IMG/VR virus record: IMGVR_UViG_3300029121_000010
Coordinates: 1-45,565 of that record
DNA: 45,565 nt
Reading direction: 5' to 3' (one strand)
From: a virus
Part shown: positions 1 to 45,565 of the stretch, one piece after another
Numbering within the stretch: the stretch's first letter is position 1
How the letters are laid out: each line of letters opens with the position of its first letter
Translations under genes and position numbers: made by a program
The notes under the pieces: model-generated
The model's input: only the letters and a program-made list of their open reading frames with translations
Told to the model about the DNA's origin: nothing
Databases searched by the model: none

Positions 1-77
1 TGTTTCCGCTGTAATCCATTTTTTATAACCCCACCGTGAAGCATTGCAAACTCATATCCCAACTGTTTGACCTTGTG
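1..77. repeat. terminal direct repeat, identical to 45489..45565 (circular/terminally redundant genome or assembly overlap)
   Basis: Exact 77-nt identity between window start and end. Gene order is continuous across the junction: the stop of 23..901 and the start of 44746..45507 are 3 nt apart inside the repeated block. Confidence 0.9.
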
Positions 78-901
78 TCTAGGTCAAAGTTGGCATTGTG
101 TATTTTGTAGGTTCCGTCCATCAGCGGATTAACGCTGCTTTTTACCTTTATTGTATTGGCGGGGGAGACACCCGGCACATACATTGCCTGAATGTCCACC
201 CCTATTTGTGCTTGTGCCGGCCCAGAAAGCAATGGGGCAACTTTCTTTAACCTTGATGCACCGTCAAGCACAACTGTATTGCTGAAGGTTTTTTTATCGC
301 CCACAGCCTTAAAGCTACCATTTTCTATAAACCAATTAAAGCCATATTGTTGACCAAGCTTGTCCAAAACGGCTCTTGCGTTGCCACTTGCCACAATTCC
401 GGAATATCCGGTTTTGCCATCTACGTTAATGTCTTCAGGGTTAACCCCAACCCCCTCGATTGATGCGGCAATCTTTTTTATCACTTCTTTAAGCTCTACC
501 TGTTGCTCAAAAGATTGAGAAACAACCGAACGCAAGAGATTGCTCTGCCCATCAAGTCCGTTTAAGTACGTGATGATGTCGGCTCCGCTTTTTTCAATCA
601 CAACCGACAAAACACCGCCGGAGAATAAAAGCTCTTTTTTCTGCCCCTTGTATCCGGCATAGACTTTCATGCTGAGTTGGCTCTGACAAATGGAGTTTCT
701 TGTTTCTCGGCTGAGGTTCCAAATGGAAACAGAGCTTGAGTTTGGCACGCCAAGCATGGTTTTTGATACGGCCGCCCGAACTCGCAATGTGTTTGGTGTG
801 CCATCTGATAAAATGCGGACAAGCGGACTTTTGCCCTCGTTTTTTTCCCAGTCTTTAAGCGGCCCAAATATAACCTCAATTTCCCGGCAAAAATCTGTCA
901 T
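23..901 (-). CDS. baseplate hub-like protein (P2 gpD / Mu gp44-like position)
   Basis: 292-aa ORF lying between the tape-measure-proximal genes and a gpV-like spike; it is translationally coupled (TAA-AAA-ATG) to the spike gene across the circular junction. Assignment is by synteny only. Confidence 0.4.
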   Translation of the reverse strand: MTDFCREIEVIFGPLKDWEKNEGKSPLVRILSDGTPNTLRVRAAVSKTMLGVPNSSSVSIWNLSRETRNSICQSQLSMKVYAGYKGQKKELLFSGGVLSVVIEKSGADIITYLNGLDGQSNLLRSVVSQSFEQQVELKEVIKKIAASIEGVGVNPEDINVDGKTGYSGIVASGNARAVLDKLGQQYGFNWFIENGSFKAVGDKKTFSNTVVLDGASRLKKVAPLLSGPAQAQIGVDIQAMYVPGVSPANTIKVKSSVNPLMDGTYKIHNANFDLDTRSNSWDMSLQCFTVGL

Positions 902-1251
902 AGCATTTTGTCCTCATAAGCTACCGGCACTTCTTCGCCTTTGGCATAATAAATCAAAAATGCGGTTGTTCCAAGGCTGTCTGGTGTGTCGTTGTTTCCG
1001 CCGTCTGTGGTCTGGACTTGGAATGCTTGCTCATCAAATTCTATGCACAAGCCTTTAACCAAGTTATCCACACCGGGGAGAAGACTAATTCCGGTCAAAA
1101 TCGGGTTTTCATTAATGTCATAAATATCCATCAGCCATGTTTGGGTTTTTGGCAAATAATATGTTTCTATGATATAATCCTTGCCGCCGAGGTTGTATGT
1201 TGCTCTGCGTGAGCCGTCATTGGTAAGTGGAACAATAAAAGGCATCTGCAA
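898..1251 (-). CDS. hypothetical tail/baseplate assembly protein
   Basis: 117-aa ORF whose start overlaps the stop of the upstream gene, inside the tail morphogenesis operon. Confidence 0.4.
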   Translation of the reverse strand: MQMPFIVPLTNDGSRRATYNLGGKDYIIETYYLPKTQTWLMDIYDINENPILTGISLLPGVDNLVKGLCIEFDEQAFQVQTTDGGNNDTPDSLGTTAFLIYYAKGEEVPVAYEDKML

Positions 1252-1257
1252 ATCTCC

Positions 1258-1830
1258 CTATGAAACAAAGCCGGATAACGTGCTTTTTAGGTTTCCGGTC
1301 ATCTTTTGCACTTGCTGCTTTCCGGCATTTACTGTGTTTGTCAAAGACTTTCCTATACCGCCCTCTTGCGACACAACATTGGCATTTTTTATCACTTGCA
1401 AATCAGAGAAGTTAAGCTCCTCAAAATCGCAAGCAATTTGCAAGGATCCCTTGTATGGTGCGGAGTGAAGCATGCGGACGTTTGAAATCATCATATTTGT
1501 GTAGGAATAATGCTCGGTTGTAACAGTTATAAGCTCTTGCGTGCGGCTGATGTTGTCCAGCTTGTCAAATATCTCTTGGCTCCGGCTTTCAAGCAAACTT
1601 GTCCATCCGGTATTGGTTACCCCAAAATTGATGGACAAAACCCTCGGATGAATGATGACATGGTCGGCAATAACGGCTCCGCTCTCAAGTGTGTTTTGCG
1701 TTACCTCGTTTTTGCGTGTGTGGTCTTCCGACATTTTTACATCGGCCATAATTTCGCCGTATGTCGGAGAGCTTATAAGAGCTTGCCCAAATAAAAAATT
1801 TGTAATTGTATTTAAGGATAAAGCTACCAT
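1258..1830 (-). CDS. hypothetical tail protein (position of Mu gp43 / DNA-circulation-like protein)
   Basis: 190-aa ORF immediately downstream of the tape measure gene on the minus strand. No motif recognised. Confidence 0.4.
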   Translation of the reverse strand: MVALSLNTITNFLFGQALISSPTYGEIMADVKMSEDHTRKNEVTQNTLESGAVIADHVIIHPRVLSINFGVTNTGWTSLLESRSQEIFDKLDNISRTQELITVTTEHYSYTNMMISNVRMLHSAPYKGSLQIACDFEELNFSDLQVIKNANVVSQEGGIGKSLTNTVNAGKQQVQKMTGNLKSTLSGFVS

Positions 1831-1833
1831 ATA

Positions 1834-3198
1834 TTACCTCACAAATGGTGTGAATTGTCCGGGGGTGTTGGTTTGAGCCGTGCTGATGTATGGTGTCATC
1901 ACGTTCATAACCTCTTGTGCATTGGCTCCGGTCATGATGGTTATTTGCGGAGAGTTATTAATTGTCGTGCTTCCTTGTCCTTGCAGCATTGCTTGATATG
2001 ATCCCTTGCCCTCGTAATTATCAAACCATGATGCACCCGTGGCAAATGCTTCTCCCATCTGTTGCGGAATTGTTGCTATTCCGGCAATGGCTGCTTTCCA
2101 CCAGCTTTCTTTTTTCCAACGCTCTGCCCAGTTATCCCATTTGTCAATGAGCTTGCCAAGAGCTGATTCTCCGTTCATGCACCAGATGACAAAATCTTCT
2201 ATGGCCAAAGCAGCAACTGTGAACGCTGTTCCAATCAATGCCAGTTTGGCAATCATTGGTGTAAATATAACCAGCAAGCCAAGCAAAGCACCTCGCAATG
2301 TGCCGCTGATGAGTGATGCCAAATCAATTTTATCATTAAATTCCCCTAAGTCTGGCAAAAACCCTTTTATGTTTTTGATAAACCGACCGAGAATATCCGT
2401 TGTTCCGGTTAAGCCATCTCCCAAGCCTTTGACGGTCTTTTCTATGCCTTGCTTCAAAATGCGAGAGTTTGCCACAATCCAATCTTTCATGGACGTAACA
2501 ACATCAGTTAAACCGGGAGCAACCGACAACGCAACCGTTCGGCCAATACCCTTAAATGCAAACTCCAATGCATTCAGCGACTTTTTAAATTCTGCCCCTC
2601 GTTTGAGTGTTTCTTCAGGGATAACTGCCCCAAGAGCATTTGCTTCCTTGCGGAGTTGCTCAAGACTTAAACGGCCTTGTTTGATTAAAACAAGCGTGTC
2701 GTTGCTCAAGCCAAGGCGGTTTGCCCATTGTAGGGCTTTTTGCTCGTTCATGCCGTTGAGTTTGTCGGCAATGTCGCCAAGCAAAGCATCGGCAGATTTC
2801 ATTTGACCGGATGCATCTCGGATGCCAATGCCCATCATGAACAATGCTTCGTTAAACTCTCCGGGAATTGGCGATGACATGGTTTCTATGAGCATTTGCA
2901 AGTCTGAGGTTACGGCATCAGAAGACACACCGACACTCTCGGCAGCGTATTTATATTCTTGCAGAGTTTTTGTGGCAATGCCGGTGGTCTTACTGAGGTT
3001 GGTTAATTCTACCGCTCCGTCTGATACCGATTTGATGGTGTAGGCAATAGCGGTTCCGGTGGCGGTTGCAGCAGCGGCAACTGTTTGCATTCCCTCACGC
3101 AAATCAGACAGCCCTTTTTTGAATGTTTCAAAGGCGGCTTTAGATTGGTCGCTCAGTTTGAAGCTCAAAAGCTGGACAAGTTCGTTTGCTATCGCCAT
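1834..3198 (-). CDS. tail tape measure protein
   Basis: 454-aa ORF with an alpha-helical, Ala/Gly/Leu-rich middle and a hydrophobic segment (LLGLLVIFTPMIAKLALIGTAFTVAALAI). It sits after the tube/chaperone genes, the classic tape-measure position. Confidence 0.75.
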   Translation of the reverse strand: MAIANELVQLLSFKLSDQSKAAFETFKKGLSDLREGMQTVAAAATATGTAIAYTIKSVSDGAVELTNLSKTTGIATKTLQEYKYAAESVGVSSDAVTSDLQMLIETMSSPIPGEFNEALFMMGIGIRDASGQMKSADALLGDIADKLNGMNEQKALQWANRLGLSNDTLVLIKQGRLSLEQLRKEANALGAVIPEETLKRGAEFKKSLNALEFAFKGIGRTVALSVAPGLTDVVTSMKDWIVANSRILKQGIEKTVKGLGDGLTGTTDILGRFIKNIKGFLPDLGEFNDKIDLASLISGTLRGALLGLLVIFTPMIAKLALIGTAFTVAALAIEDFVIWCMNGESALGKLIDKWDNWAERWKKESWWKAAIAGIATIPQQMGEAFATGASWFDNYEGKGSYQAMLQGQGSTTINNSPQITIMTGANAQEVMNVMTPYISTAQTNTPGQFTPFVR

Positions 3199-3201
3199 TT
3201 G

Positions 3202-3797
3202 TTATTCCCCTCTTGCTTGGCTCTCAGCATAATCAAGCCAATTGTCTATTTTTTTTGCAATGTAAAATGTTTTCACATCGCTGGTTTTGGTCAAATAATC
3301 AAGGTTTATAATACCTTTTTTGATTGGACCGGAGATAAAGCTGATGGCTCGATATCCATCTGGGATGTCGATAAGTTTGCCACCATTGATTTCAAGCCTA
3401 CTACTGCTGAATTCAGCGTAGCAGGCAATTGTTCCCCCAACAGTTCAACCATTGCAGCAACAACAACCAGCCAAAGCTCATGGCTGTTTTCTGTTTTTGA
3501 AAACCAGCTTTGAATAACCATCTCGTTGTCCAAGCGAACATTCTCCGGTGTGATTACTCGTTGCAAAACCTGATTAATAATTTGTTTTGTTTCTTCCGGA
3601 TTTATGGAAGAAAAAAGAGCAATAAAGTCGGTGTCTTCAACTTTTTTGTTCTTCTCGGTCACAATCTTTGTTAATCCGGCAAGGAGGCCGCCAAACTTGC
3701 TCAAAAACTCCAAGTGATACATGACGGCATCCATAACCGAATAGCTCTCAACCTTATAAACGTGGTTGTTTATTGTTATTTTTGAAAAATCCCCCAT
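3202..3797 (-). CDS. tail assembly chaperone, G and GT forms via -1 programmed ribosomal frameshift
   Basis: The zero-frame ORF 3306..3797 (163 aa) ends ...QSKKVL*. The slippery heptamer A_AAA_AAG lies 3 codons before the stop (minus strand tcA AAA AAG gta tta taa). The -1 frame then stays open for 37 codons (GIINLDYLTKTSDVKTFYIAKKIDNWLDYAESQARGE) and ends 3 nt before the tape-measure ATG, which is the canonical G/GT arrangement between tube and tape measure. Confidence 0.6.
3315..3321 (-). other. -1 frameshift slippery heptamer A_AAA_AAG
   Basis: Plus-strand cttttttg read on the minus strand gives tcAAAAAAG in the zero frame of the chaperone ORF. It is the same heptamer as the E. coli dnaX slip site. 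Confidence 0.55.
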
Positions 3798-3819
3798 TTT
3801 TATCTCCTATGATTTTTCA

Positions 3820-4227
3820 TTAATTGATTAAATAATCAGTTCCAACAAAGGTGTATGTGATACCGCCTTGTTTCTTGTCGCCCGTGCTAAGGCTTGACGG
3901 GTTGCTTACCATTGCGTTGGTAATTGTTACCAGCATATCGGCACCGGTACGCAAAACAAAGACGGATGTTACACCGGTTCTTTGTTGCAATGTCTTTGCG
4001 GTTTCAAGCATAGAAATTGATTGAGATGTTTCTCGGAACGTGATTGACACTCTGATGCCTTGGTCGGTAGCTTGGTTTAATCCGCCGCCGTCTGTTCCCT
4101 CGGTGATGTCAACTTCTCCGCCCACACGTTCGAGCACAATAGAGCTTCCGTCCATCAAGCCTTTCAAATCAATACCATTAAAAGATGCGGAACAGTTTCT
4201 TTGGTTATAAACTTTTTTAATTGACAT
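3820..4227 (-). CDS. tail tube protein
   Basis: 135-aa ORF directly downstream of the sheath gene and upstream of the chaperone/tape-measure genes. Confidence 0.55.
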   Translation of the reverse strand: MSIKKVYNQRNCSASFNGIDLKGLMDGSSIVLERVGGEVDITEGTDGGGLNQATDQGIRVSITFRETSQSISMLETAKTLQQRTGVTSVFVLRTGADMLVTITNAMVSNPSSLSTGDKKQGGITYTFVGTDYLIN

Positions 4228-4239
4228 TGTTTATTCTCC

Positions 4240-5709
4240 CTACTCTGTAACAGTAATGTTCAAAGCAATGGTTCTCATTGAACCGCTGTCATTGACATTG
4301 ACTTGGATTGGTGTGCCAATACCGGCTTTGCGTTGTGCCGATGTGGTTTCAGAAATTTCTTGCGGAATAAGTTCAACCGCAGGCACCAAAGACAAGCCGT
4401 TTTCTGAAGCATCGTTTTGTTCTTCTCGGTCGGCAAATGAGCCGTTTTTGGTGTATTTCTTACCAATTTTAGATGCGGCAGAAAGAAGCAAGTTTTGACC
4501 TGCCGGAGTATATGCAACCTTTTTGTTACGCAAGAATACGTTCAGGGTTTCAATCTCTAATTCTGAGATAAAGTTGCAGATATTAACCCAGCTATCGGTT
4601 CTCCAGTCAATAGATGATTGGTCGCCGTTGCGGACAATCTTTTTGCCGGTGTCGCCAACGTATAAAATGGTGTTTGCTCTTTTGCTTTCAAGAACAGTCC
4701 AGTTTGCTTCCACATCCGGCAAGCTTGCGGCTTCAATGCCAATGTCTTTGAACTTGCCATCAATAACTTGGTCGTCCAAGCTATAGTTAACGGCCAAAAA
4801 TTCAGCCAAATAAGCAATATCAGGATAAACCTGAGCGTTGTTGTGGTAGAATGTGGCAACGTTGCTCATGCCTTTTTTGTTGCAATATGCAACAATGTTG
4901 TTGCTATCGCTTGCAGAATATGCGGTTGGGTTGTTTGATACCAAAGAGCAAACTGAGCGATATGAGCGTGCATTTACCCAATCAGCAAAGTCTTTTTGGT
5001 CTTGCGTATCTCTGTATCCAGCATCCAAAGCAAAGCCAAACACGTTAACGCCCATTTTGTTGGCAAAATCAATACATTGGTTTATTTCTTCTAAGAATGT
5101 GCCGTGTTTGTATCCGTCCACAACAGTTGCACCGGCTTTTTCAGACAATCCAAGCATGTCGGATACGTCTGTTCCGCTATCTGGTGCCATGGCATGGCTG
5201 ATGGTGGATGATGTGCCTTGTGTGGCAGATTTTACAAGCAATTGGCCATTGTAGTCGCTGGCAACAAATGCACTGCTTGCGGCTCCGTTCAAAACTTCGG
5301 CAACTTTTTCAATTGATGTTGCAGATTGGAAGTCAAGACCGGAAATGTCTTTTACTTGTCCATCAACCGTGATTTTGAAAGCACCATCGGAAACGGCTTT
5401 TAATTCGTCCAATTTAACCACCGGAGACAAAGCATAAGCAGCTTGGTCGGCATCATAAATTGCAGAGATTGCCATTCTCTTTGGTCTGTTTGTTTTTGAA
5501 AAGAAAGCATTGCCGGCCCAATATACAGTATCGCCAACCGTGCAATATTTTTGATATCCATCCCATGTGGATGCCAACTTTACTCTTTCGCCATGCAAAA
5601 AGTTTGTCTTGTTTGAGAACAAACTAAGCAAGGTCATATCTCTTGCAGCCGCTCCGCTCGCTTTGGAAAGGCTGAATTGAATGTCATAAGAAATTGGTAA
5701 TTGAGACAT
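4240..5709 (-). CDS. contractile tail sheath protein
   Basis: 489-aa ORF in the sheath-tube-chaperone-tape-measure order, with a beta-rich composition typical of sheath proteins. Confidence 0.6.
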   Translation of the reverse strand: MSQLPISYDIQFSLSKASGAAARDMTLLSLFSNKTNFLHGERVKLASTWDGYQKYCTVGDTVYWAGNAFFSKTNRPKRMAISAIYDADQAAYALSPVVKLDELKAVSDGAFKITVDGQVKDISGLDFQSATSIEKVAEVLNGAASSAFVASDYNGQLLVKSATQGTSSTISHAMAPDSGTDVSDMLGLSEKAGATVVDGYKHGTFLEEINQCIDFANKMGVNVFGFALDAGYRDTQDQKDFADWVNARSYRSVCSLVSNNPTAYSASDSNNIVAYCNKKGMSNVATFYHNNAQVYPDIAYLAEFLAVNYSLDDQVIDGKFKDIGIEAASLPDVEANWTVLESKRANTILYVGDTGKKIVRNGDQSSIDWRTDSWVNICNFISELEIETLNVFLRNKKVAYTPAGQNLLLSAASKIGKKYTKNGSFADREEQNDASENGLSLVPAVELIPQEISETTSAQRKAGIGTPIQVNVNDSGSMRTIALNITVTE

Positions 5710-5728
5710 CTTATTCTCCTACTTCTTG

Positions 5729-6337
5729 TTATTTGTTAATTTCAAGCACAAATTTGTTATCATTATTTATGCTTTCCACAGTTATGTCAACCGTATCAAA
5801 ACTGTCAACTTCTGATTTCGGCTGCTTGTCTTGCCAAAGGGCATTCATGTAAATTGTGACGATTGCCCTCGGCTGAGCGGCTCCCATAAACGGCATGGAT
5901 ATGTCTTGCACGCTGTCATGTCCGCCTAAGCCCATATATTCCCACAACGGAGCGTTTTTGAATTTTTGCTCCATGTCTGGGTTGCTCTCTGCTCCGTAGA
6001 AGCGTTCATCATGTTTGAGCTTGGCAATAAAAGATTTGAGCTTGTCCATGGCTCCCTTGCCGTATGCCTGAATTTCAAACTCCATGATTGTTTCTTGGAT
6101 TTCGTCATATATCATATTGCCATATTCATCCACGCTTTCTTCGCTGATGTCGTATTGATACGGCAAATCGTCCTTTAAGCGGACGGTGCAATATTGGTTT
6201 GCCGCCTGCGGACCTTGCGATGGCCAAAGGATTGTTTCCCATCCGGTGGCAAGTTTGACCGCCGCCCGGATAAGCTCTTTTGCTTCCTCTGTCGTTACTG
6301 TCTTAACCATTGGCAATATCCTTGAACTTAATCGCAT
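5729..6337 (-). CDS. hypothetical tail completion / head-tail joining protein
   Basis: 202-aa ORF between the head-tail connector genes and the sheath gene. Confidence 0.4.
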   Translation of the reverse strand: MRLSSRILPMVKTVTTEEAKELIRAAVKLATGWETILWPSQGPQAANQYCTVRLKDDLPYQYDISEESVDEYGNMIYDEIQETIMEFEIQAYGKGAMDKLKSFIAKLKHDERFYGAESNPDMEQKFKNAPLWEYMGLGGHDSVQDISMPFMGAAQPRAIVTIYMNALWQDKQPKSEVDSFDTVDITVESINNDNKFVLEINK

Positions 6338-6707
6338 AATAGCTTCGGAAGTTTGAATTTTTGGCGGTTTTCGGGTTTCTTTTTATAATAAACTCTTTAC
6401 CATCAATCACAACGTATGTTTGCTTGTTTTGGATTGTCGCGTTGTTCTGGTCCATAATAAAGAACTCGTCATAATCTTTGGCAAACATAATGCTGTATGC
6501 CTCGTCAACAAGGTTGCCCTCGCTTAAGATTTCGAGTATTTCTTCTTCCACATCGAGCAAAATGGCTTCATCAATGGTGCGTTCGTTTTCCTTTGTCATA
6601 ACCCATTCGCCCCGGACATATTGCCCCACCATCTCATAGGCGGTGAAGCTCTCCGGGCAAGCAAATTCTGCTAACGTTTGGCTAAAATCAAAGGGCAGTA
6701 TCGACAT
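6303..6707 (-). CDS. hypothetical head-tail joining protein
   Basis: 134-aa ORF inside the structural operon, with overlapping start and stop. Confidence 0.4.
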   Translation of the reverse strand: MSILPFDFSQTLAEFACPESFTAYEMVGQYVRGEWVMTKENERTIDEAILLDVEEEILEILSEGNLVDEAYSIMFAKDYDEFFIMDQNNATIQNKQTYVVIDGKEFIIKRNPKTAKNSNFRSYYAIKFKDIANG

Positions 6708-6709
6708 TG

Positions 6710-6985
6710 CTATTTTGCCCCCTCAATGATTTTGTCATAATCGTGCATAGTTAAAAATGAGCGCGGCTCTCCGCTTTCCTCATAGCCTTGCAATAATCTT
6801 GTTATGTTTTCGGTTACGATGTGCAAATCGACATCATCTTTTGCATCTTCTCTGGCAAACTCCAAAAGGCGGATAAACAAAGGCACATCCAAATGAATGC
6901 CGTCTATGCCTCTCATGGAGTTTTTAACCCGAATTGTTTTTGAGAAATCACGCATTTTGTTTTCTCCTATCATTGTTTTTCTCAA
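6710..6985 (-). CDS. hypothetical structural-module protein
   Basis: 91-aa ORF tightly packed against its neighbours. Confidence 0.4.
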   Translation of the reverse strand: MRKTMIGENKMRDFSKTIRVKNSMRGIDGIHLDVPLFIRLLEFAREDAKDDVDLHIVTENITRLLQGYEESGEPRSFLTMHDYDKIIEGAK

Positions 6986-7018
6986 GTTTACCCCACAAAA
7001 AATACAAAGTCAAAAGGA

Positions 7019-7594
7019 CTATTTTTTCTTTTTGCGGACAACGTAGGTTGCTGCGTTGGCCATTGCTCCGGTATCCACAAGCGGATTGTTGCTCTTTTTG
7101 CCCTCAACCTTGAACAATTTACCGCTTTTTTTGTTGTGCATCCATCCGCCATTGATGGTTATGGGTGCGTTTGCCGGTGTTTTTAGGTCAACAATCGCTT
7201 TTTTTATCTCGGTTGCTCCAATCTGTCCGGCATTTTCTAACGCTTCCACAGCGTCCATTTTTCCGTTGACAACCTCATTATAAAGGTCAGGAGCGATTTT
7301 GTTCCATCGCTCCTTGGCTTTTTTTCCTGATGGTGTCATAAAATCACGGGCAGGAGAATTATATGTTCCATAATTATTCCAGATTGCCACGTCTATGATA
7401 CTGGCCCCGTTGTCATAGTGTGGTGTGTTGAGTTCTTTTTGTCCGGATGGAAATCCGGCGGCTGCTTCTATCTCGGTAAGTTTTACCGCTTTGGCCATGA
7501 CCTTATCAAGCCAATCGGGATTGTTTTCTTTGTTTATTTTTGCCGACATAGAAACATTTGACATTTTATCCTCGGCAACAGTAATTTTCGCCAC
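7019..7594 (-). CDS. hypothetical head-completion protein
   Basis: 191-aa ORF overlapping the upstream gene. Confidence 0.4.
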   Translation of the reverse strand: MAKITVAEDKMSNVSMSAKINKENNPDWLDKVMAKAVKLTEIEAAAGFPSGQKELNTPHYDNGASIIDVAIWNNYGTYNSPARDFMTPSGKKAKERWNKIAPDLYNEVVNGKMDAVEALENAGQIGATEIKKAIVDLKTPANAPITINGGWMHNKKSGKLFKVEGKKSNNPLVDTGAMANAATYVVRKKKK

Positions 7595-7991
7595 TTAAAA
7601 CCACATAGCCGGCCGGCATTACCATGTTCATCAATGATAAAAACTCCAAGCCGTAGCTTGTGCGTGCGTAGTCGGCTTCCATCGGGTTTTCTGATGAAAC
7701 CATCGCGCTGTGGCTGTATGAATTTGACAGGCTGGCATTGCTTGCGCTTTGCGAGTTTACTAAGCCCGGATTAATAGAATTTTTTTTGTTGTTTTTTAGT
7801 GCCTTGGCAATGTTATATTCCAACGCAAGGCGGTGAGCAGTCCACAAGAACAGAGCTTCATCACGCACATCGCCCCAAGACGTATCGCTCAAGACTTTGT
7901 CGCCCAGATTTCCCTTAAATTCAACAGTTGCTTGTGGAATGTCGGAAAATTCGGGATATACGGCAATAAATTGTGCATAATCAAAACTCAT
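7566..7991 (-). CDS. head-tail adaptor-like protein
   Basis: 141-aa ORF located after the capsid gene in the region. Confidence 0.4.
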   Translation of the reverse strand: MSFDYAQFIAVYPEFSDIPQATVEFKGNLGDKVLSDTSWGDVRDEALFLWTAHRLALEYNIAKALKNNKKNSINPGLVNSQSASNASLSNSYSHSAMVSSENPMEADYARTSYGLEFLSLMNMVMPAGYVVLSGENYCCRG

Positions 7992-8016
7992 GTTCTTGCT
8001 TCCTACTTTTGGCTAC

Positions 8017-8451
8017 TTAATCCAATGTAATTGAACCAGCGGCTTCTTTCTTCTTTACTTCTGCGGACACGGTGCGACCGTCTTCGTGTTTCTCGACCGG
8101 ATTTGTCAGTTCGGCCGGCGCATCATCAGGAGTTACAGAGATGTCTTTGCGCTCTGCTTCCTGTGCGTCCGCTTGGTAATTGCATCTGATTAAACCTTTA
8201 TCAAGCCAGATTTTAATCATATCATTGTTTTTCAGCTCCTGAAAAACGCCTTTATCCACAGATTTTAATTCCTTAGGATAAATCATGATTTTATGACCGC
8301 CCTCGTTTAGCAAAATCGGGTTTGTGGTCATATTTGTTAAAACCACCGTTCCGCTTGCCGCCGAAAGGTTTTTAGCTGTCTGGTTTGTTGGAGCCGCTTT
8401 TTGTGCGGCGGCTCCGTTATTTTGTTTTTTTGTTTTTGCTGGAAAAGCCAT
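8017..8451 (-). CDS. hypothetical capsid-associated protein
   Basis: 144-aa ORF immediately downstream of the major capsid gene. Confidence 0.4.
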   Translation of the reverse strand: MAFPAKTKKQNNGAAAQKAAPTNQTAKNLSAASGTVVLTNMTTNPILLNEGGHKIMIYPKELKSVDKGVFQELKNNDMIKIWLDKGLIRCNYQADAQEAERKDISVTPDDAPAELTNPVEKHEDGRTVSAEVKKKEAAGSITLD

Positions 8452-8482
8452 ATTGGTATCTCCCCATTGAATTAATTAGTTA

Positions 8483-9466
8483 CTAAATGCCATCTACATA
8501 CAAAGTAGACAACGGCTGACGGATTACATAAGAACCGTGTTTCTGTTCCGAATAGAACTCTGCGCCCAGCGGAACCGGAACTGGTGCCTGCAAGGTGTAG
8601 CCCATCGGGAACGGCAAAGCCTGATTGCGTTTGCTTCTGTCCTGCAAAATCATGCGCCCTTTGTCGCCGGAATCGTTTGCGTTCTTCAGGTAACGGATAG
8701 GAATGATTTCGAGTTCTTTTCCGCGCTGATTTGTGTAGATGTTGTATTTCTTCACATAATCCAAAGCAGATTGGAACACAGCGGCAGAAGCTCCCAAGGT
8801 GTACGGAGTGGTCGCCAAGAGGTTGAACTGCTCTAACGGCAAGAATACCGTGTTGGGCAGGAACACGCCTCTGGAGTTGGTCCATACGGTAGCCAAACCA
8901 TCGGTAATATCTTTTACCATTTCAGCGGCCGTTTTCTTGCTCCAAGCCGTACCACCGGCGGCAGCTGTCGAAGCTGTGGAGATGGTAACACCGGGGAAGT
9001 TCATAAAGCCTTTGAAGCCTACGGAATCATCACCGAAGAAGAAAGAGCGTTCAACCAAGTTATCGCAGGCAAAACGCATACATTCGCCCAAATCCTGAGC
9101 CAAGTTTCCGTTAAAGCCCATCTGATACTGGCGAGCATCTTCGTTGTCGATTTTAGCCCCGACATTGGAAGCGCACAACGGAACAGTGGACGAACCGGCC
9201 GTCTGGCTTACCATCGGGATGTTGTTGTTTTCAGCCTGGCCTCTGAATGCGGCGGCACCCTGGCGGTCACGGCTGATGAATGCATACTGAGTTGCACCGG
9301 CGTTAATATCAGAAAGCACCTGATCTTCTTTTACGACTTTATACCAGTCATGCTCCGGATATTCGACATCATAAAACGCAGAATCAACAGCGGTATAGAT
9401 GCTGAATGCGATTTCCTGCATATTTACGTTTGCTTGTCCGCCGTATGTGAAAGAACCTTTAGACAT
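8483..9466 (-). CDS. major capsid protein
   Basis: 327-aa ORF following a protease/scaffold gene and a small structural gene. Its size and position fit a major capsid protein of the DUF2184-type fold. Confidence 0.65.
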   Translation of the reverse strand: MSKGSFTYGGQANVNMQEIAFSIYTAVDSAFYDVEYPEHDWYKVVKEDQVLSDINAGATQYAFISRDRQGAAAFRGQAENNNIPMVSQTAGSSTVPLCASNVGAKIDNEDARQYQMGFNGNLAQDLGECMRFACDNLVERSFFFGDDSVGFKGFMNFPGVTISTASTAAAGGTAWSKKTAAEMVKDITDGLATVWTNSRGVFLPNTVFLPLEQFNLLATTPYTLGASAAVFQSALDYVKKYNIYTNQRGKELEIIPIRYLKNANDSGDKGRMILQDRSKRNQALPFPMGYTLQAPVPVPLGAEFYSEQKHGSYVIRQPLSTLYVDGI

Positions 9467-9479
9467 GTTTTATTCTCCC

Positions 9480-10037
9480 CTACGCTACGATTTCGATTAA
9501 AGCCAAATCATCCTTAGAACCTGAGTTGCGGATTTTCAGCTTGGTTAATTCAAAGTTTTTGCTTGCTTCGGTAGTTACAGTCAAATGACCTTTACCGCCG
9601 GCAGCGGCATCATCGGTATAAGCGATGTATACTTTTGAAGCCGGAGTAAATGCGGCCGGCATTTTATACCAGAAACGACCGCCTACTCTGTCGTATCTCA
9701 AGACAGTGGCCTGACGTTTTGCCGGAACATAGTTTTTGCCGGATGCATCGGTGCATCCTGCCTGTGTTCTGATTACAAAGCCATAGATTGCGGCGGCATC
9801 AGCGGCCGGCAATTTTGCCTCTAAATCGTTAATACCGGAAATTTTAGCCGATGCGATAGCACTTGCCACAACACCACAACCAACATCAATTCCGTTTGCT
9901 TCGCCAACAGAAATGGCATCGCAAAGGTTGATGTCGCTGGCTGCGTAAAGTCCGCCATGAACACCTGCCGCCGGCTGGTCGAATACTGCGCCCTGAATAG
10001 GACCAAAAGCAGTACCCATATAAACACCTCTAGACAT
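9480..10037 (-). CDS. head structural protein (decoration/cement-like, DUF2190-like position)
   Basis: 185-aa Gly/Ala-rich ORF between the protease/scaffold gene and the capsid gene. Confidence 0.4.
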   Translation of the reverse strand: MSRGVYMGTAFGPIQGAVFDQPAAGVHGGLYAASDINLCDAISVGEANGIDVGCGVVASAIASAKISGINDLEAKLPAADAAAIYGFVIRTQAGCTDASGKNYVPAKRQATVLRYDRVGGRFWYKMPAAFTPASKVYIAYTDDAAAGGKGHLTVTTEASKNFELTKLKIRNSGSKDDLALIEIVA

Positions 10038-10055
10038 GTTTGTTTCTCCTACTTG

Positions 10056-11243
10056 TTATTTGTGTTTCCAAGAAAACATACGGTCTTTTGCAGACATCCC
10101 GTTGTTTCCGGTTTTTGAGTTCACAACTTTAGCACCATTAACGTTGCCGGGGTTGTTGCTCAATGCTTTTTTGTTTTGCACTTTCTGTTTTGCTTCAGCG
10201 GCAATGGTCATGAAAGATGCAATTTTAGAATTGTCATCCCATTCTTTAATGTCCAAGCCACGCTTGTTCATTACGTGGGTAGCCAAGAACATGGCACGCT
10301 CAGAGCGTTTCATGCCTTTCAAAGAGTTTTTGACTTCTTCTTTGTCTTTGTCGTCAACTTCTTCATTGACAACGGCTTCCTCAGCTTCTTTTTGAGCGAT
10401 GAGGTCTTCGGCAATTTCTTCTTGAGCTTCTTCAGACAAAGCATTTTCAAGTTTTTCTTTGTATTCTTCAATGGAAGATTTCTTTTCTTCCAATTCAGAG
10501 TTCAAAGCGGCAACTTGTTCTTTCAAAGAAGTTACTTCTTCAACGGCCTTGTCAATGTCAGCTTGTTTTGCTTCGCTGGCTTCGTTTGCCATCTCTTGAG
10601 CCTTGTCGGCATCTTCTTTGGATGAGAATTCCATTTCTTTGTCTTTATTGCCAATTTTCATGCGAATTGTATAAGACATTTTATTTTCTCCTGTTTTTTT
10701 GTTGATAACTTTAACATCGGCCCCACATCTGCCCTCGCCTTTGTGGCAAAGCAAAATATGGTTGAAGACGATGTTTTTTTGAACATAAGAATATGGCTGG
10801 CCGTTTAGCTCGCCCTCTTCTTTTTCAAAATCAGCTCGATATCCGGCAGAAATCTCCACCAAGATGCCGCTCTTGATTTCTTCTATGGTTTGTGCGTCCA
10901 AGATTGTGAGGTCGCACAAAATGCCTTTGTCTTCAACTGTCATTTCTCCGGCAACAGAGCCTTTGGTATAGCCGTCTGTCAAGGCATTTTCAACAGTTCG
11001 CCATTCATGTTCATCAATGACTACGGGCTTACCCTCGCCGGTTTTTAACGCTTCGGGGGTGAATTCGCTTGCCGGAATAAGAACATCCACCTTGTCGCCC
11101 GGAATATTCAGGTCTTTTAGCTCACTGGCATAATAGGGATATACTCCCTCTTTTAACACCCTGGCTCTAACGGTCATAATGCCGTCATCATCAATTCGCC
11201 ATTTGTTGCCGATAGACATTCTTATTTTGTTTGAAACTTGCAT
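10056..11243 (-). CDS. prohead protease / scaffold fusion protein
   Basis: The N-terminal globular domain resembles DUF2213-type prohead proteases. The C-terminus is an acidic coiled coil (EEKKSSIEEYKEKLENALSEEAQEEIAEDLIAQKEAEE) typical of scaffolds. The likely true start is MQVSNKI at 11243, which has an AGGA RBS; the track's longer N-terminus runs through an upstream hairpin. Confidence 0.55.
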   Translation of the reverse strand: MQVSNKIRMSIGNKWRIDDDGIMTVRARVLKEGVYPYYASELKDLNIPGDKVDVLIPASEFTPEALKTGEGKPVVIDEHEWRTVENALTDGYTKGSVAGEMTVEDKGILCDLTILDAQTIEEIKSGILVEISAGYRADFEKEEGELNGQPYSYVQKNIVFNHILLCHKGEGRCGADVKVINKKTGENKMSYTIRMKIGNKDKEMEFSSKEDADKAQEMANEASEAKQADIDKAVEEVTSLKEQVAALNSELEEKKSSIEEYKEKLENALSEEAQEEIAEDLIAQKEAEEAVVNEEVDDKDKEEVKNSLKGMKRSERAMFLATHVMNKRGLDIKEWDDNSKIASFMTIAAEAKQKVQNKKALSNNPGNVNGAKVVNSKTGNNGMSAKDRMFSWKHK

Positions 11244-11277
11244 TTGTTTAATCCTTTTTTGTTTCTGGGGATAGATT

Positions 11278-11313
11278 AACACCCCAAGCCGACAGTTGTC
11301 AACAAGGGGTGTT
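11278..11313 (-). promoter_or_regulatory. stem-loop AACACCCC-N20-GGGGTGTT carrying TTGACA in its loop; candidate promoter/operator for the head operon
   Basis: Perfect 8-bp inverted repeat. The loop contains TTGTTGACAACTGTCGG, and a TAATCT sits 18 nt downstream of the TTGACA. Confidence 0.3.
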
Positions 11314-11406
11314 TTTGTGGGTTTGTGGTGGTGTTTTATCTTTGTTTGAGCCATTGCTCCAAGGTCATACCTCTTTGGGCCAGAAACTCAATAAAAGATT
11401 TCTTAA

Positions 11407-11579
11407 AATTCATTTTTCTTTCTATCTGTTAGATGATTAAATATGCCGAGACATATCAAATATGTTGCCACAGAAAAACAATGTGTCGATAGCTCCGTTT
11501 TGTCGTAGAACATAAACACAAGCCCAAAACTGGCAGCCATAATAGACATAGCAAAACTAAATATTGTACTCCAATTCAT
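11407..11579 (-). CDS. small membrane protein (57 aa)
   Basis: MNWSTIFSFAMSIMAASFGLVFMFYDKTELSTHCFSVATYLICLGIFNHLTDRKKNEF, with a GGAGAA RBS 6 nt upstream. It is not in the supplied track because it is shorter than 60 aa. Confidence 0.4.
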
Positions 11580-11581
11580 TT

Positions 11582-11833
11582 TTATTCTCCATTAAACTTA
11601 TTTTTAAGCCAATTTATAGTGCGGTCCACACGTTCAACATCCCATGTGTTTTTTCTGAGTTCTTGCAAGGAATGGATTGCCGAAGTTACCCTTATCTTAT
11701 ATAGTCTTTGGCTCAGTTCTTTGGCTTCCTCTTGCTTCTTCCTCGTGGTTATTATGGGAGCGTGCCAATGTAGCCATCGTAAAATCTTTTTAATCTTTTC
11801 TTTCATCTTGCACCTCATCTTTATTATCCTCAT
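11582..11833 (-). CDS. hypothetical basic protein
   Basis: 83-aa Lys/Arg-rich ORF in the accessory island. Confidence 0.4.
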   Translation of the reverse strand: MRIIKMRCKMKEKIKKILRWLHWHAPIITTRKKQEEAKELSQRLYKIRVTSAIHSLQELRKNTWDVERVDRTINWLKNKFNGE

Positions 11834-12194
11834 AAAAAGTTACTTCATCTCTGCGGACGGGGCGGCAATATTTGTAATACACTGCTGATTCTTTAAAAAA
11901 TTTGGGGTCTGCTTCATCTACACTTTTTAAAAAGCCAATATATTTTTTATTTTCAAAATCCCAAAACCAGCAAAGGCATTTATTTTCGATGATGTAGCCC
12001 CAATCAATAGGCTCTTGGTAGAGTTCCCAATCAGAACAATTAATATTTCTACAAAATTCAAACTTATTACCGTTATTTAAAACAGGTTCGCCAGCTTCAT
12101 TTATTTTTACGAATAATTCTTTATTATCCCAAATACGTCTTCTAATCTTAGCCCCTTTTCTGAACTCGGGCAACAGTTCTTCTAAATATGACAT
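11790..12194 (-). CDS. DUF2829-like (Thoeris anti-defence Tad2-like) protein, N-terminal domain plus extension
   Basis: The N-terminus MSYLEELLPEFRKGAKIRRRIWDNKELFVKI...CSDWELYQEP matches the remembered DUF2829 pattern (F.EAL.A.K.GKKV.R.GW.....I then ...AEDWE.V). No search was run. Confidence 0.35.
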   Translation of the reverse strand: MSYLEELLPEFRKGAKIRRRIWDNKELFVKINEAGEPVLNNGNKFEFCRNINCSDWELYQEPIDWGYIIENKCLCWFWDFENKKYIGFLKSVDEADPKFFKESAVYYKYCRPVRRDEVTFYEDNKDEVQDERKD

Positions 12195-12640
12195 TAGTCT
12201 TGCTCCTTTATGATTTTTAATGCTTGTTCAGCTAATTTCTTTGAAGTAAAATAACAATCATCTAAATACTTAACTTTTTCAAATTGGTTCTTGTTAAATA
12301 AAATATCAGAAACAATTGAATAATTACTAAATCCAGTGGACATATATACTTTATTCCCTTTTACAGCAATAATACATTTTTCTTCAGCTTGAACTATATC
12401 GTATGAGCGTATACTATCATCGCAAGAACATCTTACTTTTCTGGAGCTTCCGTCTGGCATTGTGACTGTAATCTGTCTGTTCTCATCACAAGAATTGCAT
12501 TTAGGCTTTTTCTCCCAGATTGTTGTTATACGCCAAAGTTCTTTTATTTTAAGATATTTTTTAAAATCTTCCCAATGGTCTTTTTTAATTCTCTCAAGTT
12601 CATAATCTTTCAAAATATTGTATCCAAATATTTTCATCAC
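12194..12640 (-). CDS. hypothetical zinc-ribbon protein
   Basis: 148-aa ORF with a CNSCDEN...CSCDD Cys4 motif. Confidence 0.4.
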   Translation of the reverse strand: MMKIFGYNILKDYELERIKKDHWEDFKKYLKIKELWRITTIWEKKPKCNSCDENRQITVTMPDGSSRKVRCSCDDSIRSYDIVQAEEKCIIAVKGNKVYMSTGFSNYSIVSDILFNKNQFEKVKYLDDCYFTSKKLAEQALKIIKEQD

Positions 12641-12894
12641 TTAATCTCCTTTATCTTTGCTAGGGCTTCTTGTGCCGTTTCAAATCCATTCGAAGTAAAA
12701 CACCCATTATTAACAATTTCTTGTTGGCCATATGCTATAAATTTTATAATACAATTATCCCATTTATATGGGTCGGCATAACACTCCAAAGCCTTAACAG
12801 CTATATCAAGCTTTTTCTCAAGCTGTTTATTTTCCTCAATAACTTTAAGATAGTGTTTATAAACATCGTCTGCGTTTCCTAATCCTGTCATCAT
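12637..12894 (-). CDS. hypothetical protein
   Basis: 85-aa ORF, translationally coupled to its neighbours. Confidence 0.35.
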   Translation of the reverse strand: MMTGLGNADDVYKHYLKVIEENKQLEKKLDIAVKALECYADPYKWDNCIIKFIAYGQQEIVNNGCFTSNGFETAQEALAKIKEIK

Positions 12895-13250
12895 TCCTCA
12901 CTTTCACCGATAGCCGAGTTAATTGCTCTATAAATTGCACTATCAGGGTAATCATCAAAAGAACGCTTAATAAGTTCTTTACACTCTTTCAGCAAGCCTT
13001 TAAGCCTTGCGTTTTCTTCTCTCAATTCAGATATTTTATGATCTAGGAATTTTATCTCTTGAGTAAAATTTAGATTTTTACAATATAAGCACTTTTTCAC
13101 ATGTTCCGCAATTTGAATATTCCAATCGGCATTTTTTTGACGTAAAGCGTCATTTTCTGCCCTTAAATCTTCAAGTTGCTTTGTTAGGTCGTTGAGTTGC
13201 TTTTGTTTGTTTTCAAACATTTCTCGGTAAATTTTTACAAGGCTAATCAT
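12891..13250 (-). CDS. coiled-coil protein
   Basis: Heptad-rich sequence (LNDLTKQLEDLRAENDALRQKNADW...). The likely start is MISLV at 13250, overlapping (ATGA) the stop of a small upstream membrane ORF; the track start is 13274. Confidence 0.4.
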   Translation of the reverse strand: MISLVKIYREMFENKQKQLNDLTKQLEDLRAENDALRQKNADWNIQIAEHVKKCLYCKNLNFTQEIKFLDHKISELREENARLKGLLKECKELIKRSFDDYPDSAIYRAINSAIGESEE

Positions 13251-13387
13251 TTCATGTATTCTCCCAAAAACCATAAAATTAAGCTAACCAGCAAAAGTAA
13301 GCCAAATGCGGTATATCTATCAGCATGAAGGGACGCCCAAGCCAAAGAGGAAGCTGTACCAGAAAAGAAAAATAGACATTTACTCAT
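13247..13387 (-). CDS. small membrane protein (46 aa)
   Basis: MSKCLFFFSGTASSLAWASLHADRYTAFGLLLLVSLILWFLGEYMK, with a GGAG RBS 8 nt upstream. It is not in the track. Confidence 0.35.
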   Translation of the reverse strand: MSKCLFFFSGTASSLAWASLHADRYTAFGLLLLVSLILWFLGEYMK

Positions 13388-13400
13388 CTCTTTGCTCCTT

Positions 13401-13955
13401 TTAGCACTTATAATGACATCTCAAATATTTTCCGCTTGGCAATGGAAAATAAAGGTTGCCGGAATAGTCATCACCGCATATACCGCAATGCTGGTTGCAA
13501 TACTCATGGTCAATATACTTAAATTCTTCTGGCATCTCAATTAATTCTTCTTTTTCATCAAGAGCTTCATATTCAAATTCTTGCTTGCCGCCCGAAGGCT
13601 CATCAACGATTTCATATCCATAATATTCGTAATCGTCCATTCCCCAATATCTGAAACATTCTTCTAACTCTGTTTTTAGCAAAAAATCATAAAGTTTGGC
13701 CGCAAATATTTCTTCTTCGTTTAATTTCTTTATGTGGGCCGTTCTGACCATTTTTTTGACTTTTTCATAAATATCAAAAACAGAAACCCATACAACTTCG
13801 CCATGCGTGCTTTTTTGGATTTCCAATCCCTCTTTCAAAGAATATAATCCGGCTTCGTTAAGGTCGTATGTATAACCGCTGCTATCCGGCTTATAAAACA
13901 TTGCGTATCCGTCAGAATGACTGAAAGAAACAATATATCCCTCTAAATTTGCCAT
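13401..13955 (-). CDS. hypothetical protein with C-terminal Cys-rich metal-binding motif
   Basis: 184-aa ORF ending CNQHCGICGDDYSGNLYFPLPSGKYLRCHYKC. Confidence 0.4.
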   Translation of the reverse strand: MANLEGYIVSFSHSDGYAMFYKPDSSGYTYDLNEAGLYSLKEGLEIQKSTHGEVVWVSVFDIYEKVKKMVRTAHIKKLNEEEIFAAKLYDFLLKTELEECFRYWGMDDYEYYGYEIVDEPSGGKQEFEYEALDEKEELIEMPEEFKYIDHEYCNQHCGICGDDYSGNLYFPLPSGKYLRCHYKC

Positions 13956-14428
13956 TATCTTTCTTCCTTTTCAAAATAAGAGTTTTTACCTACGGCGATG
14001 ATGGCTTTTCGTAAGCCCTCTTTTAACTCTTGGTTTTTTATCTTATTAAAAGCCGTTATCATTTCGATTGTGCCGTTGTCGGTCAATGGGTCGCTGGCAT
14101 CTGCTTGCTCTTTTTCAATTTTCAAGCCGTTAAGAGCCGCCGGGCTTTTATCGGTTTCTTCTTTGGTTAAGCCGGAAAAAAAGAAAGATACCGGCACATC
14201 CAAGATGTTGCTCATATCCCACAAGCGGCTTGCTCCGATGCGGTTCATGCCTTTTTCGTATTTTTGCACTTGCTGAAACGTAATGCCTAACATAGCGGCG
14301 AGCTTTTCTTGGCTCAAGCCTAAAAGCTTACGTCTTAACTGAATTCTGTTTCCAACATAAATATCAATCGGGTTTGCCGTTCCGTCCGGGAGACGACCTC
14401 TTAAAGTTTTTTTCATCTCTCTTGTCAT
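13955..14428 (-). CDS. XRE-family helix-turn-helix transcriptional regulator
   Basis: LRRKLLGLSQEKLAAMLGITFQQVQKYEKGMNRI is a canonical HTH_XRE motif. Confidence 0.65.
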   Translation of the reverse strand: MTREMKKTLRGRLPDGTANPIDIYVGNRIQLRRKLLGLSQEKLAAMLGITFQQVQKYEKGMNRIGASRLWDMSNILDVPVSFFFSGLTKEETDKSPAALNGLKIEKEQADASDPLTDNGTIEMITAFNKIKNQELKEGLRKAIIAVGKNSYFEKEER

Positions 14429-14429
14429 T

Positions 14430-14711
14430 TTAATCCTCCAATGCTAACATTATTTGATACATCTGAGAGGATGTTCTATCAAAAGCTAAAGTCGCCCCAT
14501 CAACCCATATTTCTCCTTTGTCTAAAAAATCAATAGATGTGCAATCGAAATATTTTGACAACATATGTCCTATTCTATTCTCTTTATAAGGAGAATATTC
14601 TGTGATTTTATATCCAAGCTCTTTAGCTTTTTCAACCAACTCTTCCCAAGTCATTTCCGGTTCAAAGGCCAAATCATCATAGCTTGGCTCAATTTGTGCT
14701 ATTTCACCCAT
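14430..14711 (-). CDS. hypothetical protein
   Basis: 93-aa ORF with a strong AAGGAGA RBS. Confidence 0.4.
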   Translation of the reverse strand: MGEIAQIEPSYDDLAFEPEMTWEELVEKAKELGYKITEYSPYKENRIGHMLSKYFDCTSIDFLDKGEIWVDGATLAFDRTSSQMYQIMLALED

Positions 14712-14726
14712 TATATTTTCTCCTTA

Positions 14727-14867
14727 TTAATGTTTGCCCGGAATTGCTTCCAGTCTTTTTTTCTTGGTGAACTTATCTTTGTTTTTTTCTTCGCTTTTCA
14801 CTTTTGCGACTTTCTGGCGAAGATTTTCAATGTCTTCGGCAAATTGCTCGATTTTGTCCTTTTTCAT
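14727..14867 (-). CDS. small basic protein (46 aa)
   Basis: MKKDKIEQFAEDIENLRQKVAKVKSEEKNKDKFTKKKRLEAIPGKH. Its ATG overlaps (ATGA) the stop of the upstream small ORF. It is not in the track. Confidence 0.3.
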   Translation of the reverse strand: MKKDKIEQFAEDIENLRQKVAKVKSEEKNKDKFTKKKRLEAIPGKH

Positions 14868-15016
14868 AGTGCCACTCTTGCAACTTGGCAGATTAAATAA
14901 AGCATGATGGCACCGCAGAACCAGAAAGTAAGCTTTTCTTCATTGGTGTATTTTGGATTTGATTTTCCTTGAGCATCAAATTGCTGGATTGTTTTCCATT
15001 GTTCATCTGTAAACAT
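14864..15016 (-). CDS. small membrane protein (50 aa)
   Basis: MFTDEQWKTIQQFDAQGKSNPKYTNEEKLTFWFCGAIMLYLICQVARVAL, with a GGAGAA RBS. It is not in the track. Confidence 0.3.
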   Translation of the reverse strand: MFTDEQWKTIQQFDAQGKSNPKYTNEEKLTFWFCGAIMLYLICQVARVAL

Positions 15017-15017
15017 A

Positions 15018-15344
15018 TTAATTCTCCAAGGTTGAAAGATAGTTGATACATTCGTTTGTTAAGGTGGTGCAATCGTTATCGTCTTGATTGTCCCAGTCTT
15101 CATCGGCAAGGGTCAAAATCTCGTATGCTTGATTTTCAGAAAGGTATTTTTTTGCTTTTTTGATTTTGGCTTGCCATTCTTCGTTTTCATCCCAATCGTA
15201 TTCCCATGTTGCATATTCAGCAGGAACTCCAAACGGATTATATTCACGATGGTAGCTTTCTAGCTCCTCTACGTTGACTTCCATTTCATCAACTTTCTTG
15301 AGAAGCTCTTTTTTTAATGCTTCATTTAATTTTTTGTATGCCAT
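15018..15344 (-). CDS. acidic early protein (possible DNA-mimic / anti-restriction candidate)
   Basis: 108-aa ORF very rich in D/E and aromatics (WEYDWDENEEWQ...DEDWDNQDDND). It is the first gene after an early-type promoter. Confidence 0.45.
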   Translation of the reverse strand: MAYKKLNEALKKELLKKVDEMEVNVEELESYHREYNPFGVPAEYATWEYDWDENEEWQAKIKKAKKYLSENQAYEILTLADEDWDNQDDNDCTTLTNECINYLSTLEN

Positions 15345-15369
15345 GTTTCATCTCCTTTATGGTCTTTAC

Positions 15370-15396
15370 GTTATAACAAATAATTGTAATATGCAA
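15370..15396 (-). promoter_or_regulatory. sigma70-like promoter (TTGCAT-15nt-TATAAC) carrying the shared ATTACAA element
   Basis: Minus-strand sequence TTGCATATTACAATTATTTGTTATAAC has the same architecture as the promoters at 24658, 30747 and 31737. Confidence 0.45.
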
Positions 15397-15412
15397 GCAC
15401 TTTTTTATAATT

Positions 15413-15445
15413 TATGCAAAAAAATGCACTCTTTTTACGGAGTGC
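15413..15445 (-). terminator. rho-independent terminator after the minor head gene
   Basis: Minus-strand hairpin GCACTCcgtaaaaaGAGTGC followed by ATTTTTTTG, about 10 nt after the stop codon at 15455. Confidence 0.55.
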
Positions 15446-15454
15446 TTGGTTTTC

Positions 15455-16351
15455 TTAGGCTACAACAAGATTTTTCTTGACGGCTTCCCAATATAAAACC
15501 GGTTCGGCAAAGCATCGGCATTGGATATCTGTTCCGGGTTCTCCCTTTGGCATTTGTGCGGTTCTTTTCCGCCATGTCTTGCCATCGGTTGAGAATACGC
15601 TTGGGTCGCTGTATTTGCAATATAAACCTTGCATGATGTAGTGGTTTCCGTGTGCATCATTGCCTTTGGGATATAATCCGCCCGGCTTTCCCACTACTCG
15701 GCCATCTCGCATGGTCTGCCAGATGTAAATGTCAACACCGAGCTTTTGCTGCCGGATTTTGTTTAATGATGAGTTTATCTTGGCCGTTTGGTCGCGTGCG
15801 ATGACTTTGGCTTGTCTGTATGTGGTTTTGAACTCTTGGCTTATTTGTTGCTGAAGCGTGCGGTTTTCCGGCATAGGTATGCCTTGGTAGTTTTCATAAA
15901 TACGCAAGGCAACCCTTTTTAGAGCTTCTTCCGGTATGGTTACAATCAAGTTGACCATATTGAGCCGCATGGCTTCCAAAGTGTCGGCAATGTCTTTGTC
16001 TTCCAAAATTGCGCTGATTTCTATGCCAAAGGCTTTGCGGAGCATGGCCATTGTTTTTTCGTAGTTGTTTTCGTCAATGGCTTTTACCCACTCTTTGCTT
16101 ATGCTGTCAGCCCTTTGTTCAATGATGGCTCGCCATCTGCGTTTGAAGTCATCCAAAAGCGCGGCGGTTTGCTCTGGGGTGTTTGTCCGGGCATCCTCTG
16201 ATATGGCGCGCAGCTCGGCATTTACTTCTCGCACAATGCGGTTAATGCTTACCCTTGCATCGTCTTCCAAGCTTTTAGGAGTTTTTATCGGGTTGCCTTT
16301 TTGGCTTTTTTTAACCTTGTCCGGCTTCTGGTTTAGCACCACTATCGACAT
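15455..16351 (-). CDS. minor head morphogenesis protein (Mu gpF / SPP1 gp7-like)
   Basis: 298-aa ORF immediately after the portal gene, with a conserved C-terminal region (GNHYIMQGLY...GEPGTDIQCRC). Confidence 0.55.
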   Translation of the reverse strand: MSIVVLNQKPDKVKKSQKGNPIKTPKSLEDDARVSINRIVREVNAELRAISEDARTNTPEQTAALLDDFKRRWRAIIEQRADSISKEWVKAIDENNYEKTMAMLRKAFGIEISAILEDKDIADTLEAMRLNMVNLIVTIPEEALKRVALRIYENYQGIPMPENRTLQQQISQEFKTTYRQAKVIARDQTAKINSSLNKIRQQKLGVDIYIWQTMRDGRVVGKPGGLYPKGNDAHGNHYIMQGLYCKYSDPSVFSTDGKTWRKRTAQMPKGEPGTDIQCRCFAEPVLYWEAVKKNLVVA

Positions 16352-17774
16352 TTGGCTTTGCTCCTATGGTATCAATTACTCGGTCGGTTTCATCTCGCAA
16401 GCTGGGAATGTCCGAGCCGTCAATCAATTCTTCTCGATCTTCGTCATATTCTTCCACATCAAGCTCAATATCAAGAATTTTCTTGCTATTGATTTCTTCA
16501 GCATATTGCTTGTCGCTGATGATGCCGTCTTCTTTGAATTGGCGGAGAATGTCGGCTCTGGTCTTGTCAACAGTTGCTTGGTCCATTTTGTTAATGTTCC
16601 AAAGCGGCTCAAACTCAATCTCTAAGTTTTGCGATTTTTCTTTCCAGACGTTAAAGCCCCAAATGCACGAGCCGATAATATCAAGCATCTTGCGATATTT
16701 TGGCTCCAAGCGTGTGGTTTGGTAGCTGTCAATGTTGTTGTAATAGTTTTCAAGGTCGCTTTCTCCGGTGGAGTTTAAGCCTGACGGACTATCGCCTAAG
16801 AAACGAGTTGCCGGAATATCGGAGCCGGCCGCAAGGATTTGTAGGTATGTGTTCAAAAGCTCCGGAACGCTGCCAAATGTTGCAGAGTGTTGAGCTATCT
16901 CTGTTCCTTTGCCGTCTATAACCGCTCCACGGTATATGCTCAGTTGCTCGGCAATCTTATCAAGCATGTTCAGGGCTGCATTGCCTTGCTTGGTGGCTTG
17001 CAGGTCAATAAATCGTTCACATTTGACCAAGAGAACTGATGCGAGGTTCACAAGGTGATATGCTCCCTCTTGCGTTCCGGTTGCTCGAACAAGGCTGTCA
17101 TATACTCTGGACAATATGCTCTCGCCAAAGCCTGCCGGATTGTAGCGGAAGTTTTGCATAAGGTTCATGGATGTGTGATTAAACAATGGGTCGCCGTCAA
17201 AGACAATCAATCGGCTGACGTGGGTCTTGATGCCGTTTATCATGTAATATTTCGGCTTGTCATATTCCGGGCTGAATACGTCTGTTTCATATTCGCACTT
17301 GGTTATCTTTTCGGTCGTAATGACGTTTAAGAACGTGATGCCGCCTTGTTTTAGTCTTTTAAGGTCAAGAACTTCTTCCGGGTCGTCTTTCTCATCTTTT
17401 ACACCAACGATAATGACACAACCGCCAAGCAATCGCTCAATGGTGGCGGCTCGCTTGAAGTTGTTGTTAACATCAAGATATTTCATGTACTTTTCAATGG
17501 CTTCAATGTCCGGTTGTTCTAGTCCGGTAATCTTTACCGGAATGCGGAATGCATCTTGAACAGGAATATCCACAATTTTTCCGGCTTCCCAACTCGTATT
17601 GTACCAACGCACCCACTCTTGCCAACGGCTATAAAAGTCGTTTCTAAAATATGGGTTGCGTGAGTATATAGCCGCTGTTTGCTGGCTTCCACGGTCTTGT
17701 GTGGTGTTTGCACCGGCTCCGGTTAGAATGGTATTAACAACTTTTTGCGATTTGTTTTTGTTTCTTCGTGTCAT
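16311..17774 (-). CDS. portal protein
   Basis: 487-aa ORF directly downstream of the terminase large subunit, with a size and acidic C-terminus typical of DUF935/Mu gp29-like portals. Confidence 0.65.
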   Translation of the reverse strand: MTRRNKNKSQKVVNTILTGAGANTTQDRGSQQTAAIYSRNPYFRNDFYSRWQEWVRWYNTSWEAGKIVDIPVQDAFRIPVKITGLEQPDIEAIEKYMKYLDVNNNFKRAATIERLLGGCVIIVGVKDEKDDPEEVLDLKRLKQGGITFLNVITTEKITKCEYETDVFSPEYDKPKYYMINGIKTHVSRLIVFDGDPLFNHTSMNLMQNFRYNPAGFGESILSRVYDSLVRATGTQEGAYHLVNLASVLLVKCERFIDLQATKQGNAALNMLDKIAEQLSIYRGAVIDGKGTEIAQHSATFGSVPELLNTYLQILAAGSDIPATRFLGDSPSGLNSTGESDLENYYNNIDSYQTTRLEPKYRKMLDIIGSCIWGFNVWKEKSQNLEIEFEPLWNINKMDQATVDKTRADILRQFKEDGIISDKQYAEEINSKKILDIELDVEEYDEDREELIDGSDIPSLRDETDRVIDTIGAKPNVDSGAKPEAGQG

Positions 17775-17785
17775 TGGTGTTTCCT

Positions 17786-20700
17786 TTATTGTCCGCCCCC
17801 GGCATATCTCCAGATAGAATGGGCCATTGATGCGGCATCACAATTTGATACTAAAATATTATTTGCATAATAGCAACCAGCTCGAACTGTTATATTATAA
17901 ACCCTTTTCTTTGGCTTTCCTGCGTAGTTCTCTTTTAAGGTACTTATCTCGACACCATCGACATATTGTCTGCTCTCTGTGGTCGTTTGGGGTATTAAAT
18001 CTTCTTCCGCAATCGGGACATATTTTAGTAATATGAAGTTTGGCAATGTATTCTTTTTGATGTTTTGAGTGCCAATCTCTCCCCTCTTTTGAGCGATGCC
18101 ACTCTTTGCACATTTCTCTACCTCTTTTATTTGCTTCTTGCATTTCAGGTCTTTTCCAAATTTCAGCGGTTTTTTTGCCATGAAGTTTAGCGTGTTCACT
18201 ACTTGATAAAAGAACCAAATTGCTAAAATCGTTATTATCTTTATTTTCATCTTTGTGGTGAATGTGATAGCCTTTAGGAATTTCTTTTCCCGAATAAAAT
18301 TCATACACAACCCGATGAAGCCGGAATGTTTTTCTTTTTCCGTAAGCAAAGATTTTATTTTCATAATATCCTGTCTTTGGGTTACGATAGTATTTTTTGC
18401 CATTGAACAGTATAAAGATTTTATTTGCCATGAGATTAATTCCTCTATGGTTAATTTACTAACCATAGAATAATCAACATTTTCAAGGCTGTCAAAAGAA
18501 TAATCGTGTGTTGTGTATATTTTGTGGTCTTTAGTTCCGGTTAATCCAATATTATCAATAACCGGCTTCATTCTGCTTGTTGTTCGTGTTATCGGAGAAA
18601 CACCCCAAGGAGTTATGACTAAATCACCAACTTTTAATTCCTCTATATTTTTATCTCCAAAAATTGTGGCGACTTTTGTTCCCGCAACAAAACAAGAATC
18701 GTCGTGCGCGTGCGACATGTCTTCGGCAAACAATGCCGCTTCATTGACTAGATACTGGCTCATTTTATCATCTTTTTTCAATTTTACAAGACCACGATAA
18801 ACATCCCATGAAAGCTCTCTTGTTCTGCCGACCTTGTCCTCTGGGTAGTCATATTCTTTGGGCTTCCAACAAATGGCATTGATGCCGGATTGTATAAGCG
18901 TTTGCTCCAAGCTGATGCCGGATGCTTTGTCTTCAATGTACATAAATGCAGCCGGATTAATTAAGCTGTCGTCCGTCCACTTTTTCCATATCCAGCTCGC
19001 CCTTTCCAAAAGCTCGGGGAATTCCCACTTGCCGACAATCATATCACGCATACGCATCTCTTTACGCAACAGCTCCCAAACTTGAAAACAAGAATAGTCT
19101 GCTGTTACCGTCTTTTTATAGGCGGTATCTGCCGTTATTATTAACTTGCCGTCAATAGGTGTGTTGTCCGGATCATAATAAACCCACCAATCACGTTGGA
19201 TGATGTTTCCTTTTTCGGCTACCGGTGATTGCTGATATTGTGCTTGGAACATGGTATCATTGAATGATATTTCTTTGATACGCTCCGGGGTGTATTGGCT
19301 TGCGATGTTGCATGTGCCGTCCGGTTCAAGCAACGGCTTTATGATGCTGTCAAATTTGTATTGCTCAAGCAAATATCCGGATAAGTCGCCGAGATGGAGC
19401 CTCTGCTGAATGTTAAATATCGGCACGTTACTGTCGTTCAAGCGTGAGAGCAAGGTTTCATCATAATATTTGCGGACTTTTTCGCGCATAACCTCAGATT
19501 GAATATCGGCCGGCTTGTTTGCATCGTCCAGGACTAACGCTCCCGAAAAGGTTGTATTTCCTCTTATTCCGCAATTATGAACCAATATTTGACTTTTGGT
19601 TATAAACAGGTTATTGTTATTCCATAAGGTAACACAATAACTGGGGGCGCTATGATTACAGTTGACAATATTGACTATTTTCCTATTCCCGAATTTAAAG
19701 GGTATTTTATCTCTAAGTGTGGCAAAATTTTCTCTGCTAAAACAAATCGCATTCTTAAACAACGAACCACATATAAAGGGTATAAATCTGTTGAACTTCA
19801 TACCGCCGATAAGAGATACCATTTTTTTGTGCATCGTCTTGTTCTTAAGACTTTTGTCGGAGAATCCTCTCTTGAAACAAGACATCTTAATTCTGACAGG
19901 TCGGATAATAGACTTGAAAACCTTTGTTATGGTACTACCAAGCAAAATACCCTTGATAAATTTGAACAAAACAGAAAATTTCAGAAACTTAACAAAGAGC
20001 TTGCGATAAAGATAGCACAAGACCCCCGTCCATACAAAGAAATTGCCGAAAGTTTTGGTATTTGTTATGGCTCCGTTAGCGACATCAAGTGTGGTTGTGC
20101 GTGGGCGAAAGTAACAGACGGCTTTAGATTTCAAAGAGGAGTAAAAACGGCTGCTGATTATATTTTTGAAAAATTTGGCGATGATGAAATTAAATTTATT
20201 CTTGACAAAAACAATTCTCGCCAATACGTTTCTGAAAAACTCAATATACCTGTTTGGAAGATAAAAAAGATTAGACATTATTTCACTACCCACGGATAAA
20301 AAGTCGGCTCGCCGCTCCTCTCCGTTTTTCAAATAAAAGACGTGGTCAGGCGTGCAGTTTATTTTTTCTCCGTTATCTAGCTCAATCTCCATATAGGGCG
20401 AATTTTCGTTTTTGACATAATCGTATATTGGCTGCAACTCTTTCTGCCTTTTGTCAAAATTATAGCTCCAAACTTTCACGTCTATTTTGTTTTCCACAAT
20501 ATATCCGAGTTTCATAAACCCCTTTTCTGTTAAAACTTCTGTGTTATAGTCAAAACAGCCAAACCCGGTAATGGTTGAACCAATGGATGCAAACAGAATT
20601 TGCCCGCCTTTTGCCGTTATGATGCGTTTGCTGGCGTACACGGCTTTCCCTGTTTCTTTCAGCAGATATTCACGCCAGAAGTCATCAATCGGGTTTTCTT

Positions 20701-21154
20701 CCTTTTCTTCCATGCCAAGCAAGCCGTTGCCGTAGAGTTCTTTGTATATCGGATGCTCTAAAATCTGAGCCACTTCACGGGCAATGTCTGATAGGAGCAT
20801 TTGCGAGAATGATGTATAAATAAAATTACACCTCGGGTTTTTGGTAAGGCAGTAAATGAGCCAATATTTGCAGAGGGTTGTTTTTCCGGCTCGGGGCGGA
20901 ATGTTCATGCATTCGCGGGTTATTCGCAGGTTGTATAGGTCATCAAAAACGTTGAACATATCTTTGTGGATACGGTCCATAATAAAAGGCTTACCCTCAA
21001 GAACTCGGAACATATAACGAAACCAAACTTCAAAACCGGCATCCAGCAATGTCTTGCCGAGATATTCCCGATTGATTTCGCCCGATAAAACGGTATTATT
21101 TTTTTGTTCCTTTTTTGGACTTGCTTGTTTTTTCTGTTTTTGGTTGGCCATCAT
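17786..21154 (-). CDS. terL: terminase large subunit precursor interrupted by two inteins
   Basis: Walker A motif NIPPRAGKTT. The exteins of 199, 293 and 18 aa sum to about 510 aa, a normal TerL size. Two insertions begin with Cys (CFDYNTEVL.. and CFVAGTKVAT..), contain TxxH (block B) and end ..ILVHN|C and ..ILVSN|C. Confidence 0.8.
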   Translation of the reverse strand: MMANQKQKKQASPKKEQKNNTVLSGEINREYLGKTLLDAGFEVWFRYMFRVLEGKPFIMDRIHKDMFNVFDDLYNLRITRECMNIPPRAGKTTLCKYWLIYCLTKNPRCNFIYTSFSQMLLSDIAREVAQILEHPIYKELYGNGLLGMEEKEENPIDDFWREYLLKETGKAVYASKRIITAKGGQILFASIGSTITGFGCFDYNTEVLTEKGFMKLGYIVENKIDVKVWSYNFDKRQKELQPIYDYVKNENSPYMEIELDNGEKINCTPDHVFYLKNGEERRADFLSVGSEIMSNLFYLPNRYIEFFRNVLARIVFVKNKFNFIIAKFFKNIISSRFYSSLKSKAVCYFRPRTTTLDVANGAITNTKTFGNFFVWTGVLCYLYRKLFVKFLKFSVLFKFIKGILLGSTITKVFKSIIRPVRIKMSCFKRGFSDKSLKNKTMHKKMVSLIGGMKFNRFIPFICGSLFKNAICFSRENFATLRDKIPFKFGNRKIVNIVNCNHSAPSYCVTLWNNNNLFITKSQILVHNCGIRGNTTFSGALVLDDANKPADIQSEVMREKVRKYYDETLLSRLNDSNVPIFNIQQRLHLGDLSGYLLEQYKFDSIIKPLLEPDGTCNIASQYTPERIKEISFNDTMFQAQYQQSPVAEKGNIIQRDWWVYYDPDNTPIDGKLIITADTAYKKTVTADYSCFQVWELLRKEMRMRDMIVGKWEFPELLERASWIWKKWTDDSLINPAAFMYIEDKASGISLEQTLIQSGINAICWKPKEYDYPEDKVGRTRELSWDVYRGLVKLKKDDKMSQYLVNEAALFAEDMSHAHDDSCFVAGTKVATIFGDKNIEELKVGDLVITPWGVSPITRTTSRMKPVIDNIGLTGTKDHKIYTTHDYSFDSLENVDYSMVSKLTIEELISWQIKSLYCSMAKNTIVTQRQDIMKIKSLLTEKEKHSGFIGLCMNFIREKKFLKAITFTTKMKIKIITILAIWFFYQVVNTLNFMAKKPLKFGKDLKCKKQIKEVEKCAKSGIAQKRGEIGTQNIKKNTLPNFILLKYVPIAEEDLIPQTTTESRQYVDGVEISTLKENYAGKPKKRVYNITVRAGCYYANNILVSNCDAASMAHSIWRYAGGGQ
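17843..18694 (-). mobile_element. intein 2 (284 aa) in the terminase nuclease domain
   Basis: Block A CFVAGTKVATIFGDKNIEELKVGDLV; block B TGTKDHKIYT; blocks F/G VYNITVRAGCYYANNILVSN followed by Cys+1. It is inserted after SHAHDDS. Confidence 0.75.
17895..18431 (-). CDS. HNH homing endonuclease encoded in an alternative reading frame inside intein 2
   Basis: HRVVYEFYSGKEIPKGYHIHHKDENKDNNDFSNLVLLSSSEHAKLH is an HNH motif. The frame differs from the terminase frame (coordinate ends mod 3 differ), and the terminase frame stays open over the same 537 nt. Confidence 0.7.
   Translation of the reverse strand: MANKIFILFNGKKYYRNPKTGYYENKIFAYGKRKTFRLHRVVYEFYSGKEIPKGYHIHHKDENKDNNDFSNLVLLSSSEHAKLHGKKTAEIWKRPEMQEANKRGREMCKEWHRSKEGRDWHSKHQKEYIAKLHITKICPDCGRRFNTPNDHREQTICRWCRDKYLKRELRRKAKEKGL
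19574..20557 (-). mobile_element. intein 1 (328 aa) in the terminase ATPase domain
   Basis: Block A CFDYNTEVLTEKGF; block B INCTPDHVFYL; blocks F/G SYCVTLWNNNNLFITKSQILVHN followed by Cys+1. The central ~200 aa are low-complexity and are the antisense of a plus-strand HNH gene. Confidence 0.75.
19652..20299 (+). CDS. HNH_3/NUMOD4-type homing endonuclease encoded antisense within intein 1
   Basis: GYFISKCGKIFS...YKSVELHTADKRYHFFVHRLVLKTFVGESSLETRHLNSDRSDNRLENLCYGTTKQN. It has a GGGGG RBS. This is the only convincing plus-strand gene, and it lies exactly between Hint blocks B and F. Confidence 0.75.
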   Translation: MITVDNIDYFPIPEFKGYFISKCGKIFSAKTNRILKQRTTYKGYKSVELHTADKRYHFFVHRLVLKTFVGESSLETRHLNSDRSDNRLENLCYGTTKQNTLDKFEQNRKFQKLNKELAIKIAQDPRPYKEIAESFGICYGSVSDIKCGCAWAKVTDGFRFQRGVKTAADYIFEKFGDDEIKFILDKNNSRQYVSEKLNIPVWKIKKIRHYFTTHG

Positions 21155-21569
21155 TTAATACTTCTTGAATATGCTTGATGATATTGTTTTGGTCTTGCTC
21201 GGTAACAAAGACGGTTGATTGCCCAAGGTTTCCGCTTATGACCTGCTCCGGCATCTCTCCGGCCGTATCTCGCACAAACTGCGCGGCTTTGACATCTTGC
21301 TCTTTTATCGCCTTGTCAAACATAGCCATTGCCAAAACCATACCATTGGTTAAATCTTCCGGATTGATTTCGGGGAATAGCTGTTTTGACTTTGCGGCGA
21401 TGACTGCGTGCGGTTTCATTTCAAGCAAGGCCTGCGTGAGTTCTTTCAGGCTTTTCTTTCGTCTTCTGGCATCGGCTGATGCTTTTCCGCCAAGAGCTCC
21501 AAAGATACGGGCTTCTTCTGGGGTGTAGTTCTCTCTCTTTTTAGTGCCTCTTCGCATAATTTTCTCCAA
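21096..21569 (-). CDS. terS: putative terminase small subunit
   Basis: 157-aa ORF with a basic N-terminus, lying immediately upstream of and overlapping the TerL start. Assignment is by position only. Confidence 0.35.
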   Translation of the reverse strand: MEKIMRRGTKKRENYTPEEARIFGALGGKASADARRRKKSLKELTQALLEMKPHAVIAAKSKQLFPEINPEDLTNGMVLAMAMFDKAIKEQDVKAAQFVRDTAGEMPEQVISGNLGQSTVFVTEQDQNNIIKHIQEVLNDGQPKTEKTSKSKKGTKK

Positions 21570-21595
21570 AATTACAATATAAACCCGATAAGATT

Positions 21596-22078
21596 TTACA
21601 AAATATTCAGGTGCATGATGTCTGACACGGCGACAAAACCGAGTTTTTGATGTGCTCTTTTGCTGGCTTTATTCACCTTGAACACACCGGACACAATCCG
21701 CTTGTATCCAATTTGCTGGGTGAATAGCTTCAAACGTTCAATCATTTCTTTATACACGCCCTTTCTTCTGAACTCTGGCATTGTGTAAACGTGGCAAGCC
21801 CAGACTTCCTTGGTCGGGTGTCCGAAACCCACCGAGATAAACCCGATGACGCGGTTGTTAATATCTTGGGCGACAACATAGATTTGCGTTTCGTCTGCAA
21901 AGTCTTCTTTAGGCATGTTGCAGATTTGGGATATTTCTTCAAGATATGCCGCTTTGAGCTGATTTATCTGCGCCAGAGTGTTTTTGTCTTTGATGTTGTT
22001 AAATATTGAAGCCTTAAATATCAAAGGTTCTTCAAGTGCGTATTTGTCAGGATTGACATTTTCTTCTTTTTCAAGCAT
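21596..22078 (-). CDS. GNAT family N-acetyltransferase
   Basis: VGFISVGFGH...MPEFRRKGVYKEMIERL...NKASKRAHQKLGF is an acetyl-CoA-binding GNAT core. The likely start is MLEKEE at 22078, overlapping the TGA of the upstream ORF. Confidence 0.6.
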   Translation of the reverse strand: MLEKEENVNPDKYALEEPLIFKASIFNNIKDKNTLAQINQLKAAYLEEISQICNMPKEDFADETQIYVVAQDINNRVIGFISVGFGHPTKEVWACHVYTMPEFRRKGVYKEMIERLKLFTQQIGYKRIVSGVFKVNKASKRAHQKLGFVAVSDIMHLNIL

Positions 22079-22265
22079 CTTTTTCCCCTTTATTAAAGAT
22101 TTCATCAAATCGTTCTTTGGATAGTCCAACGGAAACAAGGGAAGCCGACCCCGTGGTCAGATCCCCTTGTTCTTCGTTTTCATACTTTCTTTCATCGTAT
22201 TCTTTTAAGTCTTCAACAAATCGGAAAGTTGTTTTTCCGTTCTTTTTGACCTCAACAAACGGCAT
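22071..22265 (-). CDS. hypothetical protein
   Basis: 64-aa ORF translationally coupled to the GNAT gene. Confidence 0.35.
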   Translation of the reverse strand: MPFVEVKKNGKTTFRFVEDLKEYDERKYENEEQGDLTTGSASLVSVGLSKERFDEIFNKGEKDA

Positions 22266-22268
22266 TTT

Positions 22269-23345
22269 TTATCTCTCCCAAGGATGTTCGTTATCTATGA
22301 CACCAAATAATCCCCTCTTGCATAATACCGCAAATTTTGGATTTTGCAAACCGAATGCTCCAATAACTCTTGTAGGACACAAATCTGTTTTGTTTGATTT
22401 TTTTTCAAGAAGTTGGCCGTATTTGTCTTTTATAAGCACTGTTGCGTTTATTTGTGCCTTGCCAATGCAGCAGCTCAGGCGACATTCTGCGGAGAATTTG
22501 AACGGATGCGTTGATTCTGTCAATTCAAAAATTGCTGATGCTCTGGCGACAATGTTCAAAGCAAGGTCTGCCTTGGTGCCGTCCTTTGTCCATGGGCTAC
22601 CGCCCCCGATGGGGGAGTTTCCGCCATAGAAGTCAACCGCCAACTTGCGGCCGGTGGTTCCGCAATCTCCCATGGATGAATGCTTGATGTATTTTCCGGT
22701 GCCGTTGATGATTGTTACTGTGGTGGGGGTTATGTTCTTCTTTCCTGCCCATGCTTCAACTGTGCGTTTTATCTTTGTAAACTCTTTTTTGTCTTTGGCC
22801 GGAATGGCAACGATGATTTCTTCAATCATATCGTCATCATCGAGTGTGATTTGGGTTTTGATGTCCAGACCGCCGATGCCGTCTTTCTTTGCTTTGTTAT
22901 ACAAGATGTTGTTCAGTTCTTTGGCAAGGAAATGATCCAAAGGCATATAATTTGTGTCTGGGTTGTTTTCCGCATAGCCGAAGAATATGCCTTGGTCGCC
23001 CCATCCGTCACGATTAACCCCTTTAGCGATGTCCGGGCTTTGGGTAGAGAAAAGAACACGCACTTGTAAATCATCCGAGCAAATTGTATTTTCCTTGCCC
23101 CATTTCTCGGCATATTTCTTTGTATAACCGATTTCCTCAACGGCTTCTTTTACCCATTTTTCGGCAGAAATGCTGGCTTTTGTGGTGATTTCCCCACCAA
23201 GGGTTACAAACTTGTCTTTTATTTGCACTTCCAACGCATATCTGGCATTTTGGTCTTGCTCAAGAATGCGGTCAAGAATATACTCGCTTATGTAATCTGC
23301 GATTTTGTCCGGGTGTCCAAGTGATACGTATTCGCTTGTTCTCAT
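22269..23345 (-). CDS. metK: S-adenosylmethionine synthetase (MetK homologue)
   Basis: Diagnostic MetK motifs: SLGHPDKIAD, GGEITT, QSPDI, GWGDQG, SMGDCGTTGRKLAVDFYGG, GGGSPWTKDGTKAD. Confidence 0.85.
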   Translation of the reverse strand: MRTSEYVSLGHPDKIADYISEYILDRILEQDQNARYALEVQIKDKFVTLGGEITTKASISAEKWVKEAVEEIGYTKKYAEKWGKENTICSDDLQVRVLFSTQSPDIAKGVNRDGWGDQGIFFGYAENNPDTNYMPLDHFLAKELNNILYNKAKKDGIGGLDIKTQITLDDDDMIEEIIVAIPAKDKKEFTKIKRTVEAWAGKKNITPTTVTIINGTGKYIKHSSMGDCGTTGRKLAVDFYGGNSPIGGGSPWTKDGTKADLALNIVARASAIFELTESTHPFKFSAECRLSCCIGKAQINATVLIKDKYGQLLEKKSNKTDLCPTRVIGAFGLQNPKFAVLCKRGLFGVIDNEHPWER

Positions 23346-23360
23346 TTCATCATCTCCAAC

Positions 23361-23564
23361 TTATCTTCTTCTTATTTCGTGAATTTCGTTATAAAGTTCA
23401 AGCCATTTTCTGGCTCTTTGCATCACAATGTCCGGCGGATTAACCGAGCCTTCCTCATATTTGATGACAGACGGCTCGCTCCGTCTAAGGCAAACCGCAG
23501 CAAAGGCTTTTCGGCCCATCTGCATTGTTTTTCGGATTTTTAAGATTTCTTGTCCTCGTGTCAT
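23361..23564 (-). CDS. small HTH protein (Cro-like candidate)
   Basis: 67-aa ORF resembling a short XRE-type HTH, downstream of an intergenic region with inverted promoter-like repeats. Confidence 0.4.
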   Translation of the reverse strand: MTRGQEILKIRKTMQMGRKAFAAVCLRRSEPSVIKYEEGSVNPPDIVMQRARKWLELYNEIHEIRRR

Positions 23565-23601
23565 TTTCTTTCTTTCCTGAATTAAAAAAATATGGCGGTT
23601 G

Positions 23602-23690
23602 GTATAATTTAGCCTTATGTAATAGTTTGTGGCACAGCGTTTGCGTTTCCGATTATACCGTTATTAGGTTGCCGCCATCCAACCTTTGGA
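23602..23690. promoter_or_regulatory. pair of inverted promoter-like elements ATGGCGG..GGTATAAT (divergent)
   Basis: The plus strand has ATGGCGGTTGGTATAAT (23602..23618), which reads as an extended -10 (TGgTATAAT). The minus strand has ATGGCGGcaacctaataacGGTATAAT (23690..23661), pointing toward the Cro-like gene. Confidence 0.4.
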
Positions 23691-23703
23691 GCTGCCACGG
23701 CTG

Positions 23704-24120
23704 TCAGATATGGTGAAACCTACCGTCTTCGGTCTTTTCCCATTTCCTTTTTCGGTTCTTATTCATTTTTTGTATTATTGCCAAATCTATAACTGACAAA
23801 ATATCCAGGGTTGCGTTGTTAAGATAATTATTTTCAATGGAAATTCCGATTTTACTGTCAAATCGGCGAAGACCGGCACAAACTATCAAAATATCGGCTA
23901 TTTCTTCAAATAAAGCAGCTTTATCTTTTTTACCAACTTTAAGAGATTCACAGATTTCTTCTTCAAGTTTGGCAAGCTGTCCGGCAAGGGTTGCATCCGG
24001 AAAGGTTTTCTCATGCCATCTTTTTATGGAGTTTAACCTATTATCAATATTTTCCAAAATAAGTGCTTTTGAAAGTTTATCTAATGGTTTTTGTTTTTTG
24101 TTTTTGAAAAAATTAAACAT
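23704..24120 (-). CDS. MazG-like nucleotide pyrophosphohydrolase
   Basis: KLEEEICESLKVGKKDKAALFEEIADILIVCAGL has the EExxE/D...EE..D pattern of all-alpha NTP pyrophosphatases. Confidence 0.5.
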   Translation of the reverse strand: MFNFFKNKKQKPLDKLSKALILENIDNRLNSIKRWHEKTFPDATLAGQLAKLEEEICESLKVGKKDKAALFEEIADILIVCAGLRRFDSKIGISIENNYLNNATLDILSVIDLAIIQKMNKNRKRKWEKTEDGRFHHI

Positions 24121-24129
24121 AATTAACTC

Positions 24130-24417
24130 CTAGATATTCAATGCTTTGCGGTATGTATCAAGCAAAATTTCTTGTTCATCTCGGTCAGCGGCATTCATCT
24201 TACGAAGCTTAATGCATGCACGCATGGCTTTTGTATCAAATCCGGCTCCTTTGGCTTCGGCAAAGATATCTCTGATATCTGAAGCGATACCGGCTTTTTC
24301 TTCTTCAAGGCGTTCAACTCTTTCAATCAAAGAACGCAAGCGGTCAACAGCAATGCCGCCGATGATGTTGTTTCTTTCATCGTCTTCTTTGGTAATTAAA
24401 GTTGTTTGTTCGCTCAT
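24130..24417 (-). CDS. GapR-like DNA-binding protein (DUF2312)
   Basis: IAVDRLRSLIERVERLEEEKAGIASDIRDIFAEAKGAGFDTKAMRACIKLRKMNAADRDEQEILLDTYRKAL closely matches the remembered DUF2312/GapR consensus. Confidence 0.65.
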   Translation of the reverse strand: MSEQTTLITKEDDERNNIIGGIAVDRLRSLIERVERLEEEKAGIASDIRDIFAEAKGAGFDTKAMRACIKLRKMNAADRDEQEILLDTYRKALNI

Positions 24418-24418
24418 A

Positions 24419-24616
24419 TTACATTCCTCTCTTTAGTTTTTTATACAAGGCTCTGGTGCATGTATCTTTCATTACAACCGTTCCGCACATAATCGGCTTT
24501 GGCAGATTAGGAAGTTCAATAAGATGTTTTTTTGTGAGAGTATATTCAACTTCGACATCTGTGGTGGCCATTTGCTTTGCAAGCTTGCGGAGTTTCTTTG
24601 CTTTTTTAGAGTTCAT
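24419..24616 (-). CDS. small basic protein
   Basis: The likely start is MNSKKAKKLRKLAK, with an AAGGAAA RBS downstream of the 24658 promoter. Confidence 0.4.
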   Translation of the reverse strand: MNSKKAKKLRKLAKQMATTDVEVEYTLTKKHLIELPNLPKPIMCGTVVMKDTCTRALYKKLKRGM

Positions 24617-24657
24617 TTCTTTGTTTCCTTTTTTAGTTACCATAAAAACATAAAAAT

Positions 24658-24684
24658 ATTATAACCCTTTATTGTAATTGTCAA
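24658..24684 (-). promoter_or_regulatory. sigma70-like promoter TTGACA-15nt-TATAAT with the ATTACAA element
   Basis: Minus-strand TTTGACAATTACAATAAAGGGTTATAAT. Confidence 0.5.
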
Positions 24685-25223
24685 ACATAAATTTGTTTTA
24701 TGACATTATTTTTGTAATCCGGGATTTTTTTTGTTTTACATCCGCTTTTTATCAAATGGATGATTTTCTTTGTACTTTCATCGGTTAAATCGACTTTAAG
24801 ACAAATTTCTTCATCATTCATGCCGGAGTTAATTAAATTTTTTATTTGCTTGTATATCTTGTTTTTTTGCTCTCCCATGAGGTATTTATCTATTACGGCT
24901 TCCTGCACCTCGATGCTTTTGAGTTTTGCGTTGACAACGTTCGCAATGACCATACACTCTGGCATCTGTTTTGCTTTTTTTATCGCATACATGATTGTGG
25001 TATGGTTCCTTTTGAATTTTGAACCAATGTGTGGATAACTAAAGCCCCTCTCATAAAGCACATAATAGCAAACAAATTTCGGCAAAACATACTTGTTTTC
25101 GTAATTTGAGAAAATTTTCTTGTAATCCGGCAACTGCATTGCTTCTCCAACTGCCTGAATAAGCTCTTGCGTTTTTCGGTCAAATTCTTCAAATTGCGTT
25201 GGCTTCTTTCCTCTCTCCATCAT
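24681..25223 (-). CDS. DnaA domain-IV-like DNA-binding protein
   Basis: VLPKFVCYYVLYERGFSYPHIGSKFKRNHTTIMYAIKKAKQM aligns with the DnaA C-terminal box-binding helix-turn-helix (..LPEIG..FGGRDHTTVLHA.RKI). Confidence 0.6.
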   Translation of the reverse strand: MMERGKKPTQFEEFDRKTQELIQAVGEAMQLPDYKKIFSNYENKYVLPKFVCYYVLYERGFSYPHIGSKFKRNHTTIMYAIKKAKQMPECMVIANVVNAKLKSIEVQEAVIDKYLMGEQKNKIYKQIKNLINSGMNDEEICLKVDLTDESTKKIIHLIKSGCKTKKIPDYKNNVIKQIYV

Positions 25224-25244
25224 TTATTTGCTCCCCCTGTTGTT

Positions 25245-26465
25245 TCAAAACAAACTTAATTGCCCTTTGGTGTCGGTTGTTTCAGGCATAAGTAAATTTT
25301 TGAATATTGCTTCCAAAACGTCAACCACAATGCTATTTCCGGCAAGCTTGTATAGTTGCGAGTTTGATATGCCATGCAAGCGGTCAAACTGCTCATCTTT
25401 CACACCCATCAATCGCCAGCATTCCCTTGGGGTTAGCTTGCGGATGCGGTATCCCTCGGTTATTTTCGGTTCTAAACCGCCACCCTGACAAGTATTAAGA
25501 GCCGGACTACAACCATCTGAACTATAAACTCTACCTCTTTGCGGATTATCCCAATTTCCACTATCTACAATATTACCCACTTGAATAACTTTAGGTTCAA
25601 TGACATAATTGTCTTTTTGAACGCTTGTAAGAGTGTTTGTGCAACCATCATACTTTACCTCTAATCGTTGCTCGGTCGGAATTCCTACAGTACGGTCGCT
25701 TGGATTGTCTGGATTTCTGCCCCGGCTCGCTGCGATCACAGGCTCGGATACCAATTGCGGACCGTGTGCGTCTCTCGCACATAAAGTTTTGGCTATGTCC
25801 TTTGTGTTCAGTCTGTCTCTTTCCTGGGTAAACGTTGATTTTAGAAAAGAAGATACAGCGGTGGCGGATAGATAAAATTTCTCATCGACATTATCCTCCA
25901 ACATATCTTTTAAGCGTTTTTCAAGGGGTTTCGGGTTTGGGAATAGATATTGACCACCGCCAAGGATAGACACGCAAAAAATACGCTCCCGATTCTGCGG
26001 TATGCCGTAGTCTTTGGCATTAAGTACTTTGTAATAGTTTGTATATCCCATGTCCTCAAGTACTTTAAACCATTCATTGAAGTTATGGCAGTGCTTTTTG
26101 CTTAGAAGGTTCTTCACGTTTTCCATTAAAAGAAACTTAGGCTTAACAGCTCGGATAATACGCTCGCATTCCCACAATAGGCTTGAACGTGTGCCACTAC
26201 CCTTATCGCCACCGGCTTGTTTACCTGCCGATGAGAAGTCTTGGCAAGGCGTTGAGTATGTAATCATATCAAAATATGGCAGTTTTGATTCGTCTATGGT
26301 ATATATATCGCCGTAGTTCTTTGTTTCTCCGTGCAGTTGCATATAAGCCTGACTTGCGTATTTATCAAACTCGGCAATCTCTGAATAAACCTCTATGCCC
26401 AAATTTTTCAAAGCCAATGCTTGGCTTCCATATCCGGCACAAAGTTCTAATAATCTTATTTTCAT
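25245..26465 (-). CDS. DNA (cytosine-5) methyltransferase
   Basis: Motif I LELCAGYGS, motif IV STPCQDFSSAG and motif VI ENVKNL. Confidence 0.9.
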   Translation of the reverse strand: MKIRLLELCAGYGSQALALKNLGIEVYSEIAEFDKYASQAYMQLHGETKNYGDIYTIDESKLPYFDMITYSTPCQDFSSAGKQAGGDKGSGTRSSLLWECERIIRAVKPKFLLMENVKNLLSKKHCHNFNEWFKVLEDMGYTNYYKVLNAKDYGIPQNRERIFCVSILGGGQYLFPNPKPLEKRLKDMLEDNVDEKFYLSATAVSSFLKSTFTQERDRLNTKDIAKTLCARDAHGPQLVSEPVIAASRGRNPDNPSDRTVGIPTEQRLEVKYDGCTNTLTSVQKDNYVIEPKVIQVGNIVDSGNWDNPQRGRVYSSDGCSPALNTCQGGGLEPKITEGYRIRKLTPRECWRLMGVKDEQFDRLHGISNSQLYKLAGNSIVVDVLEAIFKNLLMPETTDTKGQLSLF

Positions 26466-26480
26466 CTCCTACTTCTCCCT

Positions 26481-27152
26481 TTATCTCATCATCAATGGCC
26501 GACCGCTTCGCTTGCGGAAATTTTCAAACTGCTTGGCAATGAAGCACCAATCCACCTCTTTGCCGTCTTTGTTCTTCACAAGCCAGTTTTGGACGGCATT
26601 GATTATCTGCGGCCCATAACTCTCGGCATAGGGTTTGATGTTTCGATTGTCCAACTTAAAACTAAAACTTTTATTAATTAAAAATTTACTGTTACTTAAA
26701 AACTCAAAATCATCGGGATAATCAAGAAAATGGTTTTCTTTTTCTTTTTCTTTATATATTTCTTTTTCTTTATCTTTTAAACTATTTAAATTAACAGTAA
26801 CAGTAGGCATCGTTTCGCATTGCGTGTTTTTAGGTTCGCATACGTTCGTATGCGTTTGCATGCGTTCGCATACGTTCGCATCATCTTTTTGTTGACGGGA
26901 TTTTTCCCATCTTTCCTTGGCTATGCGTGAATTTGCTCTTGATTTTTCACTCCATTTTTGGATTCCCTCGCCGAATTTTTTGGCAATGAACCGCCATACA
27001 CCCTTTTCGGATGGCTCATCAAGCATCATCTCATTGTCTAGCATGCGAAGAAGATTTTTGAATATAATGCCGGCATCCTCATTTGATATTTCTTCAATGA
27101 GGTCTTTCCAATCGCTATAAATTACAGCTGTTCTTTGTTTTCCGGTTGACAT
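26481..27152 (-). CDS. putative replication initiator / replisome organiser with intragenic origin
   Basis: 223-aa ORF with a strong AGGAGA RBS. Its central region is encoded by six tandem 10-bp iterons and is followed by a very AT-rich stretch, an arrangement like lambda O. Confidence 0.4.
   Translation of the reverse strand: MSTGKQRTAVIYSDWKDLIEEISNEDAGIIFKNLLRMLDNEMMLDEPSEKGVWRFIAKKFGEGIQKWSEKSRANSRIAKERWEKSRQQKDDANVCERMQTHTNVCEPKNTQCETMPTVTVNLNSLKDKEKEIYKEKEKENHFLDYPDDFEFLSNSKFLINKSFSFKLDNRNIKPYAESYGPQIINAVQNWLVKNKDGKEVDWCFIAKQFENFRKRSGRPLMMR
26811..26880. repeat. tandem 10-bp iterons (consensus ACGTTCGCAT) with embedded CGCATACG/CGTATGCG inverted repeats
   Basis: Plus-strand cgtttcgcat..ggttcgcat acgttcgtat gcgtttgcat gcgttcgcat acgttcgcat, about six to seven units at helical periodicity. 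An AT-rich region at 26640..26800 lies adjacent. Confidence 0.6.
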
Positions 27153-27316
27153 GCTCTATTCTCCTGACTTTCTAACTCACTCAATAAATCTCTTTCCAAA
27201 AAACGGAATTCTTTAGAAATGGTTTCTAAAACGACAATTGGAGCAGAGATTTCTTTCAATCTTTGCTCCAATCGCTTGTAGTGTCGTGATATGTTTTTTT
27301 GTATAATATGTTTCAT
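27122..27316 (-). CDS. hypothetical protein
   Basis: 64-aa ORF. Confidence 0.3.
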   Translation of the reverse strand: MKHIIQKNISRHYKRLEQRLKEISAPIVVLETISKEFRFLERDLLSELESQENRACQPENKEQL

Positions 27317-27384
27317 TTTTTCCCTCTCTATCGACTTTCTAAATACAAAATGATGTTATGCACAACTTTTTTAATTTGCAAGTA

Positions 27385-27777
27385 TTATTTTGGTTGAATA
27401 TTGTTTTTGTGGAAATAATCCACCACATCGGACACGCTTTTTGCCACGATATAGTGGTGTCCGGGGAGCTTTTCAATGGTGGCTTGGAATTCTTTTTGCT
27501 CATCACTCTGCGTTCCGGCTCGCTCATCAATGACCATGCGTTTGTATCGCTCGCTCCAACGATACGTTGCCGGCTTTTTGCACTCGATGCAGACAACTCC
27601 ATTTTTTATAAAAACTATTAAATCTGGTGAGCCGGATTTATATCCAAGCCTATTCATCAATATCTGTGTTTTTTGGTTTTTTATAAGACCTGCACCTGTT
27701 GATGTGTGCAAAAAACCATAAAACTTTAGATAATTTACTATACTTATTTGCACTTTATCTTCTAAATATTTATTCAT
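27385..27777 (-). CDS. VRR-NUC domain nuclease
   Basis: GSPDLIVFIKNGVVCIECKKP is the PD-(D/E)xK core characteristic of VRR-NUC. Confidence 0.65.
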   Translation of the reverse strand: MNKYLEDKVQISIVNYLKFYGFLHTSTGAGLIKNQKTQILMNRLGYKSGSPDLIVFIKNGVVCIECKKPATYRWSERYKRMVIDERAGTQSDEQKEFQATIEKLPGHHYIVAKSVSDVVDYFHKNNIQPK

Positions 27778-28442
27778 TTTATCCCTCTTATAGGAGTTTC
27801 AATTATATCTTTTAAATTCCAGCCGCTCTTTAATCTTTTTAAAACTATATGTTTAGGCATATTATACTTTTCACAAAACTGAGATATTGTGTATTTTTTT
27901 TGATTATATTCAATGATATGATTGTTCCTTTTGTTGTTTTGTTGTTCTTTATTAGTAATCCATCTGCAATTTTCTGGGCAGTAGTTTCCATTAACATCAA
28001 TTCTATCAATAGTTAAATTTTCTTTGTACCCATTTTCTTTGGCCCAAGAATAAAAATTTTCAAAACTATTTTTCCATTCATCGCACATGTTTATACCGCG
28101 ACCACCATACAAACTAAATTTCTTTTTATCATTTTTATTAAAGCATCTATTTTTTATTCCATGCCATATATTAAAAATTCTACTATTTGATAAACCATGA
28201 ATTTTTTTATTTTTTCCGTTTAAAATAGATGTTTTTATTTTATGGCAACCACAACTTTTCGTGTGACCAGATAACAAATTATTTTTTTCGACAATAGTTG
28301 TATTTCCACAATCACATTTGCATAGATAATATTCTTTTTTTCTAAAATATCCATTTTTCATAGGAAATTTTTTATAATTGTCTAATTTTATCACTGTCAA
28401 TTGATTAAATTTATGTCCTGAATTTAGTTTTATGTATTTCAT
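27774..28442 (-). CDS. HNH_3-like (degenerate) homing-endonuclease-family protein
   Basis: Zinc ribbon CKCDCGN..CGC, then YGGRGINMCDEW...NGYKENLTIDRIDVNGNYCPENCRWITNKEQ. This is a motif common to phage free-standing endonuclease-like proteins. Confidence 0.5.
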   Translation of the reverse strand: MKYIKLNSGHKFNQLTVIKLDNYKKFPMKNGYFRKKEYYLCKCDCGNTTIVEKNNLLSGHTKSCGCHKIKTSILNGKNKKIHGLSNSRIFNIWHGIKNRCFNKNDKKKFSLYGGRGINMCDEWKNSFENFYSWAKENGYKENLTIDRIDVNGNYCPENCRWITNKEQQNNKRNNHIIEYNQKKYTISQFCEKYNMPKHIVLKRLKSGWNLKDIIETPIRGIK

Positions 28443-28558
28443 TTCTTCTTTCTTCCAAAAATAAAAGCAAAAATCAAAAATGTTATAAGTGTTGCGAGGT
28501 CATCCGGATGCTCCCCGAAGTATTCGCATAATTCCAAAAGTGTGCTTTTATCATTCAT
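28439..28558 (-). CDS. small membrane protein (39 aa)
   Basis: MNDKSTLLELCEYFGEHPDDLATLITFLIFAFIFGRKKK, with a GAGGGAG RBS. Its TGA overlaps the ATG of the downstream gene. Confidence 0.3.
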   Translation of the reverse strand: MNDKSTLLELCEYFGEHPDDLATLITFLIFAFIFGRKKK

Positions 28559-28597
28559 GGTCTTTCTCCCTCATCTTTCGTATAAATTTCTTGACTT

Positions 28598-28647
28598 TTT
28601 CCCATTCGGCATCGGTGAGGAGGAATATCCTCACCCTGATGCCTTTT
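28598..28647 (+). terminator. strong intrinsic terminator oriented for the plus strand
   Basis: 13-bp stem GGCATCgGTGAGG/CCTCACCctGATGCC with an 8-nt loop, followed by TTTTTCTTTTT on the plus strand. On the minus strand it is preceded, not followed, by an A/T tract. Confidence 0.45.
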
Positions 28648-28832
28648 TCTTTTTGCCGATGCTCTTAGGCTATTTTAAGAGCCCCTCAACTCCTTTTTGG
28701 TATAACGTATTTCTTTCCAGAAAGTCATCGGCGGCTTGAATATGAAGCTCTGCGTTTGGCACATCCTCTTGCTTAAGCTTGTTGTTTAATTTTATTACCA
28801 ATGCCACGGCTTCTCTCCGTAGTATCTCTCCA

Positions 28833-29801
28833 TTACTCGTTCTCCCAAGTTTCGCAGAGTGCTTTGATTTGGTTCATAAGGTTTTTGATTTGCCCAAGAT
28901 TGCTTTCCTTAAACGTAAATCTGACACGCCCACCAAGGATTTTTTCTTGCTTTGGGGTGATTTCATCAACCTTGTTTTGTTTAGTTAAGCCTTTGATTTC
29001 GCTTTCGTTTGGGGTGATTTCATCAGCTTCTTCTTTTGCCTTGGCTTCAGCTTCGGCAGCGGCTTTGGCTTCCTGCTCTTTTTTGATTTCTTCCTGACGG
29101 ATGCGGAATTTCTTCTCGGCTTCAAAAGAGTTTTCAATCATGGTTGTCAGCCCCAAACCGGTGGTGTATTGGCATTGAGATAAAAAATAGGCTTCTTTGT
29201 TGATGTCAAAGCCGTAGGCTTCAACCTTTGCTTTGTAAAGTGTCTTTACAAGCTCAAGCTTTTCTTCATGCTGTTTTCTGGCTTGCTCTTGTGCTTCAAT
29301 CAATGCTTTGATGTCGTTGGCAATGATTTGGATGTCATCTTTGATTGATTTCTTGCTGGTGGACTTATTCAACCATTTTTCTTGCATGGCAAAGCGGTTT
29401 GCATATTCTTGCAATCCCTCGGTGCGGATTGTTTCATCAATCAAATCTTGAACGGCAATACGTCTTTTTTCACGCTCGGCAGCTTCAAAGCTATCCACTT
29501 GAGTTTTAAGGCCGTTGTATGCACTGTCAAAAATGCCTTTGATTTCCAAAATCTGGGCAAGAACCGGGTCGATGCGTGCTTTGTATTGTTTCTCAAATTC
29601 TTTGCGTTTGGCATCAATCTCTTTGGCATATTTGTTGATGTCGGCCATCTCTTTTTTGATGTCAATGACTTGGTCTTCGGTAACCATCAAATTTTGATAT
29701 TTTTCTACCTTTTCTAAAGCCCATTTTTTAAGTTCTTCAAAGTTAAACTCAAATTTAGCTACTGTTTCGTCTTTCAAAACGATTAATGTGTTTTCCGTCA
29801 T
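28833..29801 (-). CDS. coiled-coil protein associated with the recombination module
   Basis: 322-aa, highly charged, with an alanine/glutamate-rich segment (EQEAKAAAEAEAKAKEEADE), directly downstream of RecT. Confidence 0.4.
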   Translation of the reverse strand: MTENTLIVLKDETVAKFEFNFEELKKWALEKVEKYQNLMVTEDQVIDIKKEMADINKYAKEIDAKRKEFEKQYKARIDPVLAQILEIKGIFDSAYNGLKTQVDSFEAAEREKRRIAVQDLIDETIRTEGLQEYANRFAMQEKWLNKSTSKKSIKDDIQIIANDIKALIEAQEQARKQHEEKLELVKTLYKAKVEAYGFDINKEAYFLSQCQYTTGLGLTTMIENSFEAEKKFRIRQEEIKKEQEAKAAAEAEAKAKEEADEITPNESEIKGLTKQNKVDEITPKQEKILGGRVRFTFKESNLGQIKNLMNQIKALCETWENE

Positions 29802-29849
29802 ATTTTTATTCCTTAAAAAGTGGGGAGCCGGTGAAGCTCCCCGGATTTA

Positions 29850-30710
29850 TTAAAATTCTATTGTTTGTTGTTGCGGTTGCTCTGCCGGTGCTTCCGGTGC
29901 CTTTGGTTGTTCCGGCTCCGGTTCTTCTATAATCTCGCCGGTTTTCTCGTCAAAGTTAGGGATTTCATCATCCAGCGGCAAGGCTTCATAGTCGGCTTCA
30001 ACATATCCTTGTTGCGGTTGCTTTGGCATCTCATATTCTTCATTATCAATGTCAATGCCTTTTTGCAGTTCTGGGCTTAATGGCAACCATTTGGACAATC
30101 TTTTGAACACTGTTTTTTTTGCCATTTCGTCATAATCGGTTACCCATGGGCCATTGTTCGGAGATTTTGAACGCTTGCGGATGGCATCAACCTCATCTTT
30201 GCTCATAACCTCGCATTTCTTGGTGCCGTCCTTAAAGGTTACAATTGCATAATAAGCATAGGCTTCCCCTCTTGGTCTGCGGAAATGAATGCGGTGTGTG
30301 GTGATTTCTCCAATGTTGTATTCAAAATCGTCATTATCACATACTTTGTCGGCATGAATGTTGCTGATCATACCGCTACGCATGGCAAGCTCGGCAATGC
30401 CTTTGTAGTCTATAATCAGTTGAATGTCGTTTTTGTAGGGAATTAAATAAGCTCTGCGGCCGTCCGGCTCAATGCCAAGCTCGGCACATTTCATAAATGC
30501 TTCGGCAAGGCTTTTTTTGCCCTCTTTGGTTTGCAATGCCAAAATCAATTTGCTGTTCTTTTTAATGCATGTTACTGCAACTCTGGCAAATCTTTCCGGT
30601 GTGCAAATCTTTGGCAAAACTCGAACCCAACCAGCCGATAATTCATCCACATATTTTTGAACAACGTCAACCTTTTTGGTTTCTTGAACTACTGGAACAT
30701 TTTCCGTCAT
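29850..30710 (-). CDS. recT: RecT-family single-strand annealing recombinase
   Basis: PDGRRAYLIPYKNDIQLIIDYKGIAELAMRSGMISNIHADKVCDNDDFEY matches the RecT core. The C-terminus is an acidic tail. Confidence 0.7.
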   Translation of the reverse strand: MTENVPVVQETKKVDVVQKYVDELSAGWVRVLPKICTPERFARVAVTCIKKNSKLILALQTKEGKKSLAEAFMKCAELGIEPDGRRAYLIPYKNDIQLIIDYKGIAELAMRSGMISNIHADKVCDNDDFEYNIGEITTHRIHFRRPRGEAYAYYAIVTFKDGTKKCEVMSKDEVDAIRKRSKSPNNGPWVTDYDEMAKKTVFKRLSKWLPLSPELQKGIDIDNEEYEMPKQPQQGYVEADYEALPLDDEIPNFDEKTGEIIEEPEPEQPKAPEAPAEQPQQQTIEF

Positions 30711-30746
30711 TGTTTTTTCCTCTCATTAAAATTAAAACACTATAAA

Positions 30747-30773
30747 GTTATAATGTTTTCTTGTAATTGTCAA
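30747..30773 (-). promoter_or_regulatory. sigma70-like promoter TTGACA-15nt-TATAAC with the ATTACAA element
   Basis: Minus-strand GTTGACAATTACAAGAAAACATTATAAC, followed by a GGAAAAA RBS and the RecT ATG. Confidence 0.5.
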
Positions 30774-30780
30774 CACAAAA

Positions 30781-30811
30781 AACAAAAAAAATCCCCAGAT
30801 TTTCTCCGGGG
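30781..30811 (-). terminator. rho-independent terminator after the exonuclease gene
   Basis: Minus-strand CCCCGGAGAAAATCTGGGG followed by ATTTTTTTTGTTTTTTG. Confidence 0.55.
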
Positions 30812-30822
30812 ATTTGTTAGGC

Positions 30823-31710
30823 TTATATTTCTTCTTCCGCCTGCTTGTTTGTTATCCATTGGCTTAAGTGCAGCTCAATGATGTTTGGGTATGGTTGCCA
30901 GATGCTATCGTCTTTGGTTTCAAGCCATTGTTTATATTTTTCGGCAATGGTGTCTATAAGATATCTGGCTCGGTCTTTTGCGTATTCCACGTCTTCCATG
31001 CAGTATCGCAAAATGGCAATCATTTCTTCTTCGTCCGGCTTTTTGGATTGCATGATAAAAACAAACTCGCTCGGATATTCTCCGTATTTTTCAAAAATCG
31101 CCTGACGATAGACCGCATCTTGCAAATAATAGCTGTTTTTGTGTGGCCACTTGATGAAACTCTCCATCTCGCCGGATGTTTTGTAGTCAATAACCACAAT
31201 GCCGTTCTTTGTACGTTTTATGGCATCTACCTTGCATTTCATCAATAATCCGGTTTGGTCATCTCTCCAAACAATCGGGAGCTCGGTTGTTGCTCCGGAA
31301 ATAATACTTGCGGCCAATTTATGCCCTCTTAGGCTTGCAATCATCGTTCCGGCTCGCTCCCATTCTTCAGATGACACAACAATGCGGTCATCTGGGAAGT
31401 CTTTTATAAATTTTCGGTATGCTGCCGTATCTCTGCCCTTGGCTCCCCAATCGGCAACAACAAATCTTTTCTCAAGTTCTTCCGGCTCAAGAAGCATGCA
31501 GTGAGCCAACTTTCCAAACACAAGGGCATCGCTTGCATCTTTGTCTGCGTTGGTCTTTTTGTTTGGGTTAAGTGGTGATGATTGCCAAAATCTATAAGCT
31601 CCGCATCCGCCCTCGTTAAATTGTTTAATCTGGCTGGCAGAAAGGGCCGGCAATGCGAAGTATTCATCATCGTTGTTCATGTTGTTAATTTGTTGTATGG
31701 TCATCTTCAT
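30823..31710 (-). CDS. PD-(D/E)xK exonuclease (YqaJ/lambda-Exo-like)
   Basis: KCKVDAIKRTKNGIVVIDYKTS is the D..(D/E)xK motif. It is paired with RecT. Confidence 0.65.
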   Translation of the reverse strand: MKMTIQQINNMNNDDEYFALPALSASQIKQFNEGGCGAYRFWQSSPLNPNKKTNADKDASDALVFGKLAHCMLLEPEELEKRFVVADWGAKGRDTAAYRKFIKDFPDDRIVVSSEEWERAGTMIASLRGHKLAASIISGATTELPIVWRDDQTGLLMKCKVDAIKRTKNGIVVIDYKTSGEMESFIKWPHKNSYYLQDAVYRQAIFEKYGEYPSEFVFIMQSKKPDEEEMIAILRYCMEDVEYAKDRARYLIDTIAEKYKQWLETKDDSIWQPYPNIIELHLSQWITNKQAEEEI

Positions 31711-31729
31711 CTCCTTTACTGTTAAAGCG

Positions 31730-31763
31730 ATGTAAAATTACAATAAAATATTGTAATTGTCAA
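31730..31763 (-). promoter_or_regulatory. sigma70-like promoter with overlapping perfect 9-3-9 palindrome ATTACAATA-ttt-TATTGTAAT
   Basis: Minus-strand GTTGACAATTACAATATTTTATTGTAATTT. The palindrome (31737..31757) covers the spacer and -10 region, as expected for an operator. Confidence 0.5.
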
Positions 31764-31798
31764 CCAAAAAAACACCCTTTGCAAAAGTGCATCGGGTG
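31764..31798 (-). terminator. rho-independent terminator
   Basis: Minus-strand CACCCgatgcacttttgcaaaGGGTG followed by TTTTTTTGG. Confidence 0.45.
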
Positions 31799-31873
31799 CG
31801 GAGATGAAAAAACTTAACGGCAATTTTATTTTTTCATATATTATCTTACTCTTTTTCTGTCTGATGTCAACCT

Positions 31874-32320
31874 TTATTGTCTGGCTTTTTTAGCCAACTT
31901 ATCAGTTATGGCTTGGCGGATTGAATATCTGTCTTGTCGTTTGGTGTGAGCTGTTTTGTGATATATTCTCCAATTTTCGCAATAAAGCATCCCCCTAATT
32001 CGCTCTGCGATGGCTCTGTATTTGTCTTTTTTTGTTTCTGGGTGCAATATGCTATCTATTGCTATCTTGCTGTCTGTGACAATAAAAACAGGCTCTTTTT
32101 TAGGAACTCCGTTTATGTTTTGGAGAGCATAGTATATGGCAAGCAATTCCGCCTGATTCGAATCTTCGGCTTTTGTCTTGATTCTCAATGTAGTTTCTTT
32201 AATTCCGTGAGGAATCAGTTGTCTAATTAATATACCTAAACCAGCTTCTTTGGTTTTACTATCAAAGCTGGCGTCTGTCCAGATTTGACACATCTTTACC
32301 CCATATAGCTTCTTCGTCAC
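31874..32320 (-). CDS. RNase H
   Basis: IWTDASFDSKTKEAGLGILI...NQAELLAIYYAL...IVTDSK contains the RNase H1 catalytic D..E..D pattern. Confidence 0.55.
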   Translation of the reverse strand: MTKKLYGVKMCQIWTDASFDSKTKEAGLGILIRQLIPHGIKETTLRIKTKAEDSNQAELLAIYYALQNINGVPKKEPVFIVTDSKIAIDSILHPETKKDKYRAIAERIRGMLYCENWRIYHKTAHTKRQDRYSIRQAITDKLAKKARQ

Positions 32321-32885
32321 TATAACCTTTATGCTTTCTTGCGTGATAACAGGAATTACTTATTCCTGAAATTCTTATCCATTCTGATAAATGGTGTGTT
32401 TCCCCATTTATTGTTATGTATTTTGTTCTAGTTGTATTTTTTAATTGGTCTTCTTTTTTTATCCATTTACAGTTCTCTGGGCAATAATTTCCATTAACAT
32501 TTACCCTTTCAATCGTTAAATTGTCTTTGTACCCATTTTTATAAGCCCAATTTATAAATTTTAATCTGTCGTTTAGCCATTCATCACATATCTTAATGTT
32601 TCTGAGACCATAATTTTTATATTCTGGATTTTTGGGGTTGTAACATCTTTGCTTCATAGATGTAAATATTTTATATATTCTAGTTTTGTATAAATTATGT
32701 TTAGTTTGAGTTCGATAAAAATCACAACCACAATTTGTCTTTTCGCCTATAGTTAATCGAGACGTATATACAAATATTTCATTTCCGCAATCGCATTTGC
32801 ATTTCCAAAATCTTTTTCCTTCTTTGGAAAAAGCATAGCTGATTACAGTTAGTTTACCAAATTTTTTACCAGTTAAATCATTCAT
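32262..32885 (-). CDS. second HNH_3-like (degenerate) homing-endonuclease-family protein, paralogue of 27774..28442
   Basis: Same architecture as 27774..28442: GKKFGKLTVI, CKCDCGN, YRIWSxMKQRCYNPKNPEYKNYGLRNIKICDEW, NGYKDNLTIERVNVNGNYCPENCKWI. The likely start is MNDLTGKK at 32885. Confidence 0.5.
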   Translation of the reverse strand: MNDLTGKKFGKLTVISYAFSKEGKRFWKCKCDCGNEIFVYTSRLTIGEKTNCGCDFYRTQTKHNLYKTRIYKIFTSMKQRCYNPKNPEYKNYGLRNIKICDEWLNDRLKFINWAYKNGYKDNLTIERVNVNGNYCPENCKWIKKEDQLKNTTRTKYITINGETHHLSEWIRISGISNSCYHARKHKGYSDEEAIWGKDVSNLDRRQL

Positions 32886-32977
32886 TTTATTAGCCTTTAT
32901 AAAACAGCCTATTAAAAAAAAGATTAGCACAGGCGATAGGCTTTTCGCTTTTCGGGAGCTACCCTAGTGCCGAGGTT

Positions 32978-33005
32978 ATTATAACAAAAATAAAACAAGT
33001 TTCAA
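32978..33005 (-). promoter_or_regulatory. sigma70-like promoter TTGAAA-16nt-TATAAT for the HNH_3-like gene, followed by a structured leader with CTTTTCG direct repeats and a T8 run
   Basis: Minus-strand TTGAAACTTGTTTTATTTTTGTTATAAT. The leader reads ...CGAAAAGCGAAAAGCC...GTGCTAATCTTTTTTTT. Confidence 0.4.
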
Positions 33006-33020
33006 GAATTAAAACCACCA

Positions 33021-33047
33021 TTGACAATCCTCCCAAATAGTTATAAT
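33021..33047 (+). promoter_or_regulatory. plus-strand sigma70-like promoter TTGACA-15nt-TATAAT pointing antisense into the lysis cassette
   Basis: Plus-strand TTGACAatcctcccaaatagtTATAAT has the same 15-nt spacer architecture as the early promoters. No credible plus-strand CDS lies downstream. Confidence 0.4.
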
Positions 33048-33069
33048 TTATTTATGTTATCTATATCTG

Positions 33070-33095
33070 ACATAAAACCCCGACGGCATTTTGCT
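33070..33095 (-). terminator. terminator at the end of the lysis operon
   Basis: Minus-strand CCCCGAtagcaaaatgccgTCGGGG followed by TTTTATG. Confidence 0.4.
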
Positions 33096-33108
33096 ATCGG
33101 GGTTCTCC

Positions 33109-33324
33109 TTATCTGGAATTAGTGGTTTTAATTATGAATTGAGCGACCTTCGCTCTATCTGGCTTAGTTCCGTCAACGATTCTATAATCTGGAAAATCTT
33201 CTTGCAAGCCTTTTTTCCAATCATCATATTTATCCGGCATTGTGATGGAGTACATCGGGCAACGTCCGTGCTTTATAGCTCCAACATATTTACCAACATT
33301 TACTATTCTTATCTCTTTTGGCAA
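33109..33324 (-). CDS. hypothetical protein
   Basis: 71-aa ORF at the distal end of the lysis cassette. Confidence 0.35.
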   Translation of the reverse strand: MPKEIRIVNVGKYVGAIKHGRCPMYSITMPDKYDDWKKGLQEDFPDYRIVDGTKPDRAKVAQFIIKTTNSR

Positions 33325-33548
33325 AGGTCCAACTCCTGTTTAAGTTTATACAATCGAGCTTGATGCTCCCAAAAATTTTCAAATCCGGCATAGGGTATTT
33401 TTTCAAGCTCTTTTCCGACTTTTTCTCCACCTATTGGATAAACCGGGCAAGGTCTAGAACTTATTTTCGGCGTACATGCGCAAAGCAGTATCACGATCAA
33501 TATTAGGAGCAGAATAAATTGCCGATTTTTCTTTTTCAACTTCCACAT
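33309..33548 (-). CDS. o-spanin-like lipoprotein
   Basis: Signal peptide with Cys (LLLILIVILLCAC). Its ORF overlaps the preceding i-spanin-like ORF out of frame, the classic overlapped spanin architecture. Confidence 0.4.
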   Translation of the reverse strand: MWKLKKKNRQFILLLILIVILLCACTPKISSRPCPVYPIGGEKVGKELEKIPYAGFENFWEHQARLYKLKQELDLCQKR

Positions 33549-33702
33549 ATTTGACGACCTCTTTAGTCACATACTCAACTTTTGTATCAGAGCTTCCCAC
33601 CCGATAGCCAGCCCAATAAGCTCCGCCAAGAATAACAATAAAAACAAATAAAAAAACCGCATATTTTACCATAATAGCCACCAAGTAAGGATAGCCCCCC
33701 AA
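33454..33702 (-). CDS. i-spanin-like protein
   Basis: N-terminal transmembrane helix (YLVAIMVKYAVFLFVFIVILGGAYWAGY) followed by a charged periplasmic segment. Confidence 0.4.
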   Translation of the reverse strand: MGGYPYLVAIMVKYAVFLFVFIVILGGAYWAGYRVGSSDTKVEYVTKEVVKYVEVEKEKSAIYSAPNIDRDTALRMYAENKF

Positions 33703-34247
33703 TATGCACCGTTAATAAATTCACCGTATCCCCAGCCCAGTTTTTGTTCAGGAATCAGTTTATTAATTAATCCTCCAAGTAAATAACAAACACCCATTCC
33801 AAGACCGGATAACATTATTCCGATACTTCCGAAAAATAAACCCCAGATAAATGTAATAATTAATCCAGTTAAAGAAGTTCCTAAAAATCCAAACAATCGA
33901 GGATATTGATAAAGATAATATTTATTTCCTTTTATTGTAACATGTAGCGGATATAACAAATCATCAATGAGTTCGCACTCTCTATCAGTATCTGGATTTA
34001 GTTCGTAACCGGTCAATAAACGTCCAATGTAAACGCCCCAACCATAAAGCTGATAGCTTGTATAACATGCGATAAAAGCAACAAGGAAATTTTCAAACAG
34101 CCAACCGAAATAAAAACACCCGTAAAAACCAAAAGCTAAAGCATACCATATTTTATTTGCCGGAATATAGTCTTTCCAAAGACCGCCTCTGATTCGCCAA
34201 AGTAACGATGAAAGAGCAATAATTAAAAATGAATATAAATAAATCAT
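33666..34247 (-). CDS. polytopic membrane protein of the lysis cassette
   Basis: 193-aa ORF with about 5-6 predicted transmembrane segments, aromatic-rich, between the endolysin and spanin genes. Confidence 0.4.
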   Translation of the reverse strand: MIYLYSFLIIALSSLLWRIRGGLWKDYIPANKIWYALAFGFYGCFYFGWLFENFLVAFIACYTSYQLYGWGVYIGRLLTGYELNPDTDRECELIDDLLYPLHVTIKGNKYYLYQYPRLFGFLGTSLTGLIITFIWGLFFGSIGIMLSGLGMGVCYLLGGLINKLIPEQKLGWGYGEFINGAYWGAILTWWLLW

Positions 34248-34654
34248 TAGTCTATGTCCTTAAAAAATAAGTGGCTTCCAATTTCTGCGCAAGGTGTTTT
34301 CCCTTTTGCCCAAACAGGGCATTTAACCAATGCAGGCGCATAATAATGTGTCGCTCCGTTGGTTATGTCTTTCTGCATAGCTTCTTTTATTACCGGGAAG
34401 TATTTTGAATATGAGGGGAATGTTAACTTTGCAATTTTTTGAGCGTTCGGGTCGTTTTTGTTCCAACAACTGAATTGCCAAGGCTTTTGACATACTCCGG
34501 CAATTGTTTTGGCTGAGAACCATTTTTTAGACTTAAAGCGGTTCAAAATACAACACGCCACCGCAATTTGTCCTTGGCGTGTTTCTCCTCTAGCTTCGCC
34601 AAATATGGTCTTGGCAAAAATCTCCATATCGTTTTCTGTCATGATTCTCCCCAA
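34247..34654 (-). CDS. endolysin, SleB-type cell-wall hydrolase (Hydrolase_2)
   Basis: TIFGEARGETRQGQIAVACCILNRF...VCQKPWQFSCW matches the Hydrolase_2/SleB signature. Confidence 0.7.
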   Translation of the reverse strand: MGRIMTENDMEIFAKTIFGEARGETRQGQIAVACCILNRFKSKKWFSAKTIAGVCQKPWQFSCWNKNDPNAQKIAKLTFPSYSKYFPVIKEAMQKDITNGATHYYAPALVKCPVWAKGKTPCAEIGSHLFFKDID

Positions 34655-34670
34655 AACAAAAAAGCCCGAG

Positions 34671-34985
34671 CTAATCGAGCTTGTTTTTTATTTTATCAAT
34701 TACAACGTCTGGGTTTTCTTCTACTTTTTTTAATACGCTTTCAATAATCATATAAAGCCTTACCGCAAAAAGGCCAACAATCCCAGATAATCCAACTTTT
34801 ACGCTGTATGGAATGTCAACGTATTCAAGCAAAAGACCTGCTAACATTGAAAAAATGAAAGAAATAACCGCATCTCTTATCGTTTGCTTTATTGATACAA
34901 AAGGTTTAATCAACACCGATACGCCTCCTATACAAGTCCCAACAATAGCGTAGTCACGCAAAGTTTCTCCAATATCCTTAAACAA
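34671..34985 (-). CDS. holin
   Basis: 104-aa ORF with 2-3 transmembrane helices and a charged C-terminus, immediately upstream of the endolysin gene. Confidence 0.5.
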   Translation of the reverse strand: MFKDIGETLRDYAIVGTCIGGVSVLIKPFVSIKQTIRDAVISFIFSMLAGLLLEYVDIPYSVKVGLSGIVGLFAVRLYMIIESVLKKVEENPDVVIDKIKNKLD

Positions 34986-35019
34986 TTCTTCTCTCCGGTT
35001 TATTGAATCCCCTAGTCAA

Positions 35020-35049
35020 AGCATAAACCGACAAGAGAGTCTTTGTCAA
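35020..35049 (-). promoter_or_regulatory. candidate promoter for the lysis cassette (TTGACA-18nt-TATGCT)
   Basis: Minus-strand CCGGTTGACAAAGACTCTCTTGTCGGTTTATGCT. It shares TTGACAA..TGTCGG with the hairpin at 11278. Confidence 0.3.
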
Positions 35050-35065
35050 CCGGACTAATCTTTTA

Positions 35066-35108
35066 CATAAAAAAGACAGGATACAGCTTTAAAATCTGCC
35101 GTATCCTG
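35066..35108 (-). terminator. rho-independent terminator after the tail-fibre gene
   Basis: Minus-strand CAGGATACggcagattttaaagctGTATCCTG followed by TCTTTTTTAT. Confidence 0.45.
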
Positions 35109-35208
35109 ACCTTTGAGGGCTTAAATTAAGATATAACCAGAGAGATTGGCCGGATTGTTTTGTGGGGGATTAAATCCGTTTTAATTTTTGCCCTCATTGC
35201 TTTTCACC

Positions 35209-35802
35209 TTAGATAGAAACAACGCCGCTTACGGTTACGGTGGCATTTGCTGTCAAAGTGAGGTTGTTTTCGTCAACATAGTTGACCTGAACATCTACGG
35301 CATCGCCTGACGCATCCGCAACGGAAACATGAACAAACTTATAGCCAAGTCCGTGATTGACGGTTACGGGCGTGTTTGCGGTTAATGCAAGGTTGTTGAT
35401 TGCAAAGCGGCTGTCGGCTTCGTGATAGCTGTGCAAAACTTTCCAGTCGGTATTTGCGGCGGTGTTGTCGGTTGTGTCCGGGTTATCAACCATAGCCTGC
35501 AAACGGTCGCTTTTGTGAACCGGAATGCCAAGCAAAGAGCCGTCCGATGAAATATACCACCAGTCGCCGCCGTCAATCGCGCCCTCTGCGCCTGAACCTG
35601 AAGACGGAAGCCCTAATGACGGGTCTAAATCGCCGACAAACGCCCCAAGGCCTAAAATCTCGCCGTCAATATAGGCACGCAAGGCGGTGTCTTGCGCGTC
35701 AAGCTGCCCTTTGGTTACGGCATCGGATGCGCTCACGCCGTCCGCAATACCGGTGATGGTGCCGCCGTTAAAGTCATAATCAGTATAAATGTTTTTTACC
35801 AT
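35209..35802 (-). CDS. tail fibre protein, GC-rich and compositionally foreign
   Basis: Its N-terminus, GGTITGIADGVSASDAVTKGQLDAQDTALRAYIDGEILGLGAFV, is a phage tail-fibre repeat-type sequence. Local GC content is clearly above the genome background, as seen in 35541..35700. Confidence 0.5.
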   Translation of the reverse strand: MVKNIYTDYDFNGGTITGIADGVSASDAVTKGQLDAQDTALRAYIDGEILGLGAFVGDLDPSLGLPSSGSGAEGAIDGGDWWYISSDGSLLGIPVHKSDRLQAMVDNPDTTDNTAANTDWKVLHSYHEADSRFAINNLALTANTPVTVNHGLGYKFVHVSVADASGDAVDVQVNYVDENNLTLTANATVTVSGVVSI

Positions 35803-35814
35803 TTTTATTTTCTC

Positions 35815-36132
35815 CTATTTTATGATGACATATCCGGTCATCGGTTTGTTGAACTCGGCAATAATAATTCTGGTGCTTTCAAGGTTTTTAACCTTGATGT
35901 CGCACTCGATTTTTTTGAAAACATTGTCAGATATTTTTTCGTATGCCTGAATGCTCGGGTTGCTGATGTTGGTTTCAAATTCCAAGTATCTGGTGTTTGA
36001 AAACTCGTGCTTCAGCCCAATAATATGGTCTATCTCCAAAAGCAAAGGAGCGTTGTCTTTGTTCACAAAGATTGCGTAGAACTTTCCGGCGGCAATCGTT
36101 TCGTCATCAAAAGTTACAATTTGCTGTGTCAT
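35815..36132 (-). CDS. hypothetical protein (tail-fibre associated)
   Basis: 105-aa ORF between two fibre genes. Confidence 0.35.
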   Translation of the reverse strand: MTQQIVTFDDETIAAGKFYAIFVNKDNAPLLLEIDHIIGLKHEFSNTRYLEFETNISNPSIQAYEKISDNVFKKIECDIKVKNLESTRIIIAEFNKPMTGYVIIK

Positions 36133-39100
36133 TAGGCTTTATCCTCCAGTTTGAATTTTCCGCTGTCGATGTCATACACAAGAATTTTATTTGTTACTTC
36201 CGTGCCGTCAGCTTTCACAAACTTTATCTCGTTGGTTTTTGAAAAGGCATCATCTAACGCCAATTTTGTGACTTCTGACAGTTCCTCAAACTCATAATCA
36301 AAACGAATAAGGGGATTTGCAACGGTTGAAGTCTGCAAATAAAAGCCGTCATCTTTATTCGATTTGCCATAAAAGCGGTAAGTTTCATTTGCCTTTACGC
36401 TAAATGTAAACTTCGGGCTTTGAATGTTTTTAGGGGTTGTCCGTTGTGCCTCAATCGTGGTCGCATAGTGCGAACCTGCCACTTCTGAGCTGTCCGACAC
36501 TTTTTCAAGCCAAAACTCACCATTGTTTATTGTTCCTTGCTCGTTATAGCATTGCGCCTGATAGCTCATTGTTACAACACCGTCAGCCAAGAACTTAATA
36601 TCGCCTTGCGTTTTGTTTGGGTCTGTACTTCCGGCATCCGTCCAAGCGTTATCATTAACGATTTTGTTATCACCGCCGCTGAACACCCCAACCGGCAGTT
36701 TTGTTTTTGTGCTGTTTACGGTATAGCGATAACTTGCATATCCGGCAGGTACAGCAACAATACTTCGATAAACATAATCAAGGTTGCGCAAATACTGCTC
36801 GCTAATATGCGAATTGTCGGTTATCATCACTCGGTTAAACCACGGCGTGATGTCAGCCTCTAAGTCTTTTAGTTGCAGAGTACTTGGCATTTGCGAAACG
36901 TGCTGATACATCATTATAGCAATGCCTTTAGAGTTATCCGGCACCGTAAATATTTTTGTCTGTGTATGTTCTCCAGATACAACATCTTCGCTTATAAACA
37001 TATTGTCGACAACACGCCAACCCGCCGTAAATACCGGATTAGAGTTATTATAAGACAATACGTGCGGTCTAGGAACTGGAACAACAGAGCCGGTATATTC
37101 CAACAAGGAAACGTCAAAAGCATTGTCTTTGTCGGTAAGGGTTGCCTTAACGGTGATATTTTTACCACTAATATTCCGGCTGTCATATTCGTCATAAAAC
37201 TTCATAATATCCCATACCGGAATATCTTTTCCGTTGTCCTTAATCATCAAATGATAATTGTCAACAGCCACTTTGCAAGGGGTCGCCAAGTTCAAGAAAG
37301 TGTTATCTCCCAGTTCCATTTCTCCGGTTATCTCAGTTTCTGCCTCTTGAAACAGCAAGAACTGCGCAAGATTGAGAGAATTAAAGCCATAATAAACCGT
37401 GTCAAAACCAATTCTAAAGCCTGTGAAAGCCATAAACGACAATAAAGCAAGGCCGGAACTTTCATCTTTGCTAATAGCCTGCAAACAGATTTGTGTGTTC
37501 GCTCCGACTGGGATAACCTCATCATTCGGAAAGCCTAACTCAATTCTTAAATGTACGTTGGTAAATGCTTTTGCTTGAAATTCGCCGATATATAGCTCCG
37601 GCTTAATTGTATCACCCGCTTTGTAGTCAATCTGTGCTGCCATTGGCTGGCCGTTATTGTCTGTCAACGGCGTGTCTGTATCATCAACAAGCTCTAACCT
37701 AATAAAGCCGTCCTGTGATACTGTGTTGTCAGTTCTTAAATTCGGCTCATAGTATATTGCAGCAATAAATGTCGTTCCGCCGCTGATGTTTGGGTCGTCC
37801 TGTGGGTCAACATCATCAACAACAAAAGATTTGTCTTGCATATTTGTATAAACAAAAGAACCGCCCTTAACTCTTATATCGCCAAAGTAAAGTTTAGCGC
37901 GGCCATATTTTGAGTTGATTAACTGGTCATTGCCTAAACAGGCGTGTATTCCCTCATTATGCTCCTGCAATCCTCTTGAAAAATCGGCAATGCCGCCAAG
38001 GTTTGAAATCCGCAAGGACTTATCCATTGATTGTATTTTATCGCTTGTGAAAGTGCGCCCCTCAAAATCCGTGAAAGTCAAACTTCCACTTGTTGACATA
38101 TCCGGCTCAACCTCTAATATACCGCCGTTTTCCGTTACGGTAGATTTATTAAACTGAACCGAGTTAATCCCAATATGCGCATTGCCTTTGTCATCAGATA
38201 CCGCAAGACTAAAATCGTGCGTTGTTTCGTGTGGGTAAAATTCCCAATTTGAATTGTTAGCAATAGGCAACAAATAACCGACATAGCCGGTATTAGTGAT
38301 TGTTAACGAAGTGGATGCTCCGTTTATATGGTCGGAACCGTTCGGCTGTAAAATCAAAGTCGGGTTTGATATTCCGCTTGCCGGTATAACTTTAATCATT
38401 ATCGTTTTATTTTGTGCTATCGGTGGCAAAATTTGCGTGATTGTTTCATTGTCTGTATTGAACTGATAAGCAAGCACAAGCGTTGTCGCTGTGAACGGGG
38501 CTTGCGACAAGTCCACTGCTCCGACTTCTTCAAAATAATTTGCCTCAAATAATGCCCGTACTTCGTCAGGTGTCAATCCGCCACCAGTGCGCCCAGCCAT
38601 GTCTTTATAAGCATTTGTTAGCTTTATTTTCTCGGATAAATCAGAGGTTAAAACATTGTTAAGGTTTGTTTCGGCTTTGTTGCCTAAATCTCTTGCAGTA
38701 TCAACCAGAGTCGTATGAGATGACGTCTTTTCAAAAGCCGTTTCTAAGTCCGCCACATCAACGTCCGACAAGTCTTTGCTTGCCTTTGTGCTGATTGCGG
38801 ACGCTTGTCTTTGCAGCTCTTTTCCGCTGTCAGTGGCTTGGAACTTCTCGTCAAGTTTGGCAAGGTCAACATCTTTTAGGTCGGTTGTCAGGCAATTCTT
38901 GACGGCTGAACTGTCCAATCTTTCATCGGCTTTGAGTGTTTGGAGCTTGTCCCTTATTTGCGTTGGTGTTTCATCAACACCAATGCCCATGGTGGATAAC
39001 TTTGCCTTAAATGCCACGTCATCAACGTTTGACATATCTTTGTTGAGCTTTTTGGGGAGTTCGGCCACAAGGGAATTATATGCCGGCAAGTTGTTCGGGG

Positions 39101-39527
39101 TTGATTGTGGATTGTAGGCATCGTTTTTAATGACTGTATAATCCATGGCAAGAGCGTATGATGTGTTTGTATCCACAATCTTCAAAAACAGCTTGTGCGT
39201 GCCGAAGACGGTCGTCATCATCTCATTAAATTTGATGATGAGCGTGCCATCGCTTTCTATGGTTGCCGGAAAATCTGATTTTGCTTTGTCTGTGTGGTAG
39301 GTTTGGGTTGTTCCGCCGTTGTAAAGAACCGATAATTCTATCTCCGCACTAGTATCAATCTGAATATTTTTGCCGTCTTGCTGAATGGTTGCTTTAATGG
39401 CGGTGTCCTCGGAGCCTTGCACCAAGGTTTGAAAAAGTTTGTTGTTTAAGGATTGTGTTTGAAGAATGGTGTCAAATTGCCGAATTGGTATCATGATAAA
39501 ACCCCCTAAAAAATTTTTTATAATCAA
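36132..39527 (-). CDS. large tail fibre / receptor-binding protein
   Basis: 1131-aa ORF with repeated D-x-S/D-V-D motifs near the N-terminus and beta-rich C-terminal domains. It is the largest structural gene and is followed by a fibre cluster. Confidence 0.55.
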   Translation of the reverse strand: MIIKNFLGGFIMIPIRQFDTILQTQSLNNKLFQTLVQGSEDTAIKATIQQDGKNIQIDTSAEIELSVLYNGGTTQTYHTDKAKSDFPATIESDGTLIIKFNEMMTTVFGTHKLFLKIVDTNTSYALAMDYTVIKNDAYNPQSTPNNLPAYNSLVAELPKKLNKDMSNVDDVAFKAKLSTMGIGVDETPTQIRDKLQTLKADERLDSSAVKNCLTTDLKDVDLAKLDEKFQATDSGKELQRQASAISTKASKDLSDVDVADLETAFEKTSSHTTLVDTARDLGNKAETNLNNVLTSDLSEKIKLTNAYKDMAGRTGGGLTPDEVRALFEANYFEEVGAVDLSQAPFTATTLVLAYQFNTDNETITQILPPIAQNKTIMIKVIPASGISNPTLILQPNGSDHINGASTSLTITNTGYVGYLLPIANNSNWEFYPHETTHDFSLAVSDDKGNAHIGINSVQFNKSTVTENGGILEVEPDMSTSGSLTFTDFEGRTFTSDKIQSMDKSLRISNLGGIADFSRGLQEHNEGIHACLGNDQLINSKYGRAKLYFGDIRVKGGSFVYTNMQDKSFVVDDVDPQDDPNISGGTTFIAAIYYEPNLRTDNTVSQDGFIRLELVDDTDTPLTDNNGQPMAAQIDYKAGDTIKPELYIGEFQAKAFTNVHLRIELGFPNDEVIPVGANTQICLQAISKDESSGLALLSFMAFTGFRIGFDTVYYGFNSLNLAQFLLFQEAETEITGEMELGDNTFLNLATPCKVAVDNYHLMIKDNGKDIPVWDIMKFYDEYDSRNISGKNITVKATLTDKDNAFDVSLLEYTGSVVPVPRPHVLSYNNSNPVFTAGWRVVDNMFISEDVVSGEHTQTKIFTVPDNSKGIAIMMYQHVSQMPSTLQLKDLEADITPWFNRVMITDNSHISEQYLRNLDYVYRSIVAVPAGYASYRYTVNSTKTKLPVGVFSGGDNKIVNDNAWTDAGSTDPNKTQGDIKFLADGVVTMSYQAQCYNEQGTINNGEFWLEKVSDSSEVAGSHYATTIEAQRTTPKNIQSPKFTFSVKANETYRFYGKSNKDDGFYLQTSTVANPLIRFDYEFEELSEVTKLALDDAFSKTNEIKFVKADGTEVTNKILVYDIDSGKFKLEDKA

Positions 39528-39586
39528 ATCTTAGGTGGTTTTTCCTTTGGTGTCTTAGCATAAAATTGGCAGATTTTTGGCAAGCC

Positions 39587-39611
39587 AACTTGTAAACAAT
39601 CCTTACAAGTT
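39587..39611. promoter_or_regulatory. palindromic operator-like element CTTGTAAAC-N5-TTACAAGT (copy 1)
   Basis: AACTTGTAAACAATCCTTACAAGTT has a 9-bp perfect inverted repeat. It lies in a 400-bp non-coding region upstream of the tRNA genes. Confidence 0.4.
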
Positions 39612-39816
39612 CAGTATGTGCATAAAATGCACCAACTCATCAAATTTTTCGAACAGTTGCTCCGGACATTTATGTCCTTACCATATTTCCCTCTTGGTTA
39701 AAATGGTATCTACAATTTGCGTATAAAAAACGGCGGAAAACTTTACACAAACGGATTTGTGTATCGTGTGTTATACACAAAAAAATCTTCCGATTTAGCA
39801 CCTCGGAAGAACGGAG

Positions 39817-39840
39817 CTTGTAAACTTGCAGGTTACAAGT
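39817..39840. promoter_or_regulatory. palindromic operator-like element CTTGTAAAC-N7-TTACAAGT (copy 2)
   Basis: CTTGTAAACTTGCAGGTTACAAGT. It has the same half-sites, orientation and approximate spacing as copy 1, 230 bp away. Confidence 0.4.
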
Positions 39841-39932
39841 CGCTGCTTGGTTGCCGTTTAATGTCATCTGAACCAAGAAGCCCTGACGAACCGCAGACCT
39901 TAAAACGGAAATCCGTCAAGCTGGTGGTTTGA

Positions 39933-40018
39933 ACGGGAGGGCGGGATTCGAACCCACGACCAACAGACACGTTGTTAACTCTGGCCAGAAAAAGCTCTAC
40001 CACTGAGCTACGCTCCCG
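39933..40018 (-). tRNA. aberrant tRNA-like gene: canonical D-arm and T-arm, non-canonical anticodon region (possible GTG/His-like loop)
   Basis: Minus strand CGGGAGC-GTA-GCTCAGTGGTAGAGC ... GTGGGTTCGAATCCCGC-CCTCCCG-T. The acceptor pairs 6/7. About 13 extra nt (TTTTTCTGGCCAGAG) separate the D-stem from the only 5-bp stem/7-nt loop candidate, TAACA-ACGTGTC-TGTTG. Confidence 0.4.
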
Positions 40019-40160
40019 ATAAGTGTTAATTCTTCCGTGTCATCTCAAAAAAAGAAACACTTTCACCCTCAAGGCCGCTTAAGACAATTAACAAGACTAG
40101 CGGTTCTGCACTTTCAAAAAGGTAGCCAAAGGCAGAAGTAACATCCGGCTACAATGTTGG

Positions 40161-40232
40161 TTGCAGGAGATGGGATTGCACCATCGACCTCTTGGTTATG
40201 AACCAAGCGAGCTACTACTGCTCTATCCTGCC
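40161..40232 (-). tRNA. tRNA-Met/Ile2-like (anticodon CAT)
   Basis: Minus strand GGCAGGA-TA-GAGCAGTAGTAGCTC-G-CTTGG-TTCATAA-CCAAG-AGGTC-GATGG-TGCAATC-CCATC-TCCTGCA-A. It is 72 nt with a cloverleaf, a 1:72 mismatch and an unusual T-loop. Confidence 0.55.
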
Positions 40233-40260
40233 ATAATTTTCACAAACAACAAATGTTGAT

Positions 40261-40281
40261 TTGTAAAGCGTTCAATACAAG
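40261..40281. promoter_or_regulatory. palindromic operator-like element TTGTAAA-N8-TACAAG (copy 3) at the transcription start of the tRNA promoter
   Basis: TTGTAAAGCGTTCAATACAAG lies immediately downstream of the -10 of the 40281..40308 promoter. Confidence 0.4.
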
Positions 40282-40308
40282 TTATACACTAACCGCATAA
40301 TATGTCAA
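40281..40308 (-). promoter_or_regulatory. sigma70-like promoter TTGACA-16nt-TATAAC driving the tRNA genes
   Basis: Minus-strand TTGTTGACATATTATGCGGTTAGTGTATAAC. Confidence 0.5.
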
Positions 40309-40342
40309 CAAAAAACCGCCCATGAAAGGAAAAAATGGGCGG
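40309..40342 (-). terminator. rho-independent terminator
   Basis: Minus-strand CCGCCCATtttttcctttcATGGGCGG followed by TTTTTTG. Confidence 0.55.
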
Positions 40343-40389
40343 CTCTTTGCTCTAACTATCAAAAAGGAACAATGAAAAACAATAATATG

Positions 40390-40659
40390 TTACTCTTTGC
40401 GTGCGTAAAAGTCAAGATTTGATTTCCGGAACATCTGGAGCGATTCTTTTAGTCTTCTTCCATAAGTCCAATATCCCATGTGGATGCTGAACTTCTCGGC
40501 CAGATAGTCCAGTGCTTCGTATCCCTCTTTGCGGTTCACAAGGGCAATTAATATCTCCTTGTATGGTGTCGGAATTTTGTAGTCTTCTATCTTTTGAATT
40601 GCGGTCATTGGTGCCATTTCTTTTATGTGTATCTTTATCGCCCTGTTTTCTGGATTCAT
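40390..40659 (-). CDS. hypothetical protein
   Basis: 89-aa ORF with a protein-like composition (..GYWTYGRRLKESLQMFRK..). It overlaps a second open frame (40412..40780) whose downstream part looks compositionally non-coding. Confidence 0.4.
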   Translation of the reverse strand: MNPENRAIKIHIKEMAPMTAIQKIEDYKIPTPYKEILIALVNRKEGYEALDYLAEKFSIHMGYWTYGRRLKESLQMFRKSNLDFYARKE

Positions 40660-40785
40660 CTCTCTTGATCCTGATTGTTGATGAACGTGGAAGTTTTACA
40701 GAAATTTTAGCATTTGGATAATTGCTTTTTATATCTATTTTCCTTGCCCCACCTTTATATTTCTGCTCTATTTCACTCATTCATA

Positions 40786-40977
40786 TTACTCGTTAGATTG
40801 TGTGATTGTGCTTTCTGCGTTGTCATTTGCAGTCATGGTAACTTCAACGCCATTCAACGACATATAAACATTTCCGGCAACGGACAATGCCAACAAGCCG
40901 GCCAATACCCATGTGGCAATAACCCATGGCTTGGCTACGACTTTGGATAATGCAATAAGTTTTTCAAGCTCGTTCAT
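40786..40977 (-). CDS. small membrane protein
   Basis: 63-aa ORF with one transmembrane helix (WVIATWVLAGLLALSVAGNVYM). Confidence 0.4.
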   Translation of the reverse strand: MNELEKLIALSKVVAKPWVIATWVLAGLLALSVAGNVYMSLNGVEVTMTANDNAESTITQSNE

Positions 40978-41008
40978 TGTTTATATCCCCCATCATTACA
41001 AATTATTA

Positions 41009-41590
41009 TTACCAAGTTATTTTATCAAGTTCTTCTTTAGTTTGGGCTTTTTCAACCTCTGCCTTAAGAGCTGTTGCTTTTTGGTGGCAAGTGTTTGACC
41101 ATTGAGCCAAAGCTGCAACCAAGCCAGAAAGCTGAGTTTTGTTCAAACTGATTGTGGTATTGTCTTGGCATGTCCACACAATGGCAGTTTCTTCCGGTGC
41201 AAATGCCATTGCCTGAGCCGCTGTTGAAATACGTTGGCAGCTTATAGGGTCACTATCAAAAGTTTTCCCCATGTACTCAAACCCGCCTTGCTCGGCGGCA
41301 TCACGGGCGGCATTTATTTCTGAGCGTTTTATAAGTTTTAGTTCTTCAATTGTTGGTTCTTGCTCTGGTTTTGGCTCAGGAATTTTTTCATATATCCAAG
41401 AAGAACCTTGCCATTTTACTTTGAAACCATCTTTTTCATCAAGTGGCTTTTCATAAGTTGAATTTGCTGGCAACAAATAGATTTCTTTTTTCTGTTTTAC
41501 ACTTTCCAAAGGGTCAATTTGTGCTTCAATTTCTGCTTCAAATTCTTTATTTTCTGGATTAAACAAATAAGCCTTCATATTTTCCCCCAT
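41009..41590 (-). CDS. tail fibre assembly chaperone
   Basis: 193-aa ORF immediately downstream of the collar-domain fibre gene, with overlapping start/stop at 41590. Confidence 0.45.
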   Translation of the reverse strand: MGENMKAYLFNPENKEFEAEIEAQIDPLESVKQKKEIYLLPANSTYEKPLDEKDGFKVKWQGSSWIYEKIPEPKPEQEPTIEELKLIKRSEINAARDAAEQGGFEYMGKTFDSDPISCQRISTAAQAMAFAPEETAIVWTCQDNTTISLNKTQLSGLVAALAQWSNTCHQKATALKAEVEKAQTKEELDKITW

Positions 41591-42501
41591 TAGTATTTAA
41601 TTAAAATCATTGTTTGGATAGATTCTGGACGAACCAATGCGCCATTTTGATATTTGTTTGAAGAACGAGAGGCGTCAAAACCTGCCTTAGCCCCAATGAC
41701 GTTAGAATAATCTACATCTCCGTTGTTTCCAGCGTCATAAAAAGCTCCTGTAAATATAGCCCCATTTTTACGTCCTAAGTTTCCGACAGTTCCGGTAATA
41801 TTCGGAAGCGTACCTTCTAAATATGCGCCCGAAGTTAATCCACCCCAAAAAGTACGATTTACAAAATTAGGTATATTAAAGGTATTAACTCTATCACCCA
41901 CACCATACTTTGTACCAATTACTGCAAATAAATTTGCGTATGTTATACGGCTTATTGCTGCACCATCACAACGCAACCATCCTGGGGGTGGTATGTCTCC
42001 AGCAAAAGGCATTAATAAGCCAACAGACAAAGTTTTACTATTTATAGCATCAAGTACAGCCTTATTGCTCGGGTATTTTTCGGTTGAGCTATCAAGAACT
42101 TGTGATAAATTTGATTTTAGCTGATAAGGAGACAATTCAGGATATATTCCCCAATCATCCGGGCTTGCGGTTGGTTTTTTGCCTTGGTTATCTCTCAAGG
42201 CCTGATATATCTTTCCGTCTTGTGCCAAGCAAAAACCGCCCTCTTTGTAGGTGGTGGTATTGTTCCAACGCATGACACCATATTGCTCGGCTTCTTTGAT
42301 GAGGGTGTCTTGCAAAAATGCGTGTTGGTTAAAGTCTGAGCTATCCACAATTGTTTTGAATGGCCATGCTTTGTCAATGGCTGTGGAGTTCAGCGTTGTA
42401 TCTCTGTATGTTAATCCGGCAACCGGCGGTGTGGGAATGGTGGTCTGTGCAGTTGATGCCCAAATCCCCGGCAGCGTTGTGGTTCTGTTTTGTATAGCCA
42501 T
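41590..42501 (-). CDS. tail fibre protein with phage tail-collar domain
   Basis: FAGDIPPPGWLRCDGAAISRITYANLFAVIGTKYGVGDRVNTFNIPNFVNRTFWGG matches the Collar domain pattern (P.GWL.CDG...S...Y..LF..IG..YG.GD..TTFN.P). Confidence 0.65.
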   Translation of the reverse strand: MAIQNRTTTLPGIWASTAQTTIPTPPVAGLTYRDTTLNSTAIDKAWPFKTIVDSSDFNQHAFLQDTLIKEAEQYGVMRWNNTTTYKEGGFCLAQDGKIYQALRDNQGKKPTASPDDWGIYPELSPYQLKSNLSQVLDSSTEKYPSNKAVLDAINSKTLSVGLLMPFAGDIPPPGWLRCDGAAISRITYANLFAVIGTKYGVGDRVNTFNIPNFVNRTFWGGLTSGAYLEGTLPNITGTVGNLGRKNGAIFTGAFYDAGNNGDVDYSNVIGAKAGFDASRSSNKYQNGALVRPESIQTMILIKY

Positions 42502-42504
42502 TTT

Positions 42505-43152
42505 TTAGCCCTTTCTTTCAATAACATTTTTTATGTTCATAGTTGCAGGATACGGAATATTTGCCGTTTGGTCAACTTGGTTGTTGTCGGCAAAATATGT
42601 GAGGTAGTTTCGGTTGGTCTTGCTTATGGATGCCGGAACAATCAAATCTACATCGCATTTGTCCGCATCGGAGAAAGATACATAAATTTCCATAATCTCA
42701 AAAATAATTCTTTGCAGTTCTTCTCTGGATGCAAATTTAACGTGGTTTTTAAGTGCCTTTCCCCACAAATATCGGCGGTACATGTCATCGCTCATGTTTT
42801 CAATAACCGCTTGCTCTGCGTTCTTTACCCAAGCATAGCCTTTGTCTGGAGCAGTTTCCGCATCATCGGGAGCAAACCAGAAAGATGTATCATAGTTGAA
42901 ATATGCCCTTTTTTGCCCCAAAATCTCGCCAATAAGGTCTAAGTCCTCTCCCTTTCCATAAAAGATAAAACTTCTTTTTTGTAGGTCAATTATAGCCTTA
43001 TAAAGCTCTTGGATTTCTTCCATGTAGGCTTTGATGATTTTGAGAAATATCGGCTTTTGCGAATATTGGTACAAAACCCTTTTTCTTGCTTGTTCATAAA
43101 GGCTTTTGTTTTCGTATTGAGAAAAATCAAGCTCCAAATTTTGAACCGTCAT
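42505..43152 (-). CDS. baseplate protein (P2 gpI-like position)
   Basis: 215-aa ORF directly downstream of the baseplate J-like gene. Confidence 0.4.
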   Translation of the reverse strand: MTVQNLELDFSQYENKSLYEQARKRVLYQYSQKPIFLKIIKAYMEEIQELYKAIIDLQKRSFIFYGKGEDLDLIGEILGQKRAYFNYDTSFWFAPDDAETAPDKGYAWVKNAEQAVIENMSDDMYRRYLWGKALKNHVKFASREELQRIIFEIMEIYVSFSDADKCDVDLIVPASISKTNRNYLTYFADNNQVDQTANIPYPATMNIKNVIERKG

Positions 43153-43163
43153 CTTTTTTCTCC

Positions 43164-44378
43164 CTATACAACTTCTACCTTGATATTGGCTTCCTTAAAT
43201 ACGGCAACTTGGTTCCATGCAATATCAATGTCGTTTTCTGCGGCGGCTCCTTGGCCATGCTTGCCAATCTTCAGGCTGTTGACCTTAAAGCCGGGGACTT
43301 CATTGACCGGAGTATATAACCTTGTGCGAACAACGTCCACACCGGGAGCAAAACCCTCTGTGGCTTGCAAATTATACTCGGCATAAGTGATTATGTTTTG
43401 TTTTATCTGGTTGATGGCATCTTGCTTTGAAGCAGGGAATAAAGCGGAATCTGTAACCGTGATATTAACTTCAACATCAATCTCTACTTCTTCCGGTCGG
43501 CTAAATTTGATTTTGTTAACCTGACCTTGGTTGTCTGTTACATCCACCTCGGTTGTGCCAAAAAAGCTGTTGATATTTGCAGATTTTTTTGCAATAGAGT
43601 TTGCAATGTCTTCGTTTGTGCCACCAACAACAACAGCCGCAACGCTCTTGGCTTCAATTCCTCGGCTATCTGTGGTCAATCCGGTGTTTTGATATACACG
43701 AGCAAATTCCACACCGGGGACATTCAAAAGACCAGAATAAATGGCATCAATTTGTCGGTATGCCGTGTTTGATGTGGCTCTTTGTTGTTCAAGGTGGAGT
43801 TCCTCATCTGTTTGCGGTTCTGCTCCCACAACCACAACACCGGTGTTTGTGACGTTTGTCCAGCCGTATGTTGGTGTTTTAATTACAATTACCGTATTGT
43901 TGTTTGGGTTGATTGGCCCTTTGGTTAATGCGGTTGCCGTGCCGGTTGCGGTTCCGTCCGCTCCAATTGTTACCGACTTATCCACAGAATAATTAACAGA
44001 GTTTTCCACATCTGAAATAAGCGAGCCCTGAGGAATGGTTGCATCTTTCAAGCCGGTGAATTTGACGTTAATTTGTGTTTGGCTGCCAAACTTGGCCAAC
44101 AATCCGTTGAGCTGAATTAACCCTCGCAAAATGGCTCCTTTGGCATTTCTGGGCCTACGAACGTTTGAGGCTTGGAACGCTTGCTCCCAACATTCGGCAA
44201 TAGCTTCCGCAACAATAAAACTAAATTGCATAAACAAGCTATCGTCACTTTCGTTTTGAAAAACCTTTTCTCCGGTTTTTTCATCTGTGATTTCGGTTAT
44301 TCTGGCTTTAATGCTCTCATAGACGTCTGAAATTCTTTTTGGCTTGAAGCCGGTATCTGTCATTCCAAATTCTGCCAT
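43164..44378 (-). CDS. baseplate J-like protein
   Basis: 404-aa ORF in the W-J-I order, with the size and N-terminal pattern of gpJ/gp47 family wedge proteins. Confidence 0.55.
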   Translation of the reverse strand: MAEFGMTDTGFKPKRISDVYESIKARITEITDEKTGEKVFQNESDDSLFMQFSFIVAEAIAECWEQAFQASNVRRPRNAKGAILRGLIQLNGLLAKFGSQTQINVKFTGLKDATIPQGSLISDVENSVNYSVDKSVTIGADGTATGTATALTKGPINPNNNTVIVIKTPTYGWTNVTNTGVVVVGAEPQTDEELHLEQQRATSNTAYRQIDAIYSGLLNVPGVEFARVYQNTGLTTDSRGIEAKSVAAVVVGGTNEDIANSIAKKSANINSFFGTTEVDVTDNQGQVNKIKFSRPEEVEIDVEVNITVTDSALFPASKQDAINQIKQNIITYAEYNLQATEGFAPGVDVVRTRLYTPVNEVPGFKVNSLKIGKHGQGAAAENDIDIAWNQVAVFKEANIKVEVV

Positions 44379-44379
44379 T

Positions 44380-44736
44380 TTATAAATCCTCGCTGATTGT
44401 GAAAAACTCGCCTTTAACTTTTATTTCGGCATAGACCGAGCATGAGTTTGTTTTATTGTCAAATAGCAAATTTAATTTGCGGATTTCTTCAACCCCCTCG
44501 GTATTAAAAATCTCTTTACGTAACAATAAATTAAACTTTTGCACGTTTTTTGTGCCTAAAATTTCAGTAAAATAAGGGATGCCGGCAGGAGTGTAGTTTA
44601 TCCATTCGCCTTTCAAGCGGCGGATGCGTGTGACAACTCTTTGAGCAACCTCATTACCACCGGTCACATAATACATCTTGCCGTCTTTTGTGGCAATGTC
44701 GCCTGTTTTTTCGCTTATCGCCATGTCAATGCTCAT
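44380..44736 (-). CDS. baseplate wedge protein (gpW/gp25-like)
   Basis: 118-aa ORF between the spike and J-like genes. Confidence 0.45.
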   Translation of the reverse strand: MSIDMAISEKTGDIATKDGKMYYVTGGNEVAQRVVTRIRRLKGEWINYTPAGIPYFTEILGTKNVQKFNLLLRKEIFNTEGVEEIRKLNLLFDNKTNSCSVYAEIKVKGEFFTISEDL

Positions 44737-44745
44737 AATATTCTC

Positions 44746-45507
44746 CTATTCCGGCGGTTGAGATGGTACTGGTCCACCCGGTCCGGGGTTATATTTATGC
44801 GTGTGTCCTTTTCCGCTTATGCCGGCAGCCACAACATCCGTTTGTCCGGTAATTGTTCCGGTGGTTGTTTGGTCGCCGGTGTGGCTGATGTTTCCGGTTA
44901 TTGTTTCATTTCCGGTATGCTCAACATCTCCAACAATGGTTATTTTTTCATTTGCTAAAACTATACTAACTCCACCCTGTTTTAATGTCAAACTAGTGTT
45001 TGATAAGCTAAACAATGAGCTTTTGTCGGCGTTGCGTATTTCCACCGCATCAGAGCTATAGTTTGGAATTTTTACCTTTGTGATAATTCCGGGGAAGCAC
45101 ATGGCATCGGTTTCATCAAAACACCGAATTGTGCAAGTTTCCGGTGTTGGTCCGTCTGAGGGAGCTGATATTTGTCCGGTGATTAAAAAGTTGTCCAAGG
45201 CTCTCTCGGCAAATATAAGCGTGCATTTGTCGCCTGTTCTATAAGGCATCGTTGTTCCAAGGCCCAATCCCTCGCTCCATGCCAAAGCCATAGGGATGTT
45301 TGTGATTAATGGCCGGTTGATGTATCTGACCAGCTTGGTGTTTGGATCAACAATTTTTATCTGAATTGCCGGAATGGCAGACACCACCTGATTGGCATAG
45401 TCCACGCTTTGGATGATGGCCGGTATTGATGTGTGAATGTCTGCCGCTTTGCGGTCAAACTGCATATTAAATTCTATGCCGGCATTTTTGTTTCCGCTGT
45501 AATCCAT
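44746..45507 (-). CDS. baseplate central spike (gpV-like)
   Basis: C-terminal beta-helix repeats (TGNETITGNISHTGDQTTTGTITGQTD) and an apex motif GKGHTHKYNPGPGGP with HxH, as in gpV/gp138-type spikes. Confidence 0.55.
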   Translation of the reverse strand: MDYSGNKNAGIEFNMQFDRKAADIHTSIPAIIQSVDYANQVVSAIPAIQIKIVDPNTKLVRYINRPLITNIPMALAWSEGLGLGTTMPYRTGDKCTLIFAERALDNFLITGQISAPSDGPTPETCTIRCFDETDAMCFPGIITKVKIPNYSSDAVEIRNADKSSLFSLSNTSLTLKQGGVSIVLANEKITIVGDVEHTGNETITGNISHTGDQTTTGTITGQTDVVAAGISGKGHTHKYNPGPGGPVPSQPPE

Positions 45508-45565
45508 TTTTTATAACCCCACCGTGAAGCATTGCAAACTCATATCCCAACTGTTTGACCTTGTG
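45489..45565. repeat. terminal direct repeat, second copy (identical to 1..77)
   Basis: Exact 77-nt identity with the window start. Confidence 0.9.

Follow-up and report, generated by a model that had tools for sequence, protein, structure and literature searches.

The terminase large subunit gene (terL) of this uncultured phage contains two inteins, and within each of them lies an HNH endonuclease gene read in a frame other than that of the terminase, one antisense and one overprinted on the same strand. This observation is confirmed: the three ORFs listed by the sequence-only reading, including both HNH ORFs, were all found in the window (the whole stretch analysed, 45,565 nucleotides of IMG/VR record IMGVR_UViG_3300029121_000010). 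The insertions are very probably composite selfish elements, each combining a Hint domain within TerL with a separately expressed HNH homing-endonuclease gene.

Organisation of the terL locus

The TerL frame is one uninterrupted ORF of 1122 codons on the minus strand, and the same architecture is found in homologues with 94-97% identity. The features are the following.

17786..21154, minus strand: TerL precursor ORF, 1122 aa, made up of 510 aa of extein and two inteins (ORF listing, translation)
20558..21154, minus strand: N-extein, aa 1-199 (phrog_4758 and phrog_38 matches)
19574..20557, minus strand: intein 1 ("a"), aa 200-527, 328 aa (Pfam Intein_splicing)
19697..20269, minus strand: read-through linker of intein 1 in the TerL frame, aa 296-486 (deletion mapping, composition)
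19652..20299, plus strand: HNH1, 215 aa, NUMOD4 and HNH_3, I-HmuI-like (Pfam, PHROGs, I-HmuI match)
19589-19617, plus strand: promoter-like TTGACT-17-TATTGT near HNH1 (promoter scan)
19643..19647, plus strand: Shine-Dalgarno-like GGGGG, 4 nt before the HNH1 ATG (sequence)
18695..19573, minus strand: middle extein, aa 528-820 (phrog_38 spans aa 540-819)
17843..18694, minus strand: intein 2 ("c", at site c), aa 821-1104, 284 aa (Pfam Hint_2 at aa 821-850)
17895..18431, minus strand: HNH2, 178 aa, HNH_3 endonuclease (Pfam, PHROGs, I-HmuI match)
18495-18467, minus strand: promoter-like TTGACA-17-TATTCT near HNH2 (promoter scan)
18441..18445, minus strand: Shine-Dalgarno-like GAGGA upstream of the HNH2 ATG (sequence)
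17786..17842, minus strand: C-extein CDAASMAHSIWRYAGGGQ and stop codon (translation)

The TerL halves are recognised by PHROGs as terminase large subunit families (phrog_38 at 2.7e-66). The N-extein is the N-terminal ATPase part, with the P-loop PRAGKT and the last residues ...STITGFG, and in the intein-free alleles L002-L004 and P0066 it joins directly onto aa 528 onwards. The middle extein, which matches TerL of cultured phages in tblastn, carries Walker B (GALVLDD) and then the nuclease domain as far as the HDDS motif, while the C-extein CDAASMAHSIWRYAGGGQ aligns with VDSASMAHSIWRYAGGGQ of intein-free alleles. Both insertions adjoin catalytic motifs of the essential TerL, and alleles precisely without the intein occur, which speaks against the unspliced 1122-aa protein as the functional form.

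The junctions of intein 1 are FASIGSTITGFG/C...LVHN/C (the slash marking the junction), with Cys1 (CFDYNTE), TPDH as block B, LVHN at the terminus and Cys528 as the +1 residue. Pfam Intein_splicing matches aa 215-527 (E=2.4e-12), and the solved DnaE and NrdJ-1 inteins match its N part. Intein 2 has the junctions SHAHDDS/C...LVSN/C, Cys1 (CFVAGTK), block B TKDH, terminal LVSN and Cys1105 at +1; it is inserted directly after the nuclease HDD motif, 18 aa before the TerL C-terminus, and its penultimate residue is Ser where the residue before the terminal Asn is usually His. In its Hint parts it is homologous to inteins that occupy the equivalent position of TerL in phiCDHM19, TJE1, Highwayman and MD07. 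Natural alleles of the same phage population read GFG/AGIRG without intein 1 and HDDS/VDSASM without intein 2, the element being precisely absent in each case, and the exact extein junctions were obtained from them. The Hint hallmarks ascribed to both insertions from the sequence are thus present (Cys1, TxxH, terminal Asn and +1 Cys, with Pfam Intein_splicing and Hint_2), similarity to Hint domains was found in the flanking blocks when looked for, and both are inteins of the class-1 type.

HNH1 lies antisense to TerL in a codon-on-codon register and shares the DNA of its first ~15 codons with the C-terminal Hint region of intein 1. It matches HNH_3 (6.2e-9), NUMOD4 (2.9e-5) and phrog_59 (5e-36), and aligns with residues 6-145 of the 174 of I-HmuI (1U3E; E=2e-6). 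HNH2 is on the TerL strand in the +2 frame (a 2-nt shift), in the canonical endonuclease slot between the Hint halves, and has a Cys-rich, zinc-ribbon-like C-terminal tail; it matches HNH_3 (1.5e-15), phrog_15471 (7e-28) and residues 21-92 of I-HmuI (E=3e-8). Both ORFs are real genes, as had been proposed, with HNH_3 in both and NUMOD4 in HNH1. The +2 frame of the HNH2 family recurs in five further lineages, and the HNH is in this frame in all site-c inteins of the four phages named above. Relatives carry a third paralogous intein (intein b) with an antisense HNH (HNHb). Identity among intein a, intein b and the BUCT618 intein is 25-48% in Hint and 27-34% in the antisense HNH, in a common register, and the composite of Hint and HNH is an old, frame-locked element.

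The linker of intein 1 is rich in F, K and I and is without amino-acid constraint, only its stop-free state being maintained. It corresponds exactly to the 573 nt absent from alleles with a 137-aa mini-intein (mapped against L001 and L021); the mini-intein seems to have arisen from the HNH-bearing form by deletion and not to be its ancestor. With 50 of the 51 long ORFs of the window on the minus strand, HNH1 would be virtually alone in opposing the transcription direction of the genome. The promoter-like elements upstream of HNH1 and HNH2 are weak evidence, because neither these nor the Shine-Dalgarno matches were better than those in shuffled sequence.

Selection on the overlapping frames

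A stop in the TerL frame would be lethal because TerL is essential, and the HNH genes must consequently avoid codons that are stops in the other frame, which in the antisense case are TTA, CTA and TCA. All three are absent from HNH1, where 12 of 13 Leu codons are CTT. Given the HNH1 protein and the codon usage of the window, the probability of an open antisense frame is 7.8e-4; the values for an open TerL frame are 5.8e-5 over HNHb and 8e-4 for BUCT618. Over HNH2 the probability is about 0.05 in the window genome alone, so that for HNH2 the argument depends on conservation across lineages. In each of six diverged lineages of the HNH2 family the TerL frame is open, at chance probabilities of <1e-4 to 0.18 per lineage. 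In nested copies from phages of several bacterial phyla there are no stops in the TerL frame (9/9 copies), compared with 8-24 stops in the equivalent frame of free-standing homologues of HNH1, 4-10 in those of HNH2 and 14 in the split-intein derivative of Vibrio phage 1.245.O. The avoidance of stops in the TerL frame is non-random, and selection to keep this frame open over both HNH genes, as first suggested from the letters, is borne out.

The substitutions are distributed in a frame-specific manner. In two comparisons over the HNH1 overlap, synonymous/non-synonymous changes were 16/9 and 18/10 when read in the HNH frame, against 7/18 and 7/21 in the TerL frame, and 16-18 of the 25-28 substitutions fell at TerL codon position 1, which is the HNH third position. 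For HNH2 (window versus L019) the figures were 56/52 when read in the HNH frame, against 19/89 in that of TerL, with 57 of 108 substitutions at TerL position 2, again the HNH third position. The Hint-only parts had 30 of 48 at TerL position 3. The concentration on HNH third codon positions indicates purifying selection on the HNH frames; inside the overlaps the TerL frame is simply kept without stops.

Proposed mechanism and alternative explanations

Each HNH gene occupies the loop that usually holds an in-frame endonuclease, but is read from another frame. In the proposed mechanism, the entire 1122-aa precursor would be translated, with the HNH-overlapping stretches serving only as stop-free linkers, and the predicted splicing of both inteins would yield a functional 510-aa terminase. 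HNH1 may be expressed from an antisense transcript and HNH2 through internal initiation or its own promoter. In a mixed infection, the putative nucleases would nick or cut intein-free terL alleles, and recombinational repair would copy the intein along with its HNH gene and part of the flanking extein.

The population shows presence/absence polymorphism and stages of decay: we sorted 120 protein clusters into empty, mini, full and partly deleted intein alleles, and intein presence co-varies with flanking extein markers. It could be argued that the nested HNH ORFs are relics in decay, open by inertia in inteins that are now only vertically inherited, mini-intein-like passengers. In line with this, HNH1 is frequently lost, since ~58 of the 67 intein-a alleles lack it, being 137-aa mini-inteins; in-frame deletion forms measure 182 and 193 aa for intein b and 265 aa for intein c; one relative (L017) has Gly replaced by Cys in the HNH1 "GT" motif; and intein c has diverged about as much as its exteins and thus gives no sign of recent spread. 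However, it is the HNH frames and not the TerL frame that show the synonymous excess, the catalytic His/Asn motifs are preserved alongside a full-length I-HmuI match, and the HNH ORFs are open over lineages sharing just ~30-40% identity. Moreover, intein b is near-identical within diverged exteins (0.1-0.2% versus 3.3-7.9%), and intein a differs by 1.4-3.5% versus ~8% in the exteins. We consider this explanation very unlikely.

A somewhat less likely explanation is that HNH2 and its relatives are packaging-accessory proteins working with the terminase, as HK97 gp74 reportedly does, their location in terL reflecting functional linkage and not homing. Free-standing HNH2 homologues indeed always adjoin terminase genes, between terL and portal in CL2, PAE1, Shemara and EauM-23 and upstream of terS in Acinetobacter phage BP10. 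HNH2 is dispensable, though, since genomes of the same population with an empty site c carry no HNH2 relative; among same-population IMG/VR contigs it is confined to the contig with site c occupied. The window has no second copy, the family is HNH_3/I-HmuI-like, and presence or absence of HNH2 is polymorphic along with the intein. HNH2 travels together with intein c.

That programmed ribosomal frameshifting fuses HNH2 in frame to the intein, or that the frame offset is a sequencing or assembly error, is highly improbable, even though in-frame HNH inteins are known from phages in the literature and HNH2 is on the TerL strand. The identical offset is found in >100 independent metagenome assemblies and six cultured phage genomes, which excludes a single-base correction that would place the HNH ORFs in frame. 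A stop in the HNH2 frame just 8 codons before its ATG leaves nearly no space for a shift site, the TerL frame is open through blocks F and G although no ribosome that had shifted would translate them, and neither variant can apply to the antisense HNH1. Finally, an open TerL frame arising by chance from composition in a gene that is really split, fractured or intron-interrupted, for which the fractured version in Vibrio phage 1.245.O and the probability for HNH2 in the window genome could be quoted, is effectively refuted by the stop counts given above and by a joint chance probability over lineages that is vanishingly small, and no Rfam intron family matched in the terL region.

Comparison with known systems

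The two inteins resemble those of mycobacteriophage terminases, which are reportedly located at the conserved ATPase and nuclease motifs of TerL. In contrast to the inteins of the window, the canonical mycobacteriophage terminase inteins are known either to carry a LAGLIDADG domain in frame or to be mini-inteins. Among solved structures, HNH1 and HNH2 are both closest to I-HmuI (PDB 1U3E), an HNH nicking homing endonuclease of Bacillus phage SPO1 that is encoded in a group I intron, its host thus being an RNA intron and not an intein.

The sequence-only reading regarded the arrangement as undescribed, which is wrong. Inteins of a non-canonical type, whose homing endonucleases are antisense or out of frame, were reported by Gorbalenya 1998, as cited in other papers, and have also been reported in actinophage TerL (Gosselin, Arsenault & Gogarten 2025, bioRxiv 10.1101/2025.01.02.630785) and in dnaX (Phillips, DeSimone & Gogarten 2026, bioRxiv 10.64898/2026.09.14.751524). 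As in these published cases, where phage terminase large subunits are frequent hosts, the endonuclease ORF lies between the splicing blocks on the opposite strand or in a different frame, the reading frame of the host gene is kept open across it, and frame-specific purifying selection acts on the endonuclease ORF. A free-standing endonuclease gene invading a mini-intein has been proposed as their origin. The published enzymes are LAGLIDADG (antisense or +2), VSR-like/EDxHD (antisense) or endonuclease VII-like (frame 3), and the survey of non-canonical inteins has HNH in frame only, whereas those in the window are out-of-frame I-HmuI-like HNH_3 enzymes, with or without NUMOD4. In addition, one terL here holds two elements, and in relatives three, and each family keeps one frame over phages of several bacterial phyla. 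The SEA-PHAGES actinophages gave no match to this HNH family.

The site-c family member of Vibrio phage 1.245.O has a split form exactly as in Dassa et al. 2009 (PMC2677866), where the endonucleases are GIY-YIG or Vsr-like; in the window, by contrast, the host gene is unbroken, with one ORF through the endonuclease gene. The DNA methylase of phage ShiLan (Arsenault, Gosselin & Gogarten 2025, PMC11855218) likewise has an out-of-frame HNH in an insertion that is stop-free in the host frame, but no splicing domain can be detected in it and the insertion is thought to be retained as a protein loop, whereas the flanks in the window are bona fide Hint domains with all splicing residues. The architecture is thus rare and already published, and the HNH_3/NUMOD4 enzymes within it are a new variant.

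The terminase precursor, its inteins and the nested HNH genes

The gene for the terminase large subunit (TerL) was found by ORF listing and translation to be a single ORF, which encloses two further ORFs that are nested, i.e. lie inside an intein and out of the TerL frame (a slash marks a junction throughout):

17786..21154, minus strand: TerL precursor, 1122 codons, matched in two blocks by phrog_38 (terminase large subunit; PHROGs, 2.7e-66)
TerL aa 200-527: intein 1 (site a), 328 aa, junctions GFG/CFDY...LVHN/CGIRG
TerL aa 821-1104: intein 2 (site c), 284 aa, junctions HDDS/CFVAG...LVSN/CDAAS
19652..20299, plus strand: HNH1, 215 aa, inside intein 1; HNH_3 (6.2e-9) and NUMOD4 (2.9e-5) in Pfam
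17895..18431, minus strand: HNH2, 178 aa, inside intein 2; HNH_3 (1.5e-15) in Pfam

This is the arrangement described in the sequence-only reading, whose one ORF, two inteins, two out-of-frame HNH ORFs, junctions and splicing residues were all recovered on translation, and whose biological interpretation is supported by the Hint and HNH_3/NUMOD4 matches, the empty alleles and the frame-specific selection described below. The block A nucleophiles, Cys200 (CFDYNTE) and Cys821 (CFVAGTK), stand directly after the extein junctions, block B has a TxxH motif in both inteins (TPDH in intein 1, TKDH in intein 2), and both have a terminal Asn followed by a +1 Cys (LVHN/C and LVSN/C). The penultimate His is replaced by Ser in intein 2, which is a known and tolerated variation in inteins. 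Intein 1 matches Pfam Intein_splicing at aa 215-527 (2.4e-12; 47.4 bits against a cut-off of 35.8 bits), and intein 2 matches Hint_2 at aa 821-850 with 25.7 bits, under the cut-off of 28.4 bits. The N part of intein 1 also matched the DnaE and NrdJ-1 intein structures (E=5e-5 to 3e-3), and four cultured phages have, at the corresponding place in TerL, inteins homologous to the Hint parts of intein 2. An AlphaFold2 model of intein 1 from single-sequence input had a mean pLDDT of 37.5.

The insertions are precise and in-frame, as seen from alleles with empty sites, GFG/AGIRG and HDDS/VDSASM, in the homologous proteins P0066 and P0101 and the related loci L002-L004, which give the exact junctions. 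The empty-site DNA in L002 reads ACCATCACCGGATTTGGT/GCCGGCATAAGAGGGGCG at site a and CATGACGACAGC/GTTGATAGTGCATCAATG at site c. From the essential nature of the host gene and the intact catalytic residues we infer that both inteins undergo protein splicing.

Both HNH ORFs lie between the splicing blocks and leave the host frame uninterrupted, HNH1 being antisense to TerL and codon-on-codon with it, and HNH2 on the same strand with a 2-nt shift. The motifs are RHLN...DNRLENL...QN in HNH1 and HIHHKDENKDNN...NL...EH in HNH2, and the latter has a Cys-rich tail in place of the NUMOD4/helix-turn-helix DNA-binding parts. The I-HmuI structure (PDB 1U3E) was matched by both HNH1 (2e-6) and HNH2 (3e-8), and both proteins are I-HmuI-like. 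The putative expression signals of both genes are weak: a Shine-Dalgarno-like GGGGG precedes the HNH1 ATG by 4 nt, GAGGA lies upstream of the HNH2 ATG, and in the promoter and terminator scan sites were no commoner than in shuffled sequence, the promoter-like hexamers of HNH1 and HNH2 included. Of 51 long non-overlapping ORFs in the window, 50 are on the minus strand, and HNH1 would be among the very few genes read the opposite way. Another plus-strand frame across HNH1 (19662..20009, 115 codons, TTG start) is also open; it is of low complexity and is likewise open, over 117 codons, in the related loci L017 and L018, and its openness probably just reflects composition.

Two reading frames upstream of the terminase genes, with Pfam assignments taken from homologous loci, are unusual passengers beside a packaging module: a GNAT acetyltransferase-like frame immediately upstream (21596..22138, minus strand) and next to it a full-length S-adenosylmethionine synthetase (MetK)-like frame (22269..23345, minus strand). 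A tRNA-Met and a neighbouring 86-nt tRNA-like gene with a two-base 'anticodon' (gg) and no amino acid assigned were found by ARAGORN (39933..40018 and 40158..40232, both minus strand).

Alleles in the population and in cultured phages

Megablast against deposited phages gave no match to the region, and relatives were found at the protein level. The protein-level search gave 172 homologues; the analysis covered the best 120, which fell into discrete length classes. Motif classification and the IMG/VR loci showed that close relatives with about 86-99% extein nucleotide identity have no intein, just one of inteins 1 and 2, or both; further states are a 137-aa mini intein 1 and a third intein, b. 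The class of the window, with inteins of 328 and 284 aa at sites a and c, is a minority (8/120 clusters). Presence of the HNH genes is sporadic among close relatives, with empty target sites.

Intein b (347 aa), which is absent from the window, lies inside Walker B (GALI/C...SN/CDDANK), 14 residues downstream of the intein-1 site, and is carried by the loci L005 (nt 2957-3997), L006 and L021 and the proteins P0009, P0067 and P0107. It is a paralogue of intein 1, with 48% identity in the N-terminal Hint part, and holds its own antisense NUMOD4/HNH_3/HTH gene, HNHb, in the same register as in intein 1 (NUMOD4 at 2e-11, helix-turn-helix matches weak and below cut-off). Some relatives have three inteins in one TerL, giving 1278-aa precursors.

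The mini and full forms of intein 1 differ by one clean in-frame indel of 573 nt (19697..20269 of the window). Both ends of HNH1 persist in the mini-intein: the antisense ATG and the 15 opening codons, which include part of the NUMOD4 motif, and the 9 closing codons. Given these remnants, the 137-aa form is most simply explained as a deletion derivative, and to make it the ancestor of intein 1 is less parsimonious. Intein b (182 and 193 aa) and intein 2 (265 aa) also have forms with in-frame deletions.

Table. Nucleotide divergence of inteins and their exteins
Intein b: 0.1-0.2%; exteins 3.3-7.9%
Intein 1: 1.4-3.5%; exteins about 8%
Intein 2: 2.7-11%; exteins 5.9-10.9%

Inteins b and 1 look recently spread because they have diverged less than their exteins, and intein 2 tracks its exteins. 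The sequence flanking the sites varies with occupancy: IQSEVMREKV goes with occupied and IMSETMRDKV with empty sites a or b, and HAH...CDAAS with occupied and HAK/HKN...VDSAS with empty site c. Such covariation is the expected product of co-conversion during homing, and the pattern resembles co-conversion tracts or target-site immunity changes. Together with the low divergence of intein b, it lends indirect support to the proposed homing by site-specific cleavage or nicking of empty alleles. NTT/AKG likewise co-varies with intein presence, and some alleles are recombinant for these flanking markers (window 19500-19573 and 17786-17842 against the best 120 of the 172 homologues).

The nested proteins served as tblastn queries, and the matching records were inspected. 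Four cultured phages share the design of intein 2, a +2-frame HNH gene beside the nuclease domain's C-terminal catalytic Asp motif: Clostridium phage phiCDHM19, Tetrasphaera phage TJE1, Acinetobacter phage Highwayman and Rhodobacteraceae phage MD07. The Hint parts of these site-c-type inteins are 26-42% identical among themselves. The design of intein 1, an antisense NUMOD4-HNH gene in register 0, occurs beside Walker B in E. coli phage BUCT618. Free-standing HNH2 homologues in every case adjoin terminase genes, in the interval from terL to portal or else upstream of terS, in CL2 (L025), PAE1 (L029), Shemara (L030), EauM-23 (L040) and BP10 (L039), and this suggests a source from which the nested gene may have come.

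Vibrio phage 1.245.O (L037, NC_055736; 2399-3389) has the same TerL site (SAHDDA/C...) and the same +2-frame HNH gene, and its C-terminal Hint part and C-extein have an annotation of their own, 'hint domain protein'. The phage is viable and N4-like, and its terL appears to be fractured or to contain a split intein. In Clostridium phage phiCD119 (L023, NC_007917; 201-2595) TerL is annotated as the fragments ter1, ter2 and a hypothetical ORF3, with the intein and nested HNH gene unrecognised. The nested genes are in general missed by gene callers (0 called in metagenome contigs), and several cultured-phage records have 'terminase large subunit' only or the gene split into fragments. The family phrog_35162 ('unknown function'), which matches TerL aa 952-1048, is presumably the TerL-frame read-through of the HNH overlap.

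Frame-specific selection and avoidance of stops

In comparisons between relatives, 16-18 of 25-28 substitutions in the HNH1 overlap fall at TerL codon position 1, the third position of HNH1 codons, and the synonymous/non-synonymous counts are 16/9 and 18/10 in the HNH frame and 7/18 and 7/21 in the TerL frame. The HNH2 overlap, compared between the window and the related locus L019, has 57/108 substitutions at TerL position 2, i.e. HNH2 position 3, with counts of 56/52 in the HNH frame and 19/89 in the TerL frame. In the Hint-only parts 30/48 substitutions are at TerL position 3. Purifying selection on the HNH proteins is evident from the concentration of overlap substitutions at HNH third positions. 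Read in the TerL frame, the overlaps show no constraint on amino acids, yet never gain a stop.

In the antisense codon-on-codon overlap, stops in the TerL frame correspond to TTA, CTA and TCA codons of the HNH gene. TTA and CTA make up 28% of Leu codons and TCA 22% of Ser codons in the window genes; HNH1 has 13 Leu codons (12 CTT and 1 CTC) and 12 Ser codons with no TCA. The chance of an open TerL frame across HNH1 is P=7.8e-4; calculated in this way, it is 5.8e-5 across HNHb and 8e-4 across the copy in BUCT618. For HNH2 the chance value in the window genome alone is only about 0.05.

Table. P (TerL frame open) in the HNH2 family
Window: 0.052
L019: 0.0095
phiCDHM19: <1e-4
Highwayman: 6e-4
MD07: 0.026
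TJE1: 0.18

The cleanest control is a natural one, the number of stops that nested and free-standing homologues have in the TerL-equivalent frame.

Table. Stops in the TerL-equivalent frame
Nested copies: NUMOD4/HNH family 0, 0, 0; HNH2 family 0 in all six
Free-standing NUMOD4/HNH homologues: 19, 24, 8, 9, 20, 14
Free-standing HNH2 homologues: 8, 4, 10

Selection to keep the TerL frame open, as proposed from the sequence alone, is borne out by these counts (none in nested copies, 4-24 in free-standing ones) and by the value for HNH1. In Vibrio phage 1.245.O, where the intein is now split, the TerL frame has 14 stops and the constraint is relaxed.

Interpretation and comparison with known systems

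In the mechanism that we propose, the TerL precursor would be translated straight through both HNH genes and both inteins would then splice out, while the HNH proteins would be produced independently of TerL and attack empty terL alleles. A role of HNH2 as a packaging cofactor is disfavoured: the free-standing homologues beside terminase genes may indicate a functional tie to packaging, but no HNH2 relative was found in population genomes with empty site c, and the window has no second HNH2 copy. A group I or II intron carrying a homing endonuclease gene was rejected because no Rfam intron family was matched at E<=1 (the only hit was a spurious snoRNA, E=0.88) and the host frame runs on without a break. 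As sources of the frame offset, a sequencing error and a programmed frameshift were both rejected.

Returning to nested homing genes, one may envisage two ancient frame-locked composites, one of Hint with a codon-on-codon antisense NUMOD4-HNH gene and one of Hint with a +2-frame HNH_3 gene. Both would stem from free-standing HNH homing genes located beside terminase genes, would have reached phages of Proteobacteria, Firmicutes and Actinobacteria, and would be the contiguous precursors of the split-intein 'fractured' terL of Vibrio phages 1.238 and 1.245. We give this scenario an even chance of being correct. If true, the series would run from a free-standing gene through a nested out-of-frame gene to an HNH-deleted mini-intein or a split intein, and would document 'splicing-first' endonuclease acquisition by inteins as well as split-intein origin; many database 'inteins with long unstructured linkers' would then hide unannotated endonuclease genes.

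Selfish elements are stacked here, a nuclease gene in a protein intron in an essential phage gene, and selection on the essential gene forces long, true dual-coding stretches. For three inteins of a single gene, all stages of the homing cycle are present in the surrounding population (empty sites, full elements, elements with the endonuclease deleted in frame, and mini-inteins), to which the cultured relatives add free-standing and split states, so that proposed routes of endonuclease acquisition and split-intein origin become directly testable. As a natural system for testing how inteins gain and lose endonucleases it is unusually complete, though it would not astonish a specialist. That inteins tolerate unconstrained linkers of about 180-190 residues is relevant to intein engineering.

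The view in the sequence-only reading that such an arrangement had not been described does not stand, as the general architecture is published (Gosselin et al. 2025; Phillips et al. 2026; and, as cited, Gorbalenya 1998). Antisense LAGLIDADG genes in inteins are reported in Gorbalenya (1998, as cited), and inteins of actinophages, TerL included, contain antisense LAGLIDADG, antisense VSR-like and frame-3 EndoVII-like genes (Gosselin et al. 2025, bioRxiv 10.1101/2025.01.02.630785). A cyanobacterial dnaX intein has a LAGLIDADG gene in the +2 frame, with the same argument from frame-specific selection (Phillips et al. 2026, bioRxiv 10.64898/2026.09.14.751524), and a hidden out-of-frame HNH gene is known from a methylase insertion without a Hint domain (Arsenault et al. 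2025, PMC11855218). In the open-access and bioRxiv literature we found no account of I-HmuI-like HNH_3/NUMOD4 genes in such intein positions, of two (in relatives three) such elements in one gene, of strict one-frame-per-family conservation across phages of several phyla, or of a series from free-standing to nested to mini or split forms.

No SEA-PHAGES actinophage matched the nested HNH proteins. HNH_3 and EndoVII-like enzymes are both His-Me finger nucleases, and a distant relationship of the window enzymes to the EndoVII-like class is possible. With the TJE1 homologue as a bridge, membership of HNH2 in what Gosselin et al. describe as 'endonuclease VII-like frame-3' is unsupported in view of the lack of a SEA-PHAGES match.

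As in the non-canonical inteins described before (Gorbalenya 1998; Gosselin et al. 2025), it is the alternative frame and not the host frame that is under purifying selection in the overlap. Unlike these, which hold LAGLIDADG, VSR-like or EndoVII-like genes, the window has enzymes of the HNH_3/NUMOD4 type. It also differs from the split 'fractured gene' form (Dassa et al. 2009, PMC2677866) in that its host gene is one unbroken ORF of 1122 codons, whereas the related Vibrio phage 1.245.O does show a broken host gene (14 stops).

Follow-up and report, generated by a model that had tools for sequence, protein, structure and literature searches.

Virome surveys list metK and dcm among the commonest phage auxiliary genes, and the two often co-occur. 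In gut phages of the Heliusvirales, dcm is present in 67% and metK in 58.9% of genomes, and the genes are reported together (PMC11283538). Streptococcus suis phages also carry both, and 133 GenBank phage records contain a MetK homologue. Manipulation of S-adenosylmethionine (SAM) is further known from phage T3, whose SAM lyase destroys SAM and inhibits MetK, defeating type I R-M and BREX. An earlier reading of the present locus, made from the letters alone (the sequence-only reading), implied that its combination of metK with a cytosine methyltransferase gene was new. This is unsupported: because metK and dcm have been reported together in many phage genomes, the pairing is already known.

Genomic context

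The window, that is, the whole 45,565-nt stretch of DNA analysed, contains terminase, portal, tail and lysis genes and thus represents a phage setting. Its 77-bp terminal overlap indicates a complete circular phage genome assembly, in line with the earlier description of metK as phage-encoded. No nucleotide match of the window to known phages was found. All genes of the cluster between 21096 and 26465 lie on the minus strand (Table 1), and metK sits at the junction of the replication and packaging modules, with the terminase and portal genes on its downstream side. Thirteen related loci likewise have a homologue of the small-terminase-like gene downstream of metK. The methyltransferase gene is located upstream of metK on the same strand, with five small genes in the 1.9-kb gap, close to the 2 kb estimated before. 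A 139-nt intergenic gap upstream of the 67-aa ORF could hold a promoter that separates metK from the methyltransferase block. Searches of Pfam, PHROG and defence/anti-defence models returned no family match for either the 67-aa ORF or orf64.

Table 1. Genes of the metK cluster, in order of transcription.
Feature	Position	Strand	Supporting evidence
C5 cytosine DNA methyltransferase, 406 aa	25245..26465	-	Pfam DNA_methylase 9.1e-72
DnaA C-terminal-like helix-turn-helix protein, 180 aa	24681..25223	-	Pfam Bac_DnaA_C 3.4e-09; conserved in the relatives L001-L003
Small ORF, 74 aa as listed, 65 aa in public gene call	24419..24643	-	weak phrog_36059 match; conserved in L001-L003
GapR-like DNA-binding protein, 95 aa	24130..24417	-	Pfam GapR_DNA-bd 1.6e-32
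Possible MazG-like nucleotide pyrophosphohydrolase, 138 aa (weak assignment)	23704..24120	-	Pfam dATP-dGTP_PPHyd 7.4e-4, below gathering score
67-aa ORF, 15 nt upstream of metK	23361..23564	-	conserved in L001-L003 and L026
Short-form methionine adenosyltransferase MetK (SAM synthetase), 358 aa	22269..23345	-	three Pfam MAT domains
orf64, 64 aa, conserved, between metK and GNAT gene	22071..22265	-	dN/dS 0.13-0.17
GNAT-family acetyltransferase, 160 aa from ATG 22078	21596..22078	-	Pfam Acetyltransf_1 3.7e-12
Small-terminase-like gene, start of packaging module, directly downstream of cluster	21096..21557	-	phrog_2412 1.8e-13

A short-form MetK with conserved active-site residues

All three methionine adenosyltransferase (MAT) domains of the phage protein score above the Pfam gathering scores (S-AdoMet_synt_N, 1.6e-25; M, 1.5e-11; C, 2e-12), and phrog_1569 is matched at 3.5e-83 over residues 2-357. 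Matches to MAT chains in the PDB start at 3.8e-43, with Campylobacter jejuni MetK (4le5) the best by both sequence and fold. The AlphaFold2 model (pLDDT 91.2, pTM 0.92) resembles solved MATs in Foldseek comparisons (E about 1e-30, TM 0.79-0.86). With E. coli MetK as the reference, the motifs GHPDK, GxGDQG, GDxGxTGRK and GGGxxxxKD and the catalytic, metal, triphosphate and methionine ligands were checked. All 17 catalytic and ligand residues examined are conserved, F230 as a tyrosine and the other 16 without change: H14, D16, K17, E42, E55, Q98, I102, D118, D163, K165, D238, R244, K245, K265, K269 and D271 in E. coli numbering. The roles of these E. coli positions are those we presume them to have, and a published motif list agrees. 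Across 62 clade members, the 16 catalytic and ligand positions tallied are invariant or nearly so, and metK is under purifying selection (dN/dS 0.17-0.24). Domains, fold and residues thus agree with the hallmark motifs noted in the sequence-only reading, and the loss of catalytic residues that it had set as grounds for abandoning the assignment is not seen. Judging from the sequence and the model, the gene product is most likely a SAM synthetase with catalytic activity.

The enzyme is shorter and more divergent than cellular MetK, as had been proposed, being 26 residues shorter than the 384-aa E. coli protein and 36% identical to it over aligned columns. The metK equivalog model TIGR01034 of NCBIfam matches over its full length with 184.7 bits, below its cut-off of 309.4, because the short clade is divergent; this score lowers the case for an orthologue of cellular MetK, not the case for a working MAT. 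Beside catalytic residues, the alignment revealed the clade-specific changes FSGKD to PWTKD and KVDRS to KADLA. Five residues are also missing between QSPDI and GxGDQG, an interval that we take to be the region with the active-site gating loop. A nine-residue deletion near residue 205, a truncated C-terminus and small insertions further distinguish the protein from E. coli MetK. Its kinetics or specificity may be altered.

The best 120 homologues range from 331 to 388 aa (median 347.5), and the phage MetK belongs to a large, mostly phage- or prophage-borne short-form clade (PHROG 1569). Viruses have no exclusive hold on this clade, which also has cellular members: in Ca. Deianiraea vastatrix, and likewise in an alphaproteobacterial MAG with the order gidB-GNAT-metK-parA-parB, short metK has housekeeping genes as neighbours, and at other alphaproteobacterial loci the neighbours resemble, as read from their sequences, an MTA/SAH nucleosidase or a SpoU-type methyltransferase. 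Such contexts suggest that a short-form enzyme can be a cell's own MetK. They also bear on the idea that the phage protein is a non-catalytic homologue that hijacks or poisons host MetK through hetero-oligomers. Since MAT active sites form at the dimer interface, mixed oligomers are conceivable, and the divergence of the clade, which falls below the equivalog cut-off, would fit a decoy. However, all catalytic and ligand residues checked are kept clade-wide, which a decoy would not need, and close relatives occupy housekeeping contexts in bacterial chromosomes. We find this idea scarcely credible.

The GNAT acetyltransferase and orf64

Between metK and the GNAT gene lies the conserved orf64, which the sequence-only reading missed. 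It begins 3 nt past the metK stop, its own stop overlaps the GNAT start by 8 nt, and it is 57-87% identical in L001-L003. For the GNAT gene, the ATG at 22078 is a likelier start than the TTG of the originally listed ORF (21596..22138), because it has an AGGGG ribosome-binding site and agrees with the public gene call. With this arrangement, orf64 and the GNAT gene are predicted to be translationally coupled to each other and to share their transcriptional direction with metK. Co-transcription of the GNAT gene with metK, stated outright before, is plausible from the close junctions, but promoter and terminator scans of the cluster gave scores no better than those of shuffled sequence.

The protein is a member of the GNAT superfamily, as had been recognised: it has the fold and the acetyl-CoA-binding core, and Acetyltransf_1 scores above its cut-off. 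Motif A (R/Q-x-x-G-x-G/A) reads RRKGVY and deviates at the last position, with R..KGVY invariant in relatives, and the gene has a dN/dS of 0.09. Matches in NCBIfam and the PDB are weak and scattered over ArsN1, AAC(6'), RimI, PaiA, PAT/YncA and polyamine acetyltransferases. No subfamily cut-off is reached (the best, ArsN1a, gives 36.8 bits against 170), and PDB sequence matches are at 1e-5 or weaker. The model (pLDDT 75) has TM 0.5-0.7 to many GNATs, with no discriminating match.

MetK, orf64 and the GNAT protein might form one functional unit that links acetylation mechanistically to the making of SAM; the acetyltransferase might, for example, act on MetK itself, on a host protein, on a polyamine derived from SAM or on an analogue of methionine. 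The three genes lie close together, are syntenic in L001-L003 and are all under purifying selection, and the weak GNAT matches include methionine-analogue (ArsN1, PAT, YncA) as well as polyamine acetyltransferases. Moreover, a GNAT gene lies directly upstream of short metK in the alphaproteobacterial chromosomal loci L040/L090 and L065. However, the GNAT of L090 has no significant similarity to the phage protein, and the family and fold matches of the latter are too unspecific to point to a substrate. The phage GNAT gene is present in just five of 37 related phage loci, beside metK in the three closest and 2-3 kb upstream in L026 and L029, and a large-database search found homologues in close relatives only. 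We therefore regard a functional unit as improbable, and the GNAT protein, being restricted to this lineage, is no conserved partner of MetK. Rather than a conserved part of MetK function, orf64 and the GNAT gene are lineage-specific accessory genes.

The C5 methyltransferase

The translation of the methyltransferase gene contains a readable FxGxG-like motif (CAGYG) together with PCQ, ENV, QNRER, TPRE and GNS, so that the family's conserved motifs I, IV (PCQ), VI (ENV), VIII (QNRER), IX and X are represented, and the protein scores 224.8 bits against TIGR00675 (cut-off 100.65). The type II and orphan methyltransferase models of PADLOC also match. It is the sole DNA methyltransferase found in the window, where tblastn with ParB-methyltransferase queries revealed no further one, and no recognisable cognate restriction enzyme was found beside it.

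Membership in the E. coli Dcm subfamily (CCWGG) was considered and rejected. The subfamily model PRK10458 gives 78.2 bits against a cut-off of 710, and the catalytic domain has M.HhaI as its best PDB match (8.5e-44), with the Dcm-like chains 3lx6/3me5 more distant (about 1e-14). Of the earlier label "Dcm-type", the C5 chemistry stands and the subfamily does not.

Methyltransferase genes beside metK in related phages

We surveyed 37 related IMG/VR loci, four of which are cut off too near metK to judge. Among the 33 informative ones, a DNA methyltransferase gene adjoins metK or is one gene away in 22, and four different methyltransferase architectures are represented near metK. In 16 loci, a ParB-N6_N4 or N6_N4 gene lies directly upstream, and its stop frequently overlaps the metK start; in five, a single Bro-N gene stands between the two, and in one, the methyltransferase gene is directly downstream. 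A C5 gene lies 1.9 kb upstream in two loci; in L003, a D12-class Dam takes the place of the C5 enzyme, and an N6_N4 gene abuts metK. Eight independently sampled homologues gave a mixed picture: two ParB methyltransferase genes abut metK in P0021, a ParB methyltransferase gene is followed by Bro-N and metK in P0071, three N6_N4 genes lie 2-4 kb upstream in P0048, and three of the eight, on large phage contigs, have no methyltransferase within 5 kb. The order ParB-methyltransferase, metK, terminase recurs in genomes and MAGs of Lentisphaerae/Victivallales and Elusimicrobiaceae, and L017 encodes an amino-acid:DNA transferase 1.3 kb downstream of metK. Terminase genes follow metK closely in most of the related phage loci, a position consistent with a role on DNA that is soon to be packaged. 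DNA methyltransferase genes are widespread in phages generally, and near-duplicates or members of a single phage lineage make up many of the 37 loci, so the counts overstate independence. Nevertheless, the frequent linkage and the four architectures favour SAM supply for phage DNA methylation.

A different role would be that of a general metabolic booster, with the phage MetK feeding the whole activated methyl cycle of the host (RNA and protein methylation, polyamine synthesis, AI-2 and sulfur flux) during infection or carriage, and no special tie to DNA methylation. Virome surveys assign viral metK to cysteine, methionine and organosulfur metabolism and report conserved motifs, purifying selection and detected expression, and in Streptococcus agalactiae, aggregation and the glycocalyx are influenced by a prophage metK (PMC8223999). 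The three large-phage contexts without a nearby methyltransferase also agree with this role. It leaves unexplained, however, why metK of this clade so often abuts or even overlaps varied DNA methyltransferase genes. Among the window's ORFs that were scanned, no other methionine- or SAM-cycle gene was found, and no integrase was found in the window, which leaves lysogenic conversion unsupported here. We consider a general booster unlikely, if still deserving some weight.

Proposed role

On balance, though only narrowly, we judge it probable that MetK keeps SAM high for the phage's own DNA methyltransferase and that progeny are thereby protected from restriction. During infection, the phage enzyme would turn host methionine and ATP into SAM and so sustain the methyl-donor pool of the C5 enzyme, provided that SAM is limiting. 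The C5 enzyme would then complete the methylation of freshly made phage DNA shortly before it is packaged, and the methylated progeny DNA would be shielded from restriction in the next host.

The spacing at this locus counts against SAM supply, as the methyltransferase gene is non-adjacent, set apart by 1.9 kb, five genes and the 139-nt gap.

The sequence-only reading had offered self-methylation, a counter to SAM-targeting defences and MetK hijacking side by side. The first is backed by the several unrelated methyltransferase neighbours of the clade; for the other two, nothing was found in support. A counter-defence role would have the phage MetK restore SAM lost to a host defence or to a competing SAM-lyase phage. 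SAM is a known battleground, since T3 SAM lyase cleaves it and inhibits host MetK (PDB 8bb1), and a divergent MetK might escape such inhibitors. However, the literature searched identified no SAM-depleting host defence, and more SAM would aid rather than hinder SAM-dependent restriction systems. MetK, orf64 and the GNAT protein have no defence or anti-defence family match, and the methyltransferase linkage would be left unexplained. Such a role is very improbable.

Comparison with known systems

The phage MetK shares the three-domain fold and catalytic residues of the cellular enzymes of E. coli and C. jejuni (PDB 4le5). Its closest counterparts are the viral metK auxiliary genes (PHROG 1569) of Streptococcus Javan, S. 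suis and S. agalactiae prophages and of Ca. Heliusvirales. These likewise encode short proteins (about 330-365 aa) with intact catalytic motifs, are under purifying selection and map to the DNA-metabolism region of tailed phages, whose genomes often carry dcm as well. Unlike them, the present MetK is at most 45% identical to the GenBank phage collection (32-34% to the streptococcal prophage enzymes), and in its lineage metK is followed by orf64 and the GNAT gene. The C5 gene is 1.9 kb away, whereas the ParB-N6_N4 gene of other loci abuts metK. The C5 enzyme, solitary and encoded in the replication module, resembles the orphan methyltransferases that phages use against restriction, but the present phage also encodes a predicted synthetase for the methyl donor. 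As with the SAM lyase of T3, the genes predict manipulation of the host SAM pool in a restriction-modification context; the proteins are unrelated, and, in contrast to T3, this phage appears to make SAM.

Sequence and structure of the phage MetK

All three Pfam S-adenosylmethionine (SAM) synthetase domains score above their gathering scores in the 358-residue MetK, and the phage family phrog_1569 covers its full length (3.5e-83). A PDB sequence search matched 45 distinct SAM synthetase (MAT) sequences, the best being that of Campylobacter jejuni (4le5, 3.8e-43; E. coli MetK, 3.9e-39). The AlphaFold2 model, built from 62 homologues (pLDDT 91.2, pTM 0.92), aligns with solved MATs of bacteria, plants, and humans at TM scores of 0.79–0.86.

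The protein is shorter and more divergent than cellular MetK, as the sequence-only reading had proposed. It is 36% identical to E. coli MetK and reaches 184.7 bits with the NCBI metK equivalog model, below the cut-off of 309.4. Relative to the E. coli enzyme, it lacks 5 residues between QSPDI and GxGDQG, a stretch that we take to include the active-site gating loop, and another 9 near residue 205, and its C-terminus is shorter by about 14 residues. Beside the catalytic residues, two changes are invariant in the clade, FSGKD to PWTKD and KVDRS to KADLA.

Alignment to E. coli MetK was used to look for loss of catalytic residues, and none is lost at the checked positions. The reference sequence matches the PDB E. 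coli chain save for that chain's substitutions, and the residue roles are those of the E. coli structures. H14, D16, K17, E42, E55, Q98, I102, D118, D163, K165, D238, R244, K245, K265, K269, and D271 are identical, and the sole departure among the checked catalytic, metal, triphosphate, and methionine-ligand positions is Phe230 to Tyr. Across 62 clade members, 16 catalytic and ligand positions are invariant or nearly so, and the gene is under purifying selection (dN/dS 0.17–0.24). With these residues conserved, a role as a non-catalytic hijacker is highly improbable.

Gene neighborhood in the window

Almost all genes of the window lie on the minus strand, and the terminase, portal, tail, lysis, RecT/exonuclease, and homing-endonuclease genes identify a tailed phage; no integrase was seen among the scanned ORFs. 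The first 77 bases (1..77) are identical to the last 77 (45489..45565), which indicates a complete circular assembly of about 45.5 kb, and a 45,543-base contig in the ENA metagenome assembly record ZHAN15-1_SAMEA2737792 encodes the same MetK protein. A nucleotide search of 50,697 GenBank phage records with 21000–27000 gave zero matches, so an annotated close relative is lacking for comparison. The best relative in a host search across representative genomes reached at most 62% identity; GapR, like the closest cellular short MetKs, hints at a host among the Alphaproteobacteria.

Features of the window and of related loci
Feature	Position	Strand	Remarks
Large terminase	17786..21154	-	1122 aa; two inteins
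Endonuclease in intein 1	19652..20299	+	HNH_3/NUMOD4 homing endonuclease
orf64	22071..22265	-	64 aa; start 3 nt past MetK stop
GNAT	start most likely ATG 22078	-	160 aa; public gene call agrees
MetK	22269..23345	-	358 aa
After MetK, in order		-	64-aa ORF, GNAT, small-terminase-like gene, large terminase
GapR-like gene	24130..24417	-	Nucleoid protein; 1.6e-32
C5 methyltransferase	26465..25245	-	Canonical C5 motifs, strong family scores
Between C5 methyltransferase and MetK		-	DnaA_C-like, small ORF, GapR, weak MazG-like, 67-aa ORF
Gap of 139 nt		-	Between weak MazG-like gene and 67-aa ORF
HNH paralogues	27774..28442; 32262..32930	-	222 aa; replication module; phrog_374, 3e-66 and 1.4e-64
tRNA genes (two)	39933..40018; 40158..40232	-	One tRNA-Met; the other tRNA-like, 86 nt
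C5 methyltransferase orthologue, L001 (sibling phage)	325..2718		797 aa; split by intein
GapR-like gene, L083 (unrelated phage contig)	332..556		Upstream of methyltransferase–MetK pair
Amino-acid:DNA transferase, L017 (phage locus)	8369..9412		PF18724, 5.4e-11; 1.3 kb downstream of MetK
~82-aa gene, related phage loci	L004 6990..7238; L013 6987..7241; L016 2458..2691		Plus nine further loci

The cluster of MetK, GNAT, and C5 methyltransferase described from the sequence alone was confirmed. The methyltransferase, placed there about 2 kb from MetK, lies at a measured 1.9 kb. Its translation holds the complete set of canonical C5 motifs, and it is the only DNA methyltransferase found in the window. 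The label "Dcm-type" holds for a C5 enzyme and fails for a Dcm orthologue: the Dcm subfamily model gives the protein 78 bits where 710 are required, and M.HhaI is the closest match to the catalytic domain. Co-transcription of MetK and GNAT is plausible from the gene packing; a promoter and terminator consensus scan of 20800–27600, with consensus sequences that may not suit the host's promoters, gave counts equal to those of shuffled sequence.

The GapR-like gene lies in one module with MetK, and a second GapR-like gene was seen in L083. For the 86-nt tRNA-like gene, ARAGORN returns an undetermined identity with a two-base 'gg' anticodon.

Linkage of short MetK to DNA methyltransferases

Searches of a 5.8-billion-protein set returned thousands of MetK homologues, of which the best 120 are uniformly short (331–388 aa) and share at least 50% identity with the window's protein, against about 36% for cellular MetKs such as the E. 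coli enzyme. A homologue is present in 133 GenBank phage records; most of these are streptococcal prophages in which it is annotated as SAM synthetase. Matches to Helicobacter "phages" were set aside on the strength of a survey that describes H. pylori prophages integrating beside the host's own metK.

We examined gene order in 37 IMG/VR loci, four of which end too near MetK to judge, leaving 33 informative. The window's order is common to its three closest relatives, one of which (L003) has a D12-class Dam in place of the C5 methyltransferase and an N6_N4 methyltransferase abutting MetK. A methyltransferase of the ParB-domain N6_N4 or N6_N4 type lies directly upstream of MetK, often overlapping it, in 16 loci; a single Bro-N gene separates methyltransferase and MetK in five, and in one the methyltransferase is directly downstream. 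Overall, a methyltransferase is found at most one gene from MetK in 22 of the 33 loci and within about 2 kb in 24, counts that are not independent because several of the 37 loci are near-duplicates. Four different methyltransferase architectures are involved, a pattern expected of functional coupling and not of inheritance as a single block.

Contigs sampled independently through the protein database agreed in part. In one (P0021), MetK is abutted by two ParB methyltransferases, followed by terminase and portal; another (P0071) has the order ParB methyltransferase, Bro-N, MetK; and a third (P0048) carries three N6_N4 methyltransferases 2–4 kb upstream. Three large phage contigs have zero methyltransferases within 5 kb of MetK, and two homologues have a cellular context. 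The ParB methyltransferase–MetK–terminase order recurs in Lentisphaerae/Victivallales and Elusimicrobiaceae genomes and MAGs. Across the family, MetK usually closes the DNA-metabolism module, with the terminase genes following directly.

Two further gene types were observed near MetK. The L017 amino-acid:DNA transferase is a thymidine-hypermodification enzyme; L035 is nearly identical in that region, and the scan covered the L017 copy. Twelve related phage loci carry a small gene (about 82 aa) overlapping the MetK 3' end, and the three members scanned match only the last PnuC/NMN-transporter repeat (E 1e-6 to 5e-5, near the gathering score). The resulting order is a ParB methyltransferase, MetK, mini-transporter operon; the mini-transporter gene is absent from the window.

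Short MetK in bacterial chromosomes

The short form also occurs outside viruses, as a chromosomal gene. In Ca. Deianiraea vastatrix (L054), it lies amid an amino-acid-kinase-family gene, CarD, and a Kinase-PPPase-family gene, and in an alphaproteobacterial MAG (L040/L090) it is part of a gidB–GNAT–metK–parA–parB cluster. The neighbors at L088 are AccB/AccC, MsrA, and GroES/EL, and the housekeeping assignments at L054, L088, and L040/L090 are backed by Pfam. At other gut alphaproteobacterial loci (L057, L061, L066, L067, L069), the neighboring ORFs resemble MTA/SAH nucleosidase or SpoU methyltransferase on a reading of their sequences alone. These contexts support the short form as a working SAM synthetase, and these bacteria and phages may have exchanged members of the clade.

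orf64 and the GNAT gene

The sequence-only reading overlooked orf64, which is kept in relatives and evolves at a dN/dS of 0.13–0.17. From its most likely start, GNAT overlaps the orf64 stop by 8 nt, and it is likewise under purifying selection (dN/dS 0.09). By profile, the protein is a bona fide GNAT family member, and AlphaFold2 (model built from seven sequences) with Foldseek predicts a generic GNAT fold. Against NCBIfam subfamilies, every match is far under cut-off and the matches are scattered, with weak hits to arsinothricin, phosphinothricin, and methionine-analogue acetyltransferases, AAC(6'), RimI, and polyamine acetyltransferases. Homologues detectable in the 5.8-billion-protein set are close relatives only. 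Assignment of a specific substrate was rejected, as NCBIfam, PDB, AlphaFold2/Foldseek, and the 5.8-billion-protein searches gave only generic matches or close relatives.

GNAT occurs in 5 of the 37 phage loci and adjoins MetK in the three closest relatives only; in L026 and L029 it lies 2–3 kb upstream of MetK. This restricted distribution marks it as a lineage-specific accessory gene and not a conserved MetK partner. The tight packing of MetK, orf64, and GNAT could suggest one functional unit; with so narrow a GNAT distribution, we regard such a unit as improbable. A GNAT gene also lies directly upstream of short MetK in two alphaproteobacterial chromosomes, a possible connection that we treat as a lead and not as evidence. 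The L090 protein was ruled out as a homologue of the window's GNAT, the similarity not being significant; that of the second chromosome is weakly similar.

Inteins and other selfish elements

With its HNH paralogues and inteins, the phage is unusually rich in selfish elements. The large terminase homologue of L003 is intein-free (513 aa), and the L001 terminase holds a single intein, inserted elsewhere. In the window, the endonuclease gene of intein 1 lies on the strand opposite to the terminase gene and is codon-aligned with its frame. None of its 25 Leu and Ser codons is TTA, CTA, or TCA (P ~2e-3), an avoidance that keeps the terminase frame open. The L001 intein has the same antisense layout (0 of 36, P ~1e-4), while TTA is used without such restraint in the window's two HNH paralogues that lie outside inteins. 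An intein survey has described antisense endonucleases of LAGLIDADG and VSR-like types and does not list antisense HNH (bioRxiv 10.1101/2025.01.02.630785).

The L001 methyltransferase intein, whose endonuclease region reads as LAGLIDADG type, sits exactly in the catalytic PCQ motif (STP|C...VHN|CQDFS). The window's C5 methyltransferase is without an intein.

Proposed role and relation to known viral metK genes

The tie of MetK to unrelated methyltransferase types and its position before the packaging genes lead us to read these phage metK genes as part of an epigenetic self-protection module. The likeliest mechanism, in which we place slightly better than even confidence, is SAM supply for phage DNA methylation and anti-restriction. 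Late in replication, the phage would draw on host methionine and ATP to make SAM for itself; the C5 methyltransferase could then methylate new genomes prior to packaging, and these would be protected from restriction in the next host. Such a role presumes an active enzyme, SAM that becomes limiting during infection, and a benefit against restriction. The intact sequence of MetK, the selection on it, and its linkage to methyltransferases agree with this role, and two observations weaken it: in the window, the methyltransferase stands off from MetK behind a gap that may hold a promoter, and certain MetK homologues have no methyltransferase nearby. A role in the methyl cycle at large, or in "auxiliary metabolism," would suit such homologues; set against the recurrent methyltransferase linkage, we consider it unlikely. 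Countering SAM depletion is a very unlikely role: PADLOC defense models match neither MetK, orf64, GNAT, nor the small ORFs, and a literature search for SAM-depleting defense found none. The earlier interpretation, which had offered methylation supply, a counter to host defense, and hijacking, is supported only in part.

Extending the SAM-supply reading, there is a slim chance that the short viral clade is a specialized partner of the neighboring DNA methyltransferase, beyond a copy of host MetK. The shortened loop before GxGDQG, the PWTKD/KADLA changes, and the missing C-terminus might yield a dimeric SAM generator with less product inhibition, or might allow escape from inhibitors of host MetK. 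In the window's lineage, orf64 and GNAT could contribute an additional step, perhaps by acetylating a host protein or a compound related to methionine or SAM.

A literature search for biochemical or genetic studies of a phage MAT, or for tests of methylation supply, found none; one metK of a streptococcal prophage has been associated with aggregation phenotypes (PMC8223999). Phage metK is among the most often annotated auxiliary genes of gut viromes, and the value of this analysis lies mainly in the possible function of a very common phage gene and its clear methyltransferase linkage. The self-protection reading contrasts with the usual filing of metK in virome surveys under sulfur or methionine metabolism. 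A survey of viral organosulfur genes reported conserved MetK motifs, in a list that agrees with the residue roles used here, together with purifying selection, expression, and clustering apart from bacterial MetK, and noted S. suis phages that carry both metK and dcm. Among Ca. Heliusvirales gut phages, 67% of genomes carry dcm and 58.9% carry metK (PMC11283538), and in a faecal-transplant phageome dcm accounts for 22.8% and metK for 8.6% of all auxiliary genes. Viral metK is thus an established auxiliary gene, and the genes of the window are a sequence-divergent further example of a well-populated class.
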